Assembly: GCA_951406725.2 (NCBI GenBank)
Contig: OX597833.1
Span: 61,628,001-61,692,000 of the forward strand
Direction: 5' to 3'
Source: Octopus vulgaris
Taxonomy: Eukaryota
DNA: 64,000 nucleotides
The stretch's first letter is position 1, and every line of letters starts with the position of its first letter. This document shows positions 1-64,000 of the stretch, one piece after another. The translations under genes were made by a program, and so were the position numbers. The notes beneath the pieces are model-generated. The model saw only the letters and a list, made by a program, of their open reading frames with translations, was not told where the DNA came from and made no database searches.

Positions 1-89
1 TTCTTGTGGGATCAATAAAATACCTGTTAAGTACAAGGGTTGATTGTATTAACTAGCTCCCTCCCTTCAAAATTTTTAGACCTTTACAT

Positions 90-330
90 CATCGTTTAAC
101 GTCCTCCTTCCATGCTGGCATGGGTTGGATGGTTTGGCAGATGTCTGCACCACACTTCTGTGTCTGTTTTGGCACAGTTTTTACAGCTGGATGCTCTTCC
201 TAACACCAACCACCCAGCAGGGTGGACTGAGTACTTTTTACATGGCACCAGCACAGGTGGGGTCAGTTTTGGCAGGGTTTCAACAGCTGGATGCCCTTCC
301 AAATGCCAACCACTTTACAGTGTGGACTAT
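90..330 (-). mobile_element. SINE family B fragment (GGCATCCAGCTGTAGAAAC core, (GAT)n tail)
   Basis: catcatcgtttaacgtcc...cagctggatgc; similar to copies at 3557, 6440, 46030 and 57065. Confidence 0.65.
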
Positions 331-1062
331 CAAAATATATTTTGCACTAGTGTTATATAAAATACTATATTTTCCTTTTATGCATGTGCAGGGCAAATTA
401 AGATGGTGAACTAATGAAGTGTTGGGGACAAGGATTATTGAAAAAAGTTAAGAAATATTAGATCAGAAAAATTTATCAAAAATAAATTTTTGGAGCTTAG
501 ATTTTAGAGAAAGAAAAAATCTGAGTATTTCTGAGGCAGCTGGTATTTGAACCTGTGTCTATTGGACCTCAATAATTTGGTTACTAAACACCACATAAAA
601 CATACCTTCGTTTATCATCATCATCATCACTGCCATTTAACATCTGTTTTCCTTGCCTAAGTTGGATGGTTGACAGAAGCCAGTGAGCCAGAAGTCTGCA
701 CCAAGCTCTATTGTGTTCTTTGGTATGGTTTCTATGGCCAGATACCTTTCCTAATGCTAACTACTTTACAGAGTGTACTGAGTGCTTTTTATGTGGCACC
801 AGCACCAGTGAGGTCCCTGAGTAACTTGCAAGACAAAGACCTCTCAACTGAGGGGTTAGTAGTATTACTGAGGGATGTGGCTTTGTGCCAGGTGGTGGGA
901 AGTTAAACTCTGATAGAGGGACAGAAACAGGTGTCTTGCTGTAGAGGAGATACATGGCTACTCCAATTGGAAAAGAGCCAGGAGAGGAGTGAAAGACGAG
1001 ATGGTGATGAAGATGTATTGGAGTATACCCTTTATTAAAATTTATTTATTCATTTATTTCAG

Positions 1063-1125
1063 GCTTGCTTCTTGGGATATGAAGTTGCAATGAAATTTCT
1101 TAACTGGTTGGCACCAAATCTCTAA
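1063..1125 (+). CDS. SLC25A20: Terminal coding exon of mitochondrial carnitine/acylcarnitine carrier; upstream exons not in window
   Basis: Acceptor ...tttatttcag| then [20 protein letters not shown]. This closely matches the C-terminus I recall for human SLC25A20 ([20 protein letters not shown]). AATAAA at ~1182 and ~1451. Confidence 0.88.
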   Translation, partial: [20 protein letters not shown]

Positions 1126-2289
1126 ATAGTGATCGACGACAGTTTATTGGTGACAGTCCCAATTAACAGCGATAACAATTCAATAAAGAAAGCCAAAAGT
1201 TAATTCAAGTCTGCAACCTTTGCCAGAAAATGGAGACAATCCTGCCATCAATGTTTATCCAGCTCCATTGATTTTTTTTTTTTTTTTTTTATCTCAAAGT
1301 TATTACATTAATAACCGATGTTGGCATCATTTATTTTTTCTTTTTTACAACTCCAACATATTTTGGAATTTTAAACAATTTTCCCTTTATTTTCCTTCCG
1401 ATTTTTTGCAGTTCTGAAGATTTATTTTTGACATTTTACACTCGATGAAAAATAAAAAAAAACAAAAAACAAAAAATTATATAAAATTGGATGTTAGAAT
1501 CTTCTAATCTTTGTGTGTGTCCTATCTTTTACTTGTTTCTGTCATTGAACTGTGGCCATGCTGGGGCAACACCTTAAACGAGTTTAATTGGACAAATCAA
1601 CCCCAGAACTTTTCACCACCAGATGTCTCTATATGTGTAACTGCATCATGGGATATTTCTATACATCTCTTATTTAAAATCCGTTCTGTCTGTGTGTGTG
1701 GCTTCTAGGATCTTGGGCATCCTCCATCCGATTGTGCTCAAATTTGATATGTAGATACCGACGGTATCAGGGCATGTATAAGTCTTGAAAAAATTACAAA
1801 AATCCTTTCCAGGTGAGAATGCAATCGATAAAGCCGTTGGAAATCGTTTTTCTTTGGAATAGAAAAAAAGTCTATTTTTATTTCTTCTTTTGCTGGTGTT
1901 TCAAATTTAGGTTAAATCAATGTTTCTCAAATTTAGGTTAAATCAATGTTTCTCCTATGGGACGGTTGGACAAGTTGTTTTGAGAAAATTAGGTTTAAAT
2001 GTTTGACAACTCAGCACCATCCATTGGACGGGAAGATATCTCTCTGTATGTTTTACCTTCTACATTTCCCAGTCATTAGATTGCGGTGAAGCCTGGCCAC
2101 TACCTTGAAGAATTCTTAGTTGAAAGAATTGAGCCCTGCACTTATATATTTTGAAAGCCTGGTCTTTATTCTACCAGCTTTTTTCACTGCACCATTATAT
2201 CACTGGCACAAACACACCATCACTGGTTGTTAAGCAGCAGTGGGGACCAGACATACATACATAAATGTATGTGTGTATATCTTTCTCTC

Positions 2290-3160
<871 letters not shown>

Positions 3161-3172
3161 TATATATATATA

Positions 3173-3478
3173 CTAGCAGTATCACCCGGCGTTGCTCGGA
3201 TTTGTAAGGCAAATAACTATATAAGCATTTTAGAGAGTTACTTCCCTTATATAACCCGAACAAAAATCATTAAAAATGCGGAAAAATGATGGTAAATTTT
3301 TTTTTAAATCGTAGACTCATCGTAGACACGCGCTAATACCCAGAAGGGCTCGATATGAATGACGACTTTAAGATACCCGCTTTTGGTTAAACTGCACCGC
3401 AAAATGTGGGAGCAGTTAGGAATCTAAATCGGAGGAGACAGAGTCTCACACACACAGCTTGAATTTTATATATAAAGA
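3173..3478 (-). mobile_element. Non-autonomous Helitron
   Basis: Minus strand starts TC(TTTATATAT) and ends with a CCGAGCAACGCCGGG hairpin plus CTAG, inserted at A/T. Same family at 27030 and 52511. Confidence 0.8.
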
Positions 3479-3556
3479 TATATATATATATATATACTTA
3501 CATATAAATATATACATCTCTATATATATATACATCTATATGTATACATGTATACA

Positions 3557-3757
3557 GCCTCGTCTGGCACCTGTGTCTGTGGCACATAAAATCACCCACT
3601 ACACTCTCGGAGTGGTTGGCGTTTGGAAGGGCATCCAGCTGTAGAAACACTGCCAGATCTGACTGGCCTGGTGCAGCCTTCGGGCTCCCCAGACCCCAGT
3701 TGAACCGTCCAACCCATGCTAGCATGGAAAGCGAACGTTAAATGATGATGATGATGA
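3557..3757 (+). mobile_element. SINE family B 3' part
   Basis: ggaagggcatccagctgtagaaac...catgctagcatggaaagc...(gat)n. Confidence 0.8.
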
Positions 3758-3767
3758 TATATATATA

Positions 3768-3996
3768 GTGATGCATATTTGCCATTTGAATATGGCTAAC
3801 CCATAAGGGTGGATGCTACTGTAGTTTGTAGCCCCAGGAAGATATCTCCTCCAGCTGGCTATAGACACACTATCTGTGTCCTCTCAGTATTTGTGAAGGG
3901 GAGTCATCCTCCCCGTCTTCAACACATGATACACACGTACCCGAGTTTCAAGGTGTTTACCTTTCATCAGCGTGTGACAATCATGGTTGTCGATGA
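3768..3996 (+). repeat. Left arm of 229-bp inverted repeat
   Basis: Reverse complement of 6048-6276, with 3 mismatches by eye. Confidence 0.95.
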
Positions 3997-4253
3997 ATTT
4001 CTTTATTACGATTAGAAAATCATTACATAGAAGGACAATACAGGACATACATACAAAGAACAGTTGAGTGGTTTGATTAAAAATTTTCCATAATATATGG
4101 ATTATTCCTTAAACAAAATTTGTATTTAAATGGTCCTTTGCATTGACTTAATAGAACATTACAACATTACTTTAACTTGCGATCTTACCAATATTTTAAA
4201 CCCCGGCAACCTATAAGGCCCCGCAGTTTTTCTTTCCTCTCCTCCATCCATAG

Positions 4254-6038
4254 TTAAGCTGGGTTTCTGACACCCACCTTTTTTGCCACTTCCTTCCATC
4301 TTTTTTCATACACACCTCGTGGTAAGGTCTTCTTTTCCAGCCCCATTTTGCTCTTCAGATGATATCTGAAGTAAGTGAGCAAGCCGGGGCCTGAGACAAA
4401 GGATCCTATTGCGACTCCTTCCATTCTTGTACGCCACATGCATTCTTTTACTACTGCAACCGTGCTGTGAAAACATGCCTCACCTTCCTTCGAGAGTCCA
4501 GTTGGCGGTATCATCTTAATCATAGACTCCGCCGACAGCTGTACTCGTCCCAGATGCGATAACACGTGTTCTGCGTAACTTATCAAGTCTGACAACTTCT
4601 GACAGTGTACAAAAGCGTGCTGGACGGTTTCATCGTCCAACCCGCATCTTGGACAAGTCGGTGGCACTGAAATTCCGTGCCGCGATAACTTCTCGCGAAC
4701 AGGTAAAGCATTCCTATAACACTGCCAGGCCAGGGATCTTTGGAAATTATCCAAATACCCCGTCCTGAAAGTCTTTTTAAACAGGTTGGTAAGCTGGTCT
4801 TCGTCAAACCCCAGAGCCCCTCCTAGGACGTCGTCGTTCTTTGCCTCTACCAGCCTGCTATAAAATACCGAGGTGGTATTTCCGCAGCCGGCCTTGCCTG
4901 CCTTGTGGATCAGCGTGAGTGCCTGTCGGCACTCCTTTTGCCATAAAGTCAGATTCCGTCTTTTGATGCGACCGGGTTTAAAATTCACTAAGGAAGCCGG
5001 TCTCGGGAAAAATTCCCCTGCCAGCGGACTCCACACCTTATCACCCTCCAGGTGGTGCCAGAGATGCTTCAGCCTCAACGCATGCCTGCGCATCATCAAC
5101 CAAGGCATTCCTAACCCACCCTTTAACGGTTCCTGGCAGCAAACGGAGCGCCTCACAAGTGGCTTTTCTCCCTTCCACAAAAAGCGGAAAAGGATTCGCT
5201 CCAACTTGCTAAGCCATGAATCGGGGCAAGGGACAGCGGTCAGGCGGTAAGTGATTACAGATGCAATGAACATCTGTGCCACCTCCGCCCTTCCTTTCAA
5301 GGACAGAGACCTTCCGGACCAGGTCTGTACTATGGCCTCCACCTTTTCGTCGCCTCACTCCAATTCCTCTCCGTTTGGGAGTCTGACCCAAACCAAACTC
5401 CTAGCAACTTAACAGGACCATCCGTCCAGTGTCCCACGACACTGGATGATATCGACTTGCTCCTCCAGGTGCCGAGGCGCAAGCCAACCGACTTGTCCTT
5501 GTTAACCCTTGCTCCTGCCACCGCCTCGTATCCTCTGATAGCATCTTCTACACAAGGTAGCTGGGCCTCATTGGACACGATGAGGGTGACGTCATCCGCA
5601 TAAGCAGTAACCGTCCTCCCACCTCCGATCTCATCCGGGTTACTTCCCAGCCTCTCCAACTTTCGCAGCAATGGCTCGAGAGCCAACACGTATAAAAGTG
5701 GTGACAAGAGGCACCCTTGACGAACTGAACATTCGATCGAAAACGGTTCTGAACATTCCGGGTACGGAAGTCTTCACAATTCAAAATAGACTTGTTCAGC
5801 TTCCAGTACCCGGGTCCCTGTCTATGGCACTTATCTAATTGCACCCTACAAGTCACAAATTTGTGATCCGTGTAAGGCACAATGTGAAACTGTGGACAAC
5901 TAAACGTATCCTTATCTCTTTTCCTAACGAATATCCTATCTATATACGATCTGTGTGAGCCGTCGTTGTTACTCCACGTCCACTGTGGAACGCTCGGCTC
6001 ATCCAGTCGATAACGGTCCACTAGATCAAAGCTCTCTA
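4254..6038 (-). mobile_element. Internally deleted L1/Tx1-clade LINE ORF2 (end of APE, end of RT, zf-RVT C-terminus)
   Basis: YIDRIF/YTDHKF (APE C-terminus), SPLLYVLALEPLL and TAYADDV (RT), CPRCGLDDETVQHAFVHC zinc knuckle; near-identical to 9507-12060. Confidence 0.93.
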
Positions 6039-6047
6039 TTTGTGTCC

Positions 6048-6276
6048 TCATCGACAACCATGATTGTCACACGCTGATGAAAGGTAAACACCTTGAAACT
6101 CGGGTACGTGTGTATCATGTGTTGAAGACGGGGAGGATGACACCCCTTCACAAATACTGAGAGGACACAGATAGTGTGTCTATAGCCAGCTGGAGGAGAT
6201 ACCTTCCTGTGGCTACAAACTACAGTAGCATCCACCCTTATGGGTTAGCCATATTCAAATGGCAAATATGCATCAC
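6048..6276 (-). repeat. Right arm of 229-bp inverted repeat
   Basis: Reverse complement of 3768-3996. Confidence 0.95.
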
Positions 6277-6439
6277 GATGTGTTACCGCTACTGTTTATA
6301 ACTCGCTCTGAGATATCTACTTCCAGTCCCCTCCCCCACACGTTTTATCTCTTACGAGCCTGCACCAACCCTACCTGTCATCGTTCCTCCTTACCCCAAC
6401 CCTCCCCACTGGTGCTTCCCTATACTACCTGCACCCCCA

Positions 6440-6745
6440 AAAAGCACCATCCGAACGTGGCCGATGCAAGCGCCGCCTTGGCTGGCTTCCGTGCCGCTGG
6501 CACGTTAAAAGCTCAAACCGATCGTGACCGATGCCGGATCCCCCCTGGCACCTGTGCAGGTGGCACGTAAAAAGCACCCACTACACTCGCGGAGTGGTTG
6601 GCGTTAGGAAGGTCATCCAGCCGTAGAAACTCTGCCAGATCAGACTGGATCCTGGAGCAGCCCCTGGCTTCCCAGACCCCGGTCAAACCGTCCAACCCGT
6701 GCTAGCGCGGAAAGCGGACGTTAAACGATGACGATGATGATGATG
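6440..6745 (+). mobile_element. SINE family B
   Basis: aaaagcacccactacactc...gtcatccagccgtagaaac...(gat)n. Confidence 0.8.
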
Positions 6746-7185
6746 ATATATATATATATATACATGTAAATTTAAATTTAAAATAATAAGAGTCAAAAAT
6801 TGAATATCAATTTGATTAGTAAGAATTTAAAACCAGTGGTGTAGCATATTAGACCATAGCGGATCTTCTAGCAGAATGGATGTCCAGTTACTGCCCTCCC
6901 TGTTATATAATAGTTTCAGTATTTAAGTGAAAGTATCTGACATTACAACAGAGAAATGTTTTTCTTTCACTTTTGACACGTAATACTGAAATAGTAGAGA
7001 AGATACGATATTGCTGTTGGCTCGCCCTAGGCAAGAAGTTTTTTTTTTTTTTGGCTCATGACACTACATGGACCCTAATCAAGTCTAGCAGAATGTATGT
7101 CCAGTTACAGTTCATCCCTGTTACATAATAGTTTCATTTTAATAGTTTCAATATTAAAGTGAAAGTATCTGACATTACAATAGAG

Positions 7186-8190
7186 GAATCTTTTCTGTTT
7201 GATGGACGGAATTTTCTAGTTAACTAAACAATTTCAAACTTCGTATACTGGTAGAATGTGTCAAAAGAAAACATTATTGTAAACAAAATTGAAAACAAAA
7301 TTGTAATTCGTAACTTAAACGTAGTTTAATTTTACGAATTTTAACTCATGAAATCGCAGCATTCGAGCTCAAATTATTTACTGCGTCTAAAAACTCACAC
7401 ACACACGTCTTATTCATCCTTGTCTCTTCTGTCTTCTACATGTGCTAGAAATAACAGCTATATCTCATCAATCGATGAATTTCGTCGCCCAATAAAAATA
7501 TTAACGATATTTTTTGAATATTTTCTTTACTTTTTTTTACCATGGTTTTGAAGGGCCAGAAACAACAAAAACAAAACAATAATATGCCTAAATCGGTCTC
7601 GCGCGTGGAGTGTGAGTAGTATTGTAAAAATTTGCGAAATATTTTTTCATAAAAGGATGCCCCAGCTTGTCGGAAGCTGTGATATAAATTGGGAAAAAAA
7701 TCCTCGACACCAGTGCGTAATTGGTACTTAATTTATCGACCCCGAAACGATGAAACATTGACCCCTTCCCTTCTGGTTTATTTACCTTTTGTGCAAATTT
7801 GTTGCGGCAAGTGGCAAAACACGATCGTGTATGTGTGCGTATGTGTGAGTACGTATATGTCCGTTTGTATGTGTGTGTACGCTTATATATTAATTACTAT
7901 GTGCTTGTGCAAATGTATATGCATGTGTTTGAGAGAGAGTGTGTGTGTGTGTCGTGCGTCTGCTATATTTCTTTATCAATATCGATAACGCAGCAATGCT
8001 GGGATTTCATTGGTTAAAATTCGAAGATGTTGGGATTTCATTGGTTAAAATTCGTAAAATTAAACTACGTTTAAGTTACAAATTACAATTTTGTTTACAA
8101 TAATGTTTTCTTTTGACACATTCTACCAGTATACGAAGTTTCAAATTGTTTAGTTAACTAGAAAATTCATCCATCAAACAGAAAAGATCC
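7186..8190. mobile_element. Non-autonomous TIR DNA transposon (Merlin-like), ~150-bp TIRs, 8-bp TSD CAATAGAG
   Basis: 7186-7345 is the reverse complement of ~8044-8190. CAATAGAG flanks both sides. An empty paralogous site lies at ~6938-6990. Duplicated at ~27801-28774. Confidence 0.75.
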
Positions 8191-8760
8191 CAATAGAGAG
8201 ATGTTTTACTTTCACTTTTGACACGTAATACCGGTTAAACCAGTATTCGAGTAGGTCAATGCGGAAGTAAAATGTTTTTACAGAAGTCTTTCACTTTTAC
8301 TCATTTAGTTGGTGACATTAACGGGCGTTGATATTATTATCTGAGATTCCCAAAACAGTTTTTATTATTTCTTAATTATTTTCCCTCTTCAATCATTGGT
8401 TAAAATTCGTAAAATTAAACTACGTTTAAGTTACAAATTACAATTTTGTTTACAATAATGTTTTCTTTTGACACATTCTACCAGTATACGAAGTTTCAAA
8501 TTGTTTAGTTAACTAGAAAATTCCGTCCACCAAACAGAAAAGATCCCAATAGAGAGATGTTTTTCTTTCACTTTTGACATGTGATATCGATTCACCAGTA
8601 TTCGAGTAGGTCAATGCGGAAGTAAAATGTTTTTACAGAAGTCTTTCACTTTTACTCATTTAGTTGGTGACATTAACGGGCGTTGATATTATTATCTGAG
8701 ATTCCCAAAACAGTTTTTATTATTTCTTAATTATTTTACTTCTCCAATCTCGACTGTTTT
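8035..8760 (+). repeat. ~360-bp tandem repeat (2 units) made of the transposon right TIR plus flank
   Basis: cattggttaaaattcgtaaaatt...gatcccaatagag...ctttcactttt recurs with a period of ~357 bp. Confidence 0.88.
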
Positions 8761-9065
8761 ACTTTATTAATCCCTTCACAACTTCCAGCATTCCAATAGG
8801 ACCTGGTTTCCAGAGAGGAACACTTGCACAAAATGTGACACACTCTCTGTATATAATATTCGTTGCCATATATTTACCCTTCTGAGAAGCTTGGATAGAG
8901 ATTGGATATAGATATTGACTGTTATTATTCATTATATCATTTCTACAAATTGACCTTTCTTCATTTCACGAATACAACAGAAAGCATAATTTCACAAAAA
9001 GAAAACGTACAAATTTTGTTGTCCAAAGAAAATTTGCCTTTTTATACACACACAGCTATAAAGGA

Positions 9066-9116
9066 ATGGCTGAAGAAATGCAGAAAATAACTGGGGAAAT
9101 GCAGGAACTTCTACTG
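9066..9116 (+). CDS. Putative first coding exon of TPR gene copy A (MAEEMQKITGEMQELLL)
   Basis: ATG at 9066, 51 nt, strong donor CTG|gtgagt. Phase 0 matches the acceptor at 17996. Conserved at 29315. Confidence 0.65.
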
Positions 9117-9164
9117 GTGAGTATATCAATATATACACTCGCTTGAACAAATGTACACTCTTTA

Positions 9165-9495
9165 CTCTCTCTTTTACTTGTTTCAGTCATTTGACTGCGG
9201 CCATGCTGGAGCACCGCCTTTAATCGAGCAACTCGACCCCGGGACTTATTCTTTTGTAAGCCCAGTACTTATTCTATCGGTCTCTTTTGCCGAACCGCTA
9301 GGTAACGGGGACATCGGTTGTCATGCACACACACTCAAACATATACATATATACGACGGGCTTCTTTCAGTTTCCGTTTACCAAATCACAAGGCTATAGT
9401 AGAAGACACTTGCCCAAGATGCCATGCAGTGGGACTGAACCCGGAGCCATGTGGTTGGTAAGCATGCTACTTACCACACAGCCACTCCAGCGCCT
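9165..9495 (-). mobile_element. SINE family A (internally deleted)
   Basis: Same head and tail as other family A copies; duplicated at ~29415-29743. Confidence 0.8.
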
Positions 9496-9506
9496 ATATA
9501 TATATA

Positions 9507-12500
9507 TCGTCCCAGATGCGATAACACGTGTTCTGCGTAACTTATCAAGTCTGACAACTTCCGACAGTGTACAAAAGCGTGCTGGACGGTTTCATCGTCC
9601 AACCCGCATCTTGGACAAGTCGGTGGCACTGAAATTCCGTGCCGCGATAACTTCTCGCGAACAGGTAAAGCATTCCTATAACACTGCCAGGCCAGGGATC
9701 TTTGGAAATTATCCAAATACCCCGTCCTGAAAGTCTTTTTAAACAGGTTGGTAAGCTGGTCTTCGTCAAACCCCAGAGCCCCTCCTAGGACGTCGTCGTT
9801 CTTTGCCTCTACCAGCCTGCTATAAAATACCGAGGTGGTATTTCCGCAGCCGGCCTTGCCTGCCTTGTGGATCAGCGTGAGTGCCTGTCGGCACTCCTTT
9901 TGCCATAAAGTCAGATTCCGTCTTTTGATGCGACCGGGTTTAAAATTCACTAAGGAAGCCGGTCTCGGGAAAAATTCCCCTGCCAGCGGACTCCACACCT
10001 TATCACCCTCCAGGTGGTGCCAGAGATGCTTCAGCCTCAACGCATGCCTGCGCATCATCAACCAAGGCATTCCTAACCCACCCTTTAACGGTTCCTGGCA
10101 GCAAATGGAGCGCCTCACAAGTGGCTTTCCTCCCTTCCACAAAAAGCGGAAAAGGATTCGCTCCAACTTGCTAAGCCATGAATCGGGGTAAGGGACAGCG
10201 GTCAGGCGGTAAGTGATTACAGATGCAATGAACATCTGCGCCACCTCCGCCCTTCCTTTCAAGGACAGAGACCTTCCGGACCAGGTCCGGTACTATGGCC
10301 TCCACCTTGTTCGTCACCTCACTCCAATTCCTCTCCGTTTGGGAGTCTGACCCAAACCAAACTCCTAGCAACTTAACACTGGACGATATCGACTTGCTCC
10401 TCCAGGTGCCGAGGCGCAAGCCAACCGACTTGTCCTTGTTAACCCTTGCTCCTGCCACCGCCTCGTATCCTCTGATAGCATCTTCTACACAAGGTAGCTG
10501 GGCCTCATTGGACACGATGAGGGTGACGTCATCCGCATAAGCAGTAACCGTCCTCCCACCTCCGATCTCATCCGGGTTACTTCCCAGCCTCTCCAACTTT
10601 CGCAGCAATGGCTCGAGAGCCAACACGTATAAAAGTGGTGACAAGAGGCACCCTTGACGAACTGAACATTCGATCGAAAACGGTTCCGTTAGGTATCCGT
10701 TTATCTGGACGGTGGACTTGATGCCGTTATACATAGCGGAGATCCAACCGCGAAATTCAGGGCCCAGTCCAGCCGCTTCGAGGACCGACGCCAGGTACTT
10801 ATGGTCTACCCTATCGAACGCTTTACTTTGGTCTAAATGGACCATTACCCCGCCCTTGCCGGTTAATTTACCCACCCTATCTAAGGTGTAGCGTATAAGG
10901 TGAAGATTGTCCTGGATCGACCTGCCTGGAATTGCACATGTCTGTGCTTTCCCTACAAGTTTCTCCACGACAATCGTCAACCTTTTTGCCAACACCTTGG
11001 CCAAAATCTTTAACTCTACATTAAGTAGAGTTATGGGCCTGTAATTACTAATGTTATCCCCCTTGCTCGGGTCTTTCTGGATTAGCGTCACCACTCCCCG
11101 GCTTACAGAACTGGGAATTCTCCCATTCTGCTGCCAGTTCGCGTAGACGCCTGCCATTATTCCCCCGAACAAGTCCGGCATACTTTGGTAAAACTCGTAG
11201 GGCAGACCATCCAACCCCGGCGACTTCTCCCCGGCGCATCCAGCCAGTATCCCCTCTATCTCCGCGGGAGTGATCGCTCCTTCACAGCACTCCACCTCAC
11301 GCCCCGAGAGCCGCGGTCCGCCGGCTAGGAAGTCCTTTAAGGCCCTCCCCCGTTCCGGCGCCACACCACCCCCGAACACGCGGGCGAAATGATGGTGAAG
11401 AAACTTTTGCATCTCCTCCTGTCCATAGATCTTTTGTCCCTGTTCGTCAGTTAAAGACTTGATTGAAGCTTTGTTACCTCTCTGACTCTCCACTCGACGG
11501 GCCCATCCGGCAACGTTAATACCTTCTCGTTTCCCAGCGCGTAGCTTAGCTCTGACTCTGCAACCTTCGTGTTTGGAGTTAAGGTGACGGTACAATACCG
11601 TCCTTGCCGCCATCACTCCGGATGCAGAGCCAGCTTCCATTGCCTCGTTTAGATTCTTAACTAAATTGTCCTCTATCCTAGACCTATCTAACCTTAGCTG
11701 ATTGCTAAATCTAATGGACTCTGAACGAATGGCTCTTTTGAGGGAGTGCCACCATCTATTGTTAATGATGGTGCCACACAATGCCCTCTGTACTAACACC
11801 TTAATCCGGGTACGGAAGTCTTCACAATTCAAAATAGACTTGTTCAGCTTCCAGTACCCGGGTCCCTGTCTATGGCACTTATCTAATTGCACCCTACAAG
11901 TCACAAATTTGTGATCCGTGTAAGGCACAATGTGAAACTGTGGACAACTAAACGTATCCTTATCTCTTTTCCTAACGAATATCCGATCTATATACGATGT
12001 GTGAGCCGTCGTTGTTACTCCACGTCCACTGTTAACGGTCCACTAGATCAAAGCTCTCTAGTAGACCCTTGAGGCTAGGTTTCCCCTTCCTATTGGTTGA
12101 GCCAACACTGTCGACCCGCGCTTCAAGGACAGTGTTAAAGTCCCCTACTAAGACTACCGTTTTCGACGTCGCTAAAAAGGGCTCCAGATTCCGAAAAAAC
12201 CCGCCTGCCTACACTCATTCGGAGCGTAGACAGCTACCAACCTGAAGGACTGTTTACTTACGTGGGTCACATCCAGAACGACCAGCCTGCCTTCTGGGTC
12301 CAGAAAGACAGTACTTACCTGCAAGTCCAAGCTCTTCCTGATAAGGACTGCCACGCCTCTTCCTCTTCCTCGGCTAGGAGAAATAAATTTCTCAAAACCA
12401 TTTAGAAGAGGCGAGAACGCTTGGGCCCCGTTCATCTTGGACTCGGTTACAATAGCTACATCCACTCCGTGTGTCGTGAGGTCGTTCAGGAAATAAATTT

Positions 12501-13083
12501 GTTTCCATTTCGACCCCATTCCACGCACATTTACGCAACCCAGCTTTGCCATTGTCGGTGAGAGAAAAAATAAACAAACTTACGGTTGGGACAGGGAGCA
12601 TGGCAGTTTAAATCTGCCTGCTTCCCCTTCTTCCTCCCTTGTGGTCCTGCAGGGCTCTGTGGTCGTAGGTGTGGTTGCCGGGGTTATAATAAGTTTACCT
12701 CCAGTATTTCCTTTGTTACATCTCTTATAAGATTATTCTTTAAATGTTCTTGTAGTGTTTTTTCCTTCCACTCGTCTTCCTTTATTTTTGCGAAGCGAGT
12801 GGTTGATTTTGTGTCTGTAGACTTACTGAATAGTTTAACTTTTGAAAATTTGAAATATTTGTACCCCTATCGTTCTTCTCGTCAAATGCTATAATCTTAT
12901 CATTTTTTTTAACAATTTTTTCAAATCTTGTTTTATGGGAGGGGCTTGGCGAACTGTGTTCCAATGAATATAGTGCCGTGGGGGTAGGGCTGGGGAATTT
13001 GTTTTGTATGTATGTCTGCGGTGTTTGCTGATTTTTTCTTTGTTTGGGGAGGGGAGTCCAGGGTGTTATCTTTTTTTCTTTTT
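9507..13083 (-). mobile_element. L1/Tx1-clade LINE, near-complete ORF2 (APE-RT-zf) with frameshifts, 3'-truncated; lies antisense in the TPR gene intron
   Basis: APE motifs GCVNVRG, VAVYAP, YTDHKF; RT motifs KSPGLDGLPYEFY, NYRPITLLN, DQSKAFDRV, VRQGCLLSPLLY, YADD; C-terminal CxxC...HxxxxC. Confidence 0.95.
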
Positions 13084-14558
13084 CAAATTGTTTAGTTAAC
13101 TAGAAAATTCCGTCCACCAAACAGAAAAGATCCCAATGGAGAGATGTTTTACTTTCACTTTTGACATGTGATATCGATTCACCAGTATTCGAGTAGGTCA
13201 ATGCGGAAGTAAAATGTTTTTACAGAAGTCTTTCACATTTACTCATTTAGTTGGTGACATTAACGGGCGTTGATATTATTATCTGAGATTCCCAAAACAG
13301 TTTTTATTATTTCTTAATTATTTTCCCTCTTCAATCTCGACTATTTTACTTTATTAATCCCTTCACAACTTCCAGCATTCCAATAGGACCTGGTTTCCAG
13401 AGAGGAACACTTGCACAAAAAGTGACACTCTCTCTATATAATATTCGTATATAATATTCGTTGCCATATATTTACCATTCTGAGAAGCTTGGATAGAGAT
13501 TGGTTACAAATTTAAGTTACAAATTACAATTTTGTTTACAATAATGTTTTCTTTTGACACATTCTACCAGTATACGAAGTTTCAAATTGTTTAGTTAACT
13601 AGAAAATTCCGTCCACCAAACAGAAAAGATCCCAATAGAGAGATGTTTTACTTTCACTTTTGACACGTAATACCGGTTAAACCAGAATTCGAGTAGGTCA
13701 ATCCGGATATCACATGCTTTCAGAGAATTCTTTCACTTTTACTCATTTAGTTGGTGACATTAACGGGCGTTGATATTATTATCTGAGATTCCCAAAACAG
13801 TTTTTATTATTTCTTAATTATTTTCCCTCTTCAATCATTGGTTGAAATTCGTAAAATTAAACTACGTTTAAGTTACAAATTACAATTTTGTTTACTATTA
13901 TGTTTTCTTTTGACACATTCTACCAGTATACGAAGTTTCAAATTGTTTAGTTAACTAGAAAATTCCGTCCACCAAACAGAAAAGATCCCAATAGAGAGAT
14001 GTTTTACTTTCACTTTTGACACGTAATACCGGTTAAACCAGAATTCGAGTAGGTCAATCCGGATATCACATGCTTTCAGTGAATTCTTTCACTTTTACTC
14101 ATTTAGTTGGTGACATTAACGGGCGTTGATATTATTATCTGAGATTCCCAAAACAGTTTTTATTATTTCTTAATTATTTTCCCTCTTCAATCATTGGTTA
14201 AAATTCGTAAAATTAAACTACGTTTAAGTTACAAATTACAATTTTGTTTACAATAATGTTTTCTTTTGACACATTCTACCAGTATACGGAGTTTCAAATT
14301 GTTTAGTTAACTAGAAAATTCCGTCCATCAAACAGAAAAGATCCCAATAGAGAGATGTTTTACTTTCACTTTTGACATGTGATATCGATTCACCAGTATT
14401 CGAGTAGGTCAATGCGGAAGTAAAATGTTTTTACAGAAGTCTTTCACTTTTACTCATTTAGTTGGTGACATTAACGGGCGTTGATATTATTATCTGAGAT
14501 TCCCAAAACAGTTTTTATTATTTCTTAATTATTTTACTTCTCCAATCTCGACTGTTTT
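13082..14558 (+). repeat. ~360-bp tandem repeat array (about 4 units) including a copy of the sequence just upstream of exon 1
   Basis: Units match 8035-8760; 13336-13502 repeats 8745-8902. Confidence 0.88.
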
Positions 14559-15091
14559 AGAATTTTAGAATTTTACTAACACAACATAATAAGAGAAGAA
14601 TAACCGATCCTAGATTTGGTAGCGTAGCATCATCTAGTTATTAGCTTTCGAAAATGTTGTGGGGAAAATGAATTCCATTGTTTATTTAAATGGTTTTTCA
14701 GTTTCATTAAACACACATACACAAATGTATATACACTCTCACACGTTCTCCAGAGTCTACAGTGGGGTATACATACTCACGCACGCACACAGTCGAGTAA
14801 TGGTAAAGGGTGTGCGTGTGCACACGCACACACGCAGAGTCAGAAACGCACGCATACACTTGATCGGGCGTGCGCACACAAAAACACACACACATACACT
14901 CACACACAGAATGTCTTCAATCTTATGCATTGTCAACTTGCGAAATACTTCTTACGTAGAATGTTTCCACAATAGAAAAGTTTCAAATTTTCTAAATAAC
15001 CGATCCAATTTCTTTTCGAACCTATGATAAATTTGATAACCTGATATTATCCAAGCAATTACCCAAGCTACTAGAGGTCAAAAACTCCCTG

Positions 15092-15512
15092 GGATCTTTT
15101 CGGTTTGAACGGCAGTTTTTAACATAATTTCTAGGTAATTAAAAAATTTTAAACTTCGTATACTGGTAGAATGTGTTTATAAAACATCTTTTTCTCTTGG
15201 CTTTATTGAGAAAATTCTATAGTTTGTAAGATATTTGTTGTTTTTTTTCTTCAATTTCTGCAATTTCAACCAATCAGTGACGTCTATTGAGTTAAAAAGC
15301 ATTGTGTGCCGTATGAATATGTCCCTCGTTTAAGAAACAGATTGGGTTTATTTACATTTGTGAAGAAAAAAAAGATACCCTTCAACCACCCCTAACTAAC
15401 CCTAACCCTAAAACAGATTGAAATGCAATAGATCGATACTAGGGTCATAATTTTGGGTGACAATTTCATATGAAACCGCTAGAAAAAACTGCCGTTCAAA
15501 CCGAAGAGATCC
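15092..15512. mobile_element. MITE with ~28-bp TIRs GGATCTTTTCGGTTTGAACGGCAGTTTT and internal CCCTAA repeats
   Basis: Terminal inverted repeats visible; no clear TSD; duplicated at ~34183-34604. Confidence 0.8.
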
Positions 15513-15808
15513 CAAGCTGCTGCTAGTCTTATGACCGCTACAACAGCAATCAAAAAGATTCATTTTCTGTCGTGTTTTCGTGAGAAAAAAAAAATGAACA
15601 TCGAAGGGGAATAAATCTTTTATGGTTTGTGTATGATAGTTAAGGAAAGGTTGCCATGATGAATAAAACACGGGAGACAATATATACGTGTGTTCCACAG
15701 AGTAATTTCCTTGAAATGAAATTGTAAAATTCCTTTTCTCTGTATTAAAATCGAGGGCAGCGTTTATATCTCTAAGTTTTTAGTATAGTGATGCAATTTT
15801 ATAGAAGA

Positions 15809-16180
15809 CTAGCAGTATAACCCGGCGTTGCTCGGGTTTCTTTCGACCCTTTAGGATTGGAATTTTTGAAAGCTACAAATTTTGCATTATGTAGCTTGTT
15901 ATTCTCTGAACATTTTTCTGGTAGAAATACACTGAGAAATGGCGACAGAGCAGTAAAAAAAAATCGTCAAAATTAGGGATTTTCATAGAAAAAAAGCACC
16001 TTTTTGATGTTAACATGCTCCGATTTGAATTTTTTCTTCTACGGAAGGAAGAGCAAGCCTTCTTCTATCATACTCTCAATTTTGGTCAACTTGTGCCGCA
16101 GGGTCTCAGAGGAGATAGTGTCAGTTGAAGGCTACCAAACCTGCCATACACAGACAACTTCAGCTTTATATAGAGAGAGA
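15809..16180 (-). mobile_element. Non-autonomous Helitron (second subfamily)
   Basis: TC start, CCCGAGCAACGCCGGG hairpin plus CTAG end on the minus strand; same family at 34900 and 60087. Confidence 0.8.
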
Positions 16181-16388
16181 TTAATTGTACAGAAATATAT
16201 AATTTCGCTGCTTTTCGGAGACGCGCGCACACACACATGTATGTATATATGAATATGTATAAATGTGTAGGTGAAAGTGTTTGTGTGCGTGTATATGTGT
16301 GTGTTATATACTTATAGGCGTAGTTGTGCGGTAAAAAGGTTGTTTCTCAACCCTGTGCCACTGGGTTCGATTTCAGTTTCCGCCTATA

Positions 16389-17619
16389 CAGGGGTTGGAC
16401 AAAATAATGGAAACACCTTAACGTTTCAAACAAATTTATTTTAATATGGCAGTAATTTTGATATCTGGCAGTAATTACAAGTTGAATTCTATGAGATATG
16501 GACTTGTACAAAGTTTGAATTGTTTCCAAAGGAATTTTTGTTCAAACAGTCTCCAGTTCTTGTAGTGATGATAGTGGAGGATATCGGCTCCTTCCTTATT
16601 TTTCTAAAATGCACAATAAGTGTTCTATAATATTGAGACCTGGGGACTGTGGTGGCCATATAAGATGTTCAACCTCACTAAAATGTTCCTCGTACCATTC
16701 AGTAACAACTTTAGCTGTGTGAATTGGTGCATTATCATTCTGAAAGATTGCATTTCGCATCCAGAAACAATTCTGCAACCATTGGATGAATTTGATCAGA
16801 TAAAATGCTTCAATAATCTTGACTATTAATTCTGCCATGAAGGAAAATCATTGGGCCAGCGGATTTCCAAGATATAGCCCCCAAAGCTCATCATTGCAGA
16901 TCCTCTTCCATGTTTAATAAAAGAAAGCAGTCTGGGTCAAATGCTTCTTTTGGCTGACTCCACAAGTACACTCAGTGGTCGGAAAAAAGGTAAAGGATGA
17001 CTCGTCCGAGAAAATAACATTCATCCACTGCTCTGGGGACCAATTCTGTAGATTTTTTACTCCACTCTAAACGCTTTGCAACGTTTGTTTTTGAAAGTAG
17101 TGGTTTTCTTGACTGTAGCCCTCCCTTGAAATCCTGCCTTTTGTAGCTCCCGGTGAACTGTTCTTGTGGAAACTGGATTCTCGAGGTGGTCATTAAGCTC
17201 TACAGTAATTTAGGGAGCTGTACTTTTGTGATTCTTTCTAATAATTCGCATAAGAATCCAACGGTCCCTATCTGGAAGTTTTGGTTTTCTTCTGGAGTTT
17301 TGTTTCAACGAGGAGGTTTTTTTCCTCTTTCTCAAAGTCTGTCATTACTTTCAAGACTTCTTGATACACCAAACATTTCAGCTGTTTTCGTTATGCTAGC
17401 GCCTGCTATACGAGCACCAACAATTTGACCGCTTTGAAAGTCCGATAGATCTGTCATCTTAATGAATTTTAATTACCTTATTTTGATGATATCTGAAAAG
17501 AAAAAGCAATTTTAGCAAAACATATTAAGCAACACTAATAATAAATCAAAAAACGTTTTGACGGTTTTATAAATATCTCAAAATTATGATGTTATGATGC
17601 TAGGTGTTTCCATTATTTT
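16389..17619 (-). mobile_element. Degenerate Tc1/mariner transposon
   Basis: TA|CAGGGGTTGGACAAAATAATGGAAACACCT TIR, with a partial right TIR at ~17602-17619. Transposase relic FQNDNAPIHTAK...WPPQSPGLNIIEHL. Confidence 0.9.
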
Positions 17620-17995
17620 TGCGCGTGTGTGTATGTGTGTGTGAGAGAGTGTTATATCATATTATATTACATAATATAAGTGATCTACAACAGCCTGTCC
17701 ATCTTGTTGTTGTTGTCGTTGTTGTTGATGATGATGATGATGATGATGCATTTATCACTCTGTCAAACACACCTCTTACATTGTTCTCTCACTTATTTAC
17801 GCTCAGTTTTCTGTGCGCATATTAAAAACATCGAACATTCGGATCCAAAATGCTCAGCCACTACATCAACCATATCAGACTAGGAAGGTTTGACATTGTT
17901 TCATTAACTAAAAATCGAAAATTGGAGAATATCTTTTTGTCAATGGTAATGTGTGATATCATATTTCATACGCAATCATTTTGTTTTTATTTCAG

Positions 17996-19478
17996 GATGA
18001 AGGAAGTAGAAGAGAATCGTATAGGGAGAGAATTAAAAGATTTCCAAATGTAATGGAAGAAAGTTTTGAGAAAACCGAAGAAGATTGGTCGTCTTTCTAC
18101 AAAAAAGTAGAAAATTCGTTGAATAAAGATATCTCATTTGGTTTAGAAGATGAGATTCGTCAAAAGAACGTCCTAGTATATATTCTTTGGCAGATGAACG
18201 ATAAAATTTCCAGCTGAAAAATTAGCCAATGAAGTTCGAGAAAAGAAGCCAGATAACCTGGTGGCATTAACCAACCTTGCATTCATTCATTTGTACGATG
18301 GAAATATCCCTGAGGTAAGAAACCTTTTGGATAATCTAAGTAATCTTGAAGAAAGAGAAAATTTCTTGCTGATAGAAGCAGAAGGCAAAAGAAATGTTGC
18401 TTATTGTTTAGCTACTATATCTTTTGAAGATCATGAAAGAGCTGTCGAACTTTACAAAGAGTCTCTCAACGTTTGTCCGGATGATTATCTGTGTATGTTT
18501 TCCATTGCTCTGTTGCAATATCGTTGTTTAAGAAAGAACATAGATAAAGAGAAAAGATGTGAAAATATTAAGGAATCAATACAGTACTTAGAGAAAATAC
18601 GATGTGCTTTTCGACAACATAATAACAAGGCCCTAATGGGAAGAACATTAGCATTGATTGGTTTGTTTCAACTTAGACCTTATAATTTTCATAGTCAAGT
18701 AGCTGAAGAGTATTTTCAGAGAGCTCTTGATATTTCCCCTGATGACCCCTATGTTTTGGAGAAAAGTGGCAATTATTATATACTTTCAAAGCAGCTTGAA
18801 AAAGCAAGAAAAGTGCTTGAAAAAGCAATTAAAAAAAAGGTAACACCATATTCTCATCGTCAGCTTGGATTACTTTATCTAAGAATTGAGGACCCTACAT
18901 ATACATATGTCCCAATGAACAAACAATTCTCAAAAGAAACGAATGAATTTGCGAAATTTTTAAAACATGCTCAAAATATTCCTCCTAGAGAAAGGAAAGA
19001 GTTAATCAACAAAGCTGAATATCACTTTCAACAAGCTCTTGAACTTTCTTATAGATATTCACCTGCTCTCTATGATATCATTATATTATATATGTCTTTG
19101 AAAGAATATGACAATGCCAGGAAGTATTGTGAAAGATTTAAAGCAGATAACACAAGGCAAGATGTTAATTTTTACATTTCGTTTGGAAAATTATGTTTTA
19201 AAGAAGCAGATGTAAAAAATGATGAAGAAGAAAAAGATCAATTAAGATGTACAGGAATGGATTGGTTTGTTCTGGCTCTTAAATCTGCTGTAAAATTTCT
19301 TCCTTTCGACAAAGACCTGATAGAAATTTGGGAGATAAAGGAAATAATACTTGAATTATATGAGTATGGAAATGGAAATACTGAATACAAAAAATTTGTT
19401 TTGGAATTCATTCAGTCAGTAGAAGACCTTGCCAATGACAAAGCGTTCCAAAATATACTTCACAAGAGTGAATTATAA
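17996..19478 (+). CDS. Large second exon of TPR-repeat (IFIT/TTC22-like) gene copy A; +1 frameshift near 18205-18212 (pseudogene or sequencing error)
   Basis: Acceptor ttttatttcag|GAT. TPR-type helices such as AVELYKESLNVCPDD, AEEYFQRALDISPDDPYV, ARKVLEKAI and AEYHFQQALEL. A 405-aa ORF plus an upstream 74-codon segment in another frame. Confidence 0.8.
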
Positions 19479-20104
19479 AAGATAAATTGTGTTCATACTT
19501 TTCTTATTACTTTCTTTATTGATAATACTCAACAATATTTTGAAATTCATTGTTATATATCTCACGTTTTCTGAAGTAATACCAAACACGTTTATCTAAA
19601 GCTAAATTTTAAAAATCATATAAATTTAGACTACTCCTTTCTTTGAAACACAAGATGAATGTAGCAAAGAATTCTACAGGAAATATTACTGCCTTTGTAA
19701 TGGATGTGGCCCTGAAACCAACGTTGAAATGACGTCAGAGCATTCAAAGGATGACGTCATAACTAACTTTCATTTTGACATATTTTAACATCCCCAAACA
19801 GTGAAGAAGTGGCAGAAAATATTGGAATGAATCTAGAAATATGTTTTTGCTTGAAAGTTCCATTTGATAATCGTGACTACATATTGGGATGATGTAAAAC
19901 TGGAAACCTTTGCATTATACTGAAACATCGTTGGAATATTGGAATTCTATAAGTAACAATCAAAAATTACTAATTTACACAAAAGACACCAAGTAAATCC
20001 TTGAAGATTGACAACCTAAGTAAGGACGACATTTTACTATCAGGAAGCATGAAGCCAGAAATTCCAAAACATTTAAAAAGTTTTCCTCAATTTAAATGGC
20101 AATG

Positions 20105-20107
<3 letters not shown>

Positions 20108-20145
<38 letters not shown>

Positions 20146-20195
20146 GGAGAGAGAGAGTGAGAGAGTGAGAGAGAGAGAAAGAGAGAGAGAGAGAG
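20108..20195. repeat. (GA)n microsatellite
   Basis: Directly visible; paralog at ~39190-39297. Confidence 0.95.
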
Positions 20196-20676
20196 ATGAA
20201 TAGTTTTAGTTTCCTTTGCAGACTATATTAGTTCGTGTTCATTAGTGTGCAGATCATTTCATGTGTCTGTATTTTGGCAATGTCCTATCTAAGAGTTACT
20301 GCTGTTGTGGTGGTTCTACATCAGATGTAACTTAACATCAGTGACAGGTCTTGATGATAAACTTTAATACTATTTTATTATGAAAGCACTAAAGAACTGA
20401 ATGGCATATTTGGCCCTTGTAAATTGTTTGCCTCTTTTCTGGGACACAAGCAAATAACTGAGGCAGCAAAATCTTTCAACAGGTTAGCCATATGTGGAAG
20501 AGTTGTAACTTTCAGTTAAACGGGCATAAAAGAAATCGATGTAATAAACATCACAGAGAAAATACGTATAAACTTATCATCAGATCCTCGTTACTTCCCT
20601 GCACTTCCCATAAAAACATGTAAACATTCCACTAACCAAACCACATTAGTTATGTATTAAAACCTTTTAACTTAAA

Positions 20677-21020
20677 GAAGAAAATAATGCGGGAGTGCTA
20701 TGATAGTAGTAGGATGTTGAATGGTCAAGTGACCTAAAAGTGATCACTTGACAATTTTAACATCCTACTACTATCCTAACATCCTGCATTCTCTTATTAT
20801 TCTGTCTCTTTCTTCTTCTTCGTCTTCCTCTCCACCACCTCCTTCCTTACTTTACTACTACTGCTGTTTAGAATAACATCTACGAAAATATTATAAACAA
20901 TACATTCAAAAGAGATATCACAAGGATTCAATCACTACTACCATCCACAACAATCCACTTTCTGGGCACAACACCATTTAACATCCTACTACTATCATAG
21001 CACTCCCATATTATTTCTTC
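20677..21020. repeat. Nested inverted repeat: ~100-nt hairpin plus a distal inverted arm
   Basis: gatagtagtaggatgtt..gtcaagtga pairs with tcacttgac..aacatcctactactatc; third arm at 20974-21020; paralog at ~39779-40121. Confidence 0.8.
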
Positions 21021-21300
21021 CTCCTCCACCTCCTCCTTCTTCTTCTTCTCTGCCAAGAATTCACAATGACCGCGAACCCCCAAGAGTAAACAAGAGAGAC
21101 AGAGACAGGCAGAAACACGGAAAATGTCCCTTGTATTTGAATACTATGCAAACATTCTTTTAAAGTACTTTTCATTTAATTTTTTCAAAATTTAATTGTT
21201 TTCTATACTTACAGTTGAAAAAGTCTCAATGACTGAAAACGGTAATGAAATGTTTTTTTCATACAATTATTTTAGCATTTTCTACCTTGACTTTTTTCCA

Positions 21301-21348
<48 letters not shown>

Positions 21349-23103
21349 CATACATTTTATTAACCTTAGGAATTTCACATAAACACACATACACCCACAG
21401 ATTCCTCTCAATGACTTCTAATATCATCAATTCACTGGTCAACATATTTCACTACAGATTGACAAATGTATTTTCAAGTGCATCGATGTGTGTAAACTAG
21501 GTTGCCAAACAGACATGAAACCTGATACCATTGTTCCAACATTTAGCATAAACTCAATGCAGCATCACTTGGTTAACATTACTTACAAACACAAACAAGC
21601 CATTCCAATTTGTTCTCCTCTTTCTTATAATATCTCGTTCATGTCTAACCCCTGCCATTTTCCCAATAAATAAAGGAAATTTATTTCATTTCATAAACTG
21701 AAAATATCGGAAAGTTTTCATTAAATATAAATTCGAAAATTTGAAAAGAAATTTAATAGTGATATGGGGTAATTCGGAGAAAAAGTGCTTGTGGCCTGGT
21801 TCCGTGGTTTGGCGCCAGGCAGACGGATAAAGCCTTTGTCCTGTCAATTTTTAGAGAAATTAATGAGTTTGGAAAATACCTCAGACCCTTTTTCCGGTCA
21901 AGAAAAGTTTAAGAAACCACCCTTTAAAATGCGGTGAGCTGTGAGTTTGTTGGTCAGTTCTGTCTGAGACGGTGAGTTGGCAACAGGTGCAGTCGGGAGA
22001 GGCTATGACAGGGATGACAGTCATGGCGAGAAAGACAGGCAGATAGCATTGGGGGCATGTAGAGCGAAAGAGAGGGATTACGGCGAAAAGGCATGGCTAT
22101 TGTAGTAGGAGTTTGTAGCGGTATGTTTTGTTTATGTTAAAATTGTGAACTGTGTTGAAAAGAAAAAGTATTGTGTCAATAAAAGAGAACTGTGAATTGA
22201 GGAAAAGAGGAAGAAAAGAAAGAAAAAAGAACATTGTGTTAAAGAGAAAAAGAAAGAAAGACAATGTTGAACTGTTTCGAACTCTATATTGCATCAAAAC
22301 ATTAATGTTTTGATTGTTTCCGGACGTTCTGTATTGTGCATGCCTTTTATTGTTTTCTTTTTTTAAATTCTGTTGCAGGTTATTTTCTTTAATGTATCTG
22401 ACATGTTTCACGTTTTATTTGATGTTGTAATAATTGTATAAACTGTTGTTAAGCGTTAAGCAATTGCCTTCTGCCGTCTCTCTCTTTTCTTCCTGTTGTT
22501 GTTGTTGTTGTTATCTCCGGTCGCCGGTTCGAGTTCGCTGCCATCCCCCACAACCGTTTTCTCTGTGGCGGATTCCGTTCGACTGAGCCTGGTGAATCAT
22601 TGCTCGACTTTGTAGGGTCCCGGGTTCGAGTTGAGCGATGGCAGGTTCGTAACAACAGCATTGTGTCTACAAGATGCCTGTAACAGCACTGGATTTTCCA
22701 CAATTGACAATAAAAATTGAAATAAAATAAAAATAAAAGTATACAGTTGTGTTTGATTGTTGTTTTCCTTAAAATTATTCAAAGAAACAGATGTATAAGA
22801 AGAAAACAATGAAAGATGAAAAAAAAATGGAAATCAGATGAATTTCTGATGAATTTGATCTCATAGGATACGTATAAGGGAAAGTAATGTGTTGTATGCA
22901 GATCTAATATTGAAGAAACAAACCTTCTAGACTCACAAAATACTTAAACTAAAATATAAGTGTCATTATAGTGGTGGTTGGCTGCAGAGTTTCAAAGTTC
23001 GACGTAACTTAATGTTTCGTGTAGTGTATGATGAAAGGTATTCAGTGGACAAGGAAGCAGCTGTAAAGGTATGGAAGAGTATTTATATATATATGTATTT
23101 ATT

Positions 23104-23189
<86 letters not shown>

Positions 23190-24496
23190 GTATTAAATGA
23201 ATTATAAATATAATATAAGTAAGAACACTAAGGTACGTTTCATGGCTACAATTAAATTTGAATTACAATTAAGTTTAAATTCAATTGAAATAAATTAAAA
23301 TTAAAATTATAGTCAATCTTCAGGTTAATGATAATAGTTAAATAAATAAGCAAATAGAGTTAAACAATATTTATTTAAGAAATAAATAAAATAATAATTT
23401 TTCTTATAGAAAAAACTCCATTATCAAAATTAGAAACTTAAATCATTAGGATTATTTCCTACAACACATTTATTATGTTAAATATTTATTTTTAGGGTAA
23501 AATAAAATAGATAGAAATATGTATTTATCTATGAAGATATAATATAGCTTTAAAAAAACATAATAAACTCTCGAATATCCTTAACTCAGTTATAGTCCAA
23601 TATTTAATTACCAAATTATTTAACAAAATAATCACTATTCATATTTTTAAATTTAAGTTCACATCTAATAAATATAAAATATTTAAAAATAAGTATCTAA
23701 ATTATAATCAACAAATATAGTAATTAAAATCTAAAATTTACTCTATCAATAAATATAAAGACATATAATGAAAAATAAATTAATTAATTAGTCCATTATT
23801 ACTTACATAAATATTATAAATATCAATATAATATATTCATGAAATACATTTAAAAATTAAATTATTTATGTATTGGTTTATGTCTATCACTGTTTGAGTT
23901 GCATATTAATGGTTTTATCTCTAATTCATATTTTATATCTCTATACTATGAAATTTGATTTAATATTAAACTGAATATTTCCCTGTAAGCTTGGAGTTAT
24001 ACTCCCTAATATTATTATTTATATGTATATATAATCAATAATAATAAAGGGTAAAATTAATTAATTAATTAATTAATAATTAATGATTTTACCAATTAGT
24101 TATGAACCGCTAAGTTACGGGAATGTAAACACACCACCATCGGTTGTCAAGCGATGTTGGGAGGACAAACACATACACACACATACATATATATATACAT
24201 ATATACGACGGGCTTCTTTCAGTTTCCGTCTACCAAATCCTGGCCCGAAGCTATAGTAAAAGACGCTTGCTCAAGGTGCCATGCAGTGGGACTGAACTCA
24301 GAACCATGTAGTTCGTAACCAAGCTACTTAACACAAAGCCACTCCTACGCCTATTTAAATAATTTTTTTTTTTCTAATTTGATAATTTTCGAGGACTTTA
24401 TATGAATCACTATTTGCTTTCCGTTTCGTTTTTAGTTGTTTCTGGTTTCTAGGTATTTAATAAACGTCTTCAGGTTACTCGTTTATAAATGACATT

Positions 24497-25968
24497 GGAT
24501 CGTTTCGGTTTGAACGGCAGTTTTTAAAAATAATTTACACGTAGGAGTGGCTGTGTGGTAAGTAGCTTGTTTACCAACCACATGGTTTTGGGTTCAGTCC
24601 CACTGTGTGGCACCTTGGGCAAGTGTCTTCTACCATAGCCTCGGGCCGACCAAAGCCTTGTGAGTAGATTTGGCAGATAGAAACTGAAAGAAGCCTGTCG
24701 TATATATGTATATATATATATATATGCGTGTGTGTGTTTGTATGTCTGTGTTTGTCCCCCTAGCATTGCTTGACAACCGATGCTGGTGTGTTTACGACCT
24801 CGTAACTTAGCGGTTCGGCAAAAGAGACCAATAGAATAAGTACTGGGCTTGCAAAAGAATAAGTCCTGGGGTCGAGTTGCTTGATTAAAGGTGGTGCTCC
24901 AGTATGGCCGCAGTCAAATGACTGAAACAAGTAAAAGAGTAAAAGAGAGAGAGAGAGTAACTAAACACTTTTAAACTTCGTATACTGGTAGAATGTGTTT
25001 ATAAAACATCTTTTTCTCTTGGCTGTCTTGAGAAAATTCTATAGTTTGTAAGATATTTGTTGTTTTTTCCCTTCAATTTCTGCAATTTCAACCAATCAAT
25101 GATGTCTATTGAGCTGAAAACATTCTGTGTGGTATGAATATGTTCCTTGTTTAAGAAACAGATTGGGTTTATTTACATTTGTGAAGAAAAAAAAATACCC
25201 TTCCCCCACCTCTAACCCTAACCCTAAAAGAGATTGAAATGCAATAGATCGATACTAGGGTCATAATTACGGTGACAATTTCATATGACATGCTAGAAAA
25301 AACTGCCGTTCAAACCGAAAAGATCCCATCTTTTTCTCTTGGCTTTCTTGAAAAAATTCTGTAGTTTGTAAGATATTTTCTTCAATTTTGGCAATTTCAA
25401 CCAATCAATGACGTCTATTGAGGTGAAAACATTATTTGACGTAAAATTTTCTGGTGTTGAAATATGAAAATGTCCCGCGTTTAAGAAACAGATTGGGTTT
25501 ATTTACATTTCTGAAGTAAAAAAGATACCTTTCCCCTCACTCCTAACCCTAACCCAAACTCTAACCGTAAAACAGATTGAAATGCAATAGATCGATACTA
25601 GGGTCATAATTATGGGTGGACACTAAAGAGGGAACGGTTTTGTTATCCAGCTGTTTACGAGTGACCCGTCAGTTTATGGCCAATGGGTATCTTTTTTCTC
25701 ATAAAAAAAAACAGGGACATTTTCATATGACGCCGCCATAAAATGTTACGGCAGAAATCGTTTTCACATCAATAGACGTCATTGATTGGTTGAAATTGCC
25801 GAAATGCAAGAAATTAAAGACCAAATATCTTACAAACTATAGAATTTTCTCAAGAAAGCCAAGAGAAAAACATGTTTTATAAACACATTTTACCAGTATA
25901 CGAAGTTTAAAATTTTTTAGTTACATAGAAATTATTTTAAAAAACTGCCGTTCAAACCGAAAAGATCC
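24497..25968. mobile_element. Merlin-like non-autonomous element with nested SINE and duplicated internal end
   Basis: GGATC..GGTTTGAACGGCAGTTTTT / AAAAACTGCCGTTCAAACCGAAAAGATCC ends; 8-bp TSD ATGACATT/ATGGCATT; extra right end at ~25300-25326. Confidence 0.75.
24541..24950 (+). mobile_element. SINE family A, full length
   Basis: gtaggagtggctgtgtggtaag ... gactgaaacaagtaaaagag. Confidence 0.88.
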
Positions 25969-26532
25969 ATGGCATTTTTTCACAGAATACTTTTACTTTT
26001 ATACTTTTAGTTGGTGGTGCAAAAACTGCTGCTGTTACCGTCTGAGATTACTTTAACAGATTTTATTACTTTTTCAATTTTTAATGGCTTGTGATGACCC
26101 TCCTCTTACGTTCTGGAAATTCATGAGTATCCTTTTCGCCATAACGGTGTCCCAACAGAGCTGAGTTTATTGACACGAAATTGAGTTGACTCGAAATGGG
26201 AGAACCACATGCAACAAGTTGAAGGAACATGGGCCGGCATAACATTTCAGTAATAAACGAGGCTCTGGGAAACAACTCTTTTAAGGTTGAAGCTAATAAA
26301 ACGGTGAAATGGGTAACAAAACATGGCAGACAATACAGTTGTTTCGCTAGAAATGAAATTGTAAGATTCCTTCTGCATCTGTTAAAATCGAAGTTGCTTG
26401 TATAGTGCAGCGATTTTATAGAAGTTAAGTTGGTGAAGGTGGTGGTGCCTGTTATATGTATCCTTAAATCCTTAAAAATGTTTCAGCCCGAAGGTCGCGG
26501 CCATGCTGGGGCACCACTGCTGTATATATACT

Positions 26533-26938
26533 CTTTTACTCTTTTACTTGTTTCAGTCATGTGACTGCGGCCATACTGGAGCACCGCCTTTAATCGAGCA
26601 ACTCGACCCCGGGACTTATACTTTTGCAATCCCAGTACTTATTCTATTGGTCTCTTTTGCCGAACCGCTAAGTAACGGGGACGTAAACACACCAGCATCG
26701 GTTGTCAAGCAATGCTAGGGGGACAAACACAGACATACAAACACACACACGCATATATATATATATACATATATACGACAGGCTTCTTTCAGTTTCTGTC
26801 TACCAAATCTACTCACAAGGCTTTGGTCGGCCCAAGGCTATAGTAGAAGACACTTGCCCAAGGTGCCACACAGTGGGACTGAACCCAAAACCATGTGGTT
26901 GGTAAACAAGCTACTTACCACACAGCCACTCATGCGCC
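26533..26938 (-). mobile_element. SINE family A, full length, at the start of duplication copy B
   Basis: Reverse complement of the family A consensus; shares variants with the 24541-24950 copy. Confidence 0.88.
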
Positions 26939-27010
<72 letters not shown>

Positions 27011-27029
27011 TAGTATATATATATATATA

Positions 27030-27314
27030 CTAGCAGTATCGCCTGGCGTTGCTCGGGTTTGTAAGGGAAATAACTATATAAGCATTTTTAGAGAGTTACT
27101 TCCCTTATATAACCCGAGCAAAAATCATTAAAAATGCGGAAAAATGATGGTAAATTTTTTTTAAATCGTAGACTCATCGTACACGCGCGCTAAGGGCTCG
27201 ATATGAATGACGACTATAAGATACCCGCTTTTGGTTGAACTGCACCGCAAAATGTGGGAGTAGTTAGGAATCTAAATCGGAGGAGACAGAGTCTCACACA
27301 CACAACTTGAATTT

Positions 27315-27322
<8 letters not shown>
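27030..27322 (-). mobile_element. Non-autonomous Helitron
   Basis: Paralog of 3173-3478. Confidence 0.75.
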
Positions 27323-27377
<55 letters not shown>

Positions 27378-29314
27378 GTAAATTTAAATTTAAAATAATA
27401 AGAGTCAAAAATTGAATATCAATTTCATTTGTAAGAATTTAAAACCAGTGGTGTAGCATATAAGACCATAGCGGATCTTCTTCTAGCAGAATGGATGTCC
27501 AGTTACTGCCCTCCCTGTTATATAATAGTTTCAGTATTTAAGTGAAAGTATCTGACATTACAACAGAGAAATGTTTTTCTTTCACTTTTGACACGTAATA
27601 CTGAAATAGTAGAGAAGATACGATATTGCTGTTGGCTCGCCCTAGGCAAGAAGTTATTATTCTTTTTTGCTCATTACACCACATGGACCCTAATCAAGTC
27701 TAGCAGAATGTATGTCCAGTTACAGTTCATCCCTGTTACGTAATAGTTTCATTTTAATTGTTTCAATATTAAAGTGAAAGTATCTGACATTACAATAGAG
27801 GAATCTTTTCTGTTTGATGGACGGAATTTTCTAGTTAACTAAACAATTTGAAACTTCGTATACTGGTAGAATGTGTCAAAAGAAAACATTATTGTAAAAA
27901 AAATTGAAAACAAAATTGTAATTCGTAACTTAAACGTAGTTTAATTTTACGAATTTTAACTCATGAAATCGCAGCATTCGAGCTCAAATTATTTACTGCG
28001 CACACGTCTTATTCATCCTTGTCTCTTCTGTCTTCTACATGTGCTAGAAATAATAGCTATATCTCATCAATCGATGAATTTCGTCGCCCAATAAAAATAT
28101 TAACGATATTTTTTGAATATTTTCTTTATTTTTTTTTTTACCATGGTTTTGAAGGGACAGAAACAACAAAAACAAAACAATAATATGCCTAAATAGGTCT
28201 CGCGCGTGGAGTGTGAGTAGTATTGTAAAAATTTGCGAAATATTTTTTCATAAAAGGATGCCCCAGCTTGTCGGAAGCTGTGATATAAATTGGGAAAAAA
28301 ATCCTCGACACCAGTGCGTAATTGGTACTTAATTTATCGACCCCGAAACGATGAAACATTGACCCCTTCCCTTCTGGTTTATTTACCTTTTGTGCAAATT
28401 TGTTGCGGCAAGTGGCAAAACACGAACGTGTATGTGTGTGTGTACGCTTATATATTAATTACTATGTGCTTGTGCAAATGTATATGCATGTGTTTGAGAG
28501 AGAGAGAGAGAGAGAGTGTGTGTGTGTGTGTGTGTGTGTCGTGCGTCTGCTATATTTCTTTATCAATATCGATAACGCAGCAATGCTGGGATTTCATTGG
28601 TTAAAATTCGAAGATGTTGGGATTTCATTGGTTAAAATTCGTAAAATTAAACTACGTTTAAGTTACAAATTACAATTTTGTTTACAATAATGTTTTCTTT
28701 TGACACATTCTACCAGTATACGAAGTTTCAAATTGTTTAGTTAACTAGAAAATTCTCCAAAACAGAAAAGATCCCAATAGAGAGATGTTTTACTTTCACT
28801 TTTGACACGTAATACCGGTTAAACCAGTATTCGAGTAGGTCAATGCGGAAGTAAAATGTTTTTACAGAAGTCTTTCACTTTTACTCATTTAGTTGGTGAC
28901 ATTAACGGGCGTTGATATTATTATCTGAGATTCAAAACAGTTTTATTATTTCTAATTTTACAGTTTTATTATTTCTTAATTATTTTACTTCTCCAATCTC
29001 GACTGTTTTACTTTATTAATCCCTTCACAACTTCCAGCATTCCAATAGGACCTGGTTTCCAGAGAGGAACACTTGCACAAAAAGTGACACACTCTCTGTA
29101 TATAATATTCGTTGCCATATATTTACCCTTCTGAGAAGCTTGGATAGAGATTGGATATAGATATTGACTGTTATTATTCATTATATCATTTCTACAAATT
29201 GACCTTTCTTCATTTCACGAATACAACAGAAAGCATAATTTCACAAAAAGAAAACGTACAAATTTTGTTGTCCAAAGAAAATTTGCCTTTTTATACACAC
29301 ACAGCTATAAAGGA

Positions 29315-29365
29315 ATGGCTGAAGAAATGCAGAAAATAACTGGGGAAATGCAGGAAATTCTACTG
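29315..29365 (+). CDS. Putative first coding exon of TPR gene copy B (MAEEMQKITGEMQEILL)
   Basis: ATG at 29315, donor CTG|gtgagt, phase 0 matching the acceptor at 37078. Confidence 0.65.
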
Positions 29366-29756
29366 GTGAGTATATCAATACATACACTCGCTTGAACAAA
29401 TGTACACTCTTTACTCTCTCTTTTACTTGTTTCAGTCATTTGACTGCGGCCATGCTGGAGCACCGCCTTTAATCGAGCAACTCGACCCCGGGACTTATTC
29501 TTTTGTAAGCCCAGTACTTATTCTATCGGTCTCTTTTGCCGAACCGCTAGGTAACGGGGACATCGGTTGTCATGCACACACACTCAAACATATACATATA
29601 TACGACGAGCTTCTTTCAGTTTCCGTCTACCAAATCACAAGGCTATAGTAGAAGACACTTGCCCAAGATGCCATGCAGTGGGACTGAACCCGGAGCCATG
29701 TGGTTGGTAAGCATGCTACTTACCACACAGCCACTCCAGCGCCTATATATATATAT

Positions 29757-32700
29757 CGTCCCAGATGCGATAACACGTGTTCTGCGTAACTTATCAAGTC
29801 TGACAACTTCCGACAGTGTACAAAAGCGTGCTGGACGGTTTCATCGTCCAACCCGCATCTTGGACAAGTCGGTGGCACTGAAATTCCGTGCCGCGATAAC
29901 TTCTCGCGAACAGGTAAAGCATTCCTATAACACTGCCAGGCCAGGGATCTTTGGAAATTATCCAAATACCCCGTCCTGAAAGTCTTTTTAAACAGGTTGG
30001 TAAGCTGGTCTTCGTCAAACCCCAGAGCCCCTCCTAGGACGTCGTCGTTCTTTGCCTCTACCAGCCTGCTATAAAATACCGAGGTGGTGTTTCCGCAGCC
30101 GGCCTTGGCCTGCCTTGTGGATCAGCGTGAGTGCCTGTCGGCACTCCTTTTGCCATAAAGTCAGATTCCGTCTTTTGATGCGACCGGGTTTAAAATTCAC
30201 TAAGGAAGCCGGTCTCGGGAAAAATTCCCCTGCCAGCGGACTCCACACCTTATCACCCTCCAGGTGGTGCCAGAGATGCTTCAGCCTCAACGCATGCCTG
30301 CGCATCATCAACCAAGGCATTCCTAACCCACCCTTTAACGGTTCCTGGCAGCAAACGGAGCGCCTCACAAGTGGCTTTCCTCCCTTCCACAAAAAGCGGA
30401 AAAGGATTCGCTCCAACTTGCTAAGCCATGAATCGGGGCAAGGGACAGCGGTCAGGCGGTAAGTGATTACAGATGCAATGAACATCTGCGCCACCTCCGA
30501 CCTTTCCTTTCAAGGACAGAGACCTTCCGGACCAGGTCGGTACTATGGCCTCCACCTTGTTCGTCACCTCACTCCAATTCCTCTCCGTTTGGGAGTCTGA
30601 CCAAAACCAAACTCCTAGCAACTTAACACTGGACGATATCGACTTGCTCCTCCAGGTGCCGAGGCGCAAGCCAACCGACTTGTCCTTGTTAACCCTTGCT
30701 CCTGCCACCGCCTCGTATCCTCTGATAGCATCTTCTACACAAGGTAGCTGGGCCTCATTGGACACGATGAGGGTGACGTCATCCGCATAAGCAGTAACCG
30801 TCCTCCCACCTCCGATCTCATCCGGGTTACTTCCCAGCCTCTCCAACTTTCGCAGCAATGGCTCGAGAGCCAACACGTATAAAAGTGGTGACAAGAGGCA
30901 CCCTTGACGAACTGAACATTCGATCGAAAACGGTTCCGTTAGGTATCCGTTTATCTGGACGGTGGACTTGATGCCGTTATACATAGCGGAGATCCAACCG
31001 CGAAATTCAGGGCCCAGTCCAGCCGCTTCGAGGACCGTCGCCAGGTACTTATGGTCTACCCTATCGAACGCTTTACTTTGGTCTAAATGGACCATTACCC
31101 CGCCCTTGCCGGTTAATTTACCCACCCTATCTAAGGTGTAGCGTATAAGGTGAAGATTGTCCTGGATCGACCTGCCTGGAATTGCACATGTCTGTGCTTT
31201 CCCTACAAGTTTCTCCACGACAATCGTCAACCTTTTTGCCAACACCTTGGCCAAAATCTTTAACTCTACATTAAGGAGAGTTATGGGCCTGTAATTACTA
31301 ATGTTATCCCCCTTGCTCGGGTCTTTCTGGATTAGCGTCACCACTCCCCGGCTTACAGAACTGGGAATTCTCCCATTCTGCTGCCAGTTCGCGTAGACGC
31401 CTGCCATTATTCCCCCGAACAAGTCCGGCATACTTTGGTAAAACTCGTAGGGCAGACCATCCAACCCCGGCGACTTCTCCCCGGCGCATCCAGCCAGTAT
31501 CCCCTCTATCTCCGCGGGAGTGATCGCTCCTTCACAGCACTCCACCTCACGCCCCGAGAGCCGCGGTCCGCCGGCTAGGAAGTCCTTTAAGGCCCTCCCC
31601 GTTCCGGCGCCACACCACCCCCGAACACGCGGGCGAAATGATGGTGAAGAAACTTTTGCATCTCCTCCTGTCCATAGATCTTTTGTCCCTGTTCGTCAGT
31701 TAAAGACTTGATTGAAGCTTTGTTACCTCTCTGACTCTCCACTCGACGGGCCCATCCGGCAACGTTAATACCTTCTCGTTTCCCAGCGTAGCTTAGCTCT
31801 GACTCTGCAACCTTCGTGTTGGGTACGTACAATGTCCCCCATCACTCGGATGCACGGAAGTCTTCACAATTCAAAATAGACTTGTTCAGCTTCTTCAGTA
31901 CCCGGGTCCCTCTCTATGGCACTTATCTAATTGCACCCTACAAGTCACAAATTTGTGATCCGTGTAAGGCACAATGTGAAACTGTGGACAACTAAACGTA
32001 TCCTTATCTCTTTTCCTAACGAATATCCGATCTATATACGATGTGTGAGCCGTCGTTGTTACTCCAAGTCCACTGTTAACGGTCCACTAGATCAAAGCTC
32101 TCTAGTAGACCCTTGAGGCTAGTTTTCCCCTTCCTATTGGTTGAGCCAACACTGTCGACCCGCGCTTCAAGGACAGTGTTAAAGTCCCCTACTAAGACTA
32201 CCGTTTTCGACGTCGCTAAAAAGGGCTCCAGATTCCGAAAAAAACCCGCCTGCCTACACTCATTCGGAGCGTAGACAGCTACCAACCTGAAGGACTGTTT
32301 ACTTACGTGGGTCACATCCAGAACGACCAGCCTGCCTTCTGGGTCCAGAAAGACAGTACTTACCTGCAAGTCCAAGCTCTTCCTGATAAGGACTGCCACG
32401 CCTCTTCCTCTTCCTCGGCTAGGAGAAATAAATTTCTCAAAACCATTTAGAAGAGGCGAGAACGCTTGGGCCCCGTTCATCTTGGACTCGGTTACAATAG
32501 CTACATCCACTCCGTGTGTCGTGAGGTCGTTCAGGAAATAAATTTGTTTCCATTTCGACCCCATTCCACGCACATTTACGCAACCCAGCTTTGCCATTGT
32601 CGGTGAGAGAAAAAATAAACAAACTTACGGTTGGGACAGGGAGCATGGCAGTTTAAATCTGCCTGCTTCCCCTTCTTCCTCCCTTGTGGTCGTAGCTGGG

Positions 32701-32843
32701 GAGGGGCTTGGCGAACTGTGTTCCAATGAATACAGTGCCGTGGGGGTAGGGCTGGGGAATTTGTTTTGTATGTATGTCTGCGGTGTTTGCTGATTTTTTC
32801 TTTGTTTGGGGAGGGGAGTCCAGGGTGTTATCTTTTTTCTTTT
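29757..32843 (-). mobile_element. L1/Tx1-clade LINE ORF2, paralog of 9507-13083 with extra deletions
   Basis: APE ORF 32076-32597 (GDFN motif); RT ORF 30421-31545 with YADD. Confidence 0.94.
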
Positions 32844-33630
32844 TCAAATTGTTTAGTTAACTAGAAAATTCCGTCCACCAAACAGAAAAGATCCCAATGG
32901 AGAGATGTTTTACTTTCACTTTTGACATGTGATATCGATTCACCAGTATTCGAGTAGGTCAATGCGGAAGTAAAATGTTTTTACAGAAGTCTTTCACATT
33001 TACTCATTTAGTTGGTGACATTAACGGGCGTTGATATTATTATCTGAGATTCCCAAAACAGTTTTTATTATTTCTTAATTATTTTCCCTCTTCAATCTCG
33101 ACTATTTTACTTTATTAATCCCTTCACAACTTCCAGCATTCCAATAGGACCTGGTTTCAGAGAGAACACTTGCACAAAAGTGACACTCTCTTGTATATAA
33201 TATTCGTTGCCATATATTTACCATTCTGAGAAGCTTGGATAGAGATTGGTTACAAATTTAAGTTACAAATTACAATTTTGTTTACAATAATGTTTTCTTT
33301 TGACACATTCTACCAGTATACGAAGTTTCAAATTGTTTAGTTAACTAGAAAATTCCGTCCACCAAACAGAAAAGATCCCAATAGAGAGATGTTTTACTTT
33401 CACTTTTGACATGTGATATATGAGAGATGTTTACTTTCACTTTTGACATGTGATATCAAATTCACCAGTATTCGAGTAGGTCAATGCGGAAGTAAAATGT
33501 TTTTACAGAAGTCTTTCACTTTTACTCATTTAGTTGGTGACATTAACGGGCGTTGATATTATTATCTGAGATTCCCAAAACAGTTTTTATTATTTCTTAA
33601 TTATTTTACTTCTCCAATCTTGACTGTTTT
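32843..33630 (+). repeat. ~360-bp repeat array, shorter than in copy A
   Basis: Matches units at 13082-14558. Confidence 0.8.
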
Positions 33631-34899
33631 AGAATTTTAGAATTTTATCGTAACACAACCATAATAAGAGAAGAATAACCGATCCTAGATTTGGTAGCGT
33701 AGCATCATCTAGTTATTAGCTTTCGAAAATGTTGTGGGGAAAATGAATTCCATTGTTTATTTAAATGGTTTTTCAGTTTCATTAAACACACATACACAAA
33801 TGTATATACACTCTCACACGTTCTCCAGAGTCTACAGTGGGGTATACATACTCACGCACGCACACAGTCGAGTAATGGTAAAGGGTGTGCGTGTGCACAC
33901 GCACACACGCAGAGTCAGAAACGCACGCACACACTTGATCGGGCGTGCGCACACAAAAACACACTCACACACATACACACACACACACACTCACACACAG
34001 AATGTCTTCAATCTTATGCATTGTCAACTTGCCAAATACTTCTTACGTAGAATGTTTCCACAATAGAAAAGTTTCAAATTTTCTAAATAACCGATCCAAT
34101 TTCTTTTCGAACCTATGATAAATTTGATAACCTGATATTATCCAAGCAATTACCCAAGCTACTAGAGGTTAAAAACTCCCTGGGATCTTTTCGGTTTGAA
34201 CGGCAGTTTTTAACATAATTTCTAGGTAACTAAAAAAATTTAAACTTCGTATACTGGTAGAATGTGTTTATAAAACATCTTTTTCTCTTGGCTTTATTGA
34301 GAAAATTCTATAGTTTGTAAGATATTTGTTGTTTTTTTTCTTCAATTTCTGCAATTTCAACCAATCAGTGACGTCTATTGAGTTAAAAAGCATTGTGTGC
34401 CGTATGAATATGTCCCTCGTTTAAGAAACAGATTGGGTTTATTTACATTTGTGAAGAAAAAAAAAGATACCCTTCAACCACCCCTAACTAACCCTAACCC
34501 TAAAACAGATTGAAATGCAATAGATCGATACTAGGGTCATAATTTTGGGTGACAATTTCATATGAAACCGCTAGAAAAAACTGCCGTTCAAACCGAAGAG
34601 ATCCCAAGCTGCTGCTAGTCTTATGACCGCTACAACAGCAATCAAAAAGTTTCATTTTCTGTCGTGTTTTCGTGAGAAAAAAAAATGAACATCGAAGGGG
34701 AATAAATCTTTTATGGTTTGTGTATGATAGTTAAGGAAAGGTTGCCATGATTAATAAAACACGGGAGACAATATATACGTGTGTTCCACAGAGTAATTTC
34801 CCTTGAAATAAATTGTAAAATTCCTTTTCTCTGTATTAAAATCGAGGGCAGCGTTTATATCTCTAAGTTTTTAGTATAGTGATGCAATTTTATAGAAGA

Positions 34900-35271
34900 C
34901 TAGCAGTATAACCCGGCGTTGCTCGGGTTTCTTTCGACCCTTTAGGATTGGAATTTTTGAAAGCTACAAATTTTGCATTATGTAGCTTGTTATTCTCTGA
35001 ACATTTTTCTGGTAGAAATACACTGAAAAATGGCGACAGAGCAGTCAAAAAAAATCGTCAAAATTAGGGATTTTCATAGAAAAAAAGCACCTTTTTGATG
35101 TTAACATGCTCCGATTTGAATTTTTTCTTCTACGGAAGGAAGAGCAAGCCTTCTTCTATCATACTCTCAATTTTGGTCAACTTGTGCCGCAGGGTCTCAG
35201 AGGAGATAGTGTCAGTTGAAGGCTACCAAACCTGCCATACACAGACAACTTCAGCTTTATATAGAGAGAGA
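34900..35271 (-). mobile_element. Non-autonomous Helitron
   Basis: Paralog of 15809-16180. Confidence 0.8.
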
Positions 35272-35488
35272 TTAATTGTACAGAAATATATAATTTCGCT
35301 GCTTTTCGGAGACGCGCACACACACACATGTATGTATATATGAATATGTATAAATGTGTAGGTGAAAGTGTTTGTGTGCGTGTATATGTGTGTGTTATAT
35401 ACTTATAGGCTTGGTTGTGCGGTATAAAAGTTGTTTCTCAACCCTGTGCTACTGGGTTCGGTTTCAATTGTTTCAATTTCTGCCTATA

Positions 35489-36701
35489 CAGGGGTTGGAC
35501 AAAATAATGGAAACACCTTAACGTTTCAAACAAATTTATTTTAATATGGCAGTAATTTTGATATCTGGCAGTAATTACAAGTTGAATTCTATGAGATATG
35601 GACTTGTGCAAAGTTTGAATTCTTTCCAAAGGAATTTTTGTTCAAACAGTCTCCAGTTCTTGTAGTGATGATAGTGGAGGATATCGGCTCCTTCCTTATT
35701 TTTCTAAAATGCACCAATAAGTGTTCTATAATATTGAGACCTGGGGACTGTGGTGGCCATATAAGATGTTCAACCTCACTAAAATGTTCCTCGTACCATT
35801 CAGTAACAACTTTAGCTGTGTGAATTGGTGCATTATCATTCTGAAAGATTGCATTTCGCTCCGAAACAGTTCTGCAACCATTGGATGAATTTGATCAGAT
35901 AAAATGCTTCAATAATCTTGACTATTAATTCTGCCATGAAGGAAAAACATTGGGCCAGCAGATTTCCAAGATATAGCCCCCAAAGCTCATCATTGCAGAT
36001 CCTCTTCCGTGTTTAATAAAAGAAAGCAGTCTGGGTCAAATGCTTCTTTTGGCTGACTCCACAAGTACACTCAGTGGTCGGAAAAAAGGTAAAGGATGAC
36101 TCGTCCAAGAAAATAACATTCATCCACTGCTCTGGGGACCAATTCTGTAGATTTTTTACTCCACTCTAAACGCTTTGCAACGTTTGTTTTTGAAAGTAGT
36201 GGTTTTCTTAACAGTAGCCCTCCCTTGAAATCCTGCCTTTTGTAGCTCCCGGTGAACTGTTCTTGAGGAAACTGGGTTCTCTCTACAGTAATTTAGGGAG
36301 CTGTACTTTTGTGATTCTTTCTAATAATTCGCATAAGAATCCAACGGTCCCTATCTGGAAGTTTTGGTTTTCTTCTGGAGTTTTGTTTCAACGAGGAGGT
36401 TTTTTCCTCTTTCTCAAAGGCTGTCATTACTTTCAAGACTTCTTGATACACCAAACATTTCAGCTGTTTTCGTTATGCTAGCGCCTGCTATACGAGCACC
36501 AACAATTTGACCGCTTTGAAAGTCCGATAGATCTGTCATCTTAATGAATTTTAATTACCTTATTTTGATGATATCTGAAAAGAAAAAGCAATTTTAGCAA
36601 AACATATTAAGCAACACTAATAATAAATCAAAAAACGTTTTGACGGTTTTATAAATATCTCAAAATTATGATGTTATGATGCTAGGTGTTTCCATTATTT
36701 T
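35489..36701 (-). mobile_element. Degenerate Tc1/mariner transposon
   Basis: Paralog of 16389-17619 with the same TIR. Confidence 0.88.
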
Positions 36702-37077
36702 TGCGCGTGTGTGTATGTGTGTGTGAGAGAGTGTTATATCATATTATATTACATAATATAAGTGATCTACAACAGCCTGTCCATCTTGTTGTTGTTGTTG
36801 TTGTTGTTGATGATGATGATGATGATGATGCATTTATCACTCTGTCAAACACACCTCTTACATTGTTCTCTCACTTATTTACGCTCAGTTTTCTGTGCGC
36901 ATATTAAAAACATCGAACATTCGGATCCAAAATGCTCAGCCACTACATCAACCATATCAGACTAGGAAGGTTTGACATTGTTTCATTAACTAAAAATCGA
37001 AAATTGGAGAATATTTTTTTGTCAATGGTAATGTGTGATATCATATTTCATACGCAATCATTTTGTTTTTATTTCAG

Positions 37078-38562
37078 GATGAAGGAAGTAGAAGAGAATC
37101 GTATAGGGAGAGAATTAAAAGATTTCCAAATGTAATGGAAGAAAGTTTTGAGAAAACCAAAGAAGATTGGTCGTCTTTCTACAAAAAAGTAGAAAGTACG
37201 TTGAATAATGATATCTTATTTGGTTTAGAAGATGAGATTCGTCAAAAGAACGTCCTAGTATATATTCTGTGGCAGATGAACGATAAATTTTCAGCTGAAA
37301 AATTAACCAATGAAGTTCGAGAAAAGAAGCCAGATAACCTGGTGGCATTAACCAACCTTGCATTCATTCATTTGTACGATGGAAATATCTCTGAGGTAAG
37401 AAACCTTTTGGATAATCTAAGTAATCTTGAAGAAAGAGAAAATTTCTCGCTGATAGAAGCAGAAGGCAAAAGAAATGTTGCTTATTGTTTAGCTACTATA
37501 TCTTTTAAAGATCATGAAAGAGCTGTCGAACTTTACAAAGAGTCTCTCAACGTTTGTCCAGACGATTATCTGTGTATGTTTTCTATTGCTTTGTTGCAAT
37601 ATCGTTGTTTAAAAAAGAACATAGATAAAGAGAAAAGACGTGAAAATATTAAGGAATCAATACAGTACTTAGAGAAAATACGATGTGCTTTTCCACGCCA
37701 TATTGATAAGGGCCTAATGGGAAGAACATTAGCATTGATTGGTTTGTTTCAACTTAGTCGTTATAATTTTCATAGTCAACCAGCTAAAAAGTATTTTCAG
37801 AGAGCTCTTGATATTTCCCCTGATGACCCCTATGTTTTGGAGAAAAGTGCCAATAATTATATACTTTCAAATCAGCATGAAGAAGGAAGAAAATTGCTTG
37901 AAAAAGCAATTGAAATAAAGGCAACACCATATTCTCATCATCAGCTTGGATTACTTTATCTAAGAATTGAATACACCAAAATATACATATGTCCCAATGA
38001 ACAAACAATTCTCAAAAGAAACGAATGAATTTGCGAAATTTTTAAAACATGCTCAAAGTATTCCTCATAGAGAAAGGAATGAGTTAATCAACAAAGCTGA
38101 ATATCACTTTCAACAAGCTCTTGAACTTTCTCATGAATATTCACCTACTCTCTATGATATCATTTTATTATATATGTCTTTGAAAGAATATGACAATGCC
38201 AGGAAGTATTGTGAAAGATTTAAAGCAGATAACACAAGGCAAGATGTTAATTTTTACATTTTGTTTGGAAAATTATGTTTTAAAGAAGCAGATGTAAAAA
38301 ATGATGAAGAAGAAAAAGATCAATTAAGACATACAAGAATGGATTGGTTTGTTCTGGCTCTTAAATCTGCTGTAGAATTTCTTCCTTTCAACAAACACCT
38401 GATAGAAATTTGGGAGATAAAGGAAATAATACTTGAATTATATATGAGTATGGAAATGGAAATACTGAATACAAAAAATTTGTTTTGGAATTCATTCACT
38501 CAGTAGAAGACCTTGCAAATGATAAAGAGCTCCAAAATATACTTCACAAGAGTGAATTATAA
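37078..38562 (+). CDS. Large second exon of TPR-repeat (IFIT/TTC22-like) gene copy B; frameshifts near 37970-37981 and 38440
   Basis: Acceptor atttcag|GAT. ORFs 37063-38028 and 37967-38506 jointly align to copy A. The stop codon at 38560-38562 aligns with the copy A stop. Confidence 0.8.
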
Positions 38563-39189
38563 AAGATAAATTGTGTTCATACTTTTCTTATTACTTTCTT
38601 TATTGATAATACTCAACAATATTTTGAAATTCATTGTTATATATCTCACGTTTTCTGAAGTAATACCAAACACGTTTATCTAAAGCTAAATTTTAAAAAT
38701 CATATAAATTTAGACTACTCCTTTCTTTGAAACACAAGATGAATGTAGCAAAGAATTCTACAGGAAATATTACTGCCTTTGTAATGGATGTGGCTCTGAA
38801 ACCAACGTTGAAATGACATCAGAGCATTCAAAGGATGACGTCATAACTAACTTTCATTTTGACATATTTTAACATCCCCAAACAGTGAAGAAGTGGCAGA
38901 AAATATTAGAATGAATCTAGAATATACTTTTGCTTGAAAGTTCCATTTGATAATCGTGACGACATATTGGGATGATGTAAAACTGGAAACCTTTGCATTA
39001 TACTGAAACATCGTTGGAATATTGGAATTCTATAAGTAACAATCAAAAATTACTAATTTACACAAAAGACACCAAGTAAATCCTTGAAGATTGACAACCT
39101 AAGTAAGGACGATATTTTACTATCAGGAAGCATGAAGCCAGAAATTCCAAAACATTTAAAAAGTTTTCCTCAATTTAAATGGCAATGTG

Positions 39190-39220
<31 letters not shown>

Positions 39221-42180
39221 GGAGGGGGGAGAGAGAGAGTGAGAGAGAGAGAGAGGGAGGGAGAGAGAGAGAGTGAGAGAGTGAGAGAGAGAGAGAGATG
39301 AATAGTTTTAGTTTCCTTTGCAGACTATATTAGTTCGTGTTCATTAGTGTGCAGATCATTTCATGTGTCTGTATTTTGGCAATGTCCTATCTAAGAGTTA
39401 CTGCTGTTGTGGTGGTTCTACATCAGATGTAACTTAACATCGGTGACAGGTCTTGATGATAAACTTTAATACTATTTTATTATGAAAGCACTAAAGAACT
39501 GAATGGCATATTTGGCTCTTGTAAATTGTTTGCCTCTTTTCTGGGACACAAGCAAATAACTGAGGCAGCAAAATCTTTCAACAGGTTAGCCATATGTGGA
39601 AGAGTTGTAACTTTCAGTTAAACGGGCATAAAAGAAATCGATGTAATAAACATCACAGAGAAAATACGTATAAACTTATCATCAGATCCTCGTTACTTCC
39701 CTGCACTTCCCATAAAAACATGTAAACATTCCACTAACCAAACCACATTAGTTATGTATTAAAACCTTTTAACTTAAAGAAGAAAATAATGCGGGAGTGC
39801 TATGATAGTAGTAGGATGTTGAATGGTCAAGTGACCTAAAAGTGATCACTTGACAATTTTAACATCCTACTACTATCCTAACATCCTGCATTCTCTTATT
39901 ATTCTGTCTCTTTCTTCTTCTTCGTCTTCCTCTCCACCACCTCCTTCCTTACTTTACTACTACTGCTGTTTAGAATAACATCTACGAAAATATTATAAAC
40001 AATACATTCAAAAGAGATATCACAAGGATTCAATCACTACTACCATCCACAACAATCCACTTTCTGGGCACAACACCATTTAACATCCTACTACTATCAT
40101 AGCACTCCCATATTATTTCTTCCTCCTCCACCTCCTCCTTCTTCTTCTTCTCTGCCAAGAATTCACAATGACCGCAAACCCCCAAGAGTAAACAAGAGAG
40201 ACAGAGACAGGCAGAAACACGGAAAATGTCCCTTGTATTTGAATACTATGCAAACATTCTTTTAAAGTACTTTTCATTTAATTTTTTCAAAATTTAATTG
40301 TTTTCTATTGTTAAAAAAGTTGAAAAAGTCTTAATGAATGAAAACGGTAATGAAATGTTTTTTTTATATAATTATTTTAGCATTTTCTACCTTGACTTTT
40401 TTCCATATTTATATATATATATACATACATACATTTTATTAACCTTAGCAATTTCACATAAACACACACACACCCACAGATTCCTCTCAATGACTTCTAA
40501 TATCATCAATTCACTGGTCAACATATTTCACTACAGATTGACAAATGTATTTTCAAGTGCATCGATGTGTGTAAACTAGGTTGCCAAACAGACATGAAAC
40601 CTGATACCATTGTTCCAACATTTAGCATAAACTCAATGCAGCCTCACTTGGTTAACATTACTTACAAACACAAACAAGCCATTCCAATTTGTTCTCCTCT
40701 TTCTTATAATATCTCGTTCATGTCTAACCCCTGCCATTTTCCCAATAAATAAAGGAAATTTATTTCATTTCATAAACTGAAAATATCGGAAAGTTTTCAT
40801 TAAATATAAATTCGAAAATTTGAAAAGAAATTTAATAGTGATATGGGGTAATTCGGAGAAAGAGTGCTTGTGGCCTGGTTCCGTGGTTTGGCGCCAGGCA
40901 GACGGATAAAGCCTTTGTTCTGTCAATTTTTAGAGAAATTAATGAGTTTGGAAAATACCTCAGACCCTTTTCCGGTCAAGCAAAGTTTAAGAAACCACCC
41001 TTTAAAATGCGGTGAGCTGTGAGTTTGTTGGTCAGTTCTGTCTGAGACGGTGAGTTGGCAACAGGTGCAGTCGGGAGAGGCTATGACAGGGATGACAGTC
41101 ATGGCGAGAAAGACAGGCAGATAGCATTGGGGGCATGTAGAGCGAAAGAGAGGGATTACGGCGAAAAGGCATGGCTATTGTAGTAGGAGTTTGTAGCGGT
41201 ATGTTTTGTTTATGTTAAAATTGTGAACTGTGTTGAAAAGAAAAAGTATTGTGTCAATAAAAGAGAACTGTGAATTGAGGAAAAGAGGAAGAAAAGAAAG
41301 AAAAAAGAACATTGTGTTAAAGAGAAAAAAGAAAGAAAGACTTTAATGTTGAACTGTTTTGAACTCTATATTGCATCAAAACATTAATGTTTTGATTGTT
41401 TCTGGACGTTCTGTATTGTGCATGCCTTTTATTGTTTTCTTTTTTTAAATTCTGTTGCAGGTTATTTTCTTTAATGTATCTGATATGTTTCACGTTTTAT
41501 TTGATGTTGTAATAATTGTATAAACTGTTGTTAAGCGTTAAGCAATTGCCTTCTGCCGTCTCTCTCTTTTCTTCCTGTTGTTGTTGTTGTTGTTGTTATC
41601 TCCGGTCGCCGGTTCGAGTTCGCTGCCATCCCCCACAACCGTTTTCTCTGTGGCGGATTCCGTTCGACTGAGCCTGGTGAATCATTGCTCGACTTAGTAG
41701 GGTCCCGGGTTCGAGTTGAGCGATGGCAGGTTCGTAACAATAGCATTGTGTCTACAAGATGCCTGTAACAGCACTGGATTTTCCACAATTGACAATAAAA
41801 ATTGAAATAAAATAAAAATAAAAGTATACAGTTGTGTTTGATTGTTGTTTTCCTAAAAATTATTCAAAGAAACAGATGTATAAGAAGAAAACAATGAAAG
41901 ATGAAAAAAAAATGGAAATCAGATGAATTTCTGATGAATTTGATCTCATAGGATACGTATAAGGGAAGGTGATGAGTTGTATGCAGATCTAATATTGAAG
42001 AAACAAACCTTCTAGACTCACAAAATACTTAAACTAAAATATAAGTGTCATAATAGTGGTGGTTGGCTGCAGAGTTTCAAAGTTCGATGTAACTTAATGT
42101 TTCATGTAGTGTATGATGAAAGGTATTCAGTGGACAAGAAAGCAGCTGTAAAGGTATTGAAGAGTATTTATATATATATG

Positions 42181-42251
<71 letters not shown>

Positions 42252-43733
42252 AAAAGTATAAAATGAATTATAAATATAATATAAGTAAGAACACTAAGGT
42301 ACGTTTCATGGCTACAATTAAATTTGAATTACAATTAAGTTTAAATTCAATTGAAATAAATTAAAATTAAAATTATAGTCAATCTTCAGGTTAATGATAA
42401 TAGTTAAATAAATAAGCAAATAGAGTTAAACAATATTTATTTAAGAAATAAATAAAATAATAATTTTTCTTATAGAAAAAACTCCATTATCAAAATTAGA
42501 AACTTAAATCATTAATATTATTTCCTACAACACATTTATTATGTTAAATATTTATTTTTAGGGTAAAATAAAATAGATAGAAATATGTATTTATCTATGA
42601 AGATATAATATAGCTTTAAAAAAACATAATAAACTCTCGAATATCCTTAACTCAGTTATAGTCCAATATTTAATTACCAAATTATTTAACAAAATAATCA
42701 CTATTCATATTTTTAAATTTAAGTTCACATCTAATAAATATAAAATATTTAAAAATAAGCATCTAAATTATAATCAACAAATATAGTAATTAAAATCTAA
42801 AATTTACTCTATCAATAAATATAAAGACATATAATGAAAAATAAATAAATTAATTAGTCCATTATTACTTACATAAATATTATGAATATCAATATAATAT
42901 ATTTATGAAATACATTTAAAAATTAAATTATTTATGTATTGGTTTATGTCTATCACTGTTTGAGTTGCATAATAGTGGTTTTATCTCTAATTCATATTTT
43001 ATATCTCTATACTGTGAAATTTGATTTAATAGTAAACTGAATATTTCCCTGTAAGCTTGGAGTTATACTCCCTAATATTATTATTTATATGTATATATAA
43101 TCAATAATAATAAAGGGTAAAATTAATTAATAATTAATGATTTTACCAATTAGTTACCAACATCGGTTGTCAAGCGATGTTGGGAGGACAAACACATACA
43201 CACACATACATATATATATACATATATACGACGGGCTTCTTTCAGTTTCCGTCTACCAAATCTTGGCCCGAAGCTATAGTAAAAGACACTTGCTCAAGGT
43301 GCCATGCAGTGGGACTGAACTCGGAACCATGTAGTTCGTAACCAAGCTACTTAACACAAAGCCACTCCTACGCCTATTTAAATAATTTTTTTTTTCTAAC
43401 TTGATAATATTCGAGGAATTTATATGAATCACTATTTGCTTTCCGTTTCGTTTTTAGTTGTTTCTGGTTTCTAGGTATTTAATAAACGTATTCAGGTTAC
43501 TCGTTTATAAATGACATTGGATCTTTTCGGTTTGAATGGCAGTTTTTTAAAATAATTTACACGTAGGAGTGGCTGTGTGGTAAGTAGCTTGTTTACCAAC
43601 CACATGGTTTTGGGTTCAGTCCCACTGTGTGGCACCTTGGGCAAGTGTCTTCTACCATAGCCTCGGGCCGACCAAAGCCTTGTGAGTAGATTTGGTAGAC
43701 AGAAACTGAAAGAAGCCTGTCGTATATATGTAT

Positions 43734-44755
43734 TTTTCACCGAAAAATTTTCCGAAAATTTTACTCAAAAATTTTTCGAAAATTTTCCCCAAAAATTTAT
43801 CGAAAATTTTTACTGAAAATTTTACCAAAAAAGTGTTGAAAATTTTCTCCACGAACTTTTCGAAAATTGGCACCACTGGCTTTCCATACTTTGTGATTTG
43901 GGCACCGCTGACTTTCCATAATTTGTGATTTGGGCACCGCTGGCTTTCCATACTTTGTGATTTTGGCACCGCTGGTTTTCCATACTTCCCCAAAAATTTT
44001 TCGAAAATTTTCATCTAAAATTTTACCAAAAATTTTTCGAAAATTTTACCTAAAAATTTTACGAAAATTTTTACCAAAACTTTTCACCGGAAAATTTACC
44101 CAAAAATTTTTCGTAAAAATTTTCCGAAAATTTTCCCCAAAGATTTTCCGAAAATTTTCTCGAAAAAATTCACTGAAAATTTTCTCGAAAATTTTCCCCA
44201 AAAATTTTTCAAAAATTTTTGCCGAAAATTTTCCCCAAAAATTTTTCGAAAATTTTACCAAAAAATCTTTTCGAAAATTGGCATCGCTGGCTTTCCATAC
44301 TTTGTGATTTGGGCACCGCTGGCTTTCCATACTTTGTGATTTGGACACCGCTGGCTTTCCATACTTTGTAATTTTGGCACCGCTGGCCTTCCATACTTTG
44401 TGATTTTGGCACCGCTGGCCTTCCATACTTTTCCCTAAAAGTTTTTCGAAAATTTTTGCCGAAAATTTTCCCCAAGAATTTTTCGAAAATTTTTACTGAA
44501 AGTTTTCCACAAGAATTTTTCGAAAATTTTACCTAAAAATTTTCCGAAAAGTTTACCCAAAAATTCTTCAAAAATTTTCATGAAAAATTTTTCGAATATT
44601 TTCACCGAAAATTTTACCCAAAACTTTTTCGAAAATTTTCACCAAAAATTATACCCTAAAATTTTTCGGAAATTTTCACCGAAAATTTTCCCCAAAAATA
44701 CTTTGAAGATTTTCACGGAAAATTTTCCCAAAAAATTTTTCGAAAATTTCCAGAA
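43734..44755. repeat. A/T-tract low-complexity satellite with two blocks of a 31-bp minisatellite
   Basis: Recurrent TTTTCGAAAATTTT / AAAATTTTCC; GATTT(T/G)GGCACCGCTGGCTTTCCATACTTTGT x~4 at 43868-43987 and x~5 at 44279-44430. Confidence 0.9.
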
Positions 44756-45572
44756 ATGGCTGGATTAAATGCTAGAGTTAAGCCCACTTTCACTATCAAA
44801 GCAGGGATTAGCTTAGGGGTCCCATGACTAAATGTTTTTGGGGACTATCTATCTTTTATCCTTTTCTTGTTTCAGTCATTGGACTGTGGTCATCCTGGGG
44901 CTCTCTCTTTAAGGGTTTATTACATATACATTAGCAATAAGTAGATATCAGTTATTAGGGGTCAGTTGCAGTGACCTGGTAAACTTGAAATGCCAGTAGT
45001 GATGGTCATTATAATAGAGGACAGCTGATCTGTTGATGTCAGTGTTGGATGGTCAAGAAATATAATAACCAGCTGAATGGTAAAAATACAATTTTCATTC
45101 TGATATTTTGTTCATTATATTGTCTATTTTGCCGTGGTAGTAAAGGTCAGACGAATAAATATTACTAAAGCATTGCTTTACAGTCTGATGCCCGTCCTGT
45201 CATTAAAGATACTTACTTCACATGGTTGTAACTGAGACATTTTTCTTTCTTTTTCCATCTCTTCTGCAACAAAGAAAAACAGGAATTCTTCTGATTTTCA
45301 TTTATGCATTACACTTTACCATTTCTCACTCTCTTTCTCCGTAATTGTGTGTGCAATTACACACACACACACAAAACATGTATGTATGAATGGATGGATG
45401 AATGGGTGAAAGAATGAATAAAATGTCAATTGCCTTAGTGTGTAGCATGTCTGCACAATTTATGGTGTGTCTGGATTATGATTCCAGTAGGCACTGAAAA
45501 ACATTTTTGTCCAACCCATGCAAGCATGGAACATGATTATATGCATACATGTGTATATATATATATACACAT

Positions 45573-45609
<37 letters not shown>

Positions 45610-45611
45610 CA

Positions 45612-45768
45612 TAGGAGTGGCTGTGTGGTAAGTAGCTTGCTAACCAACCACATGGTTCCGGGTTGTCCCACTGCGTGGCATCTTGGGCAAGTGTCTTCTG
45701 CTATAGCCCCGGGCCGACCAATGCCTTGTGAGTGGATTTGGTAGACGGAAACTGAAAGAAGCCTGTCG

Positions 45769-45803
<35 letters not shown>

Positions 45804-45995
45804 TTGTGTGTCCCCCTAGCATTGCTTGACAACCGATGGTGGTGTGTTTACGTCCCCGTCACTTAGCGGTTCGGCAAAAGAGACCGATAGAATAAGTACT
45901 GGGCTTACAAAGAATAAGTCCCGGGGTCGATTTGCTTGACTAAAGGCGGTGCTCCAGCATGGCCACAGTCAAATGACTGAAACAAGTAAAAGAGA
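45612..45995 (+). mobile_element. SINE family A
   Basis: Full head to tail. Confidence 0.85.
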
Positions 45996-46029
45996 AAGAA
46001 AGAGAAATACATATAAATACATAACAAAG

Positions 46030-46313
46030 ACCATCCGATCGTGGCCGTTGCCAGCTTCCGTGCCGGTGGCACGTAAAAAGCACCATCCGAGCGTAGCCAT
46101 TCACCAGCCGCGTCTGGCACCTGTGTCGGTGGCACATAAAAAGCACTCACTACACTCACGGAGTGGTTGGCGTTAGGAAGGGCATCCAGTTGTAGAAACA
46201 CCGCCAGATCTGACTGGCCTGGTGCAGCCTTCGGGCTTCCCAGACCCCAGTTGAACCGTCCAACCCATGCTAGCATGGAAAGCGGACGTTAAATGATGAT
46301 GATGATGATGATG
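46030..46313 (+). mobile_element. SINE family B
   Basis: Family core plus (gat)n tail. Confidence 0.8.
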
Positions 46314-46611
46314 ATATATATATATTAATTGCAAGTAAGCCTTCATCTTTACCTGCCATATTCTTTATATTTTATGAATGACTGCAGCATTTCTTTCAAA
46401 CAGTTGGGTGTAATTTGTGTTAGATTTGGCTGTTATTTTTAGCAGGCTGAGTGATCCCGTTGACTTGCCAGTCACAAAGCTGTACATAATTGTCATTTAG
46501 TTTGTCACACACACATCCGGAGACATGCACACAGACTCACATCATAACACATTCAAAGCCCTTACCAGTTGTCTTCCTTCCATCATCGGTGAGGCAGCAT
46601 CAACAGGAAAT

Positions 46612-47021
46612 ACTCTTTTACTTGTTTCAGTCATTTGACTGCGGCCATGCTGGAGCACCGCCTTTAATCGTGCAACTCGACCCCGGGACTTATTCTTTTG
46701 TAAGCCCAGTACTTATTCTATCGGTCTCTTTTGCCGAACCGCTAAGTAACGGGGACATAACCACACCAGCATCGGTTGTCAAGCAATGCTAGGGGGACAA
46801 ACACAGACACACAAACACACACACGCATATATATATATATATATATACACATATATACGACGGGCTTCTTTCAGTTTCCGTCTACCAAATCCACTCACAA
46901 GGCTTTGGTCGGCCCGAGGCTATAGTAGAAGACACTTGCCCAAGGTGCCACGCAGTGGGACTGAACCCAGAACCATGTGGCTGGTAAGCAAGCTACTTAC
47001 CACACAGCCACTCCTGCGCCT
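46612..47021 (-). mobile_element. SINE family A, full length
   Basis: Close to family consensus. Confidence 0.88.
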
Positions 47022-47299
47022 ATACTGTAGAGAAACACTTCTCTGCCTCCTTCCACTGCTGCTCCTGTTCTTGTAGTGTATCCCATTGCATTGTTCTGCA
47101 TCTGGACTCGGGAAAAGAGACAATCAACATAATTATACTTCTTCTAACCAAACCAGAGACGGAGGGAAAACTTTTCTCCTGGAACTGAATCAAGACTTGA
47201 AGTCTGCTTCCACAGCAATGTCCTGATAAATTGTTTTGTAACGTGGCAAATGAAAGACATGCTTTGACACGGCAATAGAACTAGTTAGCTAACTAGATA

Positions 47300-47483
47300 T
47301 GTTTCTTTATTAGCCACACAGGGCTGCACACAGACAAAACAAATTACAAGGTAGAGCTTTTCTTTTGGGGGTAAAAAAAAAGGGGGTTGGTTTTTGATCA
47401 AAGGGGATCGTAAAAGGAAAGAAAGAGGACAAAAAAAGGGGGGGAGAGGGAAAAAAATTTATCAATAGGGATCGTAATCACAG

Positions 47484-47514
<31 letters not shown>

Positions 47515-50178
47515 TTAACGTCCGCTTTCCATGCTAGCATGGGTTGGACGGTTCAACTGGGGTCTGGGGAGCCCGAAAGCTGCACCAGTCCAGTCAGATC
47601 TGGCAGTGTTTCTACAGCTGGATGCCCTTCCTAACGCCAACCACTCCGAGAGTGTAGTGGGTGATTTTATGTGCCACCGACACAGGTGCCAGACGAGGCT
47701 GGCAAACGGCCACGCTCGGATGGTGTTTTTATGTGCCACCGACACAGGTGCCAGATGAGGCTGGCAGACGGCCACGCTCGGATGGTGTTTTTTATGTGCC
47801 ACCGACACAGGTGCCAGACGAGGCTGGCAGACGGCCACGCTCGGATGGTGTTTTTATGTGCCACCGACACAGGTGCCAGACGAGGCTGGCAGACGGCCAC
47901 GCTCGGATGGTGTTTTTATGTGCCACCGACACAGGTGCCAGATGAGGCTGGCAAACGGCCACGATCGGATGGTGCTTGTTACGTGCCCACAGCACGGAGG
48001 CCAGTCGATGCGGTACTGGCTACGGCCACGTTCGGATGGTTTTCTTATGTGCCACGTGCCACCGGCACTGGTACCACAAAGATACAAATTCCATTGATGT
48101 TCATCTATTTTGATTTGTTTTGATTTTCACTTGCCTCAACAGGTCTTCACAAGTGTCACAAGAAGGAAGGTATGCACAGGTGGACTGACTACGTCCCAGG
48201 TAGGGGCCATGGGTTACGGCCTGACTAGTCTTGCCGGGTCTTCGGATGGTGTTTTTATGTGCCACCGACACAGGTGCTAGATGAGGCTGGCGAACGGCCA
48301 CGATCGGATGGTGTTTGTCATGTGCCCACCGCACTGACTACGGCACTGATGGATTTCTTGTGTGCCACAGGCACTGGTACCACAAGATACAAATTCCATT
48401 GATGTTCATCTATTTTGTCTATTTTGATTTGATTTGATTTTCACTTGCCTCAACCGGTCTTCACAAGTGTCACAAGAAGGAAGGTATGCACAGGTGGACT
48501 GACTAGTCTTGCCGGGTCTTCGGAAGGTGTTTTTATGTGCCACCGACACAGGTGCCAGATGAGGCTGGCGAACGGCCATGATCGGATGGTGTTTGTTACG
48601 TGCCCACAGCACGGAGGCCGGTCGATGCGGAACTGGCTACGGCCACGTTCGGATGGTTCTCTTGTGTGCCACCGGCACTGGTACCAGAAAGTGTGTGCCA
48701 CCGGCACTGGTACCACAAAGATACAGATTCCATTGATGTTCATCTATTTTGATTTGTTTTGATTTGATTTTCACTTGCCTCAACAGGTCTTCACAAGTGT
48801 CACAAGAAGGAAGGTATGCACAGGTGGACTGACTACGTCCCAGGTAGGGGCCATGGGTTATGGCCTGATTAGTCTTGCCGGGTCTTCGGATGGTGTTTTT
48901 ATGTGCCACCGACACAGGTGCTAGATGAGGCTGGCAAACGGCCACGATCGGATGGTGTTTGTCATGTGCCCACAGCACGGAGGCCAGTCGATGCGGTACT
49001 GGCTACGGCCACTTTCGGATTGTTTTCTCTTGTGTGCCACCGGCACTGGTACCACAAAGATACAAATTCCATTGATGTTCATCTATTTTGATTTGTTTTG
49101 ATTTTGATTTTGATTTTCACTTGCCTCAACAGGCCTTCACAAGTATCACAAGGAGGAAGGTATGCACAGGTGGACTGACTACGTCCCAGGTAGGGGCCAT
49201 GGTTTATGGCCTGACTAGTCTTGCCGGGTCTTCGGAAGGTGTTTTTATGTGCCACCGACACAGGTGCTAGATGAGGCTGGCGAACGGCCACGACCGGATG
49301 GTGTTTGTTATGTGCCCACAGCATGATGGCCAGTGATGCGGTACTGACTACGGCCATGTTCGGATGGATTCTTGTGTGCCACCGGCACTGGTACCACAAG
49401 CGGTACTGACTACTTTTTATGTGCCACCGACACAGGTGCTAGATGAGGCTGGCGAACGGCCACGACCGGATGGTGTTTGTTATGTGCCCACAGCACGATG
49501 GCGAGTGATGCGGTACTGACTACGGCCACGTTCGGATGGATTCTTGTGTGCCACCGGCACTGGTACCACAAGCGGTACTGACTACGGCCACGTTCGGATG
49601 GATTCTTGTGTGCCACCGGCACTGGTACCACAAGCGGTACTGACTACGGCCACGTTTGGATGGATTCTTGTGTGCCACCGGCACTGGTACCACAAGGATA
49701 CAAATTCCATTGATGTTCATCTATTTTGATTTGTTTTGATTTGTTTTGATTTGATTTGATTTTCACTTGCCTCAGCAGGTCTTCACAAGTGTCACAAGAA
49801 GGAAGGTATGTACAGGTGGACTGACTACGTCCCAGGTAGGGCCCACGGGTTATGACCTGACCTGACTAGTCTTGCCGGGTCTTCGGATGTCAATATGAAG
49901 TGTAAAGGGGAAGACAGGTGAGGTTTACCCGTGGAAAGAAAAGCCTACGGAAAAGACCACGGTAACCTCGGTCAATGAAGTCACATGTTATATTACTTTT
50001 TTTTTTTTTTTTTGCAAATAAGCAACTCTCTGTATTAATTCTTACGGTTCATAGAATCATAGTCGAGGTGGCTTCGTCATTCATACGTGCCATCCTTGCT
50101 ACATTCACCCATCTTTTTTTAAAACATTCACTAGACAAAACTTGCCTCTCTACTCTCATTTTCCTCTTCAAGTGATAG
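47300..50178 (-). mobile_element. 5'-truncated Tx1/L1-type LINE 3' end, interrupted by a SINE-derived satellite
   Basis: Minus strand ~50177-50069 reads YHLKRKMRVERQVLSSECFKKRWVNVAR, homologous to YHLKSKMGLEKKTLPRGVYEKRWKEVAK of the 4254 LINE. AATAAA-containing 3' end at ~47302. Confidence 0.65.
47487..49890 (-). repeat. Higher-order tandem array derived from SINE family B: ~60-bp subrepeats and ~300-350-bp super-units
   Basis: tttttatgtgccaccgacacaggtgccaga..ggatggtg x5 at ~47666-47975, then recurring cacttgcctcaacaggtcttcacaag..ccgggtcttcgga units. Confidence 0.88.
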
Positions 50179-50677
50179 GATAGATAACTATATGAATAGG
50201 TATATAGACAGATAGATACATAAAGAGGGAGAGAGAGAGAAGGAGTTGTGACATTTAAGTGTCAGTATTAACCTAAATAACACCAAAGTTATACAGGAAT
50301 ATGGTGCCAGAGTTAAACAGAGACAAAGTGGAGTGTAAGACAAGATGTTTTTTTAAGTAAAAAAACAAGATGAAATTTTAAAACAAATTATTTTTTATAT
50401 ATAATGTAAAGGATTTCTCGATTGAGTATTTTATTATAAAGTCAGTAGTTAGACATGGTCAATTAATAATAAATTATAATAGATAACCTAATGGTTAATG
50501 AATAAAAAAAAAGTTGGTTAAACAATATCAGCTTTCAGGCAGTCAAAAATAAAACTGATGAAATTATAACAAAACACACACACATATACATAGATTCATA
50601 TACAAACACACACAGATCTCTCTATATATGTGAGTCTGCCAGCATGGAAAACGAATGTTAAAGGATGATGATAATGC

Positions 50678-50718
<41 letters not shown>

Positions 50719-50844
50719 ATATACACATATACATAAATATGCTATATATATATATATACATATACACATACATAAATATGCTATCATCATCATCATCATC
50801 ATCGTTTAGCGTCCGTTTTCCATGTTAGCATGGGTTGGGTTGGA

Positions 50845-50878
<34 letters not shown>

Positions 50879-51074
50879 CCATGTTGATTCGCTAGCCTCT
50901 GCATGCATTTTTTTTCTCTCCGTGTTTCTTTTCTGTGTATCTTTCTGTCGAAGAGCATAGGCTCGAAACGTAAAAGACTTGTCTTATTTATATTCCTGAG
51001 CGCCATACTAATACAATTGTTTGTTTGTATTCCACCTGCCTTCGTCTTCTGTTTATTTTCATAAAGCTTCCCGT

Positions 51075-51106
<32 letters not shown>

Positions 51107-51400
51107 CATACACTTTTATCCTTTCAGGGTCGATAAGATATGCACCAGTTAAGTACAGTTGATGTGAGTTATCCCACCCCCCCAAAATTGCTGGCCTCGT
51201 GTCAAAATTAGAAACCAATATTTTATTGACCTTCTATTGAGATGACATAAATATAATGTAACAGATGTTTCATTATTTAAAATTAATAGAAAGCTTGACC
51301 GACAATTGTTCTGTGTCGTGTATAAGTCAGAGTGGAATCCCCAATGGGGGTTTTATAAGCCTTAAAAATTCACTGATACTGCTTAGAAGCATAGTGTTGT

Positions 51401-52312
51401 GGATAATGGCGCTGGTTAATGCAGTGCAGTCACTAAGAGACTCTGAGTTCAATCCTAGCCAAGGCACTAAAGTGAATTATATGAAACTTGAAGAATGCTG
51501 GAGTGTATACAACTGTATAATGGCACTGGTTAATGCAGTGCAGTTACCAGGAGGCTCTGAGTTCAGTCCCAGTCAAGGTACAAAAGTGAAATATATGAAA
51601 CTTGAAGAAGGCTATAGTGCATACAACTGGATAATGGCGCTGGTTAATGCAGTGCAGTAACCAGGAGGCTCTGAGTTCAGTCCTAGCCAAGGCACTAAAG
51701 TGAAATATATGAAACTTGAAGAAGGCTGTAGTGCATACAACTGGATAATGGCGCTGGTTAATGCAGTGCAGTAACCAGGAGGCTCTGAGTTCAGTCCTAG
51801 CCAAGGCACTAAAGTGAAATATATGAAACTTGAAGAAGGCTGTAGTGCATACAACTGGATAATGGCGCTGGTTAATGCAGTGCAGTAACCAGGAGGCTCT
51901 GAGTTCAGTCCTAGCCAAGGCACTAAAGTGAAATATATGAAACTTGAAGAAGGCTGTAGTGCATACAACTGGATAATGGCGCTGGTTAATGCAGTGCAGT
52001 TACCAGGAGGCTCTGAGTTCAGTCCTAGCCAAGGCACTAAAGTGAAATATATGAAACTTGAAGAAGGCTATAGTGCATACAACTGGATAATGGCGCTGGT
52101 TAATGCAGTGCAGTTACCAGGAGGCTCTGAGTTCAGTCCCAGCCAAGGCACTAAAGTGAAATATATGAAACTTGAAGAAGGCTATAGTGCATACAACTGG
52201 ATAATGGCGCTGGTTAATGCAGTGCAGTAACCAGGAAGCTCTGAGTTCAGTCCCAGTCAAGGTACAAAAGTGAATCACATGAAACCCGAAGAAGGCTGGA
52301 GTGCGTGCAACT
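51401..52312 (+). repeat. 114-bp tandem repeat, 8 units
   Basis: Unit start ggataatggcgctggttaatgcag at 51401, 51515 (variant), 51629, 51743, 51857, 51971, 52085 and 52199. Confidence 0.95.
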
Positions 52313-52510
52313 GGAATGTAGTGGAAGCAACAATTAAGATGAAGACACCACTTTGATTAGAATATAATATAAAATTCCCAATCGTAGAAATATAAACAAC
52401 CTCAGCCAAAGTCCTAAAGCGAATCACAATACACCCGAGGAAAGCTGGTGTGTATACACCTGAAACGTAGTGAAAAGCAATAATCAAGATGAAGATACCA
52501 GTCTGCCTAA

Positions 52511-52905
52511 TCTTTATATATAAAAGTAAGGTTGTGTGTCTGTCTCCTACGATTTAGATTCCTAGCTACTCCCACATTTTGCAGTGCAGTGTAACCAAAA
52601 GCGGGTATCTTATAGTCGTGATTCATATCGAGCCCTTCTGGGTATTAGCGTGTGTCTACGATGAGTCTACGATTTAAAAAAAAATTTACCATAATTTTTT
52701 CCCATTTTAATGCATTTTTTTGCTATTATATAAGGGAAGTAACTCTCTAAATATGTATTATTAAATCTCAGAACGTAAAAAGCTACAGTAACACCCGCCC
52801 TTTGTGGTTAGCCATATTGAGATGGCTATTATACTTTACATCTCTAAAAATGCTTATATAGTTATTTCCCTTACAAACCCGAGTAACGCCGGGCGATACT
52901 GCTAG
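52511..52905 (+). mobile_element. Non-autonomous Helitron
   Basis: a|TCTTTATATAT...CCCGAGTAACGCCGGG..CTAG|t. Confidence 0.85.
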
Positions 52906-53293
52906 TACATAATATAAAATTCCTCATCTCAGAAATACAGAATTGTATGAACGGTATTGATTCAGAGGAAGAAGTAGATGGGAGTTGTGGAGTTGCAAAC
53001 ACTATAACTAACATCATGGCAACTACAACAGCCACAACGGACAACCAAAACTGTTCCACAATCACAACTTGACAGGGATATTTACCATTCTGATACACTG
53101 ATATTTGACAGATGTTCTTTGTTGTAAACAAACTTCAAATGTTTTTTTCCCCCTTTGTATGAGAATTCAACTGTAATATGTTGACAATGCTGACATCTTT
53201 CTCCCCATTCTCATTTTTTACCTATTGAAATATTTTGATAAAGTGTAAGTTGATAAGGATCCATGTTGGCACAAGTCAGACAGAATCTGTTAA

Positions 53294-53514
53294 CCCTTTA
53301 ATGTTCAGATTACTCTGTTAATTGTAATACTTTTTCACTCAAATTGTTTTGAATTAATCTTGCTTTTATCTCAGAGCTTTGAGGTTTCAATGATGTGATT
53401 ATTTATTTTTAGAATGTCAATGTAGGTTAGGTGTGAGAGGCCAGATTTGGCTAGTTCATATAAAAAACATGTAGAATATTTGGGCCAAATGTGGCCGGTT
53501 TAAACACTAAAGGG
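53294..53514. mobile_element. piggyBac-like MITE
   Basis: TTAA|CCCTTTAATGTT...AACACTAAAGGG|TTAA. Confidence 0.75.
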
Positions 53515-53889
53515 TTAAAGGAATTTTATACTGCCAGATGTCCTTTCTGACACCAACTTTCACCTGTTTCCAAGGTAATATTTCTCCATCGTAGAAATGA
53601 ATAACATCATCACTTGTATGATGACTCATTTACAATCATCAAATGCTATCACAACAAGGGTATGCACTAATACACACAGGATGGGCTTCTTCCAGTTTCC
53701 ATCTCCTAAATCTATTCACAAAACTGTGGTTGGCTTGGGATATAGTAAAAAAAAAAACCTTGCTCAAGATGCAGCAGAGGGGGATTCAACCCAAGACAAT
53801 ATGGTAGAGAAGCAAACTCCTCAACCACACAGCCAGACCAGCACTTGAACTAAATGGACAAAAAAAAATTGAATTAAAATAAAATAGAT

Positions 53890-54295
53890 AGGCGTAGGAG
53901 TGGCTGTGTGGTAAGTAGCTTGCTTACCAACCACATGGTTCCGGGTTCAGTCCCACTGCGTGGCACCTTGGGCAAGTGTCTTCTACTATAGCCTTGGACC
54001 AACCAAAGCCTTGTGAGTGGATTTGGTAGGCGGAAACTGAAAGAAGCCTGTTGTATATATGTATATATATATATATGTATGTGTGTGTATATGTTTGTGT
54101 GTGTTTGTCCCCCCAACATCGCTCGACAACCGATGCTGGTGTGTTTACGTCCCCGTAACTTAGCGGATTGGCAAAAGAGACTGATAGAATAAGTACAAGG
54201 CTTACAAAGAATAAGTCCCGGGGTCGATTTGCTCGACTAAAGACGGTGCTCCAGCATGGCCACAGTCAAATGACTGAAACAAGTAAAAGAGTAAA
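53890..54295 (+). mobile_element. SINE family A, full length
   Basis: Full head to tail. Confidence 0.88.
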
Positions 54296-54800
54296 AAAAT
54301 ATAAAAAAACATACAGTAATGCTAATGAGATCAGCAGTGATGTAATATAAGTTTATATCCATCGTCTGAAGATAAAAACAACCAGTTTTAGGGCAGAATT
54401 TTGGGAGAAGTCGAAAAATTTGTGAAATACAAGTTTTAGATAAACAAGGGATTTTTGCCACTTTCCATACTATGGAGACAGAACTGTTTTAAAGAATATC
54501 AACTGCAATAAATGGTCTTTATACAATAGTAAGTTCAATATGTTTTAGAAAGAAAACACTAGAGTTCCTTGCAAAGAATGTAGGTCTTGTAAACAAGACA
54601 ATAGACAACCTCACTTCTTCTTTGCCCTTCATTTTGAAAATGGTTTTGGAATATTATGCTGCTTCTCAGAGAAGTGCAATGATTTGCAGCTGGTTCCACC
54701 AAAATACAGACCACAGAGACTTTGGGGAGATAGAGAAATGGTCTTTGGTATTTCATAATAAAATTTTCCACGTTTCAATAATAATTACAAACATAAAATA

Positions 54801-55028
54801 TCAGACTTTCTTTGGAACGTGCGCAAGAATTGGCTTTGGTCGTGTTTTGAACAGCAATTTTGTTTTTATGAGGGCCTCCACTCCATATTCAGTTGCTCTA
54901 TTTGCTGAGTCAACATCCGTCTCTTCACTTGTTTCAAGATGGCGCCGAGTCAAAACAGCAAAAGGTTTCTCAAGTTGCATCTTTTTTCCGTAGAGGATAT
55001 GGTGGCCAATGATAAGAACAGGTTGTTC
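54801..55028 (-). CDS. CHTF8: Chromosome transmission fidelity protein 8 homolog, last exon
   Basis: Acceptor ctgttttcag| then [26 protein letters not shown]...[25 protein letters not shown]. Matches the CTF8 family motifs [15 protein letters not shown] and FKTRPKPI. Confidence 0.95.
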
Positions 55029-55381
55029 CTGAAAACAGAGATCAAATCTATTTAGTAATTGATTATTGAGATGTCATCTCTCTCTCTTTCCCTTCCCCTC
55101 TTTCATTCTCCTGTTTACTGTATCACCATCTGTCACCATCACTATTTCTGCCGTTTTGCACCACCAGACATCCCCTGTTCAGTCCTGGGCCCCATTCATT
55201 CTTACACAATTTTCTAACCTATTTCTATTGTTTTCCAGCTCCATCTAATCACAGTCTTTCTTACAAAATGAGACTAGTCCTTTGGCTCCTCTTCAGCAAG
55301 AAATCCTTTCTCATGCTTGACCCCTACCTCTATTTATCACCTCCCAGCATAAAGTTGCTCTCATGAGATTCACAGTTTTAA

Positions 55382-55852
55382 CCCTTTCGTTACCAACCTG
55401 GCTGAAACTGGCTCTGGCTCTGTAGTACAAATGTCTTGTTTTCATGTATTGAATTAAAATCTTCCACCAAACCTTAGTCACAATTTATATTCCTAACACT
55501 AGCTGAATGATAACTAAGTTATTTTACTAAATTCTTTGTTATATTTAAAGTAATTGAAAGAAACACAGAGCATCTCGAAATAAATACAGTAACAAATGGG
55601 TTGAAATATATAATAGAGAAACAATTCTTAACCCTTTTGATACCAACCCAGCTGAAACTGACTCTGGCTCTGTAGTATAAATGTCTTGTTTTCATAAGTT
55701 TTGAATTAAAATCTTCCACCAAAACTTAGTCACAATTTATGTTCCTAACACTAGCTGAATGATAACTAAGTTATTTTACTAAATTCTTTGTTATATTTAA
55801 AGTAATTGAAAGAAACACAGAACATCTCAAAATAAATACAGTAATGAAAGTG
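55382..55852. mobile_element. Tandem pair of piggyBac-like MITEs in the CHTF8 intron
   Basis: TTAA|CCCTTT starts at 55382 and 55632; ~220-bp near-identical units ending GGGTT / GTGTTAA. Confidence 0.65.
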
Positions 55853-56167
55853 TTAAAATTGCAGGGTGACATCACCTGAGCTGCTGGCATGAAAAAAAAG
55901 CACCCAGTACACACTGTAAAATTGTTGATATTAGAGAGAACATCCATCTGTAGAAACCATGCCAAGGCAGACACTGGAGCATGGGGCAGGACCTCTCAGC
56001 TGAGTGAGTGAGTGGAACCAAGATTGTCCGTGCCAGTGGCATGTAAAAAGCACCTCTCAAGAGTTGGGCCTCATGGAGGCTATGACAAATAACGAAGACC
56101 CTCGGCAATATGTCGTGCTTGAGGAAAGGACCCATCAGGCGAAGTGAAATTGGTGTGGTAGATACTT

Positions 56168-56395
56168 ATTTCTTTATTACCCACAAGGGGCTAAACACAG
56201 AGGGGACAAACAAGGACAGACAGACGGATTAAGTCGATTACATTGACCCCAGTGCGTAACTGGTACTTAATTTATCGACCCTGAAAGGATGAAAGGCAAA
56301 GTTGACCTCGCCGGAATTTGAACTCAGAACGTAACGCAGACGAAATACTGCTAAGCATTTCGCCTGGCGTGCTAAAGTCTCTGCCAGCTCGCCAC
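56168..56395 (-). mobile_element. SINE family C (head GGCGAGCTGGCAGA, B-box GAGTTCAAATTCC)
   Basis: tRNA-like head, gcctttcatcctttc central block, AATAAAGAAA tail; degenerate copies at ~59705-60075. Confidence 0.75.
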
Positions 56396-56646
56396 CGGTG
56401 TAGTAGATACTGATGTCACGTAGCTAGCACCCATGCCGGTGGCATATCAAAGCACCCGGTACGTTCAGGTTGTTAGCATCAGGAAGGACATCCGGCTTTA
56501 GAAACCATGCCAAAACAAGACAATTAGGGCCTAGTGCCAGGTCTTGTCAAACCATCCAACTCATGCCAGCATGGAAAATGGATCTTAAATGATGAAGATG
56601 ATGGTAATAATGATGATGATGATATAAAATGAATGAAAGCTCTTAC

Positions 56647-56764
56647 TTTAGTTGTGAAATGTAAATCTCCAATAAATTTACCCTCTAATGGCACAGGGTA
56701 TCGCATTTCAAGATCTCCTTGGAGTTCTATGATTGTCCACTCTGGACAGGATTGACCCGATGAC
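56647..56764 (-). CDS. CHTF8: CTF8 homolog, internal coding exon; the short first coding exon was not identified
   Basis: Acceptor ctacag|G; SSGQSCPEWTIIELQGDLEMRYPVPLEGKFIGDLHFTTK; donor AAA|gtaaga, phase 0 to the exon at 55028. Confidence 0.93.
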
Positions 56765-57064
56765 CTGTAGCAAATTGAAAAAAAAGAAATTATAAAAACA
56801 TAAAAGTTGTTACTTTGAAATCGATAAATTAGAGAAAGGTGGAGGGGAGTGGGTGGAAGAGAAGTTAAGGCAATAATTAGCATAGTGTAAGAAATTAATG
56901 ATTACATATTAATGAATTTTCACTAATAATAATAATAACAAGAGCACTCAGAGATCACAAACCTCTGCCAAGACAACACCAACGTCCTCTCAACGATTAG
57001 CCAGAGATGATTTTTAAAATAAGAATATCTGAAATAAACTGGACTGCTCTCACTAACGAGAATA

Positions 57065-57426
57065 CTCGTGGCCGATGCCAGCGCCGCCTCGAATGGCTTC
57101 CGTGTCGGTGGTACGTAAAGAGCACCATTAGAATCGTGGCGGAAGCCAGTGCCGCCTCGACTGGCTTCCGTGCAGGTGGCACGTAAAATGCACCAATCCG
57201 ACCGTGGCCGATGCCAGCCTCGCCTGGCACCAGTGCAGGTGGCACGTAAAAAGCACCCACTACACTCACGGAGTGGTTGGCGTTAGGAAGGGCATCCAGC
57301 TGTAGAAACATTGCCAGATAAGACCGGAGCCTGGTGCAGCCTTCTGGCTTCCCAGATCCCCGGTTGAACCGTCCAACCCATGCTAGCATGGAGAACGGAC
57401 GTTAAACGATGATGATGATGATGATG
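57065..57426 (+). mobile_element. SINE family B with ~60-bp internal subrepeats
   Basis: cgtggccgatgccag... recurs three times, then the family core and (gat)n tail. Confidence 0.82.
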
Positions 57427-58724
57427 AACCTAACTGATCTCAAAAATTAAGAGAAAAAACAGGACAAATAATCCAGAATCCTTGTCTACCTGTGCGAAAG
57501 TGGTACGAGAGCAACAAATTAAGTGGAACAGCTAAGTGAACTGGGCCATAGCAAACATATCTATTTACATTACAACTTAAATGTGAACACAGCAGATATG
57601 TAGGATATATGGAAATGAAAATCAAAAATGTCAAGTAGGAATGACAGCTCCATCTGCTACCAGCACCCTGGGTCATTAACTATTAGCCTGGTGCTGCTGA
57701 ACCAAGTTTTACAGTGAAAATTCTGTCTCGGCAATATAAAATTCAGCATGAGAGACATTAGACTGTTAATTAAAACCAATTATATGGTGTGACAATTACC
57801 ATATTGTCCAGTTCACAGGGGTTCTGTTGTTAAAATCTATCTGCAATAAACTGGTTATATTGCTATAATACATAAAATATAATTTTTTTTTTTTTACGAT
57901 TCCTAATATGGTAATGCTTTGATATATAAGTTAATTTATTTCCAGAGATCACTCATAAAGCGAAAACTCTTAAAGCAGAGCATAATTTCCGATAGCAGCA
58001 ATCATTCCCAGAAAAATATTTCCATTAGTAGCAATTGTGCATAGAAAAATATTATATCTATAAAATTTGATACTTGTAAATAAATGGCAATAAAACAACA
58101 GTAAAATGTAAAGAATATTTTATGTAAAGTGAAAAGAATGTCAAGATCATTTATAATAAATATTATTATAATCGTTTTCTGAATCACTTTCACTCACATT
58201 AGACTCGCACACACTATCACTTGTAGATGCAGTCACCGATTCACAAGCATTTGTAGACAGACTTGTAGATTTCTTCTTAAAAAGACAAGTCTAGAGTTGT
58301 TTGCTTAGAAGAAGCTTTTTTTGCTCTCTATAAATTTCTCGGTAACACAAAGAAGCATTTGTTATGACAGCTAAAAACTTTTGCACTTGGTTCAAAATTT
58401 GGATCATGTGCTTGAAAGATAAAACTCATAAACCCGGGTTCTCGTGAAGTGGGGTATTACTGTATTTAATTATAAAAATATTGTAGGGTTTTTAAACATC
58501 AAATGGCCATGAGGGTCCATCTGAGTAAAATAGGAATCAAAGGGGTCCACAAGTAAAAAAAAAACAGTCAAGAACCATCAGTATGTATGTAGCTTGCTTA
58601 CCAACCACATGGTTCCAGGTTGAGTCCCACTGCGTAGCATCTTGGGCAAGTGTCTTCCACTATAGCCTCAGGCTGACCAAAGCCTTGTGAGTGGATTTGA
58701 TAGAATGAAACTGAAAGAAGCCAG

Positions 58725-58788
<64 letters not shown>

Positions 58789-58792
58789 CGGT

Positions 58793-59637
<845 letters not shown>

Positions 59638-60086
59638 ATAGAATACAAATTTCTTAACAACACAGCCAATTCTGTACTTATACAATTCTATACAAAAAAT
59701 GCTTAGCAGAATTTTGTGTGACTGAAAAGTTCTAAGTTCAAATTCCTCCGAGGTCAACTTTGCCTTTCATCCTTGATAAAATAAGTACAATTTGAGCACT
59801 AGGGTTCATGTAATCAACTTGCCCTCCCCCTAAATAGCTGGCCTTGTGCTAAAATTTGAAACCAATATTTCTATAACAGGTGAACTGGCAGAATTGTTAG
59901 CACGCTGGACAAAATACTCAGCAGTATTTCTTCTAGCTTTTTGTTCCAAGTTCTGCCAAGGATGCCTTTCCTTTCCATCCCTTCACAGTCAGTAAAAGAA
60001 GTACCCGTTGAGCACCGGAGTTGATGTAATTGACTAGACCACACCCCAGCAAAAAACCTCAGGCTTTGTATCTAGAGTAAAATAAA

Positions 60087-60478
60087 TCTCTCTATATATA
60101 AAGCTGAAGTTGTCTGTGTGTGGCAGGTTTGGTAGCCTTCAACTAACACTATCTCCTCCGACACCCTGCGGCACAAGTTGACCAAAATTGAAAGTATGAT
60201 AGAAGAAGGCTTGCTATTCATTCCATACAAGAAAAAATTCAAATCGGACCATGTTAACACTAAAAATTATTTATATCAAAAAGGCGCTTTTTTCTATGAA
60301 AATCCCTATTTTTTACGATTTTTTTTACTGCTGTGTTGCCATTTTTCGGTGTATTTCAACCAGAAAAATGTACACTTAAAGAGAATAACAAGCTACATAA
60401 AGCAAAATTTTTACTTTTCAAAAATTCCAATTCTAAAGGGTCGAAACAAACCCGAGCAACGCCGGGCAGTACTGCTAG
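60087..60478 (+). mobile_element. Non-autonomous Helitron (second subfamily)
   Basis: a|TCTCTCTATATAT...CCCGAGCAACGCCGGG..CTAG|t; homologous to 15809-16180. Confidence 0.85.
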
Positions 60479-61112
60479 TAAATAGATAAAATAAAAGACA
60501 ATTTCTGTATGGGTATAAGTGTAAGAGTGGTATAGCTGTTGACCTATATTAGACTGTGACGGTACAATGTCATTGACCTATAAAGGTTAGATAATATCAT
60601 ATATTCTATTTCTGCACCAAAAATATACCTCAGAGATAAATTACATTCACAGTTTCATTTGTGTAATACATGTGCGCACGCACATACACACACACGCTCT
60701 ATCTATCTATATCTATCTATACAAACACACACATATATATATATATACATATACACATATACATATATACACACATATACATACATATATATGTATACAC
60801 ACACATATACATATATGCATACACACACATATACATATATGCATACACACACATATTCATATATGCACACACATATTCATATATGCACACACACATACAT
60901 ATATGCACACACTCATATACATATATGCATACACACACATATAAACATACATATATAGATTTATGTACATTCCTTTATGTACACTGATTTGTTCTGCTTT
61001 TTTACGTTTAACCCTACAAGTCTCTTATGTGGTGGTTTAATAAAGTATGTGATTGAGTATTATCTGGTAATTGATATTTGATTTACATGTATTTCTCCAT
61101 TTTCTTATCTTG

Positions 61113-61144
<32 letters not shown>

Positions 61145-61802
61145 CATACACTATTTTATTGAAGCTGAAAAAAATAATAGTGTCTTAATCTACTTTTGCT
61201 ATTCAAGTAGTTCTTCTTCACCTTGTTTAGTACCTATGTACTCACATGTATTTATGTGTGCATGTGTGTGTACATCTATCTACATACATTTATTGATTAA
61301 TATTTAACGGAAGTGACTCAGGGGTCAAGAGTTTCGTACAGTAGCACTTAACAAACTTCGAAGCACTATGTGTGTGTGTGTGTGTGTGTGTATATACCCA
61401 TATATAAACTCATAATATACACTCGTTTTGAGTTTTATTTTCCCTGTTTGCATCACCAAACCTATACACACAACGAGCTTCTCTCAGTTTCCATTTACCA
61501 AATCCACTCATAAGGCTTTGGCTGGTCTGTGGTTATAGTAGAAGCCACTTGCCAAAGTAGTACCAGGGATTGAACTCAGAACCGTGTGGCTGGGAAACAA
61601 ACCTCTTACCACACAGCCAACACTCTATACCAGCTGCCATCACATCAACCCTTTAGTATTTAAATCAACCATGTCCAGCTCAGATGTTCAACCTGCTCAA
61701 TGTCCAATCTGGCCAAATTCAACCTCTCACACCTACCCTGCAATGCCGCTGTCAAAATAAACAATCACGTCATGAAAATCTTGAAGCTGTGAGATAACAT
61801 TC

Positions 61803-62565
61803 TTTTATTCTTTTATTTGTTTCAGTCATGTGACTGTGGCCATGCTGGAGCACTGCCTTTAGTGGAACAAATTGACCCTAGGACTTATTCTTTGTAAGCT
61901 TAGTACTTATTCTATTGGTCTCTTTTACTGAACCGCTAAGTTACGGGGATGTAAACACACAAACATTGGTTGTCAGGTAATAGTGGGGTAACAAATGCAG
62001 ACACACAAACATATACATACATATACTCTTTTACTTGTTTCAGTCATTTGGCTGCGGCCATGCTGGAGCACCGCCTTTAGTCAAGCACATCGACCCCAGG
62101 ACTTATTCTTTTGTAAGCCCAGTACTTATTCTATCGGTCTCTTTTGCCGAACTGTTAAGTTATGGGGACGTAGACACACCAGCATCGGTTGTCAAGCGAT
62201 GTTAGGGGACAAACACAGACACACAAACATATACACACTTATACATACATATATATGACGGGCTTCCTTCGGTTTCTGCCTACCAAATCCATTCACAAGG
62301 CTTTATTCGGCCCGAGGCGATAGAAGACACTTGCCCAAGGTGCCACACAGTGTGACTGAACCCAGAACCATGTGGTTGGTAAGCAAGCTACTTACCACAC
62401 AACCACTCTTGATGGGCTTCTTCCAGTTTCCATTTACCAAATCCACTCACAAGGCTTTGGTTGGCCTGAGGCCGTAGAAGAAGACACTTGCCTAAGGTGC
62501 CATGCAGTGGGACTGAACCCGGAACTATGTGGTTGGTAAGCAAGCAACTTACCTCACAGCCACTG
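61803..62565 (-). mobile_element. Cluster of three family A SINE pieces nested in a piggyBac-like MITE (~61649-62634)
   Basis: Repeated SINE tails and heads; flanks ccctttagtattt and aatgctaaaaggttaa resemble the 53294 MITE in reverse. Confidence 0.7.
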
Positions 62566-63014
62566 ATGATCAATTCAAAACAATGTGAAGAAATAAGCAT
62601 TACAGCTGTCAAAGTAATTCTGAATGCTAAAAGGTTAAACCTATTTTGTACATACTTTTACAACACCATCACCTGGTACCCCCTCTCTTTCTCTCACCTC
62701 AAGAATGATAAAATCTTACCTGTTTCACCATTGCACTAAAATGGTTGTCCTCAGAGAGAATGATAACAGTGTAATATTAATTGAAATTCCTTAGCTAACT
62801 TTATCAAGATTGTTAATACTTACTTGGCTAATATATTTAAATATATTCATTGAATAATTTTTTTATTCTTTTGTTACTCTGTTGCACTCTTTCAAATATT
62901 TTCTGTTGAAGTACATTGCCTTCGTTTAAATTAAATTATGAAAATAACAAAGAGTTTATTGAAATAACTAATTAAGCTGGCCTTGGGCTAAAATTTGAAA
63001 CCAATATTTCTATG

Positions 63015-63540
63015 GGCGCAGGAGTGGCTGTGTGGTAAGTAGCTTGTTTACCAACCACACGGTTCTGGGTTCAGTCCCACTGCGTTGCACCTTGGGCAAG
63101 TGTCTTCTACTATGGCCTTGGGCCGACCAAAGCCTTGTGAGTGGATTTGGTAGACGGAAACTGAAAGAAGCTTGTCATATATATATATATGCGTGTGTGT
63201 GTTTGTGTGTCTGTGTTTGTCCCCCTAGCATTGCTTGACAACCAATGCTAGTGTGTTTATGTCCCCGTTACTTAGCAGTTTGGCAAAAGAGGCCGATAGA
63301 ATAAGTGCTAGGCTTATCATCATCATCGTTTAACGTCCGCTTTCCATGCTAGCATGGGTTGGACGGTTCAACTGGGGTCTGGGGAGCCCGAAGGCTGCAC
63401 CAGGCCAGTCAGATCTGGCAGTGTTTCTACAGCTGGATGCCCTTCCTAACAAAAGAATAAGTCCAGGGGTCGAGTTGCTCGATTAAAAAGGTGGTGTTCC
63501 AGCATGGCTGCAGTCAAATGACTGAAACAAGTAAAAGAGA
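63015..63540 (+). mobile_element. SINE family A interrupted by an antisense family B fragment (~63315-63450)
   Basis: Family A sequence breaks at aggctta and resumes at caaaagaataag. Confidence 0.8.
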
Positions 63541-64000
63541 AAGAGAGAAAAGAGAGAGGTGAACTGGCGAAATTGTTAGCACGCTAGACAAAATTCTCAG
63601 CAGCGTATATATTTAGGTTGTAACATTGCAAATTAATCACCCATATTTTTTTTTTATTAGTCTCAGGTCAAAGCTGTGGCCATGCTGGGGCACCACCATT
63701 TTGCTACACTGTTATTATTGAGAGCCTTCTCTAATATGTGGTATTTGGTGAATAAGGAAGTTTGATGTCTATACCTTCATTCTCACCTCCTGCTGTGAGG
63801 TAGGTTCATCTGGGACTCTCGACAGGAAGAGATCCAGTTTTGATTTGAAAACGCCTACATTCACTTTGTGTAGGTCTCTCAGGTTCTTTGGGAGAATATT
63901 AAAAAGCTGTGGGCCTCTGAAACCCGTTTTGATGCCACCCCACTGGCTAGGCCATGCAGTCCAACATTCTCCTTGATCAGAAAGTAGTCCACCACAGAGT

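What the first reader, a model, noticed from the sequence alone, without database searches (positions are those of the whole stretch)
6920..14558. Transposon-end-derived tandem repeat multiplies IRF/ISRE-like motifs around exon 1 of the TPR gene
Seen: CTTTCACTTT (reverse complement AAAGTGAAAG) occurs twice per ~360-bp unit, e.g. ~8209, 8288, 8565, 8643, 13152, 13651, 13730, 14007, 14086, 14363, 14441. AAGTGAAAGT also occurs at ~6925 and ~7157, and AGTTTCATTTT at ~7130. The unit is the right TIR of a Merlin-like element plus its flank, amplified upstream of exon 1 and again in intron 1. Copy B has fewer units. Established: AAAGTGAAAGT is the IRF1/2 IRF-E consensus, and molluscs have IRFs. Inference: a copy-number-variable immune enhancer array.
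Basis: partly seen in the sequence, partly recalled or inferred. Interest (0 to 1): 0.7.

Follow-up and report, generated by a model that had tools for sequence, protein, structure and literature searches.

The report
Octopus IFIT-like promoter keeps IRF site
The repeat copies the start region of an octopus gene related to the vertebrate antiviral IFIT proteins, including one DNA word kept across the gene family that likely binds IRF immune regulators; the transposon end adds no such word, and the extra copies are likely a by-product.

Summary
The motifs and the ~355-bp units are at the stated places. The gene is IFIT-like (IFIT1/5 are the best structural matches, Z about 25), one of about 22 copies on this chromosome. 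The scan noted that family before, on other DNA. The Merlin-type MITE end carries no motif: 11 of 11 paralogous promoters that keep the insertion site lack the MITE yet hold the word-bearing flank. The two words per unit differ in origin. Word 1 is an inverted-repeat arm of a Helitron family (479 matches genome-wide) and is intact in 4 of 11 paralogues. Word 2 (8644) is an ancestral promoter site. It aligns with a full GAAAGTGAAAGT in a 58%-identical clade, and AAAGTGAAA lies 250-420 bp before the ATG in all four clades (background 4-5% per window). The genome has IRF1/2-type genes with the GAAA-reading residues. So the promoter is likely IRF-responsive, which is untested. The array is a recent rearrangement confined to this gene pair. 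Nothing shows it is adaptive or variable between individuals, and both copies are frameshifted in the assembly.

The parts
6760..7185 (-). Truncated, internally duplicated fragment of a non-autonomous Helitron family; source of the words at 6925, 6965, 7130 and 7156. It continues after the MITE at 8191-8231 (word 1).
   Evidence: Matches dispersed copies on other chromosomes; 479 matches to a 39-nt core, reversed control 0; termini
7178..7185 (+). Left target-site duplication CAATAGAG
7186..8190 (.). About 1.0-kb non-autonomous DNA transposon (MITE) with ~175-bp TIRs and an 8-bp TSD, Merlin-type; contains no AAAGTGAAA
   Evidence: Dispersed full-length copies; 8-bp TSD in 7 of 10 copies with both ends found, of 12 examined; TIR; no word in 7165-8209
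8191..8198 (+). Right target-site duplication CAATAGAG
8038..8749 (+). Upstream tandem array: two 355-bp units (MITE right end + Helitron remnant + proximal promoter module)
8566..8574 (-). Word 1 (AAAGTGAAA), Helitron-derived; copies at 8210, 13153, 13652, 14008, 14364
   Evidence: intact in 4 of 11 paralogous promoters
8616..8623 (+). ETS-type word GCGGAAGT (label recalled), 27 nt before word 2; same word and spacing in the 73-Mb clade; copies at 8261 and 14414
   Evidence: kept in 6 of 12 close promoters
8644..8652 (-). Word 2 (AAAGTGAAA), ancestral promoter IRF-E candidate, 422 bp before the ATG; copies at 8289, 13731, 14087, 14442
   Evidence: Aligned with GAAAGTGAAAGT of the 73-Mb clade; AAASYGAAA kept in 12 of 12 close promoters; region found only at promoters of this family
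8880..8888 (+). GAS-like TTCTGAGAA; a common word (29 TTCNNNGAA in the window), weak on its own
   Evidence: kept in 10 of 12 close promoters
9066..9116 (+). Coding part of exon 1 (17 codons), GT donor at 9117
   Evidence: same exon in annotated P0004; a guessed-RNA contig aligns 8976-9117 and then leaves the stretch
9507..13080 (-). Rearranged, 5'-truncated LINE with RT domain in intron 1, specific to copies A and B
   Evidence: RVT_1 E=6e-33; absent from paralogous introns
13081..13506 (+). Intronic copy of the proximal promoter (8494-8908), with word 2 mutated
13511..14559 (+). Intronic tandem array, about 3 units
   Evidence: the 8905-to-8425 junction with TTACAAA is present in a contig of run X15
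17996..19478 (+). Exon 2 of the IFIT-like TPR gene, copy A; +1 frameshift at 18203 in the assembly
27358..43733 (+). Copy B of the whole gene: 1 upstream unit, 1 partial + 1 intronic unit; frameshifts at 37967 and 38437

Best explanation
This is the promoter and first intron of an octopus IFIT-like gene; its one family-wide conserved word (AAAGTGAAA, 422 bp before the ATG) likely binds an IRF1/2-type factor and would make the gene inducible by an antiviral signal, while the tandem units are likely a by-product of recent local rearrangement. Order of events, read from paralogues: (1) an ancestral promoter carried the IRF-E word next to an ETS-type word (shown by alignment); (2) a Helitron fragment came to lie about 500 bp upstream in the ancestor of the close clade and brought further AAAGTGAAA words as arms of its inverted repeat (shown); (3) in the ancestor of copies A and B a Merlin-type MITE inserted into that Helitron (shown by empty sites and TSD); (4) a 355-bp segment from inside the right TIR to the promoter module was duplicated at a 2-nt microhomology, and promoter pieces were copied into intron 1 beside a LINE insertion (structure shown, mechanism inferred as template switching or unequal exchange); (5) unit number then diverged between A and B. 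IRF binding, induction and any effect of the extra copies are inferred, not shown.
For: Gene identity: IFIT5 is the top PDB profile hit (E=3e-13); the AlphaFold model of the close homologue P0004 (pLDDT 82) has IFIT1/5 as the first 13 Foldseek rows and Z 23-25 over 400-426 residues against 20.2 or less for non-IFIT chains; NCBI names 9 of 14 homologues IFIT-like. Site conservation: the window promoter aligns with the 73-Mb clade (z 17.8) with word 2 opposite GAAAGTGAAAGT, and the flanks alone place it there. AAAGTGAAA also lies at -254 (60.19-Mb type) and -316 (8.8-Mb clade, 4 of 5 promoters), where the flanks align weakly (z 4.5) or not at all (z 0.6). Background is 27 of 582 windows of 480 bp; per-promoter shuffle P is 0.03-0.08. 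A decayed promoter remnant at 25973 has lost the word. Two of three IRF genes keep R-C-x-x-N-S and match IRF1/2 best. Oyster IRFs activate ISRE reporters (PMC5557890, passages) and vertebrate IFIT promoters carry ISREs (PMC3688568, passages). Origin: empty site in 11 of 11 paralogues; Helitron family; array confined to A and B.
Against: No binding or induction data. In this clade the word has only one GAAA core (TAAAAGTGAAAGA), weaker than the two-core sites of the 73-Mb and 60.19-Mb clades. Among close paralogues the word is not better conserved than its flanks (2 of 9 positions vary against 24 of 92), although both changes keep AAASYGAAA. With the looser AAANNGAAA pattern the per-promoter P values are unremarkable (0.37-0.64 for at least one match). 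The 480-bp window and the 9-mer were chosen after seeing the data. The 8.8-Mb site is on the opposite strand and 1 of 5 copies lacks it. The links between exon 1 and exon 2 in the 60.19-Mb and 8.8-Mb clades are by position only. The transcription start is not mapped. Both window genes are frameshifted in the assembly.
Confidence: 0.6

Rival explanations
1. One reading: the units form a selected, copy-number-variable IRF enhancer array that tunes expression of this gene pair.
For: The unit does carry the conserved ETS+IRF module, so copy A has 5 intact copies of word 2 and copy B 2, against 1 in paralogues. IRF1 affinity rises with the number of AAGTGA units (PMC7819612, passage). The MITE pushed the upstream Helitron words 1 kb away, so duplication could compensate (inference). 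An intronic junction is present in another data set.
Against: Amplification is confined to one recent gene pair out of about 22 loci. It is tied to MITE and LINE breakpoints. About 45% of each unit is motif-free TIR. One intronic word 2 is mutated in both copies and two intronic units of copy A have lost the ETS word. Both reading frames are broken in the assembly. No between-individual variation was shown.
Confidence: 0.15
2. The word is not an IRF activator site: it is an AT-rich word kept by descent or chance, or it is bound by a repressor with an overlapping motif such as PRDM1/Blimp-1 (overlap recalled, not tested).
For: AAAGTGAAA occurs in 4-5% of background windows and AAASYGAAA in 12-14%; it arises in an unrelated satellite and in a Helitron hairpin; no excess conservation among close paralogues.
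Against: It is present at the proximal promoter of four clades down to 39% protein identity, as two-core GAAAGTGAAA in two of them. The product of shuffle P values for the three clades not used for discovery is about 1e-4 (my product; not fully independent).
Confidence: 0.17
3. The A/B pair and part of the arrays are assembly artefacts (two haplotypes placed in tandem, long-read errors).
For: Non-coding A/B divergence is only 0.3-1.5%, with many 1-2-bp indels. The frameshift base at 18203 is absent from contigs of three runs (these collapse paralogues).
Against: Units differ by 3-24 substitutions that match variants found in paralogues. The intronic junction exists in run X15. Exon 2 differs by 7.8% in its middle, and A-like and B-like proteins are both annotated in O. 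sinensis (P0003, P0004).
Confidence: 0.08

Closest known systems
Vertebrate IFIT1/IFIT5 genes and their ISRE promoters (PDB 5w5i, 4hor, 3zgq; PMC3688568, passages read)
   Same: IFIT-type TPR fold over nearly the whole length; short first exon and long second exon; clustered, expanding family; IRF-type word in the proximal promoter.
   Different: Exon 1 codes 17 residues, not just the ATG; about 16% identity; one single-core IRF-E in this clade instead of 2-3 ISREs; molluscs have no recognisable interferon (oyster statement in PMC5557890); induction untested. PMC3688568 holds IFITs and their ISREs to be jawed-vertebrate innovations.
MER41 and RLTR30B retroviral LTRs co-opted as interferon-inducible enhancers (Chuong et al. 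2016, seen only as summarised in PMC7778262, passage)
   Same: A dispersed element family carries an immune transcription-factor word and sits next to an immune gene.
   Different: Here the donor is a Helitron, not an LTR and not the Merlin MITE; the words are arms of an inverted repeat; one arm decays in 7 of 11 paralogues; no binding data.
Merlin / IS1595-type DNA transposons (PMC8101967, passages read)
   Same: TIRs starting GG, length within 24-462 bp, 8-bp TSD; Merlin transposases are abundant in the genome.
   Different: Non-autonomous; no complete autonomous partner with both TIRs was found; it supplies breakpoints, not motifs.
Oyster CgIRF1/2/8 acting on ISRE and CgIFNLP promoters (PMC5557890, PMC13524488, passages read)
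   Same: Molluscan IRFs recognise vertebrate-type ISREs; octopus IRF1/2-type genes keep the recognition-helix residues.
   Different: No cephalopod IRF target was found in my searches; the octopus IRFs were only compared by sequence.

Membership tests
IFIT family | IFIT-type TPR fold over the whole protein | tested here: met
   (model of the close homologue P0004)
IFIT family | Short first exon, long second exon | tested here: met
   exon 1 codes 17 residues rather than ATG+2 nt
IFIT family | Groups with vertebrate IFITs rather than TTC22 or other TPR proteins in a tree | not tested
   No tree built; feature search ranks IFIT and TTC22 clusters alike, 0.96-0.97
IFIT family | Binds 5'-ppp or cap-0 RNA; induced by virus | not testable with these tools
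   RNA-binding residues not examined; no induction data
ISRE (two GAAA cores, GAAANNGAAA) | Two GAAA cores 2 nt apart in the units | tested here: not met
   none in the units; met in the 73-Mb and 60.19-Mb clade promoters
IRF-E (IRF1/2 site) | AANNGAAA / AAGTGA / GTGAAA consensus (PMC7819612) | tested here: met
IRF-E (IRF1/2 site) | Conserved at the promoter position across the family | tested here: met
   word 2 only; word 1 intact in 4 of 11
IRF-E (IRF1/2 site) | Bound and activated by IRF | not testable with these tools
   needs EMSA, CUT&Tag or reporter
Merlin MITE | TIRs with terminal GG and 8-9-bp TSD | tested here: met
   the window copy's left end reads GA, other copies GG
Merlin MITE | Shares ends with an autonomous DDE_Tnp_IS1595 element | tested here: inconclusive
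   1 of 15 transposase loci has a related terminus 630 bp upstream of a 298-aa ORF; no second TIR within 1.5 kb
Helitron (non-autonomous) | 5' TC with TATATAAA-like start; 3' hairpin and CTAG (PMC12001565, passage) | tested here: met
   TC-side subterminal block in 42 of 46 copies; hairpin-CTAG end in 3 of 46 within the 1-1.5 kb held
Helitron (non-autonomous) | Link to a Rep/helicase-coding element | not tested
   not searched
Transposon-derived immune enhancer (MER41-like) | Motif carried by the element consensus | tested here: met
   met for the Helitron; not for the MITE, which has no word
Transposon-derived immune enhancer (MER41-like) | Inducible binding, loss of induction on deletion | not testable with these tools
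   needs chromatin and editing data

The most novel reading that the evidence does not exclude
IRF control of IFIT-type genes is older than interferon: octopus IFIT-like genes keep an IRF site at their promoters across clades down to 39% identity, a Helitron family with at least 479 copies has spread further IRF-type words through the genome and into this promoter, and tandem amplification of the ETS+IRF module tunes the newest, fast-evolving gene pair.
Probability: 0.2. Interest if true: 0.78.

Novelty: new variant of a known kind. Interest (0 to 1): 0.48.

Why it matters
IFITs and their ISRE promoters have been described as arising with interferon in jawed vertebrates (PMC3688568). A mollusc family with the IFIT fold and a conserved IRF-type promoter site would mean the IRF-to-IFIT link is older than interferon, or arose twice. 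It gives a specific 9-bp site and natural variants (one-core, two-core, amplified, decayed) for a direct reporter test, and a candidate readout for antiviral signalling in cephalopods. The array itself matters less: it shows how stacked Helitron, MITE and LINE events can multiply a real promoter module and mimic an enhancer array.

Tried and rejected
Shuffle enrichment in the window was rejected as evidence because the copies are duplicates. Motifs inside the MITE TIR: none. ISRE in the units: none. Excess conservation of word 2 among close paralogues: not seen. The composite pattern SCGGAWGT-N17-21-YTTTCACTTT gives 15 genome matches, 14 at this family, reversed control 7; it was fitted on these promoters, so it is not counted as support. 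Viperin as a positive-control promoter: no match in the genome, which is no proof of absence. Regions upstream of the IRF genes gave no interpretable cluster because starts are unknown. Expression: no RNA holder on record; contigs cannot give level or start. A 282-nt contig of run X16 (type not on record, chimeric) covers 8828-9071, only a hint that transcripts reach 8828. No unit-to-unit joint was listed in X15 or X17, but cover has holes, so copy number between individuals is open. Six short primers found nothing in the two supplements of the O. vulgaris haemocyte paper PMC4199593, whose file 1 was cut when stored. The poly(I:C) study in Amphioctopus (PMC11252417) does not mention IFIT in its main text and its supplements could not be read; they may hold induction data. 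No autonomous Merlin with both TIRs in 15 loci. Literature searches that showed no cephalopod IFIT promoter paper, listings only: 'IFIT mollusc invertebrate', 'octopus tetratricopeptide interferon' (29), 'Helitron IRF binding sites interferon' (30), 'IFIT cephalopod' (95).
Full report
Observation. Tandem Repeats Finder gives 8038-8749 (355 bp x 2.0) and 13511-14547 (356 bp x 2.9). The whole gene is present twice: A from about 6750 to 24700 and B from about 27360 to 43730. A has six MITE-end/flank junctions and B has three. AAAGTGAAA occurs 28 times against 2.0 expected, but that counts duplicates. No unit contains GAAANNGAAA, so these are single-core IRF-E-type words (consensus AANNGAAA, AAGTGA, GTGAAA in PMC7819612, passages read), not strict ISREs.

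The gene. The organism is an Octopus species, judged from annotated homologues. Exon 1 codes 17 residues (ATG 9066, donor 9117) and exon 2 runs 17996-19478. The best long natural PDB match of the single protein is IFIT5 (E=4e-6); a profile of 11 family members puts IFIT5 first (E=3e-13) with IFIT1 close behind. A model of the close homologue P0004 (pLDDT 81.8) has IFIT1/5 in the first 13 Foldseek rows and Z 23-25 over 400-426 residues, against 20.2 for the best non-IFIT chain. Nine of 14 homologues are named IFIT-like by NCBI. A feature search ranks IFIT and TTC22 clusters alike, and I built no tree, so I call it IFIT-like, not IFIT. The genome search gave 27 matches that fall into about 22 loci on C20: a close clade (57.8-58.0, 60.2 and 61.6 Mb), three at 73 Mb (57-59% identity) and five at 8.8 Mb (32-40%). 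Earlier scan notes had already described this family and the 14-codon exon at 8.8 Mb.

The MITE. 7186-8190 is a dispersed element of about 1 kb with ~175-bp TIRs, flanked by CAATAGAG at 7178 and 8191. An 8-bp TSD (7 or 8 of 8 matches) is seen in 7 of the 10 copies where both ends were found, of 12 examined, two of them the window's own. This fits Merlin (terminal GG, 8-9-bp TSD; PMC8101967, passages read). Merlin transposases are abundant (150 scored matches); one of 15 loci has a related terminus 630 bp upstream of a 298-aa ORF, without a second TIR in the DNA held. The MITE holds no AAAGTGAAA. All 11 paralogous promoters that keep this region have the empty site. So the words pre-date the MITE and are not transposon-end-derived.

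Word 1 and the upstream words. The first 44 bases of the flank match many chromosomes. Sixteen fetched hits show a repeat family that also covers 6760-7185; a 39-nt core has 479 matches with up to 2 mismatches, reversed control 0. Of 46 copies, 42 show the same subterminal block leading to a TATA-rich end that reads TC-TATATATAAAA on the other strand, and 3 reach a hairpin-CTAG end within the DNA held. These are canonical Helitron termini (PMC12001565, passage read). The two words in the element are opposite arms of an ~75-nt inverted repeat. In paralogous promoters the left arm is kept in 10 of 11 and the right arm (word 1) in only 4 of 11.

Word 2. The stretch 8590-8910 matches only promoters of this family and one orphan on C8. 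AAASYGAAA is kept in 12 of 12 close promoters, 11 with the exact 10-mer; against this, the word varies as often as its flanks there (2 of 9 against 24 of 92 positions). The stronger test is deeper divergence. The window promoter aligns with the 73-Mb promoter (z 17.8 against shuffles); word 2 falls on ACTTTCACTTTCAC (GAAAGTGAAAGT on the other strand), with GCGGAAGT 27 nt upstream in both, and masking the words leaves the position unchanged. All three 73-Mb genes have it at -366 to -374; the 60.19-Mb promoter has GAAAGTGAAA at -254; four of five 8.8-Mb promoters have AAAAGTGAAACT at -316 on the other strand, and the fifth has a TA microsatellite there. The 8.8-Mb promoter does not align with the window's (z 0.6). 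Background in 288 kb of fetched octopus DNA, with the Helitron core masked, is 27 of 582 windows (4.6%), or 20 of 466 when GC-matched. Dinucleotide shuffles give P of 0.037, 0.080, 0.027 and 0.049 per clade; the product for the three clades not used for discovery is about 1e-4, with the caveats that the window and word were chosen after looking and that the 73-Mb site is homologous. With AAANNGAAA the signal is weak. A contig from a run with another species label matches 8610-8671 without a difference (X17). A decayed promoter remnant at 25973-26150 has lost the word (one case).

The reader of the site. Three IRF genes are present. Two carry FRCALNSLPD in the recognition helix and match IRF1/2 domains best; R82, C83, N86 and S87 are the GAAA contacts (PMC7819612). 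Oyster IRF2 and IRF8 are induced by poly(I:C) and activate ISRE reporters in human cells (PMC5557890, passages read); oyster IRF1 is reported to bind ISRE (PMC13524488, passages read). Vertebrate IFIT promoters carry ISREs, mostly within 200 bp of the start and up to ~800 bp in zebrafish (PMC3688568, passages read).

The arrays. The unit joins the promoter at 8392 to the inside of the right TIR at a 2-nt microhomology. In paralogues, intron 1 runs from the SINE through about 810 bp of other sequence to the equivalent of 14561. In A and B that stretch is replaced by a truncated LINE, a copy of 8494-8908 and the units. Units differ by 3-24 substitutions in patterns shared with paralogues, and the junction 8905-TTACAAA-8425 stands in a contig of run X15, so the array is probably real. 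No other locus shows the amplification (lower bounds). A has 5 intact copies of word 2 and B has 2. A and B differ by 0.3-1.5% in non-coding DNA but 7.8% in mid exon 2. A has a +1 frameshift at 18203 and B has +1 and +2 at 37967 and 38437; contigs of three runs lack the extra base at 18203, but they collapse paralogues, so assembly error and true damage both remain possible.

Verdict. Shown: positions, anatomy, order of insertions, two separate origins of the words, family-wide presence of word 2, IFIT-like fold, IRF1/2-type genes. Inferred: IRF binding, induction, and neutrality of the array. I score it 0.48, a new variant of a known kind. The family is already annotated and was noted by this scan, the array is probably incidental, but the conserved IRF site bears on whether IRF control of IFIT-type genes pre-dates interferon, and it can be tested directly. 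The PRDM1 overlap and the ETS label are recalled, not taken from a call.

Noticed in passing
exon 2 of paralogues L003, L005, L006, L008, L010; window 18600-19000 vs 37682-38083: Amino-acid change is concentrated in the middle of exon 2: dN exceeds dS in 9 of 10 pairs for codons 181-330 (up to 0.113 against 0.050), and A/B differ by 7.8% there against about 1% in non-coding DNA. Suggests diversifying selection or gene conversion.
   Followed up: partly
G000:C8:113854000-113857400 (L038, L124): Orphan copy of the Helitron remnant, promoter, exon 1 and start of intron 1 on another chromosome, with no exon 2 found.
   Followed up: partly
window 25973-26150: About 70% identical decayed copy of the proximal promoter directly after a MITE end, with the IRF word lost.
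   Followed up: partly
window 51400-52315: 114-bp satellite with AAAGTGAAA in 6 of 8 units, showing the word can be multiplied by unrelated repeats.
   Followed up: no
SINE copies, e.g. window 9365; 37 in 288 kb of fetched loci: The abundant octopus SINE carries GGAAACTGAAAG, a GAAANNGAAA match, which inflates ISRE scans in this genome.
   Followed up: no
L139 (G000:C11:87617094-87620480): Intact 298-aa Merlin transposase ORF beside two diverging MITE-family ends separated by a 76-bp inverted spacer.
   Followed up: partly
window 23200-24090 and about 42250-43150: Block of about 17% GC in both gene copies; possibly of mitochondrial origin, not tested.
   Followed up: no
G000 whole genome: No viperin match (TIGR04278) was found; exon-wise search, not proof of absence.
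   Followed up: no
window 4254-6066, 9507-13080, 29756-32840: Three near-identical (97-99%) pieces of one LINE family, suggesting recent activity or local copying.
   Followed up: no
window 56524-56901, minus strand: An exon-like frame (…SGQSCPEWTIIELQGDLEMRY…) of another gene; not identified.
   Followed up: no
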